Below, piece by piece: positions 1 through 64,000 of a DNA stretch of 64,000 bases (the first letter of the stretch is position 1; each line of letters begins with the position of its first letter). Under the pieces are notes generated by a model. That model saw nothing but the letters and a program-made list of their open reading frames with translations. It made no database searches and was not told where the DNA came from. Source of the DNA: a virus. The position numbers were made by a program, and so were the translations under genes. The stretch lies in IMG/VR virus record IMGVR_UViG_3300034198_024209, positions 24,650 to 88,649 of that record; one strand, 5' to 3'.

Positions 1-861
1 TACAAAACACCCTCGACGCATATAGAGCTTCCCAGTTCATGGGAGGACAACAGGACAGAAAAAAGAATAATTGATCAATTCCACTATAGATATCTTTCCC
101 CAATTATTAGATATAATGTAAAAAATAAAATTACTACTACTGGTATAACTCTCCCCTCAGATGGATGGGTTTGGGAACAAGAATTAGCTAAAAACTTCAA
201 AAAAATAGGAGCTAATTTTAACTTTATAGGAATAGAGGGAGCTAAAAAAGCTGATATATTAAAAAGATTTTTAGCAAAATCATATAAATTAAATCATTCC
301 ACGTACAATTTTAAGACCGAGTGTTATGTAGGTATCATGAGAGAATTGATGGAAAACATTAATTCAAGTAGATCAATAAAATTGAACTGCACCAATGAAA
401 GGTGGTTTTATCCTGTAGATTTTATTTATGCTGATTTTATGGGATATTGGGCTGGTCCCTCCATAAATACTATCTTATCCATATTTTATGGGCCAAGAAA
501 AATAAAGAAAGGTGGATGCTTTTTCATGTCTATATATTTAGCCAGAGGGAGCAAAGATAAAGACGTAAGGAGGGACACAATAGAGATAGGTAAAAATGTA
601 AAAAAACAAATGGATCTAGGTCTTAACCACTTTAATATTCATGATTCAAATTATCTATTAAGAGATTCCACAAAGAAATCAGGTGAATTATTTGATTTAG
701 TCCGGGGCATAGGTGCATTTACGTGGAAAATGGCCCATAAGCAGGGAATCCAGTTGCTTGTTCACGATGTACAAATATACTACAACGAATACGTAAATGA
801 ATCCGGCAGAGAAGTAAGGTCTCCAATGGCTTCTTTTTACTTTACAAAACTCAACGATTAA
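1..861 (+). CDS. 5'-truncated protein, possibly class I SAM-dependent methyltransferase-like
   Basis: Frame +1 is open from base 1 to TAA at 861, so the tracked 337 start is internal. Motifs GITLP, FIGIE and DFIYADFMG resemble Rossmann MTase strands. Confidence 0.4.
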   Translation, partial: YKTPSTHIELPSSWEDNRTEKRIIDQFHYRYLSPIIRYNVKNKITTTGITLPSDGWVWEQELAKNFKKIGANFNFIGIEGAKKADILKRFLAKSYKLNHSTYNFKTECYVGIMRELMENINSSRSIKLNCTNERWFYPVDFIYADFMGYWAGPSINTILSIFYGPRKIKKGGCFFMSIYLARGSKDKDVRRDTIEIGKNVKKQMDLGLNHFNIHDSNYLLRDSTKKSGELFDLVRGIGAFTWKMAHKQGIQLLVHDVQIYYNEYVNESGREVRSPMASFYFTKLND

Positions 862-889
862 GTAAAAAAATAAATAGCTACACATAAAA

Positions 890-1021
890 ATGGCTTCAGA
901 AAAAAGAAAAAAAATACAGGAAGAAAAACAAAAAAGATTAGTTAAGCTAAAGAAAGTTTTAGCTGGTGGAAGTAAATATGCTGAAAAGCAAAGACTAAAA
1001 AGATTGGGGTCTCAACCTTAA
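890..1021 (+). CDS. small basic protein (43 aa)
   Basis: ATG 890 to TAA 1021 (MASEKRKKIQEEKQKRLVKLKK...); fills the gap before tRNA-Leu. Confidence 0.5.
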   Translation: MASEKRKKIQEEKQKRLVKLKKVLAGGSKYAEKQRLKRLGSQP

Positions 1022-1031
1022 GTGTAACTTC

Positions 1032-1115
1032 GGCGCGGTGGCGAAATGGCAGACGCAAAGGACTTAAAATCCTTTGGTTATAATGACCGTGTGGGTTCGA
1101 GTCCCACCCGCGCTA
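1032..1115 (+). tRNA. tRNA-Leu (TAA)
   Basis: Acceptor GGCGCGG/CCGCGCT, anticodon arm AAGGA-CTTAAAA-TCCTT, long variable arm, T arm GTGGG-TTCGAGT-CCCAC; no encoded CCA. Confidence 0.95.
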
Positions 1116-1137
1116 TTTACTACTTATATTTAAAATT

Positions 1138-1413
1138 ATGAAAAAGAAAATAGAATCAGAACAACAATTATTTGTAAAATTTAACGAAGAAGAATCACGT
1201 GAACTGAATATCTACCCAGGGGATAAATTTTCAGTTAAAGAATTCGACAATGGCAGCATTCTGCTTCAAAAATACGGAACTATTGAAATAGATATTTCAT
1301 CCATGTCTCGTGACGTTCTTCAATTTTTGATTATAGAGTCTTGCAACAGGGATGTATCGGTTAATGAAGTTTTTGAGGATGTTATTAAAAAGTCATTAGC
1401 CAAAATTGAATGA
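1138..1413 (+). CDS. AbrB/MazE-like small DNA-binding protein
   Basis: LFVKFNEEESRELNIYPGDKFSV...GSILL fits the AbrB swapped-hairpin pattern. Confidence 0.5.
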   Translation: MKKKIESEQQLFVKFNEEESRELNIYPGDKFSVKEFDNGSILLQKYGTIEIDISSMSRDVLQFLIIESCNRDVSVNEVFEDVIKKSLAKIE

Positions 1414-2186
1414 AAACTTTAGTTATACCAGACATACATCATAGGACTCGAAATGTAGATATAGCATTAAATGATAATGAATACGATGAAGTAGTGTTTC
1501 TTGGTGATTGGCTAGACTCGTTTTATGAGCCGCCATTAGTCACAAGTTTTGAGGATACGTGTATATATCTTAGGGATTTAGTGACAAGCCATAAAAATAA
1601 AGATAAATTTATTTTTCTAGTGGGTAACCATGACGTAAATTATATTTATTGTAACAATGGTCCATCCACGAAATCTTGTTCTAAGCTCTTACCATACTAT
1701 TGTTCTGGCTTTACCACGAGCAAGGCAAAAAAATTTAGAAAAACATTTTTTGATAAAGGATTAAAAGATGATTTTTTCAGGAAAAATTTTAAGTTAGCTC
1801 ATAGATCACAGGGATGGTCTTTTTCACACGCTGGAATAATTATGGAACATTTTCCATATGGATATAATATTGATAGATTAATTGAGACAGCTAATGATGC
1901 CTGGGCAAATTTTAGGGACTTATCGTATAGCTTCAATTATCTAGTCTCTTCAATTGGTGTGTGTAGGGGCGGCAGACAATCAGTGGGAGGACTTACTTGG
2001 TGTGACTGGATTAATGAGTTTTATCCATCTAGCTCAGTTGGCAAACAAATATGTGGCCATACGACAGTTAGAGAACCTGAATGTATTGCAAAAGACACTG
2101 AATACGAAAGTTGGAATCTTGACACTGTTTTTCACTATGGCATCATAGAAGATAGTGTTTTAAAAATTACGGAATATGCCCGTTAA
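1410..2186 (+). CDS. calcineurin-like metallophosphoesterase
   Basis: Motifs DIH, LGDWLD, GNHD, SHAG and GHT in order. Confidence 0.9.
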   Translation: MKTLVIPDIHHRTRNVDIALNDNEYDEVVFLGDWLDSFYEPPLVTSFEDTCIYLRDLVTSHKNKDKFIFLVGNHDVNYIYCNNGPSTKSCSKLLPYYCSGFTTSKAKKFRKTFFDKGLKDDFFRKNFKLAHRSQGWSFSHAGIIMEHFPYGYNIDRLIETANDAWANFRDLSYSFNYLVSSIGVCRGGRQSVGGLTWCDWINEFYPSSSVGKQICGHTTVREPECIAKDTEYESWNLDTVFHYGIIEDSVLKITEYAR

Positions 2187-3435
2187 CAAGAATATATCCC
2201 AAACTATTACTCAGGCTTATTCTTTTGCAAGAAGAATGGCTCCCAAGAGAGTTTCGTCAATAGCGGCGAATAAAGAACCTCCAAGAGAATATAACAACAA
2301 ATTAATATTGCTTGATAGGGCATTGCTCAAGACAGACTTCGCAAGACCCATAATGCTTGACGTAACAACAATTGCAGTAGGCGCTCCAGGATGTAAAGAC
2401 GTAGATGGGAACAAAATAGGTGCAATATATTTTTATAGAGGCGGTGTATATGAAAATATAGATAAAAACTGGAAAAAAAAGTATAAGTTTTTCTACCCAC
2501 TTACTGGAAACGAAGACCGCCTCCCGTTAGACGGGTCTTCAGTAGACTTCGGATTTTCCATTTCTCTGTCCGCGAGCGGAACCGTTATAGCCATTGGCGC
2601 TCCTGGAGAAAGGTCAGAAACTGGAGAGAGGACCGGAGCTGTATATGTATATTCAGTTTCCGAAAATTTTAATTCACATACTCTAATGGCAAAAATTCTT
2701 CCACCGGACCCTACTGAATACAAAGAATTTGGTAGGTCTGTGGCTTTATCTGATGATGGTAGCTTATTGTTTGTTTGTGATAAAAAAATAAATAACTTGT
2801 CAAAAATTTACACATTTACTAGCTCAAGCGATAATTTGTCTAGCTGGTTTTTTGCAGGGAAAAGAAATACTAGAAACGAATTGGCCACGCATTACAACTA
2901 TGAGACAAAAGTACTAAAAATAGACAAAACTCTTCCAGAAAGAATTGCATACATGGACTCGACAGGGGGGTCAACTCCTTTCGTGTTTATGTGCAAAGAA
3001 AATGTGGATGTATTGACTATGACACAGTCAACTGAGGTAGTGTTCTGCACAAAAAATAAGATAGACAGAGAATTGAAAATTAAAGCTACTTTAGAGGATC
3101 CAAACTCATCTGTTTTGTCTGACTGTTTTGGTCATAGTATATGTGCAAGCCCCCCATATTTATATCGAGTGGGGGTGGGAGCTCCAGGGAAGGATAATCA
3201 AACTGGTTGTCTTTATGTATATATTTACGATGGAAAACAATTTCCGCTTTTTAATGTCCTGGTACCAGATGACGCCGAGGAAGGAGACAAATTTGGGTTT
3301 TCTTGCTCTAGTAGTAGCGAGCAGGAAAGTGTTCCTTGCCATTTATACGCAATAGCAGATACGATATCGTCTGTTGGCCCATTCGAGAAAACTAGCGGTT
3401 GGTCAAGTTCTTACGTGTCTAGGTCTAAAAGATAG
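2176..3435 (+). CDS. FG-GAP (integrin-alpha-like) beta-propeller repeat protein
   Basis: Repeats FGFSISLS..IAIGAPG..GAVYVY, FGRSVALS, FGHSI..VGVGAPG..GCLYVY and FGFS. Confidence 0.8.
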   Translation: MPVNKNISQTITQAYSFARRMAPKRVSSIAANKEPPREYNNKLILLDRALLKTDFARPIMLDVTTIAVGAPGCKDVDGNKIGAIYFYRGGVYENIDKNWKKKYKFFYPLTGNEDRLPLDGSSVDFGFSISLSASGTVIAIGAPGERSETGERTGAVYVYSVSENFNSHTLMAKILPPDPTEYKEFGRSVALSDDGSLLFVCDKKINNLSKIYTFTSSSDNLSSWFFAGKRNTRNELATHYNYETKVLKIDKTLPERIAYMDSTGGSTPFVFMCKENVDVLTMTQSTEVVFCTKNKIDRELKIKATLEDPNSSVLSDCFGHSICASPPYLYRVGVGAPGKDNQTGCLYVYIYDGKQFPLFNVLVPDDAEEGDKFGFSCSSSSEQESVPCHLYAIADTISSVGPFEKTSGWSSSYVSRSKR

Positions 3436-3441
3436 TGAATT

Positions 3442-3741
3442 ATGAATATATATAGCTTAATTAATCAAGACGTAGTAGATGCGAGATTTTTGCAAAACGA
3501 TGAATTAAAAATGCTTGGATGGGAAAATAAACCCAATGCTATTGGGATATCAGTGGGCGGAGTGTTGCTTATTCCGGTTGTTTATGGAGAAGATGATAAT
3601 GTGGCCATTGCTGACAATATACCCGCGCAATTCGAGTTCAGTTTTAATGATGAGGTTATTTATCCAATCTCTGTAGGGTATTTGCAATATGGATCTCAGG
3701 GGCCTTCGAACGGGGCATCGGGCGCTACCGCTATGCCATAA
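3442..3741 (+). CDS. hypothetical protein
   Basis: ORF packed directly behind the previous gene. Confidence 0.6.
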   Translation: MNIYSLINQDVVDARFLQNDELKMLGWENKPNAIGISVGGVLLIPVVYGEDDNVAIADNIPAQFEFSFNDEVIYPISVGYLQYGSQGPSNGASGATAMP

Positions 3742-3750
3742 ACAAAATTA

Positions 3751-3779
3751 TTGTTTTAAATGGCGCAAAACATTATATT
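3751..3779 (+). promoter_or_regulatory. putative sigma70-type promoter
   Basis: TTGTTT-N17-TATATT upstream of ATG 3786. Confidence 0.35.
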
Positions 3780-3785
3780 AAAATT

Positions 3786-4007
3786 ATGAATAAATATACG
3801 AAAACATACATGAATGAGTTAATTAAATTAGCGGGAAGTCCGACAGATGAGCATATGATGTCTTTATCTGATCAAAAGTCTCCGGCAAAACCAGTAAAAC
3901 CAACCACTCCAAAAAAAAGTGATGGACTAATTACGAAGATCCCAGGGCTACCAGCTAACGCCAAACCTAGTGAGGCTGACCTAAATGACGCTGCGGGATA
4001 TAAATAA
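3786..4007 (+). CDS. small putative virion-internal protein with N-terminal KLA motif
   Basis: N-terminus MNKYTKTYMNELIKLAG resembles that of the next gene. Confidence 0.5.
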   Translation: MNKYTKTYMNELIKLAGSPTDEHMMSLSDQKSPAKPVKPTTPKKSDGLITKIPGLPANAKPSEADLNDAAGYK

Positions 4008-4016
4008 ATATTATTT

Positions 4017-5327
4017 ATGAATAAGTACGCCTCAGAATATTTTGGCCACATCTTTCGAAAACTTGCTAGGCAGTTTTCTCCAGAAGTACTGGAATCCATG
4101 AGGCGTGCAATGGGTGATCCATCGATTGGATCTGCAGAGCAAACAGCTTATAGAAAAGCTTACGAATCTGCTACCAAAGGAGTAAATACCGCTCCCACTA
4201 TACTAAAACCGAATGTGCCGCAAGCCACGCCTAGCGCACTTGCCGCACCATCCATCAAGCCTAGTGGCGCTGGCGCTGGGGTGCCTCCAGTAGCTGGAAA
4301 TATGGCTGCGCCATCGAACTGGTCTAGATTAATGATGAAAGGCGTTCCAGCCAAGAATTTAGTAGCAGGGGGGCTTGCGGGAGCCGGAATTGGATTAGCA
4401 GCCGATGCAGTTACACCACAATTTTCTGGTGGTGGCTACTGGTCTGAAGTGGGCAACCAATTAAGAAGCTACGGAATTGATACAGCCTCTAGTGCAGCTG
4501 GCGCTGGAATAGCTACTGGTGGGGCTGGTTTATTGCCTGGGGCAGTTTGGGGTGCTGGTTCCAATTTGGTCGGAAAGCTAGTTGATGTTGGGACCGGATT
4601 GAATGAGTTGTACAACCCGAAAAGCGAACTCAACCAAGGGGTCGCAGAGACAAGAGAGAGAAACAATCGCTTAGACGCGCAAAACGCTCTTAGAAATAAT
4701 CCACTGCCAAAGCCTAGTTCGTCAGGAAAGCTTTCAGACGGTCAGTTAGCAAATATGGCGGGGGTTGGGTTTGCAGGTGATCTACCGCAAAATGCTATAA
4801 ATAATGCAAATCAGACTACTCCTCTCCCGCCAATAAACCCTAGTACAGATACAAACAATGGACCTATACCTACTCCTACTCCTGCTGTTACACCTGCTGG
4901 GAGCGTAAACAACGATCTCCCTGCTCCAGTACCTAGCCCAGTTCCTTCTCCAGTCTCAGTTCCTAGCACTGCGCCTTCTCCAGCGCCCATTCAAACGACT
5001 CCACAAGTTGTAGATAATAAACCAAGTGTTGCTCAGGATCAGGTTGCGAAACAGCAACCAGCCAATAAACCGAAAACGCAGCAAAAAGTAAATCCTTTAA
5101 AACAGGTTAACTTCAAGCCACAAGTTCCTAATCCGGTATTAAAACCAACCTCTGTTAAACCTAAAGCTGTTGTACAGAACAGCAGACTTGGAGGCCCCTT
5201 AGGCACTGTTTCAAATGTTTTTGGCAGACTTGGAGATACAATGCAAAATGCGGCAAGTGGCAGATTAGGAAAAGGAGATCAATTAAGGCAGACCAGTTTA
5301 TTACCCGGGCAAAACAAAAGAAGGTAA
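4017..5327 (+). CDS. Gly/Pro-rich putative virion-internal (ejection-type) protein
   Basis: MNKYASEYFGHIFRKLA N-terminus, Gly/Ala hydrophobic stretches, Pro-rich low-complexity C-terminal half. Confidence 0.5.
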   Translation: MNKYASEYFGHIFRKLARQFSPEVLESMRRAMGDPSIGSAEQTAYRKAYESATKGVNTAPTILKPNVPQATPSALAAPSIKPSGAGAGVPPVAGNMAAPSNWSRLMMKGVPAKNLVAGGLAGAGIGLAADAVTPQFSGGGYWSEVGNQLRSYGIDTASSAAGAGIATGGAGLLPGAVWGAGSNLVGKLVDVGTGLNELYNPKSELNQGVAETRERNNRLDAQNALRNNPLPKPSSSGKLSDGQLANMAGVGFAGDLPQNAINNANQTTPLPPINPSTDTNNGPIPTPTPAVTPAGSVNNDLPAPVPSPVPSPVSVPSTAPSPAPIQTTPQVVDNKPSVAQDQVAKQQPANKPKTQQKVNPLKQVNFKPQVPNPVLKPTSVKPKAVVQNSRLGGPLGTVSNVFGRLGDTMQNAASGRLGKGDQLRQTSLLPGQNKRR

Positions 5328-5344
5328 CAAATAAAGTATTTTTT

Positions 5345-5377
5345 AAAAAGCCTCCATAATTTCATGGAGGCTTTTTT
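5345..5377 (+). terminator. intrinsic terminator (bidirectional-like)
   Basis: AAAAAGCCTCCAT-loop-ATGGAGGCTTTTTT. Confidence 0.8.
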
Positions 5378-5384
5378 ATTTAAG

Positions 5385-5735
5385 ATGAAAACAAAAAATA
5401 AAAAAAAAGACAGTTTTGTGTATTTAGTTTATTGTAACCCAGCCCCACAATTAGTTTATGGGGTATATAAATCAAAACATGACGCAGTACGATATGCCCT
5501 ATCTTTGATAAGGTACAGAAGAGAAAGGGCTACATCAAAAAACAAAAAGTTTGGTTATTACCACTTCCATCCACTACCACAAGAGAACCAGCTTTTGCGA
5601 ATGAAAAATAAAGATAGTCATTGTTATTATGATTCATGCATCTTTACTGTTTGCATATCAGTTCCAGATGAAAAAAATAAGGAGTGGGGAGACGATTCAT
5701 GTCATATTAGAGTTGTCAGAAGAGTTTTAACATAA
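5385..5735 (+). CDS. hypothetical protein
   Basis: The ATG at 5364 lies inside the terminator stem, so 5385 is preferred. Confidence 0.6.
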   Translation: MKTKNKKKDSFVYLVYCNPAPQLVYGVYKSKHDAVRYALSLIRYRRERATSKNKKFGYYHFHPLPQENQLLRMKNKDSHCYYDSCIFTVCISVPDEKNKEWGDDSCHIRVVRRVLT

Positions 5736-5819
5736 AAATTTTTATTTTATGATTTTTGCTTTTATTTTTTATTGTGAAACAATGTTTTATAAGATAAAAC
5801 GAGCCATACGTAAAATGTT

Positions 5820-5847
5820 TTGACACCCTTTTTTTAGGATGTACTAT
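5820..5847 (+). promoter_or_regulatory. putative sigma70-type promoter
   Basis: TTGACA-N16-TACTAT upstream of ATG 5874. Confidence 0.55.
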
Positions 5848-5873
5848 AACAAAACTCAATCAACACATAAATT

Positions 5874-6485
5874 ATGCAACAAACACACACAGGAAGCAGT
5901 CAAGTCTTTAGGTACGACAATGTTTTAGGCCCACAAACGTGCAATGAAATTTGCACCTATCTATTGAGGGAGAAAGGGGAGCATATGTCAAGCGACTCTG
6001 AATTATTGCCATGGAGAGAAAACGATGTTTTCAATTATAGAAATATGGCTGATTACAATTTAATTAATAAAATTAATCTACACAGGCATGCAGTAAAAAA
6101 TTTGGTAATGATGTCATTTAAGCAAATGGCATATATAGAATACACTGATTTAGTTGTCTGGAGAACTGGAAAGTCGCAAGACAGGCACAAGGACAATGGA
6201 TACAAAGAAAACGATTCATTGAAAAATAGAAAGTTTACAACCGTAACGTATCTTAATGAATCTTTTGTGGGAGGCAATACATTCATACAGACAGAAAACG
6301 GAGACGATTATATAAGTTTTCCTAAGCAGGGGTCTGTTGTGCTGTATTACGCAGACGAAAGAGCTACGCATGGAGTAACTGAGGTTGAGAGTGGAATAAG
6401 ATTTACTCTTCCAATCTGGTTTTGTACAGATTATTTCGTCAGCGAAGAAGAAAGATATAGGGCTCAAGACAATATTTTTAATTAA
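5874..6485 (+). CDS. 2OG-Fe(II) oxygenase (prolyl-4-hydroxylase-like)
   Basis: HKD...YLN..F.GG...HGV..V.SG.R: HxD..H triad plus the 2OG-binding Arg. Confidence 0.85.
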   Translation: MQQTHTGSSQVFRYDNVLGPQTCNEICTYLLREKGEHMSSDSELLPWRENDVFNYRNMADYNLINKINLHRHAVKNLVMMSFKQMAYIEYTDLVVWRTGKSQDRHKDNGYKENDSLKNRKFTTVTYLNESFVGGNTFIQTENGDDYISFPKQGSVVLYYADERATHGVTEVESGIRFTLPIWFCTDYFVSEEERYRAQDNIFN

Positions 6486-6514
6486 ATATTTTGTCTTGAG
6501 TCTTTAAGCAAAAA

Positions 6515-6589
6515 CGGAGCGTAGCTTAGCCTGGCTAGAGCGCCTGGTTTGGGACCAGGAGGTCGCGAGTTCGAATCTCGCCGCTCCGA
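6515..6589 (+). tRNA. tRNA-Pro (TGG)
   Basis: Acceptor CGGAGCG/CGCTCCG, anticodon arm CCTGG-TTTGGGA-CCAGG, T arm GCGAG-TTCGAAT-CTCGC. Confidence 0.95.
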
Positions 6590-6626
6590 TTTACCAATAA
6601 ACACAATTAGTTAAACAACATAAAAA

Positions 6627-7157
6627 ATGACAAAAGAACTGGAAAACATAACAAACCAAACAGTAGAGATTCCAATTAAAGAAAAACGTAAAATAGAGTT
6701 TGTCCAGCCAACAAAGATTAAGCTTGGTTATTCTTTTAATGAATCCATGGGGTTAGGTGTTTTTGCAACAAAAGACATAGAACCTGGAGAATTGATAGAA
6801 AGATGCTATATGGTTCAATTGGCTGATAGATCTAGATACCAACATGATCGACAAATTAAAAGATATCTGTACACAAATAGGTGCTCATGTCAGCAGTGCA
6901 TGATACATGGAGTCCACATGAACATGGTACTTGGATACGGGATGATATATAACCACCAAGACGAACCAAATACAGAGTGGAATTTTAAATGGGCAGATGA
7001 TTATGCAGATATTATTTGCGTAAAGCAAATAAAAGAAGGACAAGAGATATTTGTTTATTATGGGTCGAGTTATTTCAAGGGGCGTGAATACTTTTCACAA
7101 TCTGGAGACTCTGTGATACCTGAATTCAAGGGAGAAGATACTTTAATTGAAACTTAG
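6627..7157 (+). CDS. SET-domain protein lysine methyltransferase
   Basis: SET motifs GLGVFATKDIEPGELIE, YNH...PN and GQEIFVYYG. Confidence 0.85.
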   Translation: MTKELENITNQTVEIPIKEKRKIEFVQPTKIKLGYSFNESMGLGVFATKDIEPGELIERCYMVQLADRSRYQHDRQIKRYLYTNRCSCQQCMIHGVHMNMVLGYGMIYNHQDEPNTEWNFKWADDYADIICVKQIKEGQEIFVYYGSSYFKGREYFSQSGDSVIPEFKGEDTLIET

Positions 7158-7590
7158 GATATACACCGATGGTGCGTGCTCAGGCAACCCAGGCCCAGGT
7201 GGATATTCAGCCATTATAAAACTAGAAGATGGAACTAGTTATGAATTAAGCGAAGGATACAAAAATACAACAAATAATCGAATGGAATTAAGGGCAGCAA
7301 TTGCTGCCCTTAAATTTGTGTTGATTCACAAACAAAATGAAGTTGTATTGTATTCTGACTCAAAATATATCACAGATGCGGTAAATCAAGGCTGGATACT
7401 AAACTGGAAAAATCGTAATCTGGCTGGAGTAAAGAACCCAGATCTTTGGAGGCAATTTATTGAGTTGATTGATCAATTTGATAAATTGTTTTTTGTCTGG
7501 GTTAAAGGACACAATGGACACGAAGAAAATGAACAATGTGATGAACTAGCAAGAAACGCAATAAAGGGAGTCCTTTTGGACGACATCTAA
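7147..7590 (+). CDS. rnhA: ribonuclease HI
   Basis: YTDGACSGNPGPGG, TTNNRMEL, SDSKY, WVKGH and NEQCDELA. Confidence 0.95.
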   Translation: MKLRIYTDGACSGNPGPGGYSAIIKLEDGTSYELSEGYKNTTNNRMELRAAIAALKFVLIHKQNEVVLYSDSKYITDAVNQGWILNWKNRNLAGVKNPDLWRQFIELIDQFDKLFFVWVKGHNGHEENEQCDELARNAIKGVLLDDI

Positions 7591-7611
7591 TTAAACATAA
7601 ATAATAGATAT

Positions 7612-8595
7612 ATGAATACATTAAAGATATTTGATGAACAAATTTCAAGAAAACCAAATCTTTATCCTTGGACGGATAAATTTATTGAAGCCATGCATAA
7701 TGGATTCTGGACAGATAAAGAATTTAATTTTAAGTCGGATGTTCAGGATTTTGCAGTAAAGCTAACTGAGCAAGAAAAACAAATTATAATACGTACTTTA
7801 TCTGCAATAGGGCAGATAGAGGTTGCAGTAAAAACATTTTGGGCCAAACTTGGGGAAAATTTACCTCATCCATCCTTATCTGATTTAGGTTATGTGATGG
7901 CCAATGTCGAAGTAATACATAATAACGCTTACGAAAGATTGATTTCAGTGTTGGGGCTGGAGAGCGTGTTTGAAGAAAACTTAAAACTAGAATGGATACA
8001 AGGTAGAGTGAAATATCTCAAAAAATACACACACAGATTCTACAAGGACAGTAAAAAACAATATCTATATGCCCTCATCTTGTTCACCTTGTTTGTTGAA
8101 AATGTTTCCCTATTTTCTCAGTTCTATGTAATTAACTGGTTCTCTACATTTAAAAATGTTTTAAAAGATACCGATCAACAAGTTAAATATACTAGAAATG
8201 AAGAAAATATACATGCACTAGTTGGTATTAAAATAATAAATACCATAAAGCAAGAGTATCCAGACATTTTCGACAAAGAATTAGAAGAAAAAATTCTAGA
8301 AGAAGCTCAGGAAGCTTTTATCTCAGAATCAAAGATAATTGATTGGATGGTGAATGGAATAAATGAGAATGGTCTGTCTGCAGATACATTAAAGGAATTT
8401 ATCAAGAATAGAATTAATAATTCCTTGAATCAAATAGGATTAAAATCTGTATTTGAAATAGATAAAGATAAAATTGCTTCTACTGTTTGGTTTGATGAAC
8501 AGTTGTTGGCAAATAATATGACAGACTTCTTTCATTCAAGACCAGTTGACTATTCCAAGAAATCACAATCATTTTCAGAAGATGATTTATTTTAA
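7612..8595 (+). CDS. nrdB: ribonucleotide reductase beta subunit (class Id-like)
   Basis: Ferritin-like ligands IEVAVK, EVIHNNAY, FVENVSLF and EENIH; C-terminal DFF...VDY. Confidence 0.9.
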   Translation: MNTLKIFDEQISRKPNLYPWTDKFIEAMHNGFWTDKEFNFKSDVQDFAVKLTEQEKQIIIRTLSAIGQIEVAVKTFWAKLGENLPHPSLSDLGYVMANVEVIHNNAYERLISVLGLESVFEENLKLEWIQGRVKYLKKYTHRFYKDSKKQYLYALILFTLFVENVSLFSQFYVINWFSTFKNVLKDTDQQVKYTRNEENIHALVGIKIINTIKQEYPDIFDKELEEKILEEAQEAFISESKIIDWMVNGINENGLSADTLKEFIKNRINNSLNQIGLKSVFEIDKDKIASTVWFDEQLLANNMTDFFHSRPVDYSKKSQSFSEDDLF

Positions 8596-8620
8596 AGAAC
8601 AACAAACAAAAAAACAATAA

Positions 8621-8899
8621 ATGGAAAAAGATATATATATTCCTTTTACTGCAGCTCAATATGCAGAAGGACTAGAACTACAAGCAATTTTAGTAAAATG
8701 CAAAGAATGCATAGATGATCTTTTTGGTGAAGGATACTCCAAAACTAACCCAGCTCTTGTTGGATCAATGTTTCAGGGCATTCTTCACTCTTATGACAAT
8801 ACTCAGCTCTTACAGCACTTAAGTACTATAAATAAAACTATAGAGTGGGTAGGAGAGAAGATACAACATCACGCATATGTTTGTGCAAAACATTTATGA
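8621..8899 (+). CDS. hypothetical protein between the RNR subunits
   Basis: ORF overlapping the nrdA start. Confidence 0.6.
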   Translation: MEKDIYIPFTAAQYAEGLELQAILVKCKECIDDLFGEGYSKTNPALVGSMFQGILHSYDNTQLLQHLSTINKTIEWVGEKIQHHAYVCAKHL

Positions 8900-10593
8900 A
8901 AAAAGACTGTTATTGGCTAAATAAAGACTCTAGAAAATTCCTTGAAAGAGGATATTTGTTAGAGGGCGAATCCCCAGAGGATCGTATAGATGATATATGT
9001 AAAGCAGCTTCGAAAATCCTAAACAGCTACAAAATTTTATTAAGTGATGATGTAGATAAAACATTGTTTCAAGATTTTGAGGAAAAATTTAGCGATTACC
9101 TTTGCAGAGGATTCTATTCATTGAGTTCGCCCATTTGGGCGAACTTTGGTAGAGATAGGGGGCTGCCCATAAGTTGTTTTGGTAGCTTTATTCCAGACAG
9201 CATGGAGGGGATAATGTATAAGCTTGCTGAGGTCGGCATGATGACAAAATATGGTGGTGGTACATCTGCTTTCTTTGGCGATCTGAGAGGTAGGGGGGAC
9301 TCTATCTCGTCTGGTGGCGAGTCTACTGGATCAGTGCATTTTATGGAGTTATACAATAAGCTGATGAATGTAGTCTCTCAAGGCAACGTTCGCCGAGGGT
9401 CATTTGCTGCGTATCTTACTATCGATCACAAAGATATTAATGAGTTTCTTCAAATTAGGGACGAGGGACATGAGATCCAGCAGATGTCTTTTGGAGTTTG
9501 TGTTAGCGACGGTTGGATGAAAGAAATGGTGGCAGGAGACAAAGAAAAAAGAAAGATATGGGGAAAGGTAATTCAAAAACGATTTGAAACTGGATACCCG
9601 TATATATTCTTTAAGGATAATGCTAATAATAATGCTCCATCTATCTACAAAGAAACTGATCGTCAAATTTATGCTAGTAACTTATGCTCTGAAATAATGC
9701 TATCAAGCTCAGTAAATGAATCATTTGTTTGTAATTTGTCATCATTAAACCTAGAGAAATGGGATGAGCTAGTCCAAACAGACGCAATTGAAATACTTGT
9801 GGTATTTCTTGATGCGGTCATGCAAGAATTTATAACAAAAACCACTGGAAATACATTCATGCAACACGCTCATCAATTTGCTGTTAATCAACGTGCATTA
9901 GGTATTGGTGTGTTGGGGTGGCACTCATACCTACAATTGAATATGACCTCTTTTGAGGGTATGGAAGCTAAATTAAAGAATGCCGAAATCTGGAAAACCA
10001 TCAGGACTAGATGTGATTCTGCTACAGAAAGATTAGCCAGAACCTTTGGAGTTGCCCCGATATACAGTGGCTCAAAGGAGGTTAGACGCAATACCACAAC
10101 ATTAGCTGTTGCCCCCACAACAAGCTCTAGTTTTATATTGGGTCAAGTATCTCCATCGATTGAGCCTCTTAGCAGTAATTATTTTGTGAAAGACCTTGCC
10201 AAAGGAAAATTCACATACAAGAATAATTATTTGAAGAAGTTGCTCAAATCAATGGGTCAAGATACTGACGAGACATGGTCTTCAATTCTGGTGAATGGTG
10301 GATCTGTTCAGCATCTTGATTTTTTATCACAACAAGAAAAAGATGTATTTAAAACCTTTGAGGAAATCTCACAACTTGAAATTGTGAATCAAGCAATTCA
10401 AAGACAAAAATACATTGATCAAGGTCAATCACTAAATTTGATGATACCATCAAACACAAAGCCGAAAGATGTAAATGAGTTATTGATTCATGGTTGGGAG
10501 AACGGTATAAAAGCGTTTTACTATCAAAGAAGCTCTAACCCTTCTCAAAAGTTGGCCAGATCTATTTTGTCTTGTAAATCCTGTGAGGCTTAA
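8896..10593 (+). CDS. nrdA: ribonucleotide reductase alpha subunit (short, no ATP-cone)
   Basis: ISCF, SNLCSEI, VCNLSS, APTTSSS, YY and C-terminal CKSCEA; ATG at 8896. Confidence 0.95.
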   Translation: MKKDCYWLNKDSRKFLERGYLLEGESPEDRIDDICKAASKILNSYKILLSDDVDKTLFQDFEEKFSDYLCRGFYSLSSPIWANFGRDRGLPISCFGSFIPDSMEGIMYKLAEVGMMTKYGGGTSAFFGDLRGRGDSISSGGESTGSVHFMELYNKLMNVVSQGNVRRGSFAAYLTIDHKDINEFLQIRDEGHEIQQMSFGVCVSDGWMKEMVAGDKEKRKIWGKVIQKRFETGYPYIFFKDNANNNAPSIYKETDRQIYASNLCSEIMLSSSVNESFVCNLSSLNLEKWDELVQTDAIEILVVFLDAVMQEFITKTTGNTFMQHAHQFAVNQRALGIGVLGWHSYLQLNMTSFEGMEAKLKNAEIWKTIRTRCDSATERLARTFGVAPIYSGSKEVRRNTTTLAVAPTTSSSFILGQVSPSIEPLSSNYFVKDLAKGKFTYKNNYLKKLLKSMGQDTDETWSSILVNGGSVQHLDFLSQQEKDVFKTFEEISQLEIVNQAIQRQKYIDQGQSLNLMIPSNTKPKDVNELLIHGWENGIKAFYYQRSSNPSQKLARSILSCKSCEA

Positions 10594-10612
10594 AACACAT
10601 ATTTCACAAACT

Positions 10613-10909
10613 ATGAAAGCTATATTAGAGTTCGATTTGCCAGAAGATTCAAATGACCATGAATGTGCCGTAAAGGGCATTGAAATGAGAATCCTAATCA
10701 GTGACCTTTTAAATGAAATCCGCAGTAAACTAAAATACGACGGGGGTGAGTTTGCTGGTCAATGGTGTGTTGAAGAATATAAAGAAAGTGAATCTGGAGA
10801 GTATATTTCTGAAAAGGTTGATAAAACTGCTTGTGATCATACCCTTGAAAAAGTGAGAGATTGGTTAATAAAAGAAATGACTGAAAGAAACATTCCTGAG
10901 TTAATATAA
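10613..10909 (+). CDS. hypothetical phage protein
   Basis: MKAILEFDLPED start; ORF in the operon. Confidence 0.65.
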   Translation: MKAILEFDLPEDSNDHECAVKGIEMRILISDLLNEIRSKLKYDGGEFAGQWCVEEYKESESGEYISEKVDKTACDHTLEKVRDWLIKEMTERNIPELI

Positions 10910-11092
10910 GTATGCTGGCTTATATACAAAAAAAAATACCGTTTAAGGTATCACTTATACAAAATAAAAATAAAAGTTGGCATAAACCTGTATGCGTAAG
11001 ATCTAGAATGCTTATGGATGGAAGGCTAAAGCCACAAGAGTTTCATTGGATGATATTCTCAATCCACCTGAAATATATTAAATAAAATATTT

Positions 11093-11239
11093 ATGAGATT
11101 TGTAAATAAAGCTAAATATTATTTTAGGAGATTTCTTATGAGATTTCTTAATCTTTGTCCGTATTGCCTGTCAAAAGTAAACGAGACAAGAAATAGAACA
11201 TATATTTGTCCTATTTGTAATCATAGATCTAACTTATAG
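11093..11239 (+). CDS. small zinc-ribbon protein (48 aa)
   Basis: MRFVNK...LCPYCLSK...YICPICNHRSNL; two CxxC pairs; below the ORF-track cutoff. Confidence 0.55.
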   Translation: MRFVNKAKYYFRRFLMRFLNLCPYCLSKVNETRNRTYICPICNHRSNL

Positions 11240-11252
11240 AAGTAAGTTTATT

Positions 11253-11290
11253 AAGTGGGGCAACAACTCGTTGCCCCACTTGGGGCAATG
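11253..11290. repeat. perfect inverted repeat with a third overlapping copy
   Basis: AAGTGGGGCAAC-AACTC-GTTGCCCCACTT followed by GGGGCAA. Confidence 0.8.
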
Positions 11291-11402
11291 AGAGCATAAT
11301 AACTTATTGCAATCCATTTTTTGTTATAAAAATGCATACATATTTGTAACAAAAAAAGTATCAAAATCCTGCAATCAAAATCTACCACCACACACCAAAC
11401 AC

Positions 11403-12362
11403 ATGCAACTTGAGCTAGATCAACAACCTAAAGTTAAACTCGTTTCAGTAACACAACCGCTAGTTAAAAATATTGGGACAGCCGAAGAGTTGATAGTTTA
11501 TTGCGCTAGAGTATCAAATCCAGATAATCAATTAAATAAAGAAACCTCCGCAAAACTCCTAAATTATTGTATAGATCATGGGCATTGGTCTCCTTTTGAA
11601 ATGGCTTCAATGACTGTAGAGATAACAACCTCTAGAGCCATAGCCGCTCAAATACTTAGACATAGAAGTTTTAGTTTTCAAGAGTTCTCACAAAGGTATT
11701 CCAGTGTATCCGGTGCACAAGAATTGACATGGAGAGCTCAGGGAAAAACCAATAGACAGGTTGGAGAGGAAGAAATTGAATTGTCTGAAAAACTTAAAGA
11801 AAAAATTTATCTATCTCAACGTCTTTCGCTTGATGTATATAACAGCTTACTAGAGGAAGGTGTGGCAAGGGAGTGTGCAAGGATGATCCTTCCGCTCAAT
11901 ACCTCCACTACTCTATATATGACAGGCACAGTAAGGTCTTGGATCCACTATCTTGACCTTAGGCTTGATGCATCTACTCAAATGGAGCATCAAATTATAG
12001 CACAAAAAATAAAAGATATTTTTATTGGTGAGTTCCCAGTAGTATCAGATGCACTTGGTTTTCAATGTATAGATTGCTCTAATGTAAATTTAAGCGAATT
12101 ACATGAACAAATAATCAGCAATTTTTATGTTGCAGATCAAATGTGGAGTACCAATTGCATAAACTTTAATGTAAGTGAAATTAAAAGACTTAGCCTTGGC
12201 GAATATTACTTTGAAGTCAGGGGCGAACCAGTAAATGGGTTAGATGACCTTGGTTCGACCATAGTTGGAGTAATGAAGATTATTGACGGTGAATATATCG
12301 TAGACTACTGCGAAGTTAATAAAATAGGAGAACACAAAAAATTAGCTTATGAAAATTATTAA
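11403..12362 (+). CDS. thyX: FAD-dependent thymidylate synthase with C-terminal extension
   Basis: GHWSPFE, RHRSFSFQEFSQRY, ECARMILP and TQMEH; ATG at 11403. Confidence 0.95.
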   Translation: MQLELDQQPKVKLVSVTQPLVKNIGTAEELIVYCARVSNPDNQLNKETSAKLLNYCIDHGHWSPFEMASMTVEITTSRAIAAQILRHRSFSFQEFSQRYSSVSGAQELTWRAQGKTNRQVGEEEIELSEKLKEKIYLSQRLSLDVYNSLLEEGVARECARMILPLNTSTTLYMTGTVRSWIHYLDLRLDASTQMEHQIIAQKIKDIFIGEFPVVSDALGFQCIDCSNVNLSELHEQIISNFYVADQMWSTNCINFNVSEIKRLSLGEYYFEVRGEPVNGLDDLGSTIVGVMKIIDGEYIVDYCEVNKIGEHKKLAYENY

Positions 12363-12705
12363 AAAACAATATCAGCCAGAAGAGAATGAATATATAAATG
12401 ATTTTACTGGTGTATCATTTTCGGAATTTGACCCAGGCTGTACTTTAAAAATCAGTTTTGGTTATGGATCAGAGTTTGATGGAGCCAAAATTCAATTGGA
12501 CTTAACAGATGAAGATGTTAAACCGATTCTTGAAATGATTAGAGGTAAATTATGCCATCAAACTAAAGGTTACTTAGAACAAAAATTGAGTGAAACGGAA
12601 GACAATTATGATGCAGCAATGCAAACCAGAGACTGGGGTGCATGTGATTTAGTAGGTAATTGTATGTCTCTGTATAGATTCTTGTTGGATAAAAAATACG
12701 AATAA
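12349..12705 (+). CDS. hypothetical protein
   Basis: ORF overlapping both neighbours. Confidence 0.65.
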   Translation: MKIIKKQYQPEENEYINDFTGVSFSEFDPGCTLKISFGYGSEFDGAKIQLDLTDEDVKPILEMIRGKLCHQTKGYLEQKLSETEDNYDAAMQTRDWGACDLVGNCMSLYRFLLDKKYE

Positions 12706-13247
12706 TGAATATATTTGTAATTGACTTAGACCCACGAATTGCTGCAAGGCACTTAGTGGATAAGCATATATCAAAGATGATCACTGAAACAGCACAAATA
12801 CTGTCTAATTGTTTTACATTAGGCAGGATGGCTATGAGTGACTGCCCAAGAAATCAGAAAGGTGAAGCTAGAAAACATTCATATCCACATCATCCATGCT
12901 GCAAATGGGCTCCACAATCCAGAGACAACATGAGATGGTTGGTAGAACATGCAAGAGAGATGGACATAGAAAGAATTCAGCGATTTGGCAAAGTAGATGC
13001 ACACTTTTCTGTTCGCTTTATCAATTGGGCTTTTGACAACCTATCAAGCTCAATAGCCCCTGAGAGTGGGCTAACCCAGTTCGCGCAGGCGATGCCTGAT
13101 GAGTATAAAAGTGATAATGCGGTAGACGCATATAGATCTTATTATTCTCTCGGAAAGGCACATCTGCATAAATGGACAAGAAATAAACCAAATTGGATAG
13201 AAGAAATAATAAATGGACACAAAATTAGAGAAGGAATTATCGGATAA
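12705..13247 (+). CDS. pyrimidine-dimer DNA glycosylase / endonuclease V-like protein
   Basis: MNIF..D.DP..AA....DKH..KM..E.AQ.L, HPCCKW and AQAMPDEYK...V.AYR.YY. Confidence 0.75.
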   Translation: MNIFVIDLDPRIAARHLVDKHISKMITETAQILSNCFTLGRMAMSDCPRNQKGEARKHSYPHHPCCKWAPQSRDNMRWLVEHAREMDIERIQRFGKVDAHFSVRFINWAFDNLSSSIAPESGLTQFAQAMPDEYKSDNAVDAYRSYYSLGKAHLHKWTRNKPNWIEEIINGHKIREGIIG

Positions 13248-13692
13248 ATATCCCAAAATACTTAGATACATGGACGGAGACCCAATGATTACTTGCATGG
13301 CCTTTGGAATAGAATGCAACAATGGATGGTATTCATTGATAGATAGATGTATGGGAAAACTTCAGTATTTCTGCGACACATGCACTAAGATGGGAAACCC
13401 AATTCAGGTAGTTGCTGACCAGATCAAAGAGAAATATGGAACACTTCGTTTCTATTTTAGTGTTGATGGAGAAGAGAATGACTATCAGATTCAATATTCA
13501 ATTATTGAAGATATAATAAATGGCGCTGAAGCTGAGGCTGCACATACATGCGAAATAACCGGAGAAAACGGGTCCTTATGCAAAAAGGGTGCATGGTATA
13601 AAACACTGTGCAGGCAAAGCGCAAAGCAGCATGGATACGTAGCCTCAGACATACAGCTACAAAAATATTGGGACTCACTAGAAAAAATATAA
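13213..13692 (+). CDS. conserved hypothetical phage protein
   Basis: ECNNGW, QIKEKYGTLRFY and TCEITG pattern. Confidence 0.7.
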   Translation: MDTKLEKELSDKYPKILRYMDGDPMITCMAFGIECNNGWYSLIDRCMGKLQYFCDTCTKMGNPIQVVADQIKEKYGTLRFYFSVDGEENDYQIQYSIIEDIINGAEAEAAHTCEITGENGSLCKKGAWYKTLCRQSAKQHGYVASDIQLQKYWDSLEKI

Positions 13693-13694
13693 CA

Positions 13695-14003
13695 ATGAGT
13701 GACGAAGATATTGACGAATATGCGTTTTATAAGAGTGGATTATCATCTCATGGATGTCTTGAAAATTTAGATAAATATGCAAGAGATGCAATTACTGAAT
13801 ATGGCAAAATTATTCGTAGAATGCAGCTAGAAAAAATAAAGAACGGTTTTCAGGGGTGTTGTTATGCATGTGAAGTGGTTGGGATCACCAATCAAAAGCT
13901 AGAATCCAAGATATCTAAAATGGAGGAATCTATAAATAAACTTGGCGAAACAATAGAAATAATGGACAACTTAATAAAGTCATACAAAAAAGATGGAAAT
14001 TAA
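13695..14003 (+). CDS. hypothetical protein
   Basis: ATG 13695 follows the previous stop codon. Confidence 0.6.
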   Translation: MSDEDIDEYAFYKSGLSSHGCLENLDKYARDAITEYGKIIRRMQLEKIKNGFQGCCYACEVVGITNQKLESKISKMEESINKLGETIEIMDNLIKSYKKDGN

Positions 14004-14244
14004 ATTATTAAGAAATCAGACAAGCAACATACATACATTTGCTGTTAGATATGAAGACAGCAAAGAGTATTTAGTTAATATAGTTAAGCAAGGTGACATA
14101 AAAACAGTTGAGTCTGTTTCTCACCGTGGAGTAGAGCTTAATCAAACCAATGAGCAGGAAAACGCTATTAAAAGTAGTATTCTTGAGGCAGTTGAATTAG
14201 AGATTTTAAAAAATAAAACCCAATCAACTCTAACTACTACCTAA
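13993..14244 (+). CDS. hypothetical protein
   Basis: Overlapping ORF in the operon. Confidence 0.55.
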   Translation: MEIKLLRNQTSNIHTFAVRYEDSKEYLVNIVKQGDIKTVESVSHRGVELNQTNEQENAIKSSILEAVELEILKNKTQSTLTTT

Positions 14245-14252
14245 CAAACAAA

Positions 14253-14447
14253 ATGATCATCACAAGAAAATCTCCAATAAGTAAATTAGAGCATTCAATG
14301 GATCTGGACATAACAGAGGAACAGATCCAAAAGTGGCAGCAAGGTGAATTGATTCAAAATGCCTTTCCTAATTTAAGTGCAAGCGAAAGAGAATTCATTA
14401 AAACTGGAATTACTGACGAAGAGTGGGACTTAGCGTTTAAGGAGTAG
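14253..14447 (+). CDS. small conserved phage protein
   Basis: LIQNAFPNLSASEREFIKTGIT..EW pattern. Confidence 0.7.
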   Translation: MIITRKSPISKLEHSMDLDITEEQIQKWQQGELIQNAFPNLSASEREFIKTGITDEEWDLAFKE

Positions 14448-14510
14448 CGTGTCTTATTTTATAAAAAAAAAGATTGATTTTATCGTTTAAACATATACTT
14501 AAGTCCCTCT

Positions 14511-14897
14511 ATGAACAAAATCAAATACAGAGCATGGAACGAAGAAAATAATAGTTATAAGACTAATGTTTTTCTATCCGCTGACGGCTTAAATTTACTC
14601 TATTTTGAGGATTCTAAAATACTTGCTTTGCCATTACTAAATAGCAAGTTTACTATCGAACAGTATTCGATGTTTGATGACAAAAACGGTAAAGGGATCT
14701 TCGAGAATGATATAGTTAAAGTAAAATACCATTACGCTGATGGCACGGATGACATTGAAGAGGTTATCAAAGTGGTTGTCTTAAACAATGGATCATTCTG
14801 CTTTGGAGATGGCACCATATTTGAATATAAACAGAAACCCTTTAGTGTCATTGAAGTCATAGGAAACATTCACCAAAATCAAGAATTACTTAATTGA
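14511..14897 (+). CDS. YopX family protein
   Basis: IKYRAW, Q....DKNGK.IFENDIV and EVIGNIHQN.ELL. Confidence 0.85.
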   Translation: MNKIKYRAWNEENNSYKTNVFLSADGLNLLYFEDSKILALPLLNSKFTIEQYSMFDDKNGKGIFENDIVKVKYHYADGTDDIEEVIKVVVLNNGSFCFGDGTIFEYKQKPFSVIEVIGNIHQNQELLN

Positions 14898-14988
14898 TGC
14901 AATATCTGATTAATTCGATCCTAGCTGTAACATTTTTTAGCTTAGCTATTGCTATAGTGCTTGCAGCCTATATAACCACTAAGAAAAA

Positions 14989-15324
14989 ATGAACAATATA
15001 CAATATACATTCAATTCATATCAAGAGGACGCAGCAAAAACTGCTATATACAAGAACAAGTTAATTTATCCTGTTCTTGGATTAGTTGGGGAAGCTGGAG
15101 AGGTAGCAAACAAAGTAAAGAAGATACTCAGAGACAAAGACGGAAAATTAGACATTGATGATAAAGACAGTATTTCAAAAGAGCTAGGAGATGTACTGTG
15201 GTATTTAGCTGCTTGTGCAACCGACCTCGGGATAGATATGAACGATCTTGCGATAAAAAACCTAGAAAAACTAAATTCTAGAGCAGAACGAAACACGATC
15301 TCCGGTAGCGGAGACAACAGATAA
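14989..15324 (+). CDS. MazG-like nucleotide pyrophosphohydrolase
   Basis: LGLVGEAGEVANKVKK, KELGDVLWY and N..KL..R...I.GSGDNR. Confidence 0.9.
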   Translation: MNNIQYTFNSYQEDAAKTAIYKNKLIYPVLGLVGEAGEVANKVKKILRDKDGKLDIDDKDSISKELGDVLWYLAACATDLGIDMNDLAIKNLEKLNSRAERNTISGSGDNR

Positions 15325-15325
15325 A

Positions 15326-15622
15326 ATGCAAAAAGACAAAATTACAATTAAAGACTTACGGCAAAATGGATTTAAAGTAAGGGTTCTTCATACTGACCCA
15401 TACACGATTCCACATACTTTTGATGTGAATGAAAAAGCTTTAGATCTTTCTAAAATTGGAACATGCATAGCGATCAGAGATCCAGAAGGGGTAGAACACA
15501 GGGGAGTAGCCTTGTGTAGCAAGGCTGACAACTGGAACAGAAAACTTGGGAACAAGATAGCTCTAGGTAGGGCCTTAAAAACCGTATCAGATGATTGGTT
15601 GAACAAAATTACTGCAAAGTAG
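15326..15622 (+). CDS. conserved hypothetical phage protein
   Basis: A.CS..D.WN.K.G..IAL.RA motif. Confidence 0.65.
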   Translation: MQKDKITIKDLRQNGFKVRVLHTDPYTIPHTFDVNEKALDLSKIGTCIAIRDPEGVEHRGVALCSKADNWNRKLGNKIALGRALKTVSDDWLNKITAK

Positions 15623-15667
15623 TAAAATTAATTGAATTAAAACAATTAGTGCACAAACAATAAAAAA

Positions 15668-15955
15668 ATGACAAACAACAACAAAGAAACGATAGAACTT
15701 AAAAAACAAATAGTTGAATTAACTAGCGAGAATAATCTTTTGCGCGAACTCAATTCAGTTGCTTCTGCTTTTTTAATCGCCGTAAACGTTTATGATGCTG
15801 CTGTATCAGATATGATATCCATAAAAAACAAAATAAACAAATTCTATGCAGATGTGGATAACTCAGAAATTCGTACACAATCTTCTAAGATAACTAAGGC
15901 TAAAAAAGAGGCCGCAAAAAAGAAATCGGCTGTGGTAGCTAAAAAAAGCAAATAG
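15668..15955 (+). CDS. hypothetical protein with basic tail
   Basis: ORF with a Lys/Ala-rich C-terminus. Confidence 0.6.
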   Translation: MTNNNKETIELKKQIVELTSENNLLRELNSVASAFLIAVNVYDAAVSDMISIKNKINKFYADVDNSEIRTQSSKITKAKKEAAKKKSAVVAKKSK

Positions 15956-15972
15956 CTAAATAAGGAACACAA

Positions 15973-16386
15973 ATGAGCGAAGAAAACGACACACAACAAG
16001 AGGTAGAAAATCCAGTAGAGGAACCTCAAGTCAAATATGATGTAAATATTAAAAGTAATACACAAAAAACTGTATTTATTAATGTTTTTGAATTGGAAAT
16101 GAAACCCAGGATAGATGGGGCTGAGCCACTGTATCTAATTTATACTAGATACCATAATGAGAGCAGTGCAGTTCCTGGAATTCCAGAGGCATTGCCAACT
16201 TCGTTTAGTATCGCAGATTCTAATGGGAATTCTGTTACTTATACCCCTGAAACTAACTATGACTTGCTTTATGCCATTGAAACTTCCATTAATAAGTATG
16301 TAGAAACGAATAATGAGAAACTAAAGCAAGGGGCACTTGAACTAGCAAAAGTCGAAGATAGCGCAAAAGATGAAAACGAAAACTAA
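15973..16386 (+). CDS. hypothetical acidic protein
   Basis: ORF in the operon. Confidence 0.6.
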   Translation: MSEENDTQQEVENPVEEPQVKYDVNIKSNTQKTVFINVFELEMKPRIDGAEPLYLIYTRYHNESSAVPGIPEALPTSFSIADSNGNSVTYTPETNYDLLYAIETSINKYVETNNEKLKQGALELAKVEDSAKDENEN

Positions 16387-16987
16387 AGAAGTTGCAGAGT
16401 CTACCGCAATTATTGACAAAATTGATGACATTGATGACATTAAAGTGTGCGATAACGAGTACAGCTTTATTGATCCGCTGTTTCAGAGATACATAACAAG
16501 AATCAGAAAGTACAAGCCACAACTTAATTCATATCTGTCTATGTCAGATATTGGTTTGATTAAGCTTGCTGCTGGGTTAAGTTCTAACTCCGCAGCTCTT
16601 CTAAACCAGTTTTGGATTGCAGAATACATAGACGAAGAGAGTCTAACTGCAGAGAGTATAGTCTCTGGAGTAACAAAGATTGTTCACGATATCCATAAAA
16701 TATTTGAAGTTTTAGAGATAGAGTCACTAGTTAAATGTGGAGATATTCCACCTACTATATCCCTTGATTTTGAGTATGATGAAGTAAAGTATCTTGTTGA
16801 ATTGATGGGGGCTGCCTCATTGATGACTGTAATAACTGGAGGTATCCTATCTCAGATATGTGACGATTCAATCGAGGTTGACTGTGCTGAAATCGTTAAA
16901 GACTGTTCCATGTGTTTAGCAATTTGTTCTACGATGCTTGACTATTGTGGAATTTGCTTTAAAGACCTTATAAGCACCAAGGTTTAA
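16370..16987 (+). CDS. hypothetical protein
   Basis: ORF overlapping the previous gene. Confidence 0.6.
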   Translation: MKTKTKEVAESTAIIDKIDDIDDIKVCDNEYSFIDPLFQRYITRIRKYKPQLNSYLSMSDIGLIKLAAGLSSNSAALLNQFWIAEYIDEESLTAESIVSGVTKIVHDIHKIFEVLEIESLVKCGDIPPTISLDFEYDEVKYLVELMGAASLMTVITGGILSQICDDSIEVDCAEIVKDCSMCLAICSTMLDYCGICFKDLISTKV

Positions 16988-17001
16988 TAAGCAGCTTAAA
17001 T

Positions 17002-17035
17002 TATGGCCGCGAGATCACAACCCCTCGCGGTCATA
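17002..17035. terminator. GC-rich hairpin upstream of tRNA-Arg (terminator or processing signal)
   Basis: TATGGCCGCGAG-N10-CTCGCGGTCATA; no U-tract. Confidence 0.45.
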
Positions 17036-17050
17036 GTCTATATAATATAT

Positions 17051-17124
17051 GTGCCCATAGCTTAATTGGATAGAGCAACGCTCTTCTAAAGCGTAGGTTG
17101 CTGGTTCGATCCCAGCTGGGCACG
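17051..17124 (+). tRNA. tRNA-Arg (TCT)
   Basis: Acceptor GTGCCCA/TGGGCAC, anticodon arm ACGCT-CTTCTAA-AGCGT, T arm GCTGG-TTCGATC-CCAGC. Confidence 0.95.
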
Positions 17125-17167
17125 ATTTTCTATTTACATTTTTAATTATACCATATTTAATAAAGTT

Positions 17168-17371
17168 ATGAGTACACAGATCCAAGCTCCTCCTATTTCG
17201 CCTATGTCAAAGACAGAGAACGTTGACAAAATAATGAAAGAGGTAAATTCTAAGATAAATTCTTTAAGTCTTAGTGGCGATCTTGATGGTATACTAAAAA
17301 AAGTTATACCGAAGATAGCTGGAGATGAGTCATTAAGAAAGCAGCTTGAAAAGTTCATCAATAAAAAATAG
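17168..17371 (+). CDS. hypothetical protein
   Basis: Short ORF after the tRNA. Confidence 0.55.
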   Translation: MSTQIQAPPISPMSKTENVDKIMKEVNSKINSLSLSGDLDGILKKVIPKIAGDESLRKQLEKFINKK

Positions 17372-17439
17372 CTTTTTTTTAGCTACTAGGTAAAATATAA
17401 TTTAAATCTGCAGATTAGATAACTTGTTACACCTGGAAT

Positions 17440-17751
17440 ATGATTAAAAACAGTTTTTACTTATTTTTTTTATTTGTTTTTAGTTTTAGTGCTATTGCTC
17501 AATCTATTGAAAGTAATGGAACAAAATATATATTAGATGGTAATGATTCTTTTTCATATCCATTTTTTACTTCATCTAATACCCTGTATTTATATAATGC
17601 ATTGAATATGTCTCAATACCTAAAATTTATATCTGCGCCGTCAACTCCAACAAGCCCTGGCTTGACCGGACAAATGGCCTATGAAGATAATTTTTTATAT
17701 ATATGTGTAGGTGCAAACTCATGGAGAAGAGTTAGAATGGGAACCTGGTAA
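17440..17751 (+). CDS. small structural/fibre-associated protein
   Basis: C-terminal P.TPTSPG..GQMAY..NFLYICV..NSW.RV...TW, a fibre-associated motif; hydrophobic N-terminus. Confidence 0.6.
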   Translation: MIKNSFYLFFLFVFSFSAIAQSIESNGTKYILDGNDSFSYPFFTSSNTLYLYNALNMSQYLKFISAPSTPTSPGLTGQMAYEDNFLYICVGANSWRRVRMGTW

Positions 17752-19088
17752 TGGCAAACAAAGACATAGTTATACTACAGGAACAGGCAGATGGATCTTT
17801 AAAAGAAACACTTTTAGATGCTGGATTAATTTCGGCTCAGGGTACTCCCATCGTTTCGGATACTGTTCCAGATATAAGCAGTTTTGAAGATGGACAGGTG
17901 TGGATAAGAAAATCCGATTTACAGCAATTTTTTCTATACAATGATGGTGATTCTAGGGCATGGGCGCAATTACCTCCACCTCCACACACACACTCAGAGA
18001 TAGATATTTTAAATCTTGCTGATGTAGCAACATCTGGCAACTATAATGATTTAACAAATAAACCAAATATCGCAGAAGGGATAACTCCAGTTGCAAACAC
18101 TGGTATAAATATAGATATCGCCACTAGCGCAATTAAAACAACCTACAATACATTAATAGCGGACTCTGTAACCAGTATTGCGGTAGGCGGAGCATCGGCT
18201 TTGCCGGCCTCGGCATGGAAAACAAAAAATATAGTTGAAGTACTCGACACTATACTGTTTCCAGATGTTCTTCCTACATACACAGTACCCGCCATTTCTC
18301 TGAACGGTACACAGTCGGGAGAAAAAGAAATCGGTACGACAATTTCTCAAGCGCTTACTTTATCTGGGTCCAAAAATGATGCTGGAGCATTCACGGCGTT
18401 ATCATTGACAAGGGGCAGTACCAGCATTGCCTCTACTTCTTCTCCAACCGCCTCTTCTATCTCTAACATAGCGGATCAATTTGGATATGCTAACCCGAAT
18501 AGTCCAAACCAAAAATACGATCTTACATTTACTGACTCTTCCGTGGTGGTAGCCAGCGGAGCTAATACATGGGCAGCTAGTGGTACATACTCAGCAGGAC
18601 TAGCAAAAAAGAACAATAAAGGGGTTACTGACGCCAGAGCCGCAGCAACCAGGTCTACCTCAGCTCCACAACTCGGAGCAACATTTTCACCATCATCTAT
18701 TACAGTTACAGGAATATATCCATATTTCTATGGGGTTTCTGCCGGGTCTCCAACTTTGGCAAGTATTGCAGCTTTGATAAGTGGAGGCACATCAACTAAG
18801 GTGCTTGCTAATGCCTCTGGAAGCTTATCTATAAATTACACAGCAAATTCTCAATTTATATGGTTTGCGCATAGCGATGCATACACAACTAAAACGAAAT
18901 GGAGTGAGCAAGGTTCTTTATTCAATACTGGTGCAATAGGAAACAGCTCATCGACAGGTTTCATGAAATATCTTGGGACCATCGCGGTCACCTCTCCAGG
19001 TTCTATTTGGACAACTACGTTTAAAATTTATTGCAGCGGAAACGCCACTATAGTTAATTCAGTTGTTTACGTTTTCGCTAATTCATAA
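17751..19088 (+). CDS. virion fibre/structural protein (paralog A1)
   Basis: VATSGNYNDLTNKP fibre repeat, HTH motif; VGG...AWKTK..VEVLD.ILFP block shared with 20500..21747. Confidence 0.7.
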   Translation: MANKDIVILQEQADGSLKETLLDAGLISAQGTPIVSDTVPDISSFEDGQVWIRKSDLQQFFLYNDGDSRAWAQLPPPPHTHSEIDILNLADVATSGNYNDLTNKPNIAEGITPVANTGINIDIATSAIKTTYNTLIADSVTSIAVGGASALPASAWKTKNIVEVLDTILFPDVLPTYTVPAISLNGTQSGEKEIGTTISQALTLSGSKNDAGAFTALSLTRGSTSIASTSSPTASSISNIADQFGYANPNSPNQKYDLTFTDSSVVVASGANTWAASGTYSAGLAKKNNKGVTDARAAATRSTSAPQLGATFSPSSITVTGIYPYFYGVSAGSPTLASIAALISGGTSTKVLANASGSLSINYTANSQFIWFAHSDAYTTKTKWSEQGSLFNTGAIGNSSSTGFMKYLGTIAVTSPGSIWTTTFKIYCSGNATIVNSVVYVFANS

Positions 19089-19091
19089 AAT

Positions 19092-19355
19092 ATGGCTATT
19101 TTACTTAACGACAATTTAAATTTAGCTGCTCCCAAGCCAGTTGATTCTAGGTATGGGCCATATACTTCTTTGGCTCTAGCTATTTCTTCTGTTCCTTCAG
19201 TCAATAGATATTTAGGGCTAACTGTAGGAGTAATTAACTCAGAAGGAAACGTTGTAGAATATTGGTACCCTGATTGCGTTTTAGATTCTTGCTTAGTGGT
19301 AAAAGAAGTATCTCCTGATCTATCTGGGCTTTTAATAGATGGGGGAACATATTAA
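19092..19355 (+). CDS. small structural protein (paralog B1)
   Basis: PVD.RYGPY...R..GLTVG...EYW, matching the N-terminus of 21749..24319; ends IDGGTY. Confidence 0.7.
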   Translation: MAILLNDNLNLAAPKPVDSRYGPYTSLALAISSVPSVNRYLGLTVGVINSEGNVVEYWYPDCVLDSCLVVKEVSPDLSGLLIDGGTY

Positions 19356-19462
19356 ATTTATTTTTTTTATTGATCTGATTCATACGATTGTTTATATTAA
19401 TGAAGTAACAAGATGTTTTAAAATTCATCAGTAAAAATTTAAAAAAAACAAAATAAACTATT

Positions 19463-20437
19463 ATGGCAAATCCAATTATCAAAATCAAAAGAGGTGCAAC
19501 GGCACCAACAACACTTAATAACGGTGAGTTGGCAGTTGATCTAACAAATAAAAATTTATACGTGGGCGATTTGTCCGGCGTTCCACTCGCAATCGGCGGT
19601 GAGGGCACTTTTGCAAAAAAGAACGCTAGTGATGTAGGCTTTACAGGTGGAAATATCAATGGTGTAACTATTGGCAGCACCACAGCAGCAGGTGGTGCGT
19701 TCACTACCTTGACTGCTTCGACGGCTCCTACTGCCGACAATGATGTAGTTCGTTTGAAAGAGCTCAATGACTCTGTTTCTGATCTCGGTTCGGTGTTCCA
19801 TTATGTTGGCGATGTTAGCTCTGCCTCTACTCCCCTTGATCTCAGCACCCTGAGCGATACAACTACTGGTGCTTACTACAAGGTCGATGTCGCCGGAACC
19901 TACACGGCAGGAGCATCTAGCTTCGCGGCCAAAGTTGGCGATGCGTTTGTAAAAACCACAACTGGCTGGCAAAAACTTGACAATGTTGATGTCGAAGTGC
20001 TGCCAACCGCAAACGAAATCGTCGTTACTGGCGATGAGAATGCTGGTTACACGGTTTCCATTGATCCTGTTTTCTCAGGACGGGTTACGACTGCGGAAAG
20101 TGACATCAACGCCCTCGAAACCAAGACGCAGAACATCACAGCCACAAGTGACATAACCACAGTTGCTGGTGTCATGCAGAACGGAAACGGAAGCAATGTC
20201 GTTAACTTCGGCACCGGGAGTTTGACATTTACTGGCGCGCAGGAGTTCGGAGCTGTTTTTGTTAATGTAGACTTGGAAGTTGGTGGCAATACTTATATTG
20301 GAACTGGTGTTGGTGGAGGTAACTTGGAAGTTGGCGGCACTGTTCTTATCGAGGGCAACGCGACCTTCAATGGCAACATCGTGGGAGACGGCTCAACCGA
20401 AATCACCGATTGCATCATTGACGGCGGCGTTTACTAA
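19463..20437 (+). CDS. tail fibre-like protein
   Basis: N-terminal IKIKRG..PTTLNNGELAVD..KNLYVG fibre-anchor motif; ends IIDGGVY. Confidence 0.7.
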   Translation: MANPIIKIKRGATAPTTLNNGELAVDLTNKNLYVGDLSGVPLAIGGEGTFAKKNASDVGFTGGNINGVTIGSTTAAGGAFTTLTASTAPTADNDVVRLKELNDSVSDLGSVFHYVGDVSSASTPLDLSTLSDTTTGAYYKVDVAGTYTAGASSFAAKVGDAFVKTTTGWQKLDNVDVEVLPTANEIVVTGDENAGYTVSIDPVFSGRVTTAESDINALETKTQNITATSDITTVAGVMQNGNGSNVVNFGTGSLTFTGAQEFGAVFVNVDLEVGGNTYIGTGVGGGNLEVGGTVLIEGNATFNGNIVGDGSTEITDCIIDGGVY

Positions 20438-20458
20438 AAAATAACTAAAAAACAAAGT

Positions 20459-20485
20459 CCTCCAGAGGTTCGATTCCTCTGGAGG
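20459..20485. other. 10-bp hairpin with a tRNA T-loop-like loop
   Basis: CCTCCAGAGG-TTCGATT-CCTCTGGAGG, followed by CAAACCA. Confidence 0.7.
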
Positions 20486-20499
20486 CAAACCATTCTATA

Positions 20500-21747
20500 A
20501 TGGCTAGTCCAAAAATAATTCCCAAAAAAAGCACTATTGCTGAACGGGTTCCAGTAAGCGGGGACCTTGATGCAGGCGAGATTTGCATAAATCACGCCGA
20601 TAAAAAACTTTATGCCAAGCATCCCAGTACGGGGGTTATTCAGGAGATTGGTAGTCTTTCGGCTCATTCGCACGATGAGCTTTACTCGTTAGATAACTCT
20701 CAGCACATTGAGCTTCAAAATAATGGAGCGCTCGTTTTAAATGGTTCTACCACGCTCACACTACCTAGTGCTTCTGGTACTCTCGCACTATTAGATGATG
20801 TTAGCGGCGGGGGAGTCTCTACAACACCAGCAAATTCAGGACTAACTATCACAGACGATTCTATTACTACTGTATATAATACAGCGGTTCCAGACGCTAC
20901 AGTTAGTATGGCTGTAGGTGGGGCCTCGGCTGCTGCAGCCAGCGCATGGAAAACAAAAACAGTTGTACAGGTTCTTGATGAAATATTATTCCCTACCGTA
21001 TTGGCATCTATCGGTACAAACAAATCTGTTTCTCTGGCTGTTAGTGGGACTAGTGGAGTTCTTGAAATAGGAGAATCTTATTCTAGAACGCTCACAGCAA
21101 CATTCAATAGGGGTACAATCCTTAATGGTAGTGGTACAACAAATTCAAATCTTTTGGTGGGGGCAGTAGAAGATTATACATTTACAGGGACAGGAATATC
21201 CAGCACAACTCAAACCGGAAATACGCTATCATTCACATCCACCGTTGTATCTGGATCTAACAACTGGGCAGTAACAGCTACGCACGGAGCGGGTTCAGGA
21301 GCTTATTTTGACAATAAGGGAGTAGCAGGAACAAACTTAAATGGTTCCAGAGTGGCCGGAAGTGCTACGGATTCTTCTAGTTCTCCGACAATCACTGGAC
21401 TCCATCCATATTATTACTACAAGAGCTCAAGCCCTATCACATCTGCTGCTATGGTTGCAGCTATAGAGGGTGGAACGGCTACGAAGGTTATAGCGAGTAG
21501 CACAGGAACATTATCCATTCCATATGCTGTAACTGCACAGTATCTAGCTGTAGCATATCCAACTACCAGTACGTTAAAGACTCGTTTTTTTGTTACTGTT
21601 AGTGATGCTGACGTTATTACCGTTGTGTTTCAAGCTGTGACTACTCCAAGCGTCACCACCGCTCTTTGGACTCAAACATACAATGTTCATGTGAGCAAGA
21701 GTGCACTTACCAACACTAACACTATCATAGAATTGAGGAACTCTTAA
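20500..21747 (+). CDS. virion fibre/structural protein (paralog A2)
   Basis: N-terminal K.S....VP...DL..GEICIN.AD.KLY anchor; body paralogous to 17751..19088. Confidence 0.7.
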   Translation: MASPKIIPKKSTIAERVPVSGDLDAGEICINHADKKLYAKHPSTGVIQEIGSLSAHSHDELYSLDNSQHIELQNNGALVLNGSTTLTLPSASGTLALLDDVSGGGVSTTPANSGLTITDDSITTVYNTAVPDATVSMAVGGASAAAASAWKTKTVVQVLDEILFPTVLASIGTNKSVSLAVSGTSGVLEIGESYSRTLTATFNRGTILNGSGTTNSNLLVGAVEDYTFTGTGISSTTQTGNTLSFTSTVVSGSNNWAVTATHGAGSGAYFDNKGVAGTNLNGSRVAGSATDSSSSPTITGLHPYYYYKSSSPITSAAMVAAIEGGTATKVIASSTGTLSIPYAVTAQYLAVAYPTTSTLKTRFFVTVSDADVITVVFQAVTTPSVTTALWTQTYNVHVSKSALTNTNTIIELRNS

Positions 21748-21748
21748 T

Positions 21749-24319
21749 ATGGCACTTTCAGGCATTCAATTCTCCGGACCGATACTTGTAGGCCTTAACC
21801 AGCCTGTTGATGTAAAATACGGACCATACTCTACAGTATCTGCGGCACTTTCGGAAATACCTCTTACATTGAGACACATCGGTCTCACAGTTGGGATCAA
21901 TGACACCACAGCTGGATTAAAAGAATATTGGTTTAAATCAGGTACAGCCAATGCAGACTTAGTATTAAAAGACGAGGGAGGAGCTATCACTGTGAGTAAA
22001 GTACTTACAGATGGTAGCTATAGCGGAGCTGTAACGAATGTAACAGGGCTTAGATTCGACGAAGATTCAGGGTTTGATGTTGTGGACTTGGGGGGCGGCA
22101 ACGCCAAAGTCCAAATGAACTCCACATTCAAGTATTGGGAGGTGAATGGGCAACCCGGTCTAACTGCTCAAGGGTTAGATACCGCTAATTTTATAGCCGG
22201 CTCGGGAGTAACAATCGCCGCTAATTCCGTAGATAACTCTCTGACATTTACCGCTACGGGCGGCGTCACCAGCTACAACGAACTCACCGACCAGCCAACG
22301 CTTGGCACAGCAGCGGCTACGGACTCGACCGACTACGCCACTGCCGCGCAGGGGGCTAAAGCGGACGCAGCCAGCCAGCCGGGGCATAAGCACAATCAGC
22401 TTTATTCGCCAAATGAAACAAAACAATTAGAGCTTAAAGATAGTGGAGAGCTAACTCTTCCCAATGGTGGAAGTATTTCTGCTTCTGCAACGGCAGAGGG
22501 ATCGCTCACTCTTACGCCACCAAACGCAGGCGCAGGTCAAGGGCTTGTGGTTCGCCCAACTGTATCTACTTGGAGTATAACTTCTAGTGGTAATATCGTA
22601 TATGGTAGTCCTATTACAATTTCTGTAACTCTAGGGAGTTGGGCTTATTTTGGAACAGTAAACTATACGATCTCTGGTACTGGAGTCACCGAACAATCAT
22701 TGGGTCGAGCACTAACTGGAAAATTAACTTTCGTAAGCACATCTGCTCCAGATACCGAAACAATCACATGGACCATACCAGCCAATAGTAATATTACTGA
22801 ATTTACTTTAACACTAACAAGTGTTGATGGAGAAAGATCGACTGATATATTGACCGAAAATGCTCCGGCGTTATATTACAATTTTGAATATAACGGTTTA
22901 CCTACTAACCAATTTGTTACTGTAACCAATAACGGAACATCCAATTCAGAACATAGTCATGTTCATCTCATATCGGCAGACCCCTCAACGGTTGATATTT
23001 ATTTAGGTGACGACGATCAATATGTAAAGATCGAGCGTAATGCAGGCGGTATTGTTATTGGAAATAATAGTAATACTAAACAATGGAATTTTAAGACTGA
23101 CGGTGTTCTTGAGTTACCTGCTGGGGGCGACATAACGCTCGGCGGAACTTCGGTTTTGGGTGGTGGCACACAAGCTAATTGGAACTCCACATCGGGGCCG
23201 TCGCAGATTTTAAATAAGCCGACACTTGGCACAGCAGCGGCTACGGACTCGACCGACTACGCCACTGCCGCGCAGGGGGCTAAAGCGGACTCTGCTTTGC
23301 AGGCATCCGCGCTCACGCCATACCGCACTATCGAGGCGCAAGATGCTATTGATAATGGATTTGCGTCGGAAAATCATACTCATGCCCTTTCTGAACTGAC
23401 TCAATCCGGTGCCGCTAATGGTCAAGTTATTGCATGGGATGGGGCTGCGGGTGCGTGGGTTCCGTCTTCTTCTTCGTCAAGCGCAGGCGTTTCTGATGGA
23501 GATAAGGGCGATATTACGGTTTCAGGCTTAGGAACTACCTGGACCATTGACAATGGCGCGGTTACATATGCCAAAATGCAGAATGTTTCTGCAACTGATC
23601 GGCTTTTGGGTAGAGCAACAGCGGGAGCAGGGGCAGTAGAAGAGATCGGATGTACGGCTCTTGGAAGATCTATCATCGGAGAGTCAATTGCGGGAAATGT
23701 TAGATGGCGTATAGATGCTGCGGCGACTAACCACACACATACAACTTCACAGATAACAGATTGGACTGCCGCTATTTCTACGAAAGCCGATGCAAATCAC
23801 CAGCACACTATTTCACAGGTAACAAATCTATCTAGTTCGTTAGCTGGAAAATCTGCTGTAGGGCACACTCATGTAATGTCGGAAATTACTGATTTAACAT
23901 TTCCAACGGCGTCAGTTTATTACGGAGATACCCCACCTACAGACACCACATACAACCTATGGATTCAAACCAGCACAGCTAGGATTTTTAATAAAATCGA
24001 TGGCTACTGGGTAGAGGCGGCTGCAGGTTTTGGTCCTCTAGTAATAGAAGGAACTGGCGGAGGGGGAACGACCCCTGGTCCTGGAACTGGTGGGGCGGTA
24101 GACAGTGTGAACGGCTTGATAGGGGCAGTGACTTTAACTCCGTCGATAATTGGAGCCGCAAACGCAACACATTCCCACGCTATTTCAGAGGTTACTAATC
24201 TTCAATCAACTTTAAATTCAAAAATATCAAACACCGGAGGTATAAACGGAATAGCTATTGTTTCTGCGTTGCCTTCTGTGGTGGACACAAATGTTTTGTA
24301 TGTTATAGTTCCTACTTGA
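21749..24319 (+). CDS. long tail-fibre-like protein with HxH repeats (N-terminus is paralog B2)
   Basis: Repeats HTHALSEL, HTHTTSQI, HQHTISQV, HTHVMSEI and HSHAISEV; VDSVNG..GAV; DGDKGDITVS. Confidence 0.8.
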   Translation: MALSGIQFSGPILVGLNQPVDVKYGPYSTVSAALSEIPLTLRHIGLTVGINDTTAGLKEYWFKSGTANADLVLKDEGGAITVSKVLTDGSYSGAVTNVTGLRFDEDSGFDVVDLGGGNAKVQMNSTFKYWEVNGQPGLTAQGLDTANFIAGSGVTIAANSVDNSLTFTATGGVTSYNELTDQPTLGTAAATDSTDYATAAQGAKADAASQPGHKHNQLYSPNETKQLELKDSGELTLPNGGSISASATAEGSLTLTPPNAGAGQGLVVRPTVSTWSITSSGNIVYGSPITISVTLGSWAYFGTVNYTISGTGVTEQSLGRALTGKLTFVSTSAPDTETITWTIPANSNITEFTLTLTSVDGERSTDILTENAPALYYNFEYNGLPTNQFVTVTNNGTSNSEHSHVHLISADPSTVDIYLGDDDQYVKIERNAGGIVIGNNSNTKQWNFKTDGVLELPAGGDITLGGTSVLGGGTQANWNSTSGPSQILNKPTLGTAAATDSTDYATAAQGAKADSALQASALTPYRTIEAQDAIDNGFASENHTHALSELTQSGAANGQVIAWDGAAGAWVPSSSSSSAGVSDGDKGDITVSGLGTTWTIDNGAVTYAKMQNVSATDRLLGRATAGAGAVEEIGCTALGRSIIGESIAGNVRWRIDAAATNHTHTTSQITDWTAAISTKADANHQHTISQVTNLSSSLAGKSAVGHTHVMSEITDLTFPTASVYYGDTPPTDTTYNLWIQTSTARIFNKIDGYWVEAAAGFGPLVIEGTGGGGTTPGPGTGGAVDSVNGLIGAVTLTPSIIGAANATHSHAISEVTNLQSTLNSKISNTGGINGIAIVSALPSVVDTNVLYVIVPT
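22301..22366 (+). repeat. 66-bp exact direct repeat, copy 1
   Basis: CTTGGCACAGCAGCGGCTACGG...GCTAAAGCGGAC, identical to 23225..23290. Confidence 0.9.
23225..23290 (+). repeat. 66-bp exact direct repeat, copy 2
   Basis: Identical to 22301..22366; encodes LGTAAATDSTDYATAAQGAKAD. Confidence 0.9.
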
Positions 24320-24320
24320 T

Positions 24321-26828
24321 ATGCCTGAAATTTCTGCAGCTTCTGAAATTGTTTTTAACTCTGCCAATGCCTCAAGCGCATTTTTTGGAAATACTAGAGT
24401 TTGGCGCTCGCCTATTTATGTAAAAAACGGACAAGCAGACACAGTGCCGCAAGAAGTTTATCAAAGTAATTTTACTGGTTCCGATTTAGCTGCTTCTGGG
24501 CTTTATACACAGGGTGGGGTTAACGGGAATTGGATTCTGAACACCGATAACGATTATGTTACGGGAGTTCAGACAGCCGGCAATCCCCGAGGAGGTTTGT
24601 TTTCCACTAACACTTGGAGCAATGAGAACGGGTTTACTTTAAAAGCAACATGGAGAAACACTGCCACCATGACACGATTTTCGGTTGGCTTGGTTGTTTC
24701 TTCGTATGCGACTACAGCCAGCTCGGATCCCTTTAACCAAAGTACTCCAGGAGCGTATGGCATCGGGTTTTCTACTGCTGGAGAGTTTAGTGGGCAGTTA
24801 GTTTTTAATAATGGAATAACAACAACTTCATTAAGCTCGGCACAGGGAAATGAAACAATAGGGGTCACGCAAACCCTAGAGATAACGGTTACTGATGGAG
24901 GCTGGAGCTATAGTCTCAATGGAGCAGCCTCTACCACTGGGTCATTTACATTTAATTTCAGGAATAGGGATTACAGATTTGCCGCTTGGGCGCAGAATAT
25001 CCCAAATTCTCAAATTTCAAGCATTAAGATAACCGGACTTCCGGTGTACGGAACTGGCCGTGAAAATGTAGCTATGGGGCATAGTGGCAGTTTTCTTATT
25101 ATTACGCCAGATGGTTATCTCAGGAGTCTGGGAATATCTGGAGCATCCGGCGAGGGAGTTGTCCCTACCACTTATCGAGGACAAAATTTGGTTAAAAAAG
25201 TATGGGCCGGAACAGATCAATCTTTTTTATTAACTACAGATAACTTACTGTACGGTTGGGGCTCCAGTTTCGGCGGAGTAACACAAATTCCTACGTCTCT
25301 CAAAACAGCTCCCGGAAATAATTTAAGAGATCTTTGTCCTATATCTGCAAGTCACGCTGTTGCAATTAAGTCGGATGGTCGCGCTGTTGGTTGGACTAGT
25401 TCTTCCTCAGGTATTCCTCACTTGAGTGTAATAAATGCTGGCGGAGCAGCAACATCTGGAACAGGAAACTGGACAAATCTAAAAAAAATTGTAACTGCAG
25501 ATGGTACGTCTATACTAGGGCTACGCACAGATGGCTCAATAGTAGCTTCTTTTGCTTTTGATGGTACACACCCAACTACAGGAATAAAACATATACATTC
25601 CAATTATTGGAGGATGGTTATTTTAGATAATACTGGGACTGCGTATACTGTATACAAGAGACATGATACTCTTGGAACGATGCCCCCAGAGGGCTCTGGA
25701 ATTACAGAAATATGGCCCCATTCTAATAACGCCCATTTTTGGCGTCAAAACGGAGTGATTGGGGGCGGGCCCCCCGAGGCAAGTCAACTTCCAGCAGAAC
25801 TTCTGAGCGCAGGATCGAGTATAACAGAGATTTATAATACTAGATCTTGGGCTTGCGCGGCGGTAACAAGAGACTCTAGAAAATCTGAGTTAGTTTTTTG
25901 GGGTGCTCTACGCAATACCAGTACTTCTGATAATGTAGCGGCCACAGGAATTGAGGACGATCCACAGGCCCCGCGAGATTTTTATACTTGGTGGAGTCCT
26001 TATGATATAAATACTACGGTTTGGCTAGATCCAACAGATAGAAGATACATAAGTTTTGCAACTACGTATACAGTTTCAGCTGTGTCGGATAGGAAAAATT
26101 CAGGGATGTCTCTCACTCAACCCACAGCTGCCAACAGACCGCAATCAGCTCTCCAGCTTTTATCGTTTGTTCCTAGTGCGATAATAAATCTGAATCGTTC
26201 TATATGGTTTGACACATCCGCTAAAGCACTTTTAGCAAGAGTAAGCGGTGTGGATAGAAGTATTTCTAATTTAGAGTCCGGGACACCGTACGCACAAGAA
26301 ACCGTGTTCGCTGTAATAAGAAAGAACCAAGACACTACAAGTAATTCATGTTTATTGCAAGAAACTTCTATCGGGAGCAATTTGGCTGGTAGAAATATAT
26401 TTTGGACCCCAAGTAACAAATTATATGTAGATTTTGGAACAAATGCCGACAATACTCAGATAAATAGACTCATAGTGGATAATTTTTTTACGGGGACATA
26501 TCCCGAGCTGTTTATTTTATCGATTACAATGAACACCAACCCAACCGGAGCAAATCCGGGATTTAGTGTATGGGTAAACGGGTCTTTAAGGGCAACAGGG
26601 CCAGCTTTATCTGGAGCGGTTTGCAGTGCAGGAGGGTCGACCGTATTAGGAAACGACGGGGGTGGAGCATTTTTAAACGGGACACTTGGAGAGCTTGTTA
26701 TGTTAAATTATATTCCAGGGGAAGATATTAGGCAAAGAATCGAAGGATATCTGGCTTGGAAATTTCAAATAGCTTCGTCGCTGCCGAGTGGTCATGGATT
26801 TAAAGACAATCAACCATTAAGAACTTAA
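24321..26828 (+). CDS. putative receptor-binding protein (lectin-like, degenerate RCC1-like repeats, C-terminal LamG-like domain)
   Basis: HAVAIKSDG..VGW-type repeats; C-terminal WLD...Q..AANRP...IEGYLAWKF..SLP.GH. Confidence 0.65.
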   Translation: MPEISAASEIVFNSANASSAFFGNTRVWRSPIYVKNGQADTVPQEVYQSNFTGSDLAASGLYTQGGVNGNWILNTDNDYVTGVQTAGNPRGGLFSTNTWSNENGFTLKATWRNTATMTRFSVGLVVSSYATTASSDPFNQSTPGAYGIGFSTAGEFSGQLVFNNGITTTSLSSAQGNETIGVTQTLEITVTDGGWSYSLNGAASTTGSFTFNFRNRDYRFAAWAQNIPNSQISSIKITGLPVYGTGRENVAMGHSGSFLIITPDGYLRSLGISGASGEGVVPTTYRGQNLVKKVWAGTDQSFLLTTDNLLYGWGSSFGGVTQIPTSLKTAPGNNLRDLCPISASHAVAIKSDGRAVGWTSSSSGIPHLSVINAGGAATSGTGNWTNLKKIVTADGTSILGLRTDGSIVASFAFDGTHPTTGIKHIHSNYWRMVILDNTGTAYTVYKRHDTLGTMPPEGSGITEIWPHSNNAHFWRQNGVIGGGPPEASQLPAELLSAGSSITEIYNTRSWACAAVTRDSRKSELVFWGALRNTSTSDNVAATGIEDDPQAPRDFYTWWSPYDINTTVWLDPTDRRYISFATTYTVSAVSDRKNSGMSLTQPTAANRPQSALQLLSFVPSAIINLNRSIWFDTSAKALLARVSGVDRSISNLESGTPYAQETVFAVIRKNQDTTSNSCLLQETSIGSNLAGRNIFWTPSNKLYVDFGTNADNTQINRLIVDNFFTGTYPELFILSITMNTNPTGANPGFSVWVNGSLRATGPALSGAVCSAGGSTVLGNDGGGAFLNGTLGELVMLNYIPGEDIRQRIEGYLAWKFQIASSLPSGHGFKDNQPLRT

Positions 26829-26833
26829 AATAT

Positions 26834-27136
26834 ATGCCAATAGATTTTCCAAATTCACCAAGTGACGGATATATTTATCCGCCAGAAAACGCAACAGCCA
26901 TTGAAGGCCGTCGCTGGAAATGGGATGCTGCAACAGGCGCGTGGCTTAATTACGCCGCTAGTCAGCCGTATACCTTACAAATCTACAATGTGGTTAACTT
27001 ACAACCAGAGTTAGATAGCAAAATAGAAAAACAAGGGGCAGACACTACTCCAGTTAATACTATTCGTTGTGTTACACAGGCCGAATACGACGGATTGACA
27101 AAAGATGCAAATACAATTTATTTCATAAAACAATAA
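26834..27136 (+). CDS. small fibre adaptor protein
   Basis: N-terminal DFPNSP..G...WKWD and C-terminal TQAEYD.L.KD.NTIYFI motifs, both shared with the collagen-like fibre. Confidence 0.65.
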   Translation: MPIDFPNSPSDGYIYPPENATAIEGRRWKWDAATGAWLNYAASQPYTLQIYNVVNLQPELDSKIEKQGADTTPVNTIRCVTQAEYDGLTKDANTIYFIKQ

Positions 27137-27137
27137 T

Positions 27138-28466
27138 ATGCCTACCGTTGTAAAAGCCTATTTAGGAACAGTACCACTTTTTACTGAAACTGGGGGAGGT
27201 GGATCAAGCACTGCATGGGTTCGTCCTTCCGACTGGCTCACGCTGCCCTCTGCCCAAGCTAATTCTGTAAAAATACTACATGCGGTTTTTGATCAAACTG
27301 AAAACTATGTGGTTATCAAAATGCAGACCTCCGACAATTCCTCATACACTATAAACTGGGGAGACGGTAATACCACAACAGCGTTAAGCAACGCAAATAC
27401 TACCTACAATTACAGCTACAGTTCTTCTGGATTGAATGGCACTCTCTCTACTCGCGGATACAAGCAAGCCATAATTACCATAACGCCAGTAGGCTCAGCA
27501 ACATTTACACTTTGCGATCTATCGCAAAAAATCACATCGCCAGCAGGTATGCAAATGTACGCTACAGGGCTGCTTGATGTTAATATAAATCTTCCAAATC
27601 TTATAACTGGCCAGAGGCTACTCATAGGCTCAGCGGCAGTTCGCCATTCCCACCTCGAAAGGGTTTATATCGGATCGTGGGGGCTTATTAGCAATGTATC
27701 ACTCTTATTCCAGTATTGTCCTGCGCTTCAATCTCTGAACGAGACAGAGTGGAACATGTCAAACATAACTACTGTTGGAAGTATGTTTTTTGACTGCTGT
27801 GGTATAAAGGTAATCGATGGGTCTAATTGGAACATGTCAAAAGTCACCATTTTTGCGTCCATGTTTCAAAATTGTGCAACCATCCAAAAGGTAATTTGCA
27901 CGAACTGGGTCACATCAGCAGCCACTAGCCTTGGAAATATGTTTTACCTCTGCGGGGGTCTCACGAATATAGATGTGTCCAGTTGGAATACTGCTAACTG
28001 CACAACTTTTGCTTCACTTTTTTCGGGATGCCGCTCCTTGACCAGTATAAATGTTCGTAACTGGAACACCGCAAAAGTTACCACAATCGCTAATATGTTT
28101 GAAAACTGCGTTGCATTGCAAGAAGTGGATATGTCTCTTTGGAGCCTGCCATTATGCACGACTGCAGCGGCAGCTTTTTCAGGCTGTCATTCCTTGAAAA
28201 AACTAGGGCCGTGTAACTTCTCGGCTTTAACGACCCTTACAACCACATTCAACAACTGCCGCTCTCTCACTTCATGCACCGTAACAGGCATGAAGGTAAA
28301 CGTGGATTTTACAAATTGCCGATTAAGCACAGCTGCACTTAATCAAATTTATACTAACTTAGCCTCAGTAGCAACAGTCAGGACAATTACGGTCACAGGC
28401 AATTATGGCAATGTCGCCGACGACACATCAATAGCTACGGCTAAAAACTGGACAGTAACAGGATAA
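27138..28466 (+). CDS. DUF285/BspA-like leucine-rich repeat protein
   Basis: About 7 repeats of W..S.VT....MF..C..L..+D; N-terminal W.RP.DWL and INWGDG. Confidence 0.8.
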   Translation: MPTVVKAYLGTVPLFTETGGGGSSTAWVRPSDWLTLPSAQANSVKILHAVFDQTENYVVIKMQTSDNSSYTINWGDGNTTTALSNANTTYNYSYSSSGLNGTLSTRGYKQAIITITPVGSATFTLCDLSQKITSPAGMQMYATGLLDVNINLPNLITGQRLLIGSAAVRHSHLERVYIGSWGLISNVSLLFQYCPALQSLNETEWNMSNITTVGSMFFDCCGIKVIDGSNWNMSKVTIFASMFQNCATIQKVICTNWVTSAATSLGNMFYLCGGLTNIDVSSWNTANCTTFASLFSGCRSLTSINVRNWNTAKVTTIANMFENCVALQEVDMSLWSLPLCTTAAAAFSGCHSLKKLGPCNFSALTTLTTTFNNCRSLTSCTVTGMKVNVDFTNCRLSTAALNQIYTNLASVATVRTITVTGNYGNVADDTSIATAKNWTVTG

Positions 28467-28470
28467 ATTT

Positions 28471-28650
28471 ATGGACGACACATCAGGATTCTACAAACTG
28501 GACGAGGGGCAACTTCTATACGGGCCTAACTTCGTAATCAACGCAAACTACCAGCTAAACAGAGAAACTAAAGACGAACACGCTTACCCCGTGGATGGAT
28601 GGAGCTGGTTTGACAGCAAGGAAGAAGCTGAGAAGGCATTAATCCAATAA
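28471..28650 (+). CDS. small protein (59 aa), probable partner of the LRR protein
   Basis: MDDTSGFYKLDEGQLLYGPNFV...YPVDGWSWFDSKEEA; clean ORF below the track cutoff. Confidence 0.7.
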   Translation: MDDTSGFYKLDEGQLLYGPNFVINANYQLNRETKDEHAYPVDGWSWFDSKEEAEKALIQ

Positions 28651-28735
28651 CATAATTTAATATTTTTTTGATTGGCATTAATATATTAAATTTTTTGTTC
28701 TGTATTTTTTGCTCAAAATACGATAAAAAAGAACC

Positions 28736-31804
<3,069 letters not shown>

Positions 31805-31811
31805 AAATTTA

Positions 31812-34800
31812 ATGGACATTGCGTGTCTTGAAAATACATCTCTACTTATAGGTAAAACCGACAGGATACTTTATTCTTTTGGGTTTTCCCCAACTATTTG
31901 TTCTGATCCAGATTTAGTTATTCAAGTGTCTTGCGGTAGGGATCATTCATTAGTATTAAAGGAAGATGGCCTGGTTGATGCATGGGGGAATATTTATTCT
32001 TTAACTGAAAATACAATGCACAGGCCCCCAGCTGGGCTTAGAGGCATAAAGTATATTTCAGCTGGAGAGAAACATGGATTAGCTGTTGAATCAATACATA
32101 ATTCTGTTATTGCATGGGGTTCAAACGAATATGGTCAATCTAATGTTCCAGAGTCTATAGCGGGTATAGAATATCTAAATGAACCAGTAGCAAAAGTTGG
32201 AGCCGGATACAGTTATTCACTCGCTTTAATGGAGTCTGGTACAATTTTGGCTTGGGGCGATATTGTTGGTCAACCGCCCAGCTCTTTATCTACTAAAACG
32301 GTGGTAGATATATCTACAAAAGGAAAACACTCGCTGGCTCTGATAGATGACGGTACAGTTATCGGATGGGGTCAGATAACTAACCTAGATGCGTCAAGCG
32401 TTATACACACAGATGCTGGCAGTATTATTCCTGTTGGATTAAATAATGTAACAAAAATATCTGCTGGTTTTTCTCATTGTTTGGCGCTTAAGTCAGATGG
32501 CACTGTTGTGGCCTGGGGAGACAATACATATGGACAGTGCAATGTCCCAAGTGGATTAAATAACGTTTACTCCATTTGCGCTGGATATAAGCACTCATTA
32601 GTTATAAAAAATGACGGATCTATTGTTGGCTGGGGAGACAATACATATAATCAATGTTCGTGGAGTCAATTATCCCACGTTCAATCAGGCGCAATACAGC
32701 CAAAAGTGGAGGCATATGGACAGACTAGCTATGTGTTAACACGTGGTGGAGATCTTTATTTTTGTGGGACAAGCGGAAGTATTAACTCTACTAGTACATT
32801 AGTGGATAGCAACGTTCAGGACTTTAGAGTTTTTGACTCTAGTGATGTGACTTTTTCTTCCAATGTATACACTCCCCCTTCTGTTGGTTTATACTTAAAT
32901 AGTAACAACAGTAGTAATTTAGATAATTTTTTTATAGGTAGCTTGGGCAATGGGTATGCTGTAAGCTACACCATTGAATTGTGGTTCTATCCAATTGGAA
33001 ACCAAAATGGAAAAACTTTGTTAGCTGATACATTCGCGAATAATCAATGTAGTTTTGCTTTAGCGTGGTTTAATAATGAAGGGACGGGAGCTGGCTCAGG
33101 ATTTAAGTTTGGGTTTTACGGCAGAAAAAGGATTTATGTCGGATGTACTTTAAATTATTATACGTCATATCAATGGTATACTCAAAGCGCTGGAGCACCA
33201 TGGTTAAATACATGGAACCATGTTTTAATTTCGCTAGAGACAGAACAAATTGCGTCTGGAGGAACGATTGGAGGAAAAACAAATTTAGGTGGATATAAAT
33301 ACAACACTAGAGCATACTTAAATGGAGTTCATCAATCCTCTGAAGAGCACTATGTCTTGGTGCCTTCGTGTGGCGCTGGTAGCACAATAAGTGCATATAC
33401 ATATAGCGCCGAAGGAGGCATACCATTATCTAATTCAATTAAAATAGGTAGGAGATGGGACAACAACTCGACTCAATATAAATTCAATGGATATGTAAGA
33501 AATTGTCAGATAAAACATGGCGAAAAAAAACTGAAAAATGAAACATTTACACCAACTCCAGTAAATACTGTATTGACTCCCATCCAAAATGATCTGTCAA
33601 TGCAATTCACAAGCAATAATGCTGGAGAACTTTATTCATACTTTTCACAGGGTTCATATTTTTATGATTTTACTCCAGTTGGGGATGGATGTGCTGTATA
33701 TAAAAAGATAGATGGAACTACTAACTGGCACGGATCTGGCACTGATAACAGAAGACCATCATTTGAGTCCGTTCCCAACAGAATGCCAATGCTTCAGTAT
33801 GGTTTTGAGATAGACTCTACTGGAAAGCTTAAACAGGCCTCTGGTGATTTGGCACTACATGGAGGAAATTTTTATTATTTAAACAATCTTCTAAATTCGC
33901 CAGTTGAAGATGTTATATCTATTTCTTCTTCATCTAGAATACATAGTTTTTACGATGGTAACACCAATTGTCATTTAATTATTTTGACTAAATTTGGGAT
34001 AGTTTCATTCGCGCCTTTCTCTCAATATAGCACTGTATCAAATAAAGTGTCCGTAGCAAAATGGATGAGAGATTTGAGGACAGTAAGTGATTGGTTATAT
34101 GATAGTAGCCCCAATAACACCCCCTTTTATTACAATCCGCAGCTACGTTCGTTAGAACTTAATACTTCCACAAATCCACCATCACCTAATCGGCTTTATG
34201 CAAATCAAAATATATCTGTCAAAGTAGTTAACACTGGTGTTGGTGATTCATCGAATGATTCGTATACGGTAATTAATGATAAAGATTATATCCCCCCATT
34301 AAATTCATATTTTTGTTATTGTAAGGGATTACCAAACTTACTTTACGTAAGTCAATCTGATTGCCAGATAAGGGGAAATACATACGAAGCAGCAAATTTT
34401 GATATATACATTAATTTAAATAATTTTTTAATAGACCCATCTTTAAGGCTATTGAGACCAGCTAGATTGCGGATTAATAAATATTCTTACTTCTTTCATC
34501 AGTTAGGATACGCAAATGTATTTATACCAGACACACTAAATAATGTAGTCGATGAAAATCAGTTTTTGTTAAGTATAAGTGGGCTGCCCAAGAATAACGC
34601 AGTTTTAGACAATGGGGTGAATCTTAAACTGAATGTAGACTATAATGGAAAAAAGAATTTACCTAAAATACCTGGAGAATATATTGTAACTATAACTACA
34701 TATGATTTTAATGTTCATTGCATAAGGTCATTTTGTATTTACGTTGGGGAGCCTGGTATTGCACTAAATGGAAACAAAGAAATAACTGGACAAAATATCG

Positions 34801-37800
34801 TTCCATCAAACAATAGAGCGAATGCTTTTCTCAAGTACTGTAGATTAAAAGACAAAGTATCTGAAATATCTTCTGGTGACACTTCGTTTTTTCATGATGA
34901 CGAAATTTTGTCTATAGATGAGGAAATTCCATTAAAAATAATTCAACAATCATTAATATTTAGAAAACCAATTTTATTTAAAAACAACTGTATATATGTA
35001 TCATCAGGGTATCAGGAATATTATTATCTTGATGTAAATGGTTTAACCTCTACAATATGTGCAGACAATGTAACTGGTACATATAAATATGGAAGTGATA
35101 ATTTTCCGCAGAGAAGTAGGATGGTATTCTTTGATCCATCTGTTGAGATAAAGTACAGAGATTTCAGGATTTCATATAAACAAACTTATTTATACCCGAG
35201 TGCCCCAAGTTTCAATAGTTTGTTTTTTTGGTCATCAACTTTAGACCCAAGAACAGACCAATCAACTTATAGCTTAACAGAGAGTAACGGGTCTATAGGT
35301 ATAATTAATAGTCAGCCAAGGTATTTTGCTAATGATATAAACCTATATAATGTCGAAACAAAAATTCCTTTTATAACGCCATTTCAGGCCCCCCACTTTA
35401 CAGACAAATCAGGAACAGCTTCATCCTGTATTTATCGAGAAATTTACAGAAATGGATCAAAAATAGAAATAAAGGATGGACCAACTCCCAATCCAGATGG
35501 TTCATATGGATGGGCAATAATAGAAGATTATATATATATATCTAGGTATATAGGATTAATTTTTTCTGATGATGTGTATAACACTGGAGAGACAACAGAT
35601 TCAATAATTAGTGATATTTCACTTAGCGTAGGCAATGAAACTATTGATTATTCAAAACCATTTAAGCCAATTTTGTTATCTAATTCAAATGTAGAATCTA
35701 ATTCCTTTAGAGCTATGTGGAAAAGATCAGCAGAGATGACTTCAGCTTTAATGGATATATCTACGGATTTAAATTTTTCCAATATCTTAAGGCAAGATGT
35801 TGTGTGCACTGGATCCACTCAATATAGTTTTCCAGATTCTGGCTCTAATAGGTATTTCGATTTAAACAACAACGGAATAACTGATGTTAGTAAAGCCATC
35901 AGGGAAAATACAAATTATTACTATAGAATAAAGCATAAAAAAAATGAAATAGTTGGAGATTATTCAGCTACACAGCTTGTATCTACACTATTTGAAAAAA
36001 TTAAAGTTAATATAGTTAATTATTTCATAGGTAGTCAGGAGCAGAATATACCAGTGCCAGGTGAATCAAATTCTGGATTTCCGTTTAGTTCGATATACAA
36101 AAATTCTGGCCAAACCTATTTATATAAAATTGACTTTGCCTCTGATGGACAAACATATGTAAATAATATAGATAGAACTGGAAATAATTCAAGTGACGCA
36201 ATAACTATTAAAATATATATAAAAGGTGCTCAATATTTTTTATTTTCTTATGTGATAAATAGATATGGACAACTTATAGATTCTCCGCAAGGCTTCTTAT
36301 CAGAGTCTACAAGCATACTTGCCTCAAATAAAAATATAACGGTAAAGGAATATACTTTTTCTCCGGATATAAGGGATTTAAATCTAGAGATTAGGGCTTA
36401 TCCTATAAATTCTCTTACTGACTTTGTGTATGTCGATACATTTTCTGGTGTAAACTTCTTGGGATTTAATTCGGTTCTACCATTCTTTATAGCAAATAAA
36501 GAGGTAACAGTAAATGAGTGGGAACAAGTTAGGCTTTACGCAGAAGAAAGAGACTGGGGTTATGACCTGCCAGCGGCAAGTAATTATTCCTCTGTGCATG
36601 AACCTATGTCCAATATAAGTTGGTTTGATGCTATAAAATTTTGCAATGCAAAAAGCGAGATGAACTGGTTGAGTCCAGTTTATTTAAATCTAGATGATAC
36701 TGTATACAAAAACGGACAATCTGTTTTACCGCAAATTAAATGGAGTAATAGCGGATATAGACTACCGTTAGAGATAGAGTGGGACTATGCAGCAAGAGGT
36801 GGAGCATTCAGCGGATCATATTTATATAGTGGATCAAATTTACCTAACTCGGTCTCGGTCAATTCATCTAACTCTGGTAACGCAAAAAATGAAGTTGCTA
36901 CATTGGCACCCAACGAAATAGCTGTTTATGATATGTCGGGCAACATTTCAGAGTGGGTACTAGACAACTATTCGCCAGCTGACCCAGTCCCAACGTCACA
37001 GCAAAACCCAGATTATTTATCGACTGTATTACTTTTGCATTTTAATGATGAATCTCCGCCGCTCACGCTAGGACTTTATGAACCAATTAATTCTGATGGA
37101 GGTCAGTCGAGGTTTTTAGCAACTGCATATACTTTTCCTAGCTATATAGGGTTTAAACTAGGCCCAGGTGTAAGAATAAGAAACTGTAAGATATTATTAA
37201 ATGGACCAAATATTGAAAAAACTTTTGGACTTAATCATGGCTGGGATCTGATTAAGTATTTTACATTTACTCACAACATTAATACAACTGCTGAAGGGAT
37301 AGGCACTGAAGGAGGTAGTCCTGGGTTTCCATGGAGCAACGATGTATGTGGTTTTTACTTAGATATATCTCCATCTGAAATAGCTAGTTCAACCTCTATT
37401 ACTATTGATTATGAATATACTTCTTCATGGGCGAGTAAGCAGGGTATAGCTTTTTGGAATAATGTTTCTACTCCTACTGGCTTTAATGGAGACATTAGCT
37501 CTGACTGGATAGGCACATGGGACAACCAAACCTATGCAAGATTGTCATCAAATATAAATAGGAACACAATAATAAATCAATCAAGTCGAGATGGTTCAAT
37601 ACACAGAAGAAGGACTATAATACAAAAAACAGCTGGGCAATATCACTTTATAACTGAATCATCTGCAATTTCTTTTCCTACAATAAACGACAGTAGTTTA
37701 CTGGGGTTATCCCCACTTAATTATTCTAATAGCTCTCCAAGTTCTCCAGTGATAATGAACACTGATAGTAAGTTTGATGGATATTCGCTTTTGTCTAGTA

Positions 37801-40511
37801 ATTCAAGGAACTTAGGGGTAAATTTTGAAAATAACAATTTTTATGATTTTTGTGACGGTTTTACTGTAGACTTTTGGTTTAAATTTTTAGGTTACGACAC
37901 GTCTGTAGATTCTTGGTATAACACTAACTCACATCTAATTCGTTTTAGTAGCTCTTATTATAAGTTTGGAGAATGGAGCGTTTATTTGAGTGAGGAGTCC
38001 AACAATGTTTACTTGAACGTATCTGGTCCAGATAATTTTATATTAAATGATAAAAATAAACTAATACAACTCAACCAATGGAATCATTTTGCTTGGTCAT
38101 ATGACCCAAAAACATTTAATCATATAATATTTTTAAATGGAATAATTTATAAAACAGGAATTAAACCAATTTATGTAACTGACTCTACTGTTACAAAATA
38201 TTTTAGAATATGCTCTAGGCCCAACTGGTCTTACCACGTTTTCAATGGTTATGTAGATGAACTTTATTTTACCTCAAAAATAAGATATACTCAGGACTTT
38301 AATTTACCGACCTCCCCGTATAATAGCTCAAAGCCAGACTCACTTGTGTTAGATATATCTAAAGACAGTCTAATAAGGGGGGGCAATTATACATCTTCCA
38401 GTGACGATCTAGAAATAAACAATAGAACAAATTTGTATTCATCTCGCTCGACAAGAGATAATAAATTTGGACTCAGGCTAGTTAAGAGTAATTGGAACCC
38501 CGTAAACGGGCAAATAGGAAGACTATTTATAAATCAAATAACACAAATAGATAAAAATGCAGCAGTTGTTTATTTAAATGGAGCCTCTAATGAATCTCTA
38601 TCTAGTAATGATTTATTGCAAGTAAGCGTAGACAATGGAATTACTTGGACTAATACTTCAACCAACAATCTTTTTTCTGGGTGGGAAATAAATAACAATC
38701 AATATGAAACAACATCTACTTATGAAGCAACTTATGGGCTTTTAATAACTATACAGCACAATAAAACTAATTTTATTTTACTTAGAGCATTAAAATTTTC
38801 TCACACACAAAATCAGACATCTAATGTTATTGTTTTTGACAACTTTGTTCAGGCCCCAGATATATCTTCTATAATTGCTTTGTCATATAAGACTACAATA
38901 ATAAGAATTAATTATTCATACACCGAATCATCTAATACATTGAAATATCAATACTCAATAAATAATACAAGTGATTTTGTTGACGTAAGTAATGTAAACA
39001 CATTTTCAAGCTATTTGGTAGTCCAGGACACGCAAATTGACAGAACACTTTTTATTAAAATAAGGGCAATCGATCAAAACAACATTCCATCGTTTTCATC
39101 AAATTCAAAATTAATTGAATTCAACTTATATCAACCAGTAATATTAGCTGCATCTCTCTCTGCTGACATAAATAAGCCGATAACAAATAATTTACCGCTT
39201 GCCGTTTTATATACAATTGATTTTGGTCCATTAGAGCCATCATCTTTTCAGTACTATTTTGGCGAGCAAGACAATACAAGCTCATGGAGTGATGTTGCAT
39301 CTAGCTCTGTTTTGATAAGCTCAAATGTGGCATCAATTAATTTATCTGTATTAGATGCACAAACGATACCAACAAATATTGTTTCTAGGTATGGAACGAT
39401 ATGGGGTAATTATAGTGAGCCATCTTCATCTATTGTTTCAAGCAACATTCAATTACCTAACCCCACTACTCCAACTATTACATCTGCAGACTGGTCTGGA
39501 TTTAATGAAGTGTCTGGAGTGCTTAGCGTATTCTTTGACTATGACGGCAATTTTTATCCAAATTATTCGAGGACTACCTTTTTATACAATATAAACAATT
39601 CTTCTGAATGGTTGAATGGGGGGGCATCTATACAAAAATTAGATACTGGTAACAATAAGTATAAATTAACTATTGCTCAATTTCCGTTTTTCGCCACAAA
39701 CCCTGTATCAATAAAAATAAAAATACAGTTAATATACTCAAACACTGAAAAAAGAATTAGTCAAGAGTCTAACATGCTTGAATTTGACACAATTCCACAG
39801 ATATCCCAAAATCCAGTTATCTTAGAAGTAATCAGTTCTTCAGTCGTGGAAGAATATACATATCCAGGGTATAATATGGTGGTCAGACCTTCGATACCTA
39901 CAACAGTTAAGTTTAGTTTTGCACAGAATACAGATTATTATTATAACTATCGCTACTTAATAGAATCGCCAGGACAGTCGGCATACTGGGAGTATGCTTA
40001 TTATGTATATCCAGATTACTCAGGGGCTAATAATAAATTAACTTCAATACCATTGCCAATAAGTACGGAAGAACGTACGTTAAAAATAAGAGCATCTTTT
40101 TATTCAGATCAATATGTTGAACTGACGTCTGATCCATTTAATTTGCCAATACTTACTTCGCTTCCAGCATACGAAAACAGGCCGTTGCTCTCTTTGGTGT
40201 CTCAAATTGGGTATTCAGATTATAACTGGGAGGAAGATACCTCCTCAGTTACAATGAGCGTTATGGTTGTGCCACAAACTCAGGTAAGCGATATAATCGG
40301 TTATGAATTTAATTATAGGCCTTCACAATCCGGCACAGTTAAAAATAAAATAAACATTGGAGCTGGCACCCTTAATTATGGCGAATTAACTTTCCCTGAT
40401 ATTTATATTACCGGTCTGAGCGCCTGGTCACTAGATATAACAGTTAATGCTGTTTATTCGGATGGGACAAGATCTCAAGAATCGAACACCATAGGTTTTT
40501 ATTTATGGTAA
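31812..40511 (+). CDS. giant 2899-aa adhesin-like protein: RCC1 repeats, LamG, FN3-like, split FGE-sulfatase/CLec domain
   Basis: N-terminal SAG..H.LAL..DG.V.AWG.N.YGQ repeats; TIELWF..WNH LamG motifs; EVT..W, RLP.E.EW.YAARGG and DMSGN..EW, then RGG...R...FGLR. Confidence 0.85.
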   Translation: MDIACLENTSLLIGKTDRILYSFGFSPTICSDPDLVIQVSCGRDHSLVLKEDGLVDAWGNIYSLTENTMHRPPAGLRGIKYISAGEKHGLAVESIHNSVIAWGSNEYGQSNVPESIAGIEYLNEPVAKVGAGYSYSLALMESGTILAWGDIVGQPPSSLSTKTVVDISTKGKHSLALIDDGTVIGWGQITNLDASSVIHTDAGSIIPVGLNNVTKISAGFSHCLALKSDGTVVAWGDNTYGQCNVPSGLNNVYSICAGYKHSLVIKNDGSIVGWGDNTYNQCSWSQLSHVQSGAIQPKVEAYGQTSYVLTRGGDLYFCGTSGSINSTSTLVDSNVQDFRVFDSSDVTFSSNVYTPPSVGLYLNSNNSSNLDNFFIGSLGNGYAVSYTIELWFYPIGNQNGKTLLADTFANNQCSFALAWFNNEGTGAGSGFKFGFYGRKRIYVGCTLNYYTSYQWYTQSAGAPWLNTWNHVLISLETEQIASGGTIGGKTNLGGYKYNTRAYLNGVHQSSEEHYVLVPSCGAGSTISAYTYSAEGGIPLSNSIKIGRRWDNNSTQYKFNGYVRNCQIKHGEKKLKNETFTPTPVNTVLTPIQNDLSMQFTSNNAGELYSYFSQGSYFYDFTPVGDGCAVYKKIDGTTNWHGSGTDNRRPSFESVPNRMPMLQYGFEIDSTGKLKQASGDLALHGGNFYYLNNLLNSPVEDVISISSSSRIHSFYDGNTNCHLIILTKFGIVSFAPFSQYSTVSNKVSVAKWMRDLRTVSDWLYDSSPNNTPFYYNPQLRSLELNTSTNPPSPNRLYANQNISVKVVNTGVGDSSNDSYTVINDKDYIPPLNSYFCYCKGLPNLLYVSQSDCQIRGNTYEAANFDIYINLNNFLIDPSLRLLRPARLRINKYSYFFHQLGYANVFIPDTLNNVVDENQFLLSISGLPKNNAVLDNGVNLKLNVDYNGKKNLPKIPGEYIVTITTYDFNVHCIRSFCIYVGEPGIALNGNKEITGQNIVPSNNRANAFLKYCRLKDKVSEISSGDTSFFHDDEILSIDEEIPLKIIQQSLIFRKPILFKNNCIYVSSGYQEYYYLDVNGLTSTICADNVTGTYKYGSDNFPQRSRMVFFDPSVEIKYRDFRISYKQTYLYPSAPSFNSLFFWSSTLDPRTDQSTYSLTESNGSIGIINSQPRYFANDINLYNVETKIPFITPFQAPHFTDKSGTASSCIYREIYRNGSKIEIKDGPTPNPDGSYGWAIIEDYIYISRYIGLIFSDDVYNTGETTDSIISDISLSVGNETIDYSKPFKPILLSNSNVESNSFRAMWKRSAEMTSALMDISTDLNFSNILRQDVVCTGSTQYSFPDSGSNRYFDLNNNGITDVSKAIRENTNYYYRIKHKKNEIVGDYSATQLVSTLFEKIKVNIVNYFIGSQEQNIPVPGESNSGFPFSSIYKNSGQTYLYKIDFASDGQTYVNNIDRTGNNSSDAITIKIYIKGAQYFLFSYVINRYGQLIDSPQGFLSESTSILASNKNITVKEYTFSPDIRDLNLEIRAYPINSLTDFVYVDTFSGVNFLGFNSVLPFFIANKEVTVNEWEQVRLYAEERDWGYDLPAASNYSSVHEPMSNISWFDAIKFCNAKSEMNWLSPVYLNLDDTVYKNGQSVLPQIKWSNSGYRLPLEIEWDYAARGGAFSGSYLYSGSNLPNSVSVNSSNSGNAKNEVATLAPNEIAVYDMSGNISEWVLDNYSPADPVPTSQQNPDYLSTVLLLHFNDESPPLTLGLYEPINSDGGQSRFLATAYTFPSYIGFKLGPGVRIRNCKILLNGPNIEKTFGLNHGWDLIKYFTFTHNINTTAEGIGTEGGSPGFPWSNDVCGFYLDISPSEIASSTSITIDYEYTSSWASKQGIAFWNNVSTPTGFNGDISSDWIGTWDNQTYARLSSNINRNTIINQSSRDGSIHRRRTIIQKTAGQYHFITESSAISFPTINDSSLLGLSPLNYSNSSPSSPVIMNTDSKFDGYSLLSSNSRNLGVNFENNNFYDFCDGFTVDFWFKFLGYDTSVDSWYNTNSHLIRFSSSYYKFGEWSVYLSEESNNVYLNVSGPDNFILNDKNKLIQLNQWNHFAWSYDPKTFNHIIFLNGIIYKTGIKPIYVTDSTVTKYFRICSRPNWSYHVFNGYVDELYFTSKIRYTQDFNLPTSPYNSSKPDSLVLDISKDSLIRGGNYTSSSDDLEINNRTNLYSSRSTRDNKFGLRLVKSNWNPVNGQIGRLFINQITQIDKNAAVVYLNGASNESLSSNDLLQVSVDNGITWTNTSTNNLFSGWEINNNQYETTSTYEATYGLLITIQHNKTNFILLRALKFSHTQNQTSNVIVFDNFVQAPDISSIIALSYKTTIIRINYSYTESSNTLKYQYSINNTSDFVDVSNVNTFSSYLVVQDTQIDRTLFIKIRAIDQNNIPSFSSNSKLIEFNLYQPVILAASLSADINKPITNNLPLAVLYTIDFGPLEPSSFQYYFGEQDNTSSWSDVASSSVLISSNVASINLSVLDAQTIPTNIVSRYGTIWGNYSEPSSSIVSSNIQLPNPTTPTITSADWSGFNEVSGVLSVFFDYDGNFYPNYSRTTFLYNINNSSEWLNGGASIQKLDTGNNKYKLTIAQFPFFATNPVSIKIKIQLIYSNTEKRISQESNMLEFDTIPQISQNPVILEVISSSVVEEYTYPGYNMVVRPSIPTTVKFSFAQNTDYYYNYRYLIESPGQSAYWEYAYYVYPDYSGANNKLTSIPLPISTEERTLKIRASFYSDQYVELTSDPFNLPILTSLPAYENRPLLSLVSQIGYSDYNWEEDTSSVTMSVMVVPQTQVSDIIGYEFNYRPSQSGTVKNKINIGAGTLNYGELTFPDIYITGLSAWSLDITVNAVYSDGTRSQESNTIGFYLW

Positions 40512-40571
40512 AAACAAGTGTTGACATTAAGTATAAAAATATGAATATTCAAATTCTAAACAAAAACACAT

Positions 40572-41021
40572 ATGAAACTTAAATTACCATCATTCATCGA
40601 AACCTATATCGTCAAGTTTGCCTTAAGCAAGGCAGGACCTTTTATACAAAAAGGTGTGTCTTTGCTTGCTGCATATCTTGTCGCTCTATTGTCCCAAAAA
40701 GTACCAGGCCTTGAGGCTCATCTAGATGTAGCCGTAATAACTGGTATCATTTGGGCAGTAATTGATAGTTTGATTAATCTCCTGCCATCAGACATCATCA
40801 AAAGATATGGAGCGAATATTCAGCTCTCACTTGCAACAGCAGGCAAGTCACTCAAGATTGACGGACTAGCTTTGGCTAAGACAGCTGAAGCTGCAAGCGA
40901 AATAGTAAGGAAGGAACAACTATTGGTCAAAAAACAAAAAGTTGTCCTTAACGAAAAAAGCAAAAATAATTCAGTAAGAAGAAAAAGACCGCCATTCTCT
41001 CCTAATGCAAAAATGAGATAA
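40572..41021 (+). CDS. membrane protein, holin-like candidate
   Basis: Two hydrophobic segments and a basic C-terminus. Confidence 0.45.
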   Translation: MKLKLPSFIETYIVKFALSKAGPFIQKGVSLLAAYLVALLSQKVPGLEAHLDVAVITGIIWAVIDSLINLLPSDIIKRYGANIQLSLATAGKSLKIDGLALAKTAEAASEIVRKEQLLVKKQKVVLNEKSKNNSVRRKRPPFSPNAKMR

Positions 41022-41040
41022 ACTAAAACAATAAAAGCAA

Positions 41041-41078
41041 AAATAAAAGAGCGAGATTAAAATCTCGCTTTTTTATTT
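41041..41078 (+). terminator. intrinsic terminator (bidirectional-like)
   Basis: AAATAAAAGAGCGAGAT-TAAA-ATCTCGCTTTTTTATTT. Confidence 0.8.
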
Positions 41079-41138
41079 GTTGGGTAGATATTTTTGATGT
41101 ATTATTTAAAAACAATTAATTTATTTTTTTGAACTAGA

Positions 41139-41483
41139 ATGACTCCAGACGCAACACCTAATCCAAATACACTTATCGAACTAGCAAATACCTTTGGTTT
41201 AGGCGTTGCAGCAATGTGTGGATGGATTTATTTCTTGATCAAAGAAATAAGAGACTACAAAGAAAAAGAAAGAAACTACACAAAAGAGCTTCTTGATTTG
41301 TCTAAAGAAAATATTGCAACAATGCATTCATTAACTCAGGTTGTCGAAGCTATCGCCCCTGCAATAACTGTAAGCTCTAATGACAATAAAAATAACCTCG
41401 AATCATCGGTACTCAGGATAAAGGAACACATAAACAATCAGTGCTCTATACTTGAGAAAATACTAAATAAAGATACTCAGTAA
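41139..41483 (+). CDS. single-TM protein, holin-like candidate
   Basis: TM segment FGLGVAAMCGWIYFLI followed by a coiled coil. Confidence 0.5.
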   Translation: MTPDATPNPNTLIELANTFGLGVAAMCGWIYFLIKEIRDYKEKERNYTKELLDLSKENIATMHSLTQVVEAIAPAITVSSNDNKNNLESSVLRIKEHINNQCSILEKILNKDTQ

Positions 41484-41484
41484 A

Positions 41485-41979
41485 ATGCTAGAGCAAAACA
41501 CTAAACTACAATTACTTGAGGCCCACAATAAATTGAGAGAAGCTTCTAAGCGCGCTGCTTCTAGTATTATAGATGACGCTAGGCTATTGTCCTCTTTTGA
41601 AAGAAATGATGAAAACGGAGAAGAAAAAGTAGTAGAAAAAAAATTGGTGAGGGGGTTGTGGATAGAGCTATTTGATGGAGTTAAAATGATGCTGATTGAT
41701 GATGACTCTGGATGGACTCGTGCTCTTTGTCAGTCAAGTGGACTTAGCCCTAAGCATTATCACACTTACTATGAAAAAATAAAAGTGATTGATGGATATG
41801 TGCAGGAGATGACCACAAAGAAAGTTTATTCATCAGGAGACACAATAGAGCACAAACCAAATATATTACATCAACCGTTCATAAACGGATTAGTTATGAT
41901 GATGTGGAAACCGCCACTACCAAATTTACATAACACTCCATCTATTCTAGACCCAGTTATCTATCATATAGCTTCTTGA
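41485..41979 (+). CDS. cupin-like protein
   Basis: HYH...E...V..G and GD......N..H cupin-type motifs. Confidence 0.5.
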   Translation: MLEQNTKLQLLEAHNKLREASKRAASSIIDDARLLSSFERNDENGEEKVVEKKLVRGLWIELFDGVKMMLIDDDSGWTRALCQSSGLSPKHYHTYYEKIKVIDGYVQEMTTKKVYSSGDTIEHKPNILHQPFINGLVMMMWKPPLPNLHNTPSILDPVIYHIAS

Positions 41980-42072
41980 TTAAAAATAGTTGTTGATTAA
42001 ATAACAAAAATTTAATAGTATTATTTTTGGCGGATTTATCCGCCTTGTTTGTTGTTTGTGTTGTTGTTAAAT

Positions 42073-42105
42073 GGCGGGGGGGCCTAGGTCCCCTCGCCTA
42101 TTTTT
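42073..42105 (+). terminator. intrinsic terminator
   Basis: GGCGGGGGGGC-CTAG-GTCCCCTCGCC followed by TATTTTT. Confidence 0.7.
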
Positions 42106-42182
42106 ATTATAATTTTTGCCTTGACTATTGCTATCCTTAAATACATTCTACCCGCTAAATATTATTTATCAAAATACATAAC

Positions 42183-42869
42183 ATGGAACAACAATACAAA
42201 AGTAGCTCACACAAATCAGAGCAGCCATTAATTGGAAGAGGATTGCTTTTTAGTTATGACGAAAAAGACAAAGACTTCTTGATGTTTGCAAATAAACCTA
42301 AAATGGATAATACAATTAGGCATTCATGGAAAATAGGCAACATCCTCAATCAAGGTACATCTAGCCAATGCGTTGGGTATTCTTGGGCACAATTCATGCA
42401 AACTCAGCCATGGTCATACGAGGACAAACCCAAAATAACTCCAGAGGAAATATATAAAAAGTCTCAGCAAGTAGATGAGTGGCCAGGGGCTGAACCAGAT
42501 TATTATGGAACAAGCGTAAGAGCAGCAGCCAAGGTACTGAAGGAGTTAGATTTAATTTCTAGTTATGTCTGGGGATATAGCGTTGAAGACGCTGCAAAAT
42601 TTATATCAGAAAACGGTCCAATAGTTGTTGGAAGCAAATGGTATTATGGAATGTCAAATCCAGACCAAAATGGATTTTCAAGACCGATATCTACATATGA
42701 GGGTGGGCATGCCTGGTTAATCTACGGAGTAGATTGCCAATGGGAAACATTTTTTTGTGTAAATAGTTGGGGTCCGTCACATGGAAAGAACGGAAGGTTC
42801 TTTATAAAATTTAGCGATATGGAAAAATTAATAAACCAAGGAGCTCAGCTATGCAGCGCATTAAAATAG
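42183..42869 (+). CDS. papain-like (C1) cysteine peptidase
   Basis: NQG.SSQCVG (Gln, Cys), GGHA (His) and NSWG..HG.NG.F (Asn). Confidence 0.9.
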   Translation: MEQQYKSSSHKSEQPLIGRGLLFSYDEKDKDFLMFANKPKMDNTIRHSWKIGNILNQGTSSQCVGYSWAQFMQTQPWSYEDKPKITPEEIYKKSQQVDEWPGAEPDYYGTSVRAAAKVLKELDLISSYVWGYSVEDAAKFISENGPIVVGSKWYYGMSNPDQNGFSRPISTYEGGHAWLIYGVDCQWETFFCVNSWGPSHGKNGRFFIKFSDMEKLINQGAQLCSALK

Positions 42870-43126
42870 TATATTTATTTGTAGTTTTATTTTTAATTTT
42901 TTCTATCTCTGGATGTTCTAATAACTTTACAGAAGAGATAATTAAAATTAGTTATTATTCATATATAGTTGAATTAGATAAACACGGAAAAGACATTAAG
43001 ACTTGGATTCCGGAAAAAAACTCTATCAAGGTGGATATAAATAATGATGTATTAAGTTTTATAGATACTGAAACAAAAAAACAAATAAAGCTTAGTGGAA
43101 GCTATAAGCTAATAAAAGTTAAGTAA
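42851..43126 (+). CDS. putative lipoprotein
   Basis: Signal-like hydrophobic N-terminus with lipobox ISGC. Confidence 0.55.
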   Translation: MQRIKIVYLFVVLFLIFSISGCSNNFTEEIIKISYYSYIVELDKHGKDIKTWIPEKNSIKVDINNDVLSFIDTETKKQIKLSGSYKLIKVK

Positions 43127-43135
43127 TATTTAGAT

Positions 43136-45643
43136 ATGCCATGTAAAAATGATGACGGCTGGCCAGAAGGAGGGTCTTTTACTGAAATTGGTCAATGTGT
43201 TACCTGGGATAAATTAGTTGCAGTAAGGCTTTCGTGGAATAGGGTATGGGAACTTCTCAAGAAAGAAGAAAGAGCCCCAGAATATAGATATGGATGGGGG
43301 TCCCCTTCAGGGAATAAATACTCGCCGGATGGCTGGAAAACTGGGTGCAAAAATAGGCGAGAAGAGATAGAATCGCTTGCGGACATAAGAGGATACATAA
43401 GCATAAGGCTGGATTATTGGGGAAATGTTGATGCCGTTGCTTTTGTTATAGATGGAGGCTCTATATTAAATAGACTGTCTTATCAGGGGGTTGCGTGCTC
43501 ATCACAGAGTTGCGGTGGATGTCAGGGGCAGGAATCTAAATACGCTTATACTGATAATAGAGGAATGGGGCGATGGGGGGCACACCTAAAGGACCCGTGC
43601 CACGGGTGTACAATATTTACATTAGATGCTAAATGCGATGTTAGAAAAGAAGATATAGTATATCAAACAGTAATACTAGATGTCATAGAAGATTATTACA
43701 AAAAGGGTCCAAATACTGCTTGTCCAATTAACAGGCATTGGCAGTGGCTATATAATCCATCTTCTATGCCCGTAATGGAGGGGATGCCCAATATCTGCGG
43801 TATAGAATTTGATTGGAGATCTAGCCAAGGTATTCAAATTTTTAAATCAGCACTTGATTTATTTCCAGTTAAGATGAAATGCGCTGATGAACAAGATCCA
43901 TATACAACAATAATTGAAAATTGCTGTGGAGTTAATGCAATTGCTCACTGGACTGAAGAGTGGGATCCAGCAGACCAAGGATCTGCATATTACCAGTGCC
44001 CAGAAGACGAAATTATTCCAGGGGCTTTTGCTCCTGGAAATATAAGAAGATTTTGTAAAAGAAGAATAAAGTATATTGATTTATATAATGGATTCTATGG
44101 GCATGTTACCCAAATAATAAGGGCAAAGCATTTAAACCATATATGGGGAATGGTACAGGGATTGTCAAAAACCTTAAGAGAATGCAAACAAGAAAAATGT
44201 GAATATAAACACGGTGCAGAAAAAAAGAATACTTGGGTATATAAAGACCAAGTACCTCAGGTGGGTAAAAAAGAAACACTACAGCAAAGGAATGCAGGCT
44301 CTAACTGTGATTATTGTGAACTTCCTAAGGTCGGTCAACCAATTTGTTCGTGTGAGTGGGATGACTTGAAACACTTATTGGACGCAGAACTTACTGGGGT
44401 TAGTTGCCTTGATGAATGGAGGGTAAAAGCTGGGACTAAAAGACCTGGTGATGGTCCCCCATATTTACGATATGGGGAGCCAGATTCAGCCCCTACTGAA
44501 TGCTCTCAATGTATTGGGAAATGTTGTTACAACTGTAAATGTGAAGGCATGACAGAAAATGACTGCATGAATATAGAGGAGCTTAAGCTTAAAGACTTAA
44601 AAGAAGAACTTAAGGCTGGCCCAGTGTGGCTGGGAGTATACGGTCAAACAAACGGAAATTATATTGATACAAAATGTACTGGTTGTGATAAAAGAGGAGA
44701 TCCATTACCTTGTAATGGGTGGGAAGAGGGGGATACTCATGACCCAGATATGTATTTATTTGAAATTTGTGGGGCAAAATCTGCTTGCCACTCAATGAAA
44801 AAAGAAATAGATCTAGAAACTCTTAAGGAGATTGGTGATTTTATTTGCATGGATAAAGGCGATGAATGCAAATCAGGTGAGTGTGAATGTTGTTGTATGG
44901 ATGCAACAAAATGTCAATGTGATGCAATGGAGGGTACATGGGTAGTTCCAGACATTGAACAACTAAAACAGGGAAAACAACCAGGATGCTCAACACTATG
45001 TGAAGATCCAAATACATGTACTGAAAAAATGTGCGAAGGTACATGGGAGTTGGTAGGTGGCTCTGGGAATTCACTAGGGGGTGGCAAATATTGCGATAAA
45101 TGCTACAAAGGCTTAAAAAAATGGTATTGGGGGTCCTGCGAAGATAAATCCCCAACAACATATGAGTTAAAGAAAACTCAATGCGGTCAAACTACGGTAG
45201 TAGAGACTTGGACATCATCATGTGATGACCCAAAAAAAATAGAACCCGATAGTTCAGGCTTGTGCGATAAAGCAGAAGATGGTGAAGACGAGCCTCAATG
45301 CCAATGTGGTGACGACGGGTGTATAAGTGGTAGCGCAAGTGGATCGGGAAGCGGAACAGACACAAGCAGTGGGTGCGTAGATAGTAAATCAGCTACAACT
45401 ACGCCAGCTGAATATGATGGAGTGTATACATGTACTGGAAGCGTTGATGATAATGGCGAGATGAGCTGGGGGGGGGGAAGTTATTCATCCCCCTCAAGCA
45501 CTGATACTGGACCATGTTATGGAGCACACAGCTTTAGCTTTACGGCTAACCTTAAAAAAGGGAGTACAGTTACTTGTATGGCTGGATCATGGGGTGGAGA
45601 CGTGGGGTGCACCATAACTTGTTGCGGAACGGCAGCTCCATGA
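43136..45643 (+). CDS. very cysteine-rich protein (835 aa, ~63 Cys)
   Basis: Manual count of about 63 Cys including CC, CCC, CxC and CxxC clusters; no signal peptide. Confidence 0.8.
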   Translation: MPCKNDDGWPEGGSFTEIGQCVTWDKLVAVRLSWNRVWELLKKEERAPEYRYGWGSPSGNKYSPDGWKTGCKNRREEIESLADIRGYISIRLDYWGNVDAVAFVIDGGSILNRLSYQGVACSSQSCGGCQGQESKYAYTDNRGMGRWGAHLKDPCHGCTIFTLDAKCDVRKEDIVYQTVILDVIEDYYKKGPNTACPINRHWQWLYNPSSMPVMEGMPNICGIEFDWRSSQGIQIFKSALDLFPVKMKCADEQDPYTTIIENCCGVNAIAHWTEEWDPADQGSAYYQCPEDEIIPGAFAPGNIRRFCKRRIKYIDLYNGFYGHVTQIIRAKHLNHIWGMVQGLSKTLRECKQEKCEYKHGAEKKNTWVYKDQVPQVGKKETLQQRNAGSNCDYCELPKVGQPICSCEWDDLKHLLDAELTGVSCLDEWRVKAGTKRPGDGPPYLRYGEPDSAPTECSQCIGKCCYNCKCEGMTENDCMNIEELKLKDLKEELKAGPVWLGVYGQTNGNYIDTKCTGCDKRGDPLPCNGWEEGDTHDPDMYLFEICGAKSACHSMKKEIDLETLKEIGDFICMDKGDECKSGECECCCMDATKCQCDAMEGTWVVPDIEQLKQGKQPGCSTLCEDPNTCTEKMCEGTWELVGGSGNSLGGGKYCDKCYKGLKKWYWGSCEDKSPTTYELKKTQCGQTTVVETWTSSCDDPKKIEPDSSGLCDKAEDGEDEPQCQCGDDGCISGSASGSGSGTDTSSGCVDSKSATTTPAEYDGVYTCTGSVDDNGEMSWGGGSYSSPSSTDTGPCYGAHSFSFTANLKKGSTVTCMAGSWGGDVGCTITCCGTAAP

Positions 45644-45658
45644 TAAATATTTCTTAAT

Positions 45659-46132
45659 ATGGACAACGAAAAAACAAGATTCAAGCTAAAAGCCATTAGA
45701 AACAATATACCATATAGACCTAGTGGATACTATGATGATGTCGTATCAAAAGGGATTATAATTGATGATTATGTCGAAATGCCATTTCAGGAAGCTCTAA
45801 AACTTATAGAAAAGTATTCAGAGAAGAGTCCTATTAATGGTGTTGAACTTGATGCCTCTAAGTGGGGACCTATATTATGGAAAACTTTTCATGATAGAAC
45901 AAAACAATACGATGGAGTTTCCATAGAGGCAGAGAAGAGATGGTTCTACAAAGTTTTTGGATCATGGATTCCTTGTGGCAAGTGTAGGAATCATTTAAAT
46001 GAAATAATATCAGAAATGCCACCCAGTCTTGAGTCTAGAGAGTCATATGTAAAGTGGGGCATAGACATACACAACGAAGTGAATAAACACCTAGGAAAAA
46101 CAATATTTGATCCAGAAAAAGAAAATGAATAA
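45659..46132 (+). CDS. Erv1/Alr-family FAD-linked sulfhydryl oxidase with N-terminal extension
   Basis: Family motifs WGP..W..FH, IPCGKCRNH and W...HNEVN..LGK. Confidence 0.9.
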   Translation: MDNEKTRFKLKAIRNNIPYRPSGYYDDVVSKGIIIDDYVEMPFQEALKLIEKYSEKSPINGVELDASKWGPILWKTFHDRTKQYDGVSIEAEKRWFYKVFGSWIPCGKCRNHLNEIISEMPPSLESRESYVKWGIDIHNEVNKHLGKTIFDPEKENE

Positions 46133-47000
46133 CAAAAAATATATATGGAGTTTTTCATCTTTAAATTATGGCTATAAAATAGACATAAAAGATTTAATTT
46201 TTTTATGCTATTCTGTCGAGCTCGTCAAAAAATTCTCTAATAACGTACATATATACACAGACAAAAGAGGTTTAGATGAAATACAAAAAATTGGAATAAA
46301 AGCAAATACAACTATAGTAGACTTCAAGAGATACAATAATATTAGTTTAAATAAAATTTACTCAAAAATAAAAACAATAGAGATACAGGACTCAAATTTT
46401 TGTATGCTAGATAAATATGTTTTTTTATTTAGAGACCCGGAAACGTCTTTGACTGCGTACAGCGATACAAATACAAGTGATAGCACATTTGTTCAATCTC
46501 TTGAGAATAAAAATAAATGGGGAATGTTGTATAAAAATTTTTGCGACAAACTAAAAGAAAACAACATACAAATGTGTGAAGAGCTAGACACATACATAAA
46601 AAATGGACAATACTCTGGATATAATTGTTCCTATTTAGACAATATAGATAAAGAATTAAAAGATAGATTATGCTATGAATCCATAAACTTATTAAATCAA
46701 TTAGATCGACTTAACATATCGGTTAAGTGCTTAATTTGTGAGTCTTTATTGCTTGCATTAAGCAATAACAGTAACTACAAGATATCCCCCATCTTCAGTG
46801 AAGTAGACTTGCAAAAACAATATAATCCAACTGATTCATTGAAGATAGATGGATACACCAATATATATTCATCTAAAGATAAAATTTCGTTAAATTTTAT
46901 GCATCCAGATATAAGGACAATGTTGATTTTCTTGAGTGAATCAAATAGTGATTTCTACAACAATTTAATAAAAATAAACAGCAATTTGGAGGTTAGATAA
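46125..47000 (+). CDS. putative nucleotide-sugar transferase-like protein (DUF6734-like, degenerate DxD)
   Basis: SV..........IYTD..G, K...I..Q...F..LDK.VFL and GYNC pattern. Confidence 0.35.
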   Translation: MNNKKYIWSFSSLNYGYKIDIKDLIFLCYSVELVKKFSNNVHIYTDKRGLDEIQKIGIKANTTIVDFKRYNNISLNKIYSKIKTIEIQDSNFCMLDKYVFLFRDPETSLTAYSDTNTSDSTFVQSLENKNKWGMLYKNFCDKLKENNIQMCEELDTYIKNGQYSGYNCSYLDNIDKELKDRLCYESINLLNQLDRLNISVKCLICESLLLALSNNSNYKISPIFSEVDLQKQYNPTDSLKIDGYTNIYSSKDKISLNFMHPDIRTMLIFLSESNSDFYNNLIKINSNLEVR

Positions 47001-47001
47001 A

Positions 47002-48375
47002 ATGGAAAATTCTAATTACCCGTTTTTATTTAAAAATGAGCTTAACGAAGAGTGCCTATTGTTTTGTCTATCCAGTAGACACGAAAAAAATTTAAAGCTG
47101 GGTGAATTCCCGTACACTAAGGAACAAAATAAAATATTGTTACTTAATTTAAATACAAGAGAGGAGTATGAATTAAATATTCCAGTGTTTTTATCTAGTG
47201 ATCATAAGTTATTAGATACTTATATCTACGATTATGGAGAAACGGAAAAAATAACAGAATTAAATGATGGCACACAAAATTTAATTGAAATAATCGATTT
47301 AAAGAATCCACATGTAAAAGCTATCGATAATAAAATATTGTTAATTTTTACTGCTTCTGTTGTTTTTAAGGGGAACTCCAAGATACAAAACTTCTTAGCA
47401 AAGATGGAGTCATCATCGCTCAATCTTAAAGACTTGTCTAATCTAGAATTTATACAATATTCAAAAGCGGGTACGCTCACTGATACAGGAGATATTTTAT
47501 ATGTACAGGAACAGAAAGATCAATATTTGATAGATAAGTTAGTGCTAAAGAAAAACGGTGTAGATAAAAAGCTGGAAATAGACTTAAAATACTTTGATAT
47601 TAAATTAATAGATCGAGTATGTAGTGTGTATGATACACCAAATTTTGTTTTTACGTGTACTCTTGCATCCGATGGACTGACTCACACATTTATGCTGTAT
47701 GACAATTTATCTAAATGTTTTGAAGTTTTTTTAGATAAAAACAATCCTATGCCTATAAGTACTTTTTACTTAAATAGATTTATTTATGTAAATCAAGAAA
47801 AGGATTTAACTCAATATATTAATAGACATTTATTGTTTAATAAAAGCGACAATAATTTTTGTGAAACCAGTGGAATAACTAATTATATAGACATCCCTGA
47901 TACCATAGAATTAGAACCAATGTCAATTAGGGGTAACAATAAAAAATTTAAGTTCCCATCATATATTGAATATAAAATGCCTGTCTCATCAAATACAGTC
48001 AATAGTGACAAAAGTGATCAGCAAAAAATCAATACACTAATTACTGAAACAAATAATATTGATGTCTCCAGTGAGGCTCCAACGAACAATGAACTTATTT
48101 CAAGCGAAGGTAAAGGATATCCAGGTGTATTCACTATGGCAAAAAACTTTGGATCTAGTATGGTTAAGTGGGCTAAATCTGGCTTCCAAACAGTAGATGA
48201 AGAAAGTATATTTAATGCAAGACTTGAAATATGTAAAGCCTGTCCAGAGTGGGACTCTAAGGCTCTAAGTGGAACAGGTAGATGCAAAATATGTGGATGC
48301 TCCACTAAAGCAAAATTAAGACTGGCTACAGAGTCATGTCCTAAGAACTTATGGGGACCCGTAACTGAAATATAG
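47002..48375 (+). CDS. protein with C-terminal 5-Cys domain
   Basis: RLEICKACPEW...GRCKICGC..KAK....ESCPKNLW. Confidence 0.65.
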   Translation: MENSNYPFLFKNELNEECLLFCLSSRHEKNLKLGEFPYTKEQNKILLLNLNTREEYELNIPVFLSSDHKLLDTYIYDYGETEKITELNDGTQNLIEIIDLKNPHVKAIDNKILLIFTASVVFKGNSKIQNFLAKMESSSLNLKDLSNLEFIQYSKAGTLTDTGDILYVQEQKDQYLIDKLVLKKNGVDKKLEIDLKYFDIKLIDRVCSVYDTPNFVFTCTLASDGLTHTFMLYDNLSKCFEVFLDKNNPMPISTFYLNRFIYVNQEKDLTQYINRHLLFNKSDNNFCETSGITNYIDIPDTIELEPMSIRGNNKKFKFPSYIEYKMPVSSNTVNSDKSDQQKINTLITETNNIDVSSEAPTNNELISSEGKGYPGVFTMAKNFGSSMVKWAKSGFQTVDEESIFNARLEICKACPEWDSKALSGTGRCKICGCSTKAKLRLATESCPKNLWGPVTEI

Positions 48376-48380
48376 CCACT

Positions 48381-49316
48381 ATGCCACAAAAAAGAAAAAT
48401 AAACTTCCCTAACAAAGTAATAGTAGAGAACATCAATCTACTGGAAAAGCAATACGGTAAAAAATATTTTGGATTAGCGTATAAAGAAGATAGTTTAATA
48501 AAAATTGATCCAACTCAATCACCAAAAGAATATCTTGATACATTAATACATGAATCACTGCATATATTATTTAATGACTGGGAAGAGGAAGAGATATATG
48601 ATTTAGCTGTTTTCTTTTCTAATTTTTTATGGGAAAATGGCTATAGAAAAATACACAACCAGCTTGACTCAGCCGCAGTCCTAGGGGTATCTCCTAAGGG
48701 ACATAATTCAATCCAAAAAAACATTAGAAAAATGAAGATTCCTCCTCCAATTAAAAGCAATGATTACTCTAAAATAAAAGAAGAGTATGAAAAAACGTTT
48801 TCAGAGATAGTGCTAAAAGACAGAGATACTGTATCTAAAGTTGTAGATAAAATAATAAAAAATAAAGATGTATATCAAAAAATAGATATAGCTCCATGGT
48901 ACTGGATAGGTTGTATACATTTCAGGGAGTCTACCCTAAACTTTAAGACGCACCTACACAATGGAGATCCGCTTACCGCAAAAACAGTTAATGTGCCAGT
49001 GGGTAGGCCAAAGAGTCCACCAACTAAACTTGGAGGATATGCATGGGATATTAGTGCAAGAGATGCTTTATTTTTAAAGTCACTGGATAAGTGGTTTGAT
49101 TGGTCTATACCTGGAATGCTATTTCAAGCGGAGCGATACAATGGATGGGGATACAGACTGTACAAAAATAATAATTCTCCATATTTATGGAGTGGTACCC
49201 AATTTTGGGGTTCCGGTAAGTATGTCAAAGACGGTAAATATGATCCAATCGCCTCAAAAGATCAAACTGGTGTCGCAGCAATGCTCACTGAAATGAAGAG
49301 TAGACAAATATTCTAG
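48381..49316 (+). CDS. HExxH domain fused to a lysozyme-like domain (endolysin candidate)
   Basis: N-terminal DTLIHESLH; C-terminal IHFRES..F..HLHNGDPL, ERYNGWGY, SPYLWSGT and GKYV.DG.YD. Confidence 0.75.
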   Translation: MPQKRKINFPNKVIVENINLLEKQYGKKYFGLAYKEDSLIKIDPTQSPKEYLDTLIHESLHILFNDWEEEEIYDLAVFFSNFLWENGYRKIHNQLDSAAVLGVSPKGHNSIQKNIRKMKIPPPIKSNDYSKIKEEYEKTFSEIVLKDRDTVSKVVDKIIKNKDVYQKIDIAPWYWIGCIHFRESTLNFKTHLHNGDPLTAKTVNVPVGRPKSPPTKLGGYAWDISARDALFLKSLDKWFDWSIPGMLFQAERYNGWGYRLYKNNNSPYLWSGTQFWGSGKYVKDGKYDPIASKDQTGVAAMLTEMKSRQIF

Positions 49317-49343
49317 AGTAGTATAAAAGCTGGGTCTAGACAC

Positions 49344-50177
49344 ATGAGTAATAATAACTCTGACCATAATCAAGACCCTCCTCAGGTCGACCTCTTACTT
49401 GGTGGATCTACCACCTACGGTAATGATCATTTAATTAATAACTACAATCAATATGTGACAACTTATTTAAATGAGCTTCCCTCTGTGTTTCCACAGAGCT
49501 ATTTAGTAACTACAGATCTACCTATAGCACGATCATTTTCAGACCTAGCTGTTAACACGCAATTAACATCTTCTGACTGGACTCAGTATAGCAATATTAC
49601 ATTAAGCACTGCTTACGATACAAATATAACTACTTCAATGATAAACACAAAATTAGAGGAAGAAAAAAATTCATCTATTTTGATAAAAAACAGGTCACAT
49701 ATATTTAGAAGTTTTATAAAATCAATTCCTAGAAACAAAAAAAATCTATTCAATTCTGAACATGGAAATAACTCAGAAAATTATATAGAAATAAAAAAAA
49801 GAGTTAGGTATTGGTCAATGTCTCTTTTTAATGAAGTTGAGATATACATATCTAAAATGCTGGTTTTTTCCGAAGGAGAAAGTGCAAGCTCATCGACAGA
49901 TAAAGAGCTCAAATGGATCAACATTAATGAAGACCAAACAGTAATACCAATTGGATTGGATATTTGGTCAACAAGAGGTGGAGTACTTCAAGACGATTCA
50001 AATGGAATACAATGGGATAAAACTTTTTTAATTTTTTTGCCTTCAGCTGCTCTATTGAAGAAGATAGATGATATGTCTGTTGACATATGTTTCAGTAACG
50101 CCTCTGAAATAAAAATCCCGAACAAGACATGCAAAAACAAAGTAGAGCAACACAGAAGAAATATATCAATAGACTAA
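49344..50177 (+). CDS. hypothetical protein
   Basis: 277-aa ORF. Confidence 0.6.
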   Translation: MSNNNSDHNQDPPQVDLLLGGSTTYGNDHLINNYNQYVTTYLNELPSVFPQSYLVTTDLPIARSFSDLAVNTQLTSSDWTQYSNITLSTAYDTNITTSMINTKLEEEKNSSILIKNRSHIFRSFIKSIPRNKKNLFNSEHGNNSENYIEIKKRVRYWSMSLFNEVEIYISKMLVFSEGESASSSTDKELKWININEDQTVIPIGLDIWSTRGGVLQDDSNGIQWDKTFLIFLPSAALLKKIDDMSVDICFSNASEIKIPNKTCKNKVEQHRRNISID

Positions 50178-50422
50178 GCTTGTTTGCCTTATTATCTGTT
50201 TGCCTGCTTTTTTGTTCTTGCCAATCGATTAAGGTAACTGGTTCGTATTCGTCTAGTGACTTAAATGTGTCAAATGGGCAAAATACTTTAACTATACAAT
50301 ATACAACAAAATATAAAAAGACTTGTATCAAGCTGTCCAGTCAGGTAGTTAATGAGATGGACTCTATATTGAAGAGCAAACCATCAACTGTAATGAATTC
50401 AGTCGAAATTTATTTTTGGTAA
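50129..50422 (+). CDS. possible lipoprotein
   Basis: Hydrophobic segment ending LLFCSC; the start position is uncertain. Confidence 0.4.
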   Translation: MQKQSRATQKKYINRLSLFALLSVCLLFCSCQSIKVTGSYSSSDLNVSNGQNTLTIQYTTKYKKTCIKLSSQVVNEMDSILKSKPSTVMNSVEIYFW

Positions 50423-50430
50423 AGTATTAT

Positions 50431-50970
50431 ATGTCATCACTACCAGGCTACACAGTAATAAAAAAAGCAAGTCAAACGTTAGCGGAGAGAAATGATACCG
50501 CTATAAATAAATTTGAGATACTTGACATGAAAAATATGTCTAGAACTGAGTTATTACTTGAAAATAAAGACGAGCTCAGTCCAACTATTAAAACCAAGAA
50601 AAAAAGCAAGAAACTCAAAGAAGAAAATAGTTTAAATAATGCATCCGATAATATAACTGAAAATAACATAGTGAATATTACGCAATCTGTAGAGCGACCA
50701 AAAGTAGAGCTCAAAGAGTTGTTATTTATCACGCCATACACTGAGATAACTGTAGATTGTCTTGAGTACTACATAGACGACAGTATAATTTCTGTCATTA
50801 CATCGTCAAGCGATAGAGTAAAGGTTAGACCAGATAGGGGCGCAAAATTATTTGTAGTAATAGATGACATAAAATATAGTATATATTCATCTGGTTTATA
50901 TATACCTATAAAGAATTTAGAATCAATTCTGTCTATTTTTTTTATTATGGACGAAACTCTCGAATCATAG
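50431..50970 (+). CDS. hypothetical protein
   Basis: ORF; first ATG at 50431. Confidence 0.6.
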   Translation: MSSLPGYTVIKKASQTLAERNDTAINKFEILDMKNMSRTELLLENKDELSPTIKTKKKSKKLKEENSLNNASDNITENNIVNITQSVERPKVELKELLFITPYTEITVDCLEYYIDDSIISVITSSSDRVKVRPDRGAKLFVVIDDIKYSIYSSGLYIPIKNLESILSIFFIMDETLES

Positions 50971-50998
50971 TAATTTAAGTAATTAAACTATTTGTAAA

Positions 50999-51259
50999 AT
51001 GAACCCTATCTTTCCAGTTGATTTGATTCAACAAATTCAAAAGCAAAAAATATCTAGTAGCTCAAGTCAGTCTACAGCCGAGAACGTTGGAGACACTAGT
51101 TCTAAAGATAAAGACAAGCCAAGCTTGGCCAATCTAGATAGCGAAGGAGACAGTCAAACCTTTAGCAAAAATTTAACAAGCTTTCTTTTATCCACCAAGG
51201 AAAATCCCAACAGAGAAGAAAAAATAGAAAAAGCTAATCAACTAGGATTAGTAAATTGA
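50999..51259 (+). CDS. hypothetical protein
   Basis: ORF abutting the next gene. Confidence 0.55.
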   Translation: MNPIFPVDLIQQIQKQKISSSSSQSTAENVGDTSSKDKDKPSLANLDSEGDSQTFSKNLTSFLLSTKENPNREEKIEKANQLGLVN

Positions 51260-51260
51260 T

Positions 51261-51434
51261 ATGAATAAATTAGGAATAGTCAGGGAAGACGTAACTCCAC
51301 AGGAGATGGACAATGGGGTTACTACATTTGAGTGCGACAACAAAGAAAAAGGAGAAAGCACGTTAATCAAAAAAGCCGAAGAAATTATTGAAAACGAATC
51401 TAAGCTTGGAGCATTTCTCGACAACACAAAATAA
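51261..51434 (+). CDS. small protein (57 aa) preceding the putative portal
   Basis: MNKLGIVREDVTPQ...LIKKAEE; fills the gap exactly. Confidence 0.55.
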   Translation: MNKLGIVREDVTPQEMDNGVTTFECDNKEKGESTLIKKAEEIIENESKLGAFLDNTK

Positions 51435-51440
51435 ACAAAA

Positions 51441-53174
51441 ATGAATATTGATATTATAGGTGGAAAGATCAATGGAACAAATAATGGATTCATGAATCCA
51501 TGGATTGACTTAGCGTCTAGTTACGCACCTAGAACAATTGTTAGCGCCCTTGAGCTATGTGAGTTTTTATACGTTAATGACTCAACATATAGAAAAGCCA
51601 GTGAAAGAATCGTTAATTATTTTTTAACTGATTTAAAGTTCATGGGGCAAGCAGACGAAGAAAGAAAAAAATTTGAAAAATTAATTAAAAACGACTTTGA
51701 TTTGTCCGGATCATTACAGGCAGTTGGGAATGATTTTATGTGCTATGGAAATTCGTTTGCCACAATATCATTACCATTTACTCGTGTCCTCGTTTGCCAG
51801 AAATGCAAGAGAGAAGTAAATATAGATCATGTAGATTTTTCATACAACTCCGAGGATGGTTCATTTACGACATTCTGTGGCAAATGCTCCTCAGACACAA
51901 AACATTTTGCAAGGGATTACAAAAAGAAGGATAGCAAGGGGATTAAGTTAGTTAGATGGAATCCAAAGCATATTACCATAAAAGCTAATAGGCTTACGCA
52001 TCATATTGAATATTACACCGAGATACCAAATGAAATTAAAACTGGGGTATTAAACCAGGATAAATTTTACCTAAAAAGCACTCCATTGCCGTTCCTGCAG
52101 GCAATCAAAAATCAATCACAGTTTAAGTTTAAATCCAACCACGTGCATCATTTGAGGGAGCCATATTTGGCTGGCTTATGGCTTGGCGGATGGGGCCTTC
52201 CAGCAATATTGTCGTCTTTTAAAAACTTCTTCAGGCTTCAGGTATTAAGAAGATACAACGAAGTGCTAATGATGGATTACATTGTTCCACTTAGAATAAT
52301 TAGCCCGTCTCAGGGAAACTACGCAGAGGGAAATTCCATCTATAATAATCTTATGAGAAATTGGGTCTCTGAGATGCAGGATGCAGTTGTAAGGCACAGA
52401 CAGGATGGAACAGATTGGAACTTTTTTCCATTCCCAGTTACATACCAAGCAGTAGGTGGAGAAGGAAGGCAGCTTACCCCAGTAGACCTAATTAAAGACG
52501 AAGAAGATAGAATGTTAAATGGCAGGGGTATACCTCCAGAATTATATAGAAGCACAATGACTCTTCAAGCGGCTCCTATTAGTTTGCGCGTATTTGAGAG
52601 AGGTTGGTCTAGTTTAGTTAGGGGTTTCAATCTTCTTGCTCAGGATTGTGTCTCAAAGGTTTCATCGTATATGGGTAGTGGAGACTATGAGTGTGAACTC
52701 GAATCCGTAAGAATAATTGATGACATTGAGAACAAAGCATGGAGATTGCAAGCTATGTCTGCAAATTTCCTTAGCAAGGAAACAGCAATGGCACCAATGG
52801 GAATCTCTGATCCAGCTGAAGAACATAAAAAAATACTTGAGGAACAAAGAAAAGAAGAAGAACAGTCCAGAAAAATGCAGGAGGAGATGCAAATGGCTCA
52901 AATGGGTCTCATTAACGAAGAGGACCCGTCCTCTGGAGATTCTGGAGGTGGAGCTACGCCAGGAGACATAAATCAGGAAGCCGATGAAATGGCTAAGCAA
53001 TTACTGCAAATGCCTGAGACCGAAAGAAAGAGGCAGCTTACATCCATAAGAAATAATAATGATACCCTTCACGCTTTGGTCTTGAAAAAAATGGATCAAT
53101 ACAGAAATCAAGCGAGGTCGGTTGGAATGGACCAAGCATTACCTCAAATTGTGCAAAATCAGCAAGGACAATAA
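51441..53174 (+). CDS. putative portal protein with zinc-ribbon insertion
   Basis: 577 aa; DFMCYGNSF, HHLRE..WG.P, GIPPEL and a coiled-coil/acidic tail resemble portal architecture; CQKC..CGKC insert; heads the virion-protein cluster. Confidence 0.55.
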   Translation: MNIDIIGGKINGTNNGFMNPWIDLASSYAPRTIVSALELCEFLYVNDSTYRKASERIVNYFLTDLKFMGQADEERKKFEKLIKNDFDLSGSLQAVGNDFMCYGNSFATISLPFTRVLVCQKCKREVNIDHVDFSYNSEDGSFTTFCGKCSSDTKHFARDYKKKDSKGIKLVRWNPKHITIKANRLTHHIEYYTEIPNEIKTGVLNQDKFYLKSTPLPFLQAIKNQSQFKFKSNHVHHLREPYLAGLWLGGWGLPAILSSFKNFFRLQVLRRYNEVLMMDYIVPLRIISPSQGNYAEGNSIYNNLMRNWVSEMQDAVVRHRQDGTDWNFFPFPVTYQAVGGEGRQLTPVDLIKDEEDRMLNGRGIPPELYRSTMTLQAAPISLRVFERGWSSLVRGFNLLAQDCVSKVSSYMGSGDYECELESVRIIDDIENKAWRLQAMSANFLSKETAMAPMGISDPAEEHKKILEEQRKEEEQSRKMQEEMQMAQMGLINEEDPSSGDSGGGATPGDINQEADEMAKQLLQMPETERKRQLTSIRNNNDTLHALVLKKMDQYRNQARSVGMDQALPQIVQNQQGQ

Positions 53175-53217
53175 ATTTTTATAGAAACAATAATAAAAAT
53201 AGTGCATTATATATCTT

Positions 53218-53904
53218 ATGACTTTTAGTATTACTCCAGAATTTACCGATAAAGTTTTTATTAAGTTAGGAAAACTAGCCAAAGAAGATTTAAATTTTGA
53301 ATCAAATGATTCGCAAGTGCAACTTTGTAGGGGCTTTGTAGATTATCTACACAAAGAAGCAAATGTCTCGTCCGAAATGGCACTTGGAATAATAGAGTCA
53401 TTTTGCGACAAGGGTGCAGAGTGGCTTTCAGAAAATTATGTAATGCCCAAAAAAGACGCAGAAGAAGGCGTAATGGATAGCATTGGAAAAGCTAAAGACA
53501 GACTAGTTCAAGGGGTGGTAGATAAAACTTCGCCACTTTGGAGGCCATTTGTCGAGCCCAAGATGAGATCTTCCATGAATGATATAGCTAACGAAAAGAT
53601 ACAGCAAATTTTGGGTGGGGCCAAGCAATACGGAGATAAAGCGTGGTCTTACCTAAAGAGCCCAGAGTTCTTAACTAATGTTGCTCCAATGTTGGCTGGT
53701 GGATTGATAGGTGCTTTTGCTCCAAAAGTATTTGGCGGTGGAGCTGTCGCGTCTGGAGTTGGAGCAGCTGGTGGTGCCTTATTAGGTAGATATGTATCAG
53801 ACAATAAAGATTCTATAACAAACTCAGGTAAGGCAACTCTTGATTACTTGAGAAAACAAGTTGCGGATACATTCAAGAGCACACCAGTAAATAGACAGCA
53901 ATAG
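53218..53904 (+). CDS. Gly-rich putative virion-internal protein
   Basis: KLA and KEA motifs near the N-terminus; GxxxG-rich hydrophobic segment. Confidence 0.55.
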   Translation: MTFSITPEFTDKVFIKLGKLAKEDLNFESNDSQVQLCRGFVDYLHKEANVSSEMALGIIESFCDKGAEWLSENYVMPKKDAEEGVMDSIGKAKDRLVQGVVDKTSPLWRPFVEPKMRSSMNDIANEKIQQILGGAKQYGDKAWSYLKSPEFLTNVAPMLAGGLIGAFAPKVFGGGAVASGVGAAGGALLGRYVSDNKDSITNSGKATLDYLRKQVADTFKSTPVNRQQ

Positions 53905-53913
53905 AGTATTTAT

Positions 53914-55383
53914 ATGTCTCAGTTGATAGACGACAAAGAAATAAAATCTCTACTATCTCCAGTAGAGTTTGGTTCTTTTATGTTGTCCCCTGGAGAAAGT
54001 TCTAGAAGTGTATATAGCGGTATACCTTCTCACGATAAGTCAAAGATGTGGGACTTCTCGATCACTGAAGACGGCAGCGGCAACAGATTATTGTCTTTCT
54101 TGGTAAACAATAGAGCGGTTAATTTTCGCTTAGCAGAACCAGAGAAATTAGGTGGATCAATATCAGCAACAAGATTGCCAGATACAGAATCCGGGGACTT
54201 TGGTGTCGGTGGAAACTCATTTAAAGGACGAGCTCAGATACACAAGTCTTCTCCCTCAAAAGTTGTAGGAACTTTCCAAACTGGAAAGAACAATATGACT
54301 TTTGAACTTTCAAAGTCTTCCGAAAATGGGGATAGTTGGACTGTGCACCCTCGTAAACATCCTGACGCCAATATTAAAACATTTGTTAATACTATTCTAG
54401 AGAAAAATTTAAATAAATCCGTAAGTTTAAGAAAAAAAGCTTCTTATGATCTAAATAGAGTTTTAAAAGAGATTAAAATGGTTTCTCAAAAAACTAATCC
54501 AAATAATCCATTTGATACATCCTCGGTACTAGAAAAGTTAAAGCGCACAAAAATTCCAAGCATAGACACTATAACTTATCCATTGACTGGAGGCGTTAAA
54601 GCTCTGCCAGTTGCAGCCGGAATAGGTGCTGCTGTAATGGGGTTAAAAAATTTGGGACAAAAAGCTCTTGGTAAAGATTCTCCATCTATGGTTAGAGATT
54701 TATTAACCGGAGCTGCATTAGGTGGTGGCGGATCAGCTTTGTTTCAATTTCTTGGTTCTCCCAATAGTCCAATAATGACTAAATTAGATAAACAATTGAT
54801 GTCACAAAATATGGACGTCAATAAACCAATGGTGTTTCAGGAAAAATTATTTAAAGCTCCTAATTATCTAGAGATGCTAAGCAACAAAAATGCGGCCAAA
54901 CAAAAAATAGATGATAAAGTTGCGGTAATAAAAAAAGAAGACGGAGAATATATACTGTACACAAAAGACGGTAAAAAAGTTCTGGGTAGGCATTCAACCA
55001 GACAAAAGGCGATAAAGCAGGAGTATGCAATCCAAAAAAGCCAAGAAAGGAACAAGCTTGCTTTCGGTACAGGTAATCAGGTCGTTGACTTAATAGCTCT
55101 TCAAAGTATTCTAGGTGCAGATCCAAGCTTAACCCAGGGGGACAGGAACGTATTAATACAACAAGCTAGAAGAGCTATGCAATCTTCTGGAGGAAGAGCC
55201 TCAGTTGGATCTTTACAGAGTATGGGGTTGGGTATGCTTGCTGGATATATAATGTCAAAGGTTATGGGTTTCGGTGGCATGGGCACTATTGTATCTAGTG
55301 CAATCGGTGGCGCAATAGGAAGCACATTTGGTGGTAGAAAAAATGGACCACAATTTAACTCAAAAGGTTATTATACTTATTAA
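53914..55383 (+). CDS. multi-module putative virion-internal protein
   Basis: Segments separated by KKA, KNA, KVA and KLA; includes the module IKKEDGEYILYTKDGKKVLGRHSTRQKAIKQEYAI and glycine-zipper segments. Confidence 0.55.
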   Translation: MSQLIDDKEIKSLLSPVEFGSFMLSPGESSRSVYSGIPSHDKSKMWDFSITEDGSGNRLLSFLVNNRAVNFRLAEPEKLGGSISATRLPDTESGDFGVGGNSFKGRAQIHKSSPSKVVGTFQTGKNNMTFELSKSSENGDSWTVHPRKHPDANIKTFVNTILEKNLNKSVSLRKKASYDLNRVLKEIKMVSQKTNPNNPFDTSSVLEKLKRTKIPSIDTITYPLTGGVKALPVAAGIGAAVMGLKNLGQKALGKDSPSMVRDLLTGAALGGGGSALFQFLGSPNSPIMTKLDKQLMSQNMDVNKPMVFQEKLFKAPNYLEMLSNKNAAKQKIDDKVAVIKKEDGEYILYTKDGKKVLGRHSTRQKAIKQEYAIQKSQERNKLAFGTGNQVVDLIALQSILGADPSLTQGDRNVLIQQARRAMQSSGGRASVGSLQSMGLGMLAGYIMSKVMGFGGMGTIVSSAIGGAIGSTFGGRKNGPQFNSKGYYTY

Positions 55384-55387
55384 ATAT

Positions 55388-55771
55388 ATGAATAAAATTG
55401 CCAAACAAATTATAGAAGAAGATAACAAGACTCAATGCTATAGATCAATTAAATTAGGTTTTTGTAAAATATTGAGTGAAAAAGGTTTCACTCCAAAAGA
55501 AGCAAATAAAATGCTGTCCAAAGTGGCCTTAGACCCAGTTGGTCTAGCCAAGGAATATGCACTGCTTTTAACTGGTGCTGGCGCTTTAACTGGCGTTGGG
55601 ACTGCAATGCTTAGAGATAAAATGGAAAAAGCTGTGAAAGGTACCGAGACTCAGGACATAAAAGCTACAAAAGCCAAAGTTGATGCGTATAAAAAAATGA
55701 TACAGAACTTTAGAGATGAAAAAAACTTGAATACGCAAAAAGAAGAGTTAGATACTAGTGGTTTAATCTAA
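55388..55771 (+). CDS. putative virion-internal protein
   Basis: ATG 55388 after the previous stop; KIA, KEA and KVA motifs, then a Gly-rich helix. Confidence 0.55.
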   Translation: MNKIAKQIIEEDNKTQCYRSIKLGFCKILSEKGFTPKEANKMLSKVALDPVGLAKEYALLLTGAGALTGVGTAMLRDKMEKAVKGTETQDIKATKAKVDAYKKMIQNFRDEKNLNTQKEELDTSGLI

Positions 55772-55773
55772 GT

Positions 55774-56268
55774 ATGAGCAAAATAACAAACAATAAGAAG
55801 ACACAAGACCCAGTAGACGAAATAGACGAAAAAGATTTTCCAGAAGAAATTAGAGAGGCGCTAACAGTAATTGTTGGAAATAGGCCAAAGTCATTTGATG
55901 AAGAATTCACGCCAAATCCACAAGCTGCTCCGAACTTTAAGGGAGCTGCGTTTGCTGGCAAAAGCTCTCAAGAGGAATTCGTCAAAAAAAAGGACCCTAT
56001 TGAGAAATTTGTCAAATTCACAAATAACCAGATTTTTTTATTAGATATAACTCAAAAATCAGACCTAGAGAAATACGAACAAATATTAGATCTAGTTTTC
56101 GATCCAGAGAGTGGAGTCCAGTTAGTGGAACCGATTAAAGAGCCGCATTATTTATTGGATCAATCAGCCTCTCAGGGCTTCAGAGCTTTAATAACTATAA
56201 AAACAACTAAACCGATAGAGTGCTACAAAAAGAGTGGCACCGGATATACTGTTGTTAAAAAGAAATAA
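55774..56268 (+). CDS. hypothetical protein
   Basis: ORF in the cluster. Confidence 0.6.
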   Translation: MSKITNNKKTQDPVDEIDEKDFPEEIREALTVIVGNRPKSFDEEFTPNPQAAPNFKGAAFAGKSSQEEFVKKKDPIEKFVKFTNNQIFLLDITQKSDLEKYEQILDLVFDPESGVQLVEPIKEPHYLLDQSASQGFRALITIKTTKPIECYKKSGTGYTVVKKK

Positions 56269-56273
56269 CTTTA

Positions 56274-56302
56274 TTGAAATGAACAAAGTTTAAATATAAA
56301 AT
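56274..56302 (+). promoter_or_regulatory. putative sigma70-type promoter
   Basis: TTGAAA-N17-TAAAAT upstream of ATG 56315. Confidence 0.35.
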
Positions 56303-56314
56303 ATACTTTAAATT

Positions 56315-57346
56315 ATGAGAAAAGAAGCAGCACCAGTACCGGGATTAACATTAGATATGTTAAAAGATAGTTTATCTAGACACGCATTGCCAGCAGCAGG
56401 AATTGGTGCTGGATTGGCTGGAGTGGCGCATATCCTTGCACTAAAAAAAAGACAAGAGGAAGCAAATAAAAAGAAGCAAGACGCAGACACCATCGTGATA
56501 GAGGTTCCATCCAAAACGGCTACTCCAGAGTTTGGACAATATTTCTGGGACGCTCCACTCGCTGTAGGTTCTGCGTTAGCTGGTGGTGGTGCTGGATACG
56601 CAATCGTAAATAATATATTAAAGAAACAAAGGCAGAAACAGTTAGACAACGAACTTGAATCACTCAAAAAACAATATGCTGACTACATGTCCCAGCAAAT
56701 GTCTGTCGATTCAAAGACAGCAGAGTATCCAGTGTTAGATGGTTTGATTTTATCTATCGCTGATAAAGTTCATGATACGCCTCCAGAAGATTACAGAAAA
56801 AGCGCTGCACAAAATTTAATAAAAAAAGCTAGCCCCGCAGATCCGGTAGGAAGAGAAACACTTGGAACAATGTTAACGAGTTTGCCTGGAGTCGCTGCGT
56901 TACTAGCTGGAATAGGGGCTCATAGCTATTATTACAATAGACAGAAAAACATAGATAGAGCTATCGAAAAAGAGGAGGCATCTGAAATGAAGAGTGCTCC
57001 AAAGTTTATAAAAATAGTCTCTAAGCCAGTGCAGCAAGAACCTGAACAAGAGTTATTAACAAAAGGAGCTTCAACGTCAATTTTAGATACAATTGATAAA
57101 GTTGTTAACCCTGAGTCTAATTTGAGTAGCCATGATCAAAATCCACAGGAAAAGGCTAGAGAAAGCAGAAGAGGTAACCCAGTAGTGTCAAACGAAGATA
57201 TTCAAAAAATTGATGATAACACCATGTTTATGACTACTGACTCTGGCAATATTCAATTAGATGCGCTCGATCCAGAAGCTCTAGCAAAACTTGAAAAATA
57301 CAAAAAAAGAATACTTGAGAGTTTTGCAGTAGGTTTTAATTCTTAA
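56315..57346 (+). CDS. putative virion-internal protein with three Gly-rich hydrophobic repeats
   Basis: KEA, KTA and KKA each precede a GxxxG hydrophobic helix followed by a basic coil. Confidence 0.6.
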   Translation: MRKEAAPVPGLTLDMLKDSLSRHALPAAGIGAGLAGVAHILALKKRQEEANKKKQDADTIVIEVPSKTATPEFGQYFWDAPLAVGSALAGGGAGYAIVNNILKKQRQKQLDNELESLKKQYADYMSQQMSVDSKTAEYPVLDGLILSIADKVHDTPPEDYRKSAAQNLIKKASPADPVGRETLGTMLTSLPGVAALLAGIGAHSYYYNRQKNIDRAIEKEEASEMKSAPKFIKIVSKPVQQEPEQELLTKGASTSILDTIDKVVNPESNLSSHDQNPQEKARESRRGNPVVSNEDIQKIDDNTMFMTTDSGNIQLDALDPEALAKLEKYKKRILESFAVGFNS

Positions 57347-57356
57347 TATTAATTAA

Positions 57357-58808
57357 ATGGTAATACAAGAACCCAAAGGAATAAAACTTAGGGGATTCGA
57401 TAATCCATCCTCCCTTAGACAAGATATCTTGGATAGGGTCTTATCTGCTTATCAAAATAGGTTTCCATTAGAGAATGACAAAGTAAGAATAGAGGCATCT
57501 GATATAAGGTATGAACTAAAGAAGCCCTTTTCATTGTCTGATGAAAAAAGGGCGTTATTGATGGGGGACAAACTATCTGTTCCTCTTTACGGTAAGGTAT
57601 CGCTGATAGATAAAAAAAATAATGAAGTATTAGACCAATTTAATGGGGTGCTTACGAGAGTTCCATGGATGACACACAGAGGGACGTTCATAAATGGAGG
57701 CAGTGAATATAGCTTGGTTGCGGGTCAACAAAGACTTAAGCCTGGAGTATACGCTAGAAGGAAAGATAATGGAGAACTAGAAAGTCACGTAAATACTGTA
57801 GCTGGTACTGGATCTGGCATGAGAATATTCATGGAACCAGAAACAGGCGTATATAGAGTTATGATAGGCAAAAGCAGGATCAAGCTCTATCCAGTCTTAA
57901 AAGGAATGGGAATAGATGACGACCAAATAATGAAATATTGGGGTCCTGAAATTCTGGATGTAAATAAGGGGCAAGATGATGATAGGTCTTTCTATAAGTT
58001 TTATGACAAGCTAATGGGCAGAAAAGCAAATCCAGATGCAGACGATAAAGCAAAATTAAAGGACCTTATTTCAGAGTTAAATAAATCAGAGATAGATCCG
58101 GAGGTTGGACAAAGAACTCTTGGCACTAGTGACAAAAATCTTTCTCCAATGATGATGCTCAGGGCTAGTCAAAAACTACTCAATATTCAAAAAGGCTTAG
58201 AAGATGAGGACGATAGAGATAGTATGGCAAACAAAAATTTTGTTGGGCCAGAAGATCTTTTTTCCGAGAGAGTGTCCAAAGACACAGGAAAGTTAGCGTC
58301 TACGTTATTATATAAATCTACATACAACAGAACTCTCAAGGGGTTGCGTGCTGGATATTTTTCTCCACAACTTGAAGGACTTATTGTCGGAAATAGTCTA
58401 AGCAATCACATCGCGGGAATTAATCCTCTTGAGATATATGATTACCAAAAGAGAGTTGTCCAAACAGGAGAAGGAGCTATTACATCTTCCGACGCAATAC
58501 CTATATCGAGTAGAAATGTTTCACCGAGTCAGGTAATGGTTATAGATCCGATAAGAAGCTCTGAATCCAAAAATATTGGCGTTGATCAACGCTTTTCTAT
58601 GGTAGCAAGAAAAGGCAATGACGGTAATATATATTTCCCAGTACAAAATGTAAAAACTGGAAAAAAAGAATATATTAATGCAATTAAGATGAGCCAGTCA
58701 GTTGTTGCTTTTCCTGAAGCTAGAAAACTTTTTACGCAGCCACCTCAGTCAAATATTGTTCAACAGCAGGCAGCTACTGACGCTACCCAATATTTGAACT
58801 TTAAATAA
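57357..58808 (+). CDS. multisubunit RNA polymerase beta subunit, N-terminal fragment (split gene)
   Basis: VPWMTHRGTFINGGSEY, DDRDSMANK, INPLEI, GEG and RNVSPSQ...IDPIRSSES.NIGV match RpoB N-half motifs; the C-terminal half is absent. Confidence 0.85.
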   Translation: MVIQEPKGIKLRGFDNPSSLRQDILDRVLSAYQNRFPLENDKVRIEASDIRYELKKPFSLSDEKRALLMGDKLSVPLYGKVSLIDKKNNEVLDQFNGVLTRVPWMTHRGTFINGGSEYSLVAGQQRLKPGVYARRKDNGELESHVNTVAGTGSGMRIFMEPETGVYRVMIGKSRIKLYPVLKGMGIDDDQIMKYWGPEILDVNKGQDDDRSFYKFYDKLMGRKANPDADDKAKLKDLISELNKSEIDPEVGQRTLGTSDKNLSPMMMLRASQKLLNIQKGLEDEDDRDSMANKNFVGPEDLFSERVSKDTGKLASTLLYKSTYNRTLKGLRAGYFSPQLEGLIVGNSLSNHIAGINPLEIYDYQKRVVQTGEGAITSSDAIPISSRNVSPSQVMVIDPIRSSESKNIGVDQRFSMVARKGNDGNIYFPVQNVKTGKKEYINAIKMSQSVVAFPEARKLFTQPPQSNIVQQQAATDATQYLNFK

Positions 58809-59811
58809 GTTGTCCTACACGCCTGTAGCAACTTTCGTCATCGTAGAAACAGTAGTGTTTTGTATACCAATATAAAAACTGCTGCTGTTTAAATTTGTTA
58901 AACCAAGTGTCTATATTTATGGCTCTTATTATGTCTGCAAGATGTAATAGTCTATATGTAACCCAATGATATTCTGGATTCCCCCAAGAAACGATTGGTT
59001 TATTGTGCATCATTGCTTCAAACCCTGCTCCAGTATTTGCTAAGAATACGCACCTTGCCTTAGGTAAAAAATCATGAATACTTAAATTACCTGTATATAC
59101 CTTTACCAAAGGAGATAATTTTTCTAGCTCATTTTTTATATATTCTCCAAATCCTCCAGTCATAGGTTCATCAGATCCATTAACATATGGATGAAGTTTC
59201 ACTATGATGTCTCTACTTGGATCTACTCTAGCTAATTCACGAACAACGTTCTCTACTTTTTCTTTGTATGACCCAAAGTCGTGTCTTTTTACGACTTCAT
59301 CTCCGTAGCATTGGCCAGCTATTAAATAGTAATCATCTTCTTCTATTGTTTGCTCTACTGGGTTAAATAATTTATACCATTTATTTGGCCTTAAATTTAT
59401 CCATCTCTTTACTTCGGTAGAGTAAAAATTATTTACCTCTTCTTCGTTAAAAATATCAAAAGCTGGTTTTTCGTAGGTGATAGATGAGTATGGCCCATAT
59501 CCAAGTGGATCTAATGTTGTGTATCCCCTCTCTGGAACAGTAGGTTTAAAAAATAAATTTTTCTTAGCTTTCACTACGTCTCCAACTATTTGAGATATGT
59601 CTGTGTGGTTGTATATACAGATATCTATGTCGTGTCCATGTATGTCAAACCTATACTGTCCAACTCCATCGAACCCACTGTATTTAAATTTATTGTGCGT
59701 AAGCACATTGAACCCATGATTAAAGAAAGCTTTTACCATGTTTACGACTGGAATAGACCAGTCCACTTTCATGTCACTATATTTATACGGCCAAAATAAT
59801 ACGTTCTTCAT
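58801..59811 (-). CDS. capsule-biosynthesis (KpsS/KpsC-like) glycosyltransferase-like protein
   Basis: GQ...D, IIVKLHP and NTGAGFEAMMHNKPIVSWG.P.Y. Confidence 0.7.
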   Translation of the reverse strand: MKNVLFWPYKYSDMKVDWSIPVVNMVKAFFNHGFNVLTHNKFKYSGFDGVGQYRFDIHGHDIDICIYNHTDISQIVGDVVKAKKNLFFKPTVPERGYTTLDPLGYGPYSSITYEKPAFDIFNEEEVNNFYSTEVKRWINLRPNKWYKLFNPVEQTIEEDDYYLIAGQCYGDEVVKRHDFGSYKEKVENVVRELARVDPSRDIIVKLHPYVNGSDEPMTGGFGEYIKNELEKLSPLVKVYTGNLSIHDFLPKARCVFLANTGAGFEAMMHNKPIVSWGNPEYHWVTYRLLHLADIIRAINIDTWFNKFKQQQFLYWYTKHYCFYDDESCYRRVGQLI

Positions 59812-59827
59812 TTTGATTGTTGTTGTG

Positions 59828-59900
59828 CTGCCCCCCTAGGACTCGAACCTAGAAAATACCGGTTCAAAGCCGGTTGGGTCTACCATTCCCCCAGGGGGCA
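59828..59900 (-). tRNA. tRNA-Gln (TTG)
   Basis: Reverse complement: acceptor TGCCCCC/GGGGGCA, anticodon arm ACCGG-CTTTGAA-CCGGT, T arm CTAGG-TTCGAGT-CCTAG. Confidence 0.93.
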
Positions 59901-59916
59901 CTGGTGGTGATAAGAG

Positions 59917-59944
59917 ACCATATCAGTTATGTAGAAAAAGTCAA
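59917..59944 (-). promoter_or_regulatory. putative promoter for tRNA-Gln and the glycosyltransferase
   Basis: Minus strand TTGACT-N16-TATGGT with a TGn extension. Confidence 0.45.
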
Positions 59945-60120
59945 TAGGGTCTCCAAAAAATAGGTGTTTTTAGCCATAATACATTGATAGGAAATATTCT
60001 AGGATACAAACCTATCGGATCCCTAAAAAGATTTAAAAAAGTGTCCCAAAAATAATAGCTGGCGCTAACAAAGAATCAGCCAGTGGCAAAACTCGATTCT
60101 TTTTTTACATACAACCCAAA

Positions 60121-60498
60121 ATGAAAAGAACAATAAAAAAACTAGCAAAATACACAACCAAAGTAATTGTTATTAACACGTTAATTACGTTGGTAGCAGT
60201 ATCGGCTGTACTGTATACGTACAGCATTCACGAAGAGCAAAAAAACAAGGAGTTATCAGTAAGGTTTTCTGAGGCTCTTATCGTAGCAAAGACAGATCCG
60301 AGTCTTCCAATCTCTGGTATGGACCAATTTAATCCAGATCAAAAGTTGGCAATACAAACAGTAAAACAAACCGCAAGTGAGCAATCGTCAACGGTAAGGA
60401 AACTTAAAAGTATGTATGTATACTGCAAACAAAAAGCGGTAGATATATATGAAGAAGTTAAAAACTACTTAGATGAAAAAACTAAAAGCAATTCTTGA
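60121..60498 (+). CDS. single-TM hypothetical protein
   Basis: N-terminal hydrophobic helix. Confidence 0.6.
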   Translation: MKRTIKKLAKYTTKVIVINTLITLVAVSAVLYTYSIHEEQKNKELSVRFSEALIVAKTDPSLPISGMDQFNPDQKLAIQTVKQTASEQSSTVRKLKSMYVYCKQKAVDIYEEVKNYLDEKTKSNS

Positions 60499-60635
60499 TA
60501 CGGCTCTACATTTGATGTTCCCATACAGGGAACCCTCTCATAGGGGGTTGTCTCTGTATACATTCAACACCGAAACATGGATTGATCAAATTACCAGAAA
60601 CGGTAATCTTGAGAAATACATAACAAACAAATGAA

Positions 60636-60839
60636 ATGAGCTTACCCCATCAACATTCCGTCGTGGACGCCATCACTAATGAGTTTGGCCATGAAACAGT
60701 TAGGAGATTGGTTCTCTGTTTAAAGGAGAACCATTCTGCGAAGTTCTATGGAGATGAGTCGATATACGACTTTATCTCTGGATATTGTGTCTCCGCCTTC
60801 GCAGATCTCTGTGAAGAGTATGGAGTCCAGATAAAGTAA
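60636..60839 (+). CDS. hypothetical protein
   Basis: Short ORF with an A-rich leader. Confidence 0.55.
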   Translation: MSLPHQHSVVDAITNEFGHETVRRLVLCLKENHSAKFYGDESIYDFISGYCVSAFADLCEEYGVQIK

Positions 60840-60846
60840 ATAATAT

Positions 60847-60891
60847 CTCATCCTCCCATCTTTATAAAAAAAAGATGGGAGGTGAGTTTTT
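60847..60891 (+). terminator. intrinsic terminator
   Basis: CTCA-T-CCTCCCATCTTT...AAAGATGGGAGG-TGAG followed by TTTTT. Confidence 0.65.
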
Positions 60892-60913
60892 AGGAGCAAA
60901 ACAACAAAACAAA

Positions 60914-61345
60914 ATGACAACAAAAGAAAAAATAAGATCAGTATTGATGCACACAGTAGTGCTTATTCCATATGCAAGCCTAACAATAATTGCTGGATAT
61001 GTGTTAAATTTATGCAGCATTTATTTTAACATAGGAACAAAGGTTGGAATTATGTCTACTGTGTCAGGCATGATTATAGGAATCCTTATACCTATAGCAA
61101 TAGTTACGCTTAAACCAGAGCTTGGCAAAAAATATATGATGCCAAAGTTCTTCATAGTGGAATTTAGAAAACTGGTATATTTACAGATACCAGCAATTAT
61201 TATGTGGGGTATAATAATCTCATTTGCAAATACAACAGCATTTGCAATTTATATGACACTTAACGTATTCCTGCTGTCATCAATCTGGGCGGCTATGGAG
61301 CTGCTATGCGATATAAACGAAGATGAAGAAAATGAAACTATTTGA
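60914..61345 (+). CDS. four-TM membrane protein
   Basis: Four hydrophobic segments; the ATG at 60875 is inside the hairpin, so 60914 is preferred. Confidence 0.65.
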   Translation: MTTKEKIRSVLMHTVVLIPYASLTIIAGYVLNLCSIYFNIGTKVGIMSTVSGMIIGILIPIAIVTLKPELGKKYMMPKFFIVEFRKLVYLQIPAIIMWGIIISFANTTAFAIYMTLNVFLLSSIWAAMELLCDINEDEENETI

Positions 61346-61487
61346 AATTAGCTATAGACAGGAGCCTAATACAAATAAAATTAACAAGGCCATAAGATAT
61401 GCTGAATCTGATAGACATGCGGCATATCAATGGAGATCCGCAAACCCAAAATATCCAGTACAAATAGTGGGTATAAAAAGGTTATAA
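61332..61487 (+). CDS. small hypothetical protein (51 aa)
   Basis: MKLFEISYRQ...IVGIKRL; ends just before a terminator. Confidence 0.5.
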   Translation: MKLFEISYRQEPNTNKINKAIRYAESDRHAAYQWRSANPKYPVQIVGIKRL

Positions 61488-61489
61488 AT

Positions 61490-61523
61490 AAAAACGGGGT
61501 AAGTAATTTACCCCGTTTTTTTT
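61490..61523 (+). terminator. intrinsic terminator
   Basis: AAAAACGGGGTAA-GTAAT-TTACCCCGTTTTTTTT. Confidence 0.85.
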
Positions 61524-61581
61524 ATCTACCAGCTTTACAAATTGTAATAAATATAAAGATATGGTATTGTCTACTCTTTAA

Positions 61582-62475
61582 ATGAAGTCACACGAGAATT
61601 ACAAAATAAAAAAGTCTGAAGAAGACATATATACTAAATTCTTGCCTGATTTTACTCCAGAGCAATTAAAAGAAATGGGTGCATACAAAGAGGTATATGG
61701 CCCCAAGGATGCACCAAGATTAGCTAGTTTAGCGGCATGGCCAGAGCACTGGTACAACGAAGCAGATCCACATGGTTGGTTGCAGTGGTATAGCAGATAC
61801 TCGGGCGGAAGAAGGATAGATGACGACAAAAGACAAATAAAAAGATGGTTGGCATTTAAGGCAAGGCACGGAGGAAAAGCGTTTACTGGTAATCCAACAC
61901 CTCGAAGAGCGTATGCATTAAGAAACTGGGCAATAGATCCTTTAAAACTTGTGGACGACCCAGAATCATTTAAAGTTGTTATGGACGAATATAAATTAAG
62001 GAAATATAATCAAAAAATGGATAAAGTTAGTTTTTTACCAAAGCAAGCCAAAGACGAAAAACCAGGTCTCTGGGCTAATATTAGAGCAAAGAGAAAAAGG
62101 GGCGAGCCACCAGCAAAACCTGGGGAAAAAGATTTTCCTGATAAGAAGCAATGGAGTAAGTTAACTAAACAGAGCGCTGAGATTTCGTTTTTACCTAAAG
62201 AAGCAAAATCACCAGCTTGGCAAAGATCCGAAGGTAAAAATTCGCAGGGAGGACTGAACGCCAAAGGTCGTGCAAGCTATAACAAACAAACTGGGGGGAA
62301 CTTAAAAGCTCCAGTTACTGAAAAAGACCCAAGTGGAAAAAGAGAAACAAGACAAAATAGTTTTTGTTCTAGAATGTGTGGGATGAAGAAAAGCAGAACT
62401 AGTTCAAAAACAAAGAACGATCCAGATAGCAGAATTAATAAAGCTCTTAGAAAATGGAGATGTAAATGTTCTTGA
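61582..62475 (+). CDS. three-module composite protein
   Basis: DP.GW.QWY.RY..GRR..DD.RQI.RW domain, KPGLWANI.AKR.RGE module, and AWQR.EGKN..GGLN.KGR.SY...SFC.RM...SRINKALRKW.C module. Confidence 0.7.
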   Translation: MKSHENYKIKKSEEDIYTKFLPDFTPEQLKEMGAYKEVYGPKDAPRLASLAAWPEHWYNEADPHGWLQWYSRYSGGRRIDDDKRQIKRWLAFKARHGGKAFTGNPTPRRAYALRNWAIDPLKLVDDPESFKVVMDEYKLRKYNQKMDKVSFLPKQAKDEKPGLWANIRAKRKRGEPPAKPGEKDFPDKKQWSKLTKQSAEISFLPKEAKSPAWQRSEGKNSQGGLNAKGRASYNKQTGGNLKAPVTEKDPSGKRETRQNSFCSRMCGMKKSRTSSKTKNDPDSRINKALRKWRCKCS

Positions 62476-62502
62476 TTTGCAGTATTTTAATCTTAAATAT
62501 TC

Positions 62503-63537
62503 ATGAAAACTAAAACTGTTTTTGCCCTAAACAAAATAAATAAATTAGGATCTATTGGTGGTGCAGCTAAAACCGTCGCTGGCTTTGTTAACCCTACTGT
62601 ATCAACAGCAGCTGATCTCAATTCAGCTTCTCATGTTCCTCATGCAGCTTCGCACGTAGGTTCAAATTTTAAAACAAACTACGCTTTAGCGGAGGGCGTA
62701 TCAAGTGCTGGCGCGTTGACGCATGAAGGAATTCATGCCCTAAAACACACTGCACCCATCGTAAACCAAGTGGCAGCTAAAATTCCGTATACACCAATTG
62801 GATCAGCAATTTCATCCACAGCTGGTGCTGGGGTATCGGCATTGAGTAGGGTTGCTCCATGGATGTGGGCCGGAAACATGGCAATGGAGGGCGTAAATGT
62901 GGCAACGAATCCTAAAGAATCATTAGATGACGCAACAAGTTCGCTAGAGAGTAAAGGGCCATTGGGTAGGGCATGGTATGGTTTTACTAATCCAATTAAG
63001 ACAATAGCTGCTACAGGTAGAGCGTTTGGAGAGTTGGTAGGTTCATATACTCCAAGTAATAACTCCGGACAACAATTTATCCCAAGACCACAACAAAATA
63101 ACATACAGCAAAATTCATTCCTACCTAAACCGACAGGCAGTCCACAACCGATGCCTTCTACTCAAAATTCATTCCTACCGAAACCCGTAGGAACTCCACA
63201 GCCAATACAAAAAACTTCAAGCCAGGATAAATTTACTGGATTGCAAACAACCGTCCCAAATGAAACTCCAGAAGCTTTATACGGGAGAATAATGTCTAAA
63301 AATTTAAATGTTGATCAATTCTTTAATAATGCTATAAAACACGACTGGAAAATTCCAGGTGTTCCGGGATTTCTCGCTAGGACTGTAGCTAGAAAAGCTC
63401 AGCAAAATCCAGACCCATACTTAAATTCTCTTAGAAATAAAGTACAAAAAAGCACAATAATTGATGCAATAAAAAGAAATCCAGAGGCATTTAAGAATGT
63501 TTCAAATAATACACTAAACACAACAAATATAACTTAA
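62503..63537 (+). CDS. putative virion-internal protein
   Basis: N-terminal NKINKLG, Ala/Gly-rich region and a duplicated QNSFLPKP.G.PQP. Confidence 0.55.
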   Translation: MKTKTVFALNKINKLGSIGGAAKTVAGFVNPTVSTAADLNSASHVPHAASHVGSNFKTNYALAEGVSSAGALTHEGIHALKHTAPIVNQVAAKIPYTPIGSAISSTAGAGVSALSRVAPWMWAGNMAMEGVNVATNPKESLDDATSSLESKGPLGRAWYGFTNPIKTIAATGRAFGELVGSYTPSNNSGQQFIPRPQQNNIQQNSFLPKPTGSPQPMPSTQNSFLPKPVGTPQPIQKTSSQDKFTGLQTTVPNETPEALYGRIMSKNLNVDQFFNNAIKHDWKIPGVPGFLARTVARKAQQNPDPYLNSLRNKVQKSTIIDAIKRNPEAFKNVSNNTLNTTNIT

Positions 63538-63542
63538 TACAT

Positions 63543-64000
63543 ATGGGAATGTTCGATGAAATAAAAGTCAAAGTAGAGCTACCTCTTAATGACGAATTAA
63601 AAAAACATTCAGTTAATTGGAGTGAAATTAATTTTCAGACAAAAGACCTAGACAATTGCCTAAGTCAATACTTAATAACAGAGAGCGGTGAACTAATAGA
63701 GGAAATAATAGAAAGAGAGTATATTCCTTTTTCTGAAGAAGAGAAAAAAGATAAAGATGTTAGGCCATGGAATATTTGGAAAGAAGTGATAGAAAAAGAT
63801 AGATATACAAAAAAAATAGATTATCACGGTAAAATAACATTTTACAGCAGCATAAATTCTTCTGACACAGAAGAGACGTGGATTGATTTTGATGCATACT
63901 TTATTTACGGAAAATTAGATAAAATTTTATTAGTTGAAGTCAAAACAACTGAAAAACACTCAATCAGTTTTGAGAGGATAATGCAGGAACAAAAAGAAAA
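63543..64000 (+). CDS. 3'-truncated conserved hypothetical phage protein
   Basis: MGMFDEIKV...FQTKDLDNCL..Y.I...G.L; the frame is open to the window end. Confidence 0.65.
   Translation, partial: MGMFDEIKVKVELPLNDELKKHSVNWSEINFQTKDLDNCLSQYLITESGELIEEIIEREYIPFSEEEKKDKDVRPWNIWKEVIEKDRYTKKIDYHGKITFYSSINSSDTEETWIDFDAYFIYGKLDKILLVEVKTTEKHSISFERIMQEQKE

Follow-up and report, generated by a model that had tools for sequence, protein, structure and literature searches.

A tailed bacteriophage encodes an Erv1/ALR-type sulfhydryl oxidase directly behind the gene of an 835-aa protein with 63 Cys, and we hold it to be somewhat better than an even chance that the docked oxidase forms disulfides in this Cys-rich, probably virion, protein before lysis. 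No publication on a phage-encoded Erv was found. The window, a stretch of 64,000 nt, was taken from an IMG/VR record (88.6 kb, 68% complete); all coordinates given below refer to its + strand. Portal and tail genes identify it as part of a tailed bacteriophage (Caudoviricetes), in agreement with the bacteriophage label given when only the sequence had been read. The portal gene matches the 'portal protein' of Salmonella phage Arash (E 3e-38) and Vibrio phages (8e-51), tail-fibre PHROGs were matched with E-values down to 4e-118 along with Mtd_N, and the contig carries 4 tRNAs. Terminase_6N was not found in the incomplete record.

The oxidase ORF (45659-46132, 157 aa) begins 15 nt past the stop codon of the Cys-rich gene. 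It matches Pfam Evr1_Alr (PF04777) over residues 73-154 with 62.3 bits (cut-off 27.6, E 5.7e-17), and with 64.2 bits in a six-frame search. The Erv core (45875..46120) holds WGPxxWxxxH, PCxxCxxH and HNxVNxxLxK; the W..W..H, the His after the CxxC and the HNxVNxxLxK correspond to what we take to be the FAD-contacting residues in solved Erv structures. The only two Cys of the protein are those of the active site (C106-G-K-C109), and its PC106GKC109 corresponds in alignment to PCxxC in yeast Erv2 and Arabidopsis Erv1. Across six phage Erv sequences W69, G70, P71, W74, H78, P105, C106, C109, H112, H138, N139, V141, N142, L145 and K147 are invariant. A profile of these six hits chains of Erv1p, Erv2p, ALR and ASFV pB119L (E 5e-14 to 2e-4), with 17 of the 18 sequences listed by the search belonging to the Erv family, and in a quick tree 15 phage Erv sequences form one group (SH-aLRT 94), whose neighbours are metagenomic sequences that we labelled giant-virus-like. 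The Pox_E10 profile scores 13.9 bits, under its cut-off of 27. The AF2 model (pLDDT 85.2; helices 66-82, 89-103, 107-119, 127-145 and 152-155) predicts a four-helix bundle of the FAD-binding type plus a short fifth helix, and its core superposes on Erv2p, ALR, Erv1 and pB119L with TM (target) of 0.61-0.77 among the Foldseek top hits (rmsd 2.1-2.6 across 88-97 columns for most targets). The Erv1/Alr call of the sequence-only reading, which had named an HMM search and structure prediction as checks, is thus upheld by profile score, complete motifs and fold alike. Both the CX16C pair and the shuttle Cys pair are missing, with Ile and Pro occupying the aligned positions of the Erv2 pair; this sets the oxidase apart from the Erv1/Erv2/ALR subgroup, not from the Erv family.

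The proposed client (43136..45643) ends ...TCCGTAAP. The first estimate of about 63 Cys proved exact: the protein has 63 Cys (7.54%), with 12 His, 8 CxxC, 4 CC and 5 CxC, and its Cys share is the highest among the listed + strand ORFs of at least 100 aa (runner-up 5.0%). No Pfam or PHROG family was matched. By hydropathy neither a signal peptide nor a membrane segment was found (maximum Kyte-Doolittle 19-residue mean 0.93), again as first read; within the first 36 residues the 12-residue maximum is 0.92, compared with 3.34 in the neighbouring lipoprotein-like ORF. Homologues P0007-P0009 were identified, of which P0008 and P0009 are distant (29% and 28% identical overall). Since P0008 and P0009 both have Cys at 37 of the 63 positions, the Cys content of the client is not due to chance, and 33 positions are Cys throughout the alignment of four full-length proteins. 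The ESM Atlas model of the entire protein was unusable (pLDDT 0.34).

The C-terminal 140 aa of the client (45221..45640) consist of a variable Cys cluster and a Gly/Ser linker followed by a conserved all-beta 'knob', which has seven invariant Cys and a CC..AP tail (alignments A6 and A10) and is also found as stand-alone 130-142-aa proteins of other phages. The AF2 model shows eight strands, with pLDDT of 82-92 in the core blocks and below 50 for residues 1-31. The fold matches generic jelly-rolls only (CBM6/35, PA14, C1q/TNF, PRD1 P5 and phage tail or C1q-knob proteins). Among viral models, phage tail proteins and C1q-type fibre knobs come closest, at a generic level: 69 BFVD matches at E<=1e-3 have TM of 0.33-0.48, and Z is <=6.5 elsewhere. 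The model tentatively suggests a jelly-roll knob with a weak likeness to phage fibre tips, and the client may be located in the virion or at a fibre tip.

About 70 N-terminal residues of the oxidase fall outside the Evr1_Alr match. The extra domain of ~60 aa that had been noticed there (45659..45844; motif RPxGYY[DE]DVVSxG, alignment A5) is a widespread domain, undescribed so far: it is covered by no Pfam family, its AF2 secondary structure is beta-alpha-alpha-beta-beta-alpha, and 372 representative clusters were recovered at E<=1e-3 with its profile. In a survey of the window and 22 further loci, a Cys-containing gene stands directly ahead of the N-domain gene in 23 of 23, ending -6 to +25 nt away, and 18 of the 23 junctions are by our reading 4-nt ATGA or GTGA overlaps. 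The products of these upstream genes contain between 3 and 63 Cys (2.6-23%), two of the genes being truncated at contig ends, and 22 of the 23 products, or about 17 of 18 distinct lineages, end in Pro. Genes near the L074 and L077 loci are weakly tail- or virion-like. Where the N-domain is joined to Erv and upstream sequence is available, the adjoining upstream gene is a relative of the client C-terminal domain in six of six loci (the window, L003, L031, L033, L034 and L035; L032 was left out, its contig starting at the Erv gene). The adjacency of Erv and Cys-rich genes, which the sequence-only reading had proposed to follow in relatives, is therefore kept.

In the window the 835-aa gene stands behind lysis-like genes. 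Upstream are a papain-like peptidase (42183-42869) and a lipoprotein-like ORF of 91 aa (42851-43126), the basis for these context genes including phrog_16701 (E 6e-46). A strong terminator-like hairpin (42073..42098; 11 pairs, 9 G-C) precedes them, and in the same consensus scan the next comparable + strand site occurs only beyond 49316, so genes 42183-49316 may form a single transcription unit. Such a setting would suit an oxidase that hits host thiol pools or proteins, or yields hydrogen peroxide, in aid of takeover or lysis, with its adjacency to the Cys-rich gene reflecting shared timing only. We regard this as highly improbable: the N-domain tracks Cys-containing genes at every locus surveyed, and the pairing persists across neighbourhoods, amid replication genes in L003 and L035 (a small client version) and structural genes in L032 and L069.

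The gene following the oxidase (46107..47000; an ATG at 46125 gives 291 aa) encodes a DUF6734 member (Pfam 42.3 bits, cut-off 27), whose Atlas neighbours are DUF6734 clusters, mostly from Uroviricota. The family is common in phages, and the related Erv loci are without any relative of the window's protein. Beyond it lies the gene of a 457-aa protein (47002..48375), which ends CKAC..CKICGC..CPKNLW, the Cys domain already recognised two genes on from the oxidase. Residues 1 to about 375 are followed by an amphipathic helix and a six-Cys domain that make up the last ~80 aa (about 48127-48372). Residues 393-451 match phrog_13558 (E 2.7e-11), while the scores against Pfam DUF6171 (18.8 and 21.2 bits, profile positions 35-80 only) are below the cut-off of 27, and we therefore call the domain DUF6171-like. 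It shares the CxxC..CxxCGC..K..CPxxxW signature of DUF6171 and phrog_13558 proteins but differs in its sub-cut-off score and in its place at the end of a longer protein of 457 aa; no publication mentioning DUF6171 was found. The domain is 44% identical to a stand-alone 75-aa protein of L003. The suspected tie between the small Cys domain and the oxidase recurs elsewhere: its gene comes immediately after Erv in L003, L031 and L035, and N-domain, Erv and six-Cys domain, the last behind Erv, are united in one chain in the 244-aa P0012 and the 304-aa P0014.

Cys clusters in the cytoplasm usually bind metal, and the pattern of the six-Cys domain, CxxC-x9-14-CxxCxC-x12-CP (alignment A8), is reminiscent of zinc ribbons and of the ...CP with which ferredoxin-type motifs end. 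Some of the eight CxxC motifs of the client are likewise paired 9-26 residues apart, for example C126/C129...C155/C158 and C391/C394...C404/C406. The Cys-rich protein and the six-Cys domain could thus bind zinc or iron-sulfur clusters, the module loading or protecting metal sites and its end product being something other than disulfides. We think this improbable, as a module that includes, by fusion, a dedicated oxidase for making disulfides sits badly with thiolates kept for metal. Moreover, Cys makes up 15-23% of some clients (L077, L079 and L080), which are rich in CC pairs and poor in His, and the invariant Cys of the knob are scattered along the beta strands rather than arranged as CxxC pairs.

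The conserved module differs from the one first proposed: Erv does adjoin a Cys-rich gene wherever this could be seen, but the true unit is the N-domain plus the Cys-rich protein, with Erv as just one among the alternative modules that can follow the N-domain. The N-domain is fused to a six-Cys DUF6171-like domain (commonest), the Erv core or a third domain. Among the best 150 N-domain representatives just 6 contain Erv and 37 pass DUF6171 at E<=1e-3, with TOD1/MUCI70, GT2 and both sulfotransferase families represented by one member each. In five phage records holding a Cys-rich gene and an N-domain gene, Evr1_Alr gave no match at E<=0.01 in a search that did recover the window's own Erv; as one of these records is 100% complete with terminal repeats and another 93% complete, Erv is dispensable for such gene pairs. 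A 10-kb contig (L069) carries the knob family with all invariant Cys, paired to an N-domain + six-Cys protein with no Erv, and P0010 has N-domains in tandem, up to five copies, without an enzyme. These observations, the N-domain pairing at all 23 loci and 4-nt overlaps suggesting that the partners are co-translated would also fit N-domain proteins whose dedicated job is to assemble or hold Cys-rich fibre-tip proteins. Oxidation of the client Cys would then have to wait for lysis into oxic water, or not occur at all, and the Erv core of the window's lineage would be an optional extra whose role is minor or of another kind. Tail-fibre genes followed by that of their assembly chaperone are known from lambda (stf-tfa), Mu (S-U) and T4 (gp37-gp38/gp57A), where the helper gene is likewise directly behind and translationally coupled, with a knob-ended product ahead. 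In contrast to these pairs, the helper of the phage module bears redox or other enzyme modules and its clients are extremely Cys-rich with a Cys...Pro tail; no sequence relation of the N-domain helper to the Tfa families and no Pfam or PHROG hit was found. We consider a pure assembly role rather unlikely, if less so than metal binding. The catalytic and FAD motifs are invariant although the phage Erv copies are only 46-76% identical, which argues that Erv is under selection, and its position between N-domain and six-Cys domain in P0012 and P0014 argues that it shares their task. The other, single-member N-domain fusions are also to enzymes.

Docking of the oxidase on its client was addressed by complex prediction, one of the checks originally suggested. 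For Erv (A4) and the knob (A10) the runs scored 0.66, 0.45 and 0.56 (median 0.56), against 0.04 for the best of three controls, with at least 35% of contacts agreeing and partner pLDDT of at least 66. Among solved complexes 58 of 80 reach the mark, and among mismatched pairs 2 of 110; with a score of 0.60 or under, just 7 of the 80 do so, along with both passing mismatches. The median lies in this weak band, and the prediction lends weak support to docking.

In the favoured reading, disulfide formation by the docked oxidase, the client would be folded in the host cytoplasm because it is produced without a leader peptide. The N-domain, which we propose docks on the client, would tether the oxidase to it; client thiols would give up electrons to the four-helix FAD domain through its single CxxC pair, and the domain would hand them to oxygen, leaving the client with disulfides ahead of lysis. 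The six-Cys domain would be part of the same machine: its invariant CxxCGC could make it a thiol relay, or it could serve as a holder stabilised by metal. Whether supplied in cis or in trans, it presumably takes the place of the C-terminal CGC tail of Erv2p. In the CyDisCo system, yeast Erv1p is by itself sufficient for disulfides to form in the cytoplasm of E. coli, which makes cytoplasmic oxidation by the phage Erv plausible. CyDisCo (Erv1p plus isomerase) likewise makes Erv-dependent disulfides in a reducing bacterial cytoplasm, whereas the phage system is natural, phage-encoded and proposed to be client-tethered, with no PDI- or DsbC-like isomerase identified. Counting against this reading are the Erv-less pairs, the oxidase's single Cys pair, the lack of any match to the thioredoxin and glutaredoxin families (PF00085, PF00462) at E<=0.01 in the 68%-complete 88.6-kb record, the zinc-compatible CxxC spacing of the client, the replication- or lysis-like gene surroundings, the generic fold matches of the knob, the unusable model for most of the client and the weak band of the complex score.

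Compared with Erv1, ALR and Erv2 (PF04777; PDB 2hj3, 1jr8, 1oqc and 4e0h), the phage oxidase has in common the four-helix FAD-binding core, the active-site CxxC that opens helix 3, and the motifs WxxxW..H, CxxCxxH and HNxVNxxLxK; it differs in being encoded by a tailed phage, with a new N-terminal domain and without the second Cys pair. Enzymes of this flavin-dependent type are otherwise typical of eukaryotes and giant viruses. Cytoplasmic disulfide pathways with an Erv oxidase occur in large eukaryotic DNA viruses (vaccinia E10R-A2.5L-G4L, ASFV pB119L, mimivirus R596 and baculovirus P33), and pB119L (PDB 3gwl) ranks with the top structural matches (TM 0.75-0.77). The poxvirus pathway has a thioredoxin-fold terminal oxidoreductase, the family for which the 68%-complete phage record gave no match. 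In such viruses the viral Erv probably oxidises viral proteins although the compartment is a reducing one (PMC10598087). The phage system shares this idea of a virus-encoded Erv acting on the virus's own proteins, but its host is a bacterium and its oxidase is proposed to be domain-tethered and is strictly paired to one client gene. Because Erv adjoins the 63-Cys gene and is fused to a domain that tracks Cys-containing genes, this phage probably cross-links its own protein within the bacterial cell.

The client, an 835-aa Cys-rich protein, is encoded by the first of four tightly packed genes on the + strand (43136-45643). The gene for a 157-aa oxidase (45659-46132), composed of a ~60-aa N-terminal domain (motif RPxGYY[DE]DVVSxG; the N-domain) and an Erv1/ALR core, starts 15 nt past the client gene, and is followed by genes for a DUF6734 protein (46107/46125-47000) and for a 457-aa protein (47002-48375) with a DUF6171-like six-Cys domain at its end. 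The DUF6734 protein was considered as a modifying enzyme and rejected, nothing having been found in favour. Given the strong terminator-like hairpin at 42073-42098 (+) and the lack of a comparable + strand site before 49316, both from a consensus scan only, the genes from a papain-like peptidase (42183) to a 311-aa ORF may form one transcription unit. A promoter scan of the window returned 47 sites, no excess over the shuffle mean of 48.2. The peptidase (phrog_16701, E 6e-46; relatives in 52 isolated phages) lies ahead of the client with small membrane-type ORFs, a cupin-like ORF and a lipobox-like 91-aa ORF, in a region (40572-43126) that may be a lysis or cell-wall cluster. Directly 3' of the module, the 311-aa ORF (48381-49316) contains an HExxH-like motif (HESLH) near its N-terminus and has weak PHROG matches (E 0.005).

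The sequence-only reading had called the second gene an Erv1/Alr oxidase, and the Pfam Evr1_Alr HMM confirms this (62.3 bits, cut-off 27.6). The flavin and active-site motifs on which that call was based are invariant among the phage copies, and the structure prediction it had proposed yielded an AlphaFold2 model (pLDDT 85.2) with the expected Erv helices, the core of which superposes on Erv2p, ALR, Erv1 and pB119L at TM 0.61-0.77 (by target length). A profile built from six phage sequences finds the Erv1, Erv2, ALR, ASFV pB119L and mimivirus R596 chains (best E 4.6e-14), the Erv family accounting for 17 of the 18 sequences listed. The active-site pair C106/C109 provides the only Cys residues of the oxidase, which unlike Erv1, Erv2 and ALR has neither a shuttle pair nor a CX16C pair. 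Four relatives sharing the N-terminal extension (76-53% identity) were found in a 5.8-billion-protein collection, while viral and metagenome scans placed the two-domain enzyme in six related loci (L003, L031-L035). Among 50,697 records of isolated phages, no relative of either client or oxidase was detected at E<=1e-3; at E<=10 just 27 insignificant matches appeared, the best annotated being a 'sulfhydryl oxidase' of Pinkberry virus (E 4).

Erv oxidases encoded by viruses are a textbook trait of the large DNA viruses of eukaryotes. The window is tailed phage DNA, and giant-virus contamination is ruled out by its phage portal, tail-fibre and Mtd_N genes and by its phage peptidase family. A 577-aa ORF at 51441 resembles annotated portal proteins of Salmonella phage Arash (E 3e-38) and Vibrio phages (E 8e-51), collagen-like tail-fibre proteins are encoded (PHROG E down to 4e-118), and an Mtd_N protein, a ribonucleotide reductase and four tRNAs are present. 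Nearly all window genes lie on the + strand, and the 64 kb of the window come from an 88.6-kb IMG/VR virus record with an estimated completeness (CheckV) of 68%. Both the 324-aa Mtd_N protein (19463-20437) and a 2899-aa protein (31812-40511) with RCC1 repeats and an FGE-sulfatase (C-type-lectin-like) domain look like receptor-binding candidates. The late-gene region also holds a 483-aa ORF (57357-58808) matching RNA polymerase Rpb2 domain 2 (26.9 bits, cut-off 21.7), a stand-alone piece of the multisubunit polymerase beta subunit.

The client was found to contain exactly 63 Cys (7.54%), as the earlier approximate count had it, the highest share among the window ORFs listed; no hydrophobic leader is present, in keeping with the earlier claim that it has no signal peptide. 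It matches no Pfam or PHROG family, and 37 of the 63 positions are also Cys in both of two distant database relatives (P0008 and P0009, 29% and 28% identical overall). An ESM Atlas model of the whole client was discarded (pLDDT 0.34, structural matches meaningless). In a model of its last 140 residues, built with five homologues, residues 1-31 are a disordered lead-in rich in Cys and Gly/Ser (pLDDT below 50), and the remainder, the knob, forms an eight-strand beta domain with blocks at pLDDT 82-92. Eight Cys are invariant across the six aligned sequences, seven of them within the knob. Fold searches matched carbohydrate-binding modules, PA14, C1q/TNF-type domains, BclA and the PRD1 P5 knob (TM 0.33-0.43) and, among viral models, phage tail proteins and C1q or collagen fibre knobs (69 at E<=1e-3, TM 0.33-0.48). 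These matches indicate that the modelled knob is a jelly-roll sandwich of the kind seen at fibre tips, a likeness of fold that does not imply kinship; in an exhaustive structural scan its Z scores (<=6.5) were in the range of common arrangements.

Adjacency of the Erv gene to a Cys-rich gene, noted earlier for the window, holds in related loci: a relative of the client's last ~110 residues is encoded directly upstream in all six loci with upstream sequence (the window, L003, L031, L033, L034 and L035; the L032 contig begins at the oxidase gene). This knob-family gene is cut by the contig start in L034; where complete (L003, L031, L033 and L035), it encodes a free-standing protein of 132-142 aa that contains 11-14 Cys. 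In L003, L031 and L035 the oxidase gene is directly followed by one for a six-Cys protein of 75-95 aa that shares 44% identity with the end of the 457-aa protein of the window; in the lineage of L032, L033 and L034 it does not follow, and the next gene encodes a 664-aa protein. The triad of the higher-GC lineage (L035, L003, L031) is flanked by two proteins with N-terminal hydrophobic leaders (L035:2079-2483 and 3871-4503), by eye a small 3D/RlpA-like protein and a trypsin-like protease, and glycosyltransferase-like genes lie nearby. In the other Erv-matching loci (26 viral, 31 metagenome) the catalytic core alone aligns, at 22-37% identity, with L050 and L055 as exceptions. These core-only loci (L002, L004-L029, L036-L068 except L050 and L055) have no N-domain, Cys-rich neighbour or six-Cys domain; nine of their viral contig names denote giant-virus bins, and L002 and L037 resemble eukaryotic-virus DNA when read by eye.

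The oxidase-client module is part of a much wider, undescribed helper-client system defined by the N-domain, a helper being an N-domain-bearing protein encoded behind a client gene. We surveyed every N-domain locus gathered, the window and 22 others. In 23 of 23, the gene ending -6 to +25 nt from the N-domain encodes a Cys-containing protein, with between 3 (a 74-aa fragment) and 63 Cys; complete partner genes range from 2.6% Cys (L070) up to 22-23% (L079, 57 Cys in 258 aa; L080, 41 in 180 aa). Partners end in Pro in 22/23 cases, or ~17/18 distinct lineages by our own count, mostly as C-x(0-4)-[A/P/D/N]-P. By our reading, 18 of the 23 junctions overlap as ATGA or GTGA, an arrangement that fixes only the last base of the final codon, and the terminal Pro is retained without it in the window, L034, L070 and L082/83. 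An M-x-C start is common to many client N-termini.

The C-terminal module of the helper varies: Erv in six loci, a six-Cys domain in L050, L069 and L074-76, a third domain with the motif GPGTELKxLL...CxC...WC in L055 and L077-86, and yet another module in L070. The third domain belongs to no Pfam family; it spans ~90 aa after the N-domain (L055:1233-1673, L077:2977-3420, L078-L086) and reads in full GPGTELKxLL..CxCNxRAxxMD...WC...IxGWLxEE..KRxLPF. The clients paired with it are the richest in Cys (15-23%), have many CC pairs and end in CPP, CDP or CAP. Those at L079:2255-3016, L080:1610-2149 and L077:2126-2977 hold 41-57 Cys in 180-284 aa, in short repeats with a CC pair every 6-10 residues that by eye are like disulfide-braced solenoids. 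As to gene surroundings, the upstream neighbour in L077 matches a virion structural PHROG (E 1e-8), those in L074 weakly match tape-measure and tail-fibre PHROGs, and in L069 an 886-aa protein and a coiled-coil protein precede a pair made up of the window-type knob family and an N-domain/six-Cys helper.

A profile of the N-domain (first ~60 residues) retrieved 372 representative clusters at E<=1e-3 among 1.84 billion representatives. When the best 150 of these were scanned, no Pfam family covered the N-domain itself; DUF6171 matched in 37, Evr1_Alr in 6, and TOD1/MUCI70 glycosyltransferase-like, GT2 and the two sulfotransferase families in one member each. The pattern CxxC...CxxCxC...CP occurs behind the N-domain in 58 of the 150, from which N-domain, linker, amphipathic helix and six-Cys domain is read as the commonest build. 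Up to five N-domains occur in tandem (P0010). P0013 (777 aa) and P0127 (719 aa) carry three, together with glycosyltransferase-like and sulfotransferase domains, P0013 being fused to a six-Cys domain as well; these fusions suggest that the N-domain delivers sugar- and sulfate-transferring enzymes too. A search of 185,579 species' cellular genomes with the single pattern RPxGYY[ED]DV[VIL] found no relative.

P0012 (244 aa) and P0014 (304 aa) unite N-domain, Erv core and six-Cys domain within one chain, the last 80 residues of P0014 being closely like the window's six-Cys region. A simple inferred history fits the observed architectures: an N-domain/six-Cys protein would have acquired an Erv core between its two halves, and its gene would have been split afterwards; in the window, the six-Cys half would have become the tail of another protein, with the DUF6734 gene intervening. 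A quick tree of catalytic cores (65 rows, 108 columns) was computed from 74 collected rows, of which 69 matched the profile as far as position 120 and 65 were left once identical rows had been dropped; rows with phmmer E>1e-4, the window's own locus and cellular sequences were left out. A branch with SH-aLRT 94 sets the 15 N-domain-bearing sequences apart from the rest; they lie among metagenomic sequences labelled giant-virus-like, a label ('GV') that is an assumption. As long branches meet and the tree has no cellular rows, neither donor nor direction of transfer can be stated.

Complex prediction of oxidase with knob gave a median score of 0.56 (runs 0.66, 0.45 and 0.56), the best of three controls scoring 0.04. 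The runs share at least 35% of contacts, and partner pLDDT is at least 66. Of 80 solved complexes, 58 attain the mark used for such scores, as do 2 of 110 mismatched pairs; only 7 of the 80, and both passing mismatches, attain it with scores of 0.60 or under. The models lend weak, not decisive, support to oxidase-knob contact, for which gene pairing had given a good prior.

The earlier reading of a disulfide-formation module is partly supported: Erv identity and the Cys-rich pairing stand, but the conserved unit is N-domain plus Cys-rich protein rather than Erv plus Cys-rich protein. Five other phage records with a Cys-rich/N-domain pair, two of them 93% and 100% complete, have no Erv match at E<=0.01, and in L069 the knob family retains its Cys with no Erv gene next to it. 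This makes the oxidase an add-on of one lineage rather than a requirement of the client class. On balance, we favour the view that an Erv oxidase, tethered to its client, introduces disulfides into that Cys-rich, probably fibre-tip, protein before the cell lyses. Two further points count against this view: metal might be bound instead by the CxxC pairs of the client and by the six-Cys domain, and no thioredoxin or glutaredoxin family member was found in the 88.6-kb record (68% complete). More tentatively, the N-domain might act as an address label in a phage system, widespread and so far undescribed, that matures hyper-Cys-rich virion (fibre-tip) proteins with interchangeable effectors. It would recognise the client, perhaps by its Cys...Pro tail at the C-terminus, and the effectors brought to the client would be an Erv oxidase, a six-Cys domain serving as relay or metal site, the third, three-Cys domain, glycosyltransferases or sulfotransferases. 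Such logic would be akin to that of the leader-recognition domains of peptide-modifying enzymes, at protein scale.

The Erv family is described as eukaryotic but for a few groups of bacteria and some dsDNA viruses (PMC10598087). No description of a bacteriophage Erv appeared in the accessible portions of the literature on sulfhydryl oxidase/Erv and phage, and no mention of DUF6171 or DUF6734 was found in the literature. If the client-tethered oxidase acts as proposed, it would provide a phage route to disulfide-rich extracellular proteins made in the reducing bacterial cytoplasm, account for phages affording proteins with 7-23% cysteine, and constitute a natural counterpart to engineered disulfide-forming E. 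coli strains, besides defining a docking domain that is new and two orphan Cys domains whose roles can be tested. The folding of Cys-rich phage adhesins becomes directly testable using three small proteins. Should the N-domain indeed be an address label, phages would build disulfide-braced adhesins within the reducing bacterial cell.
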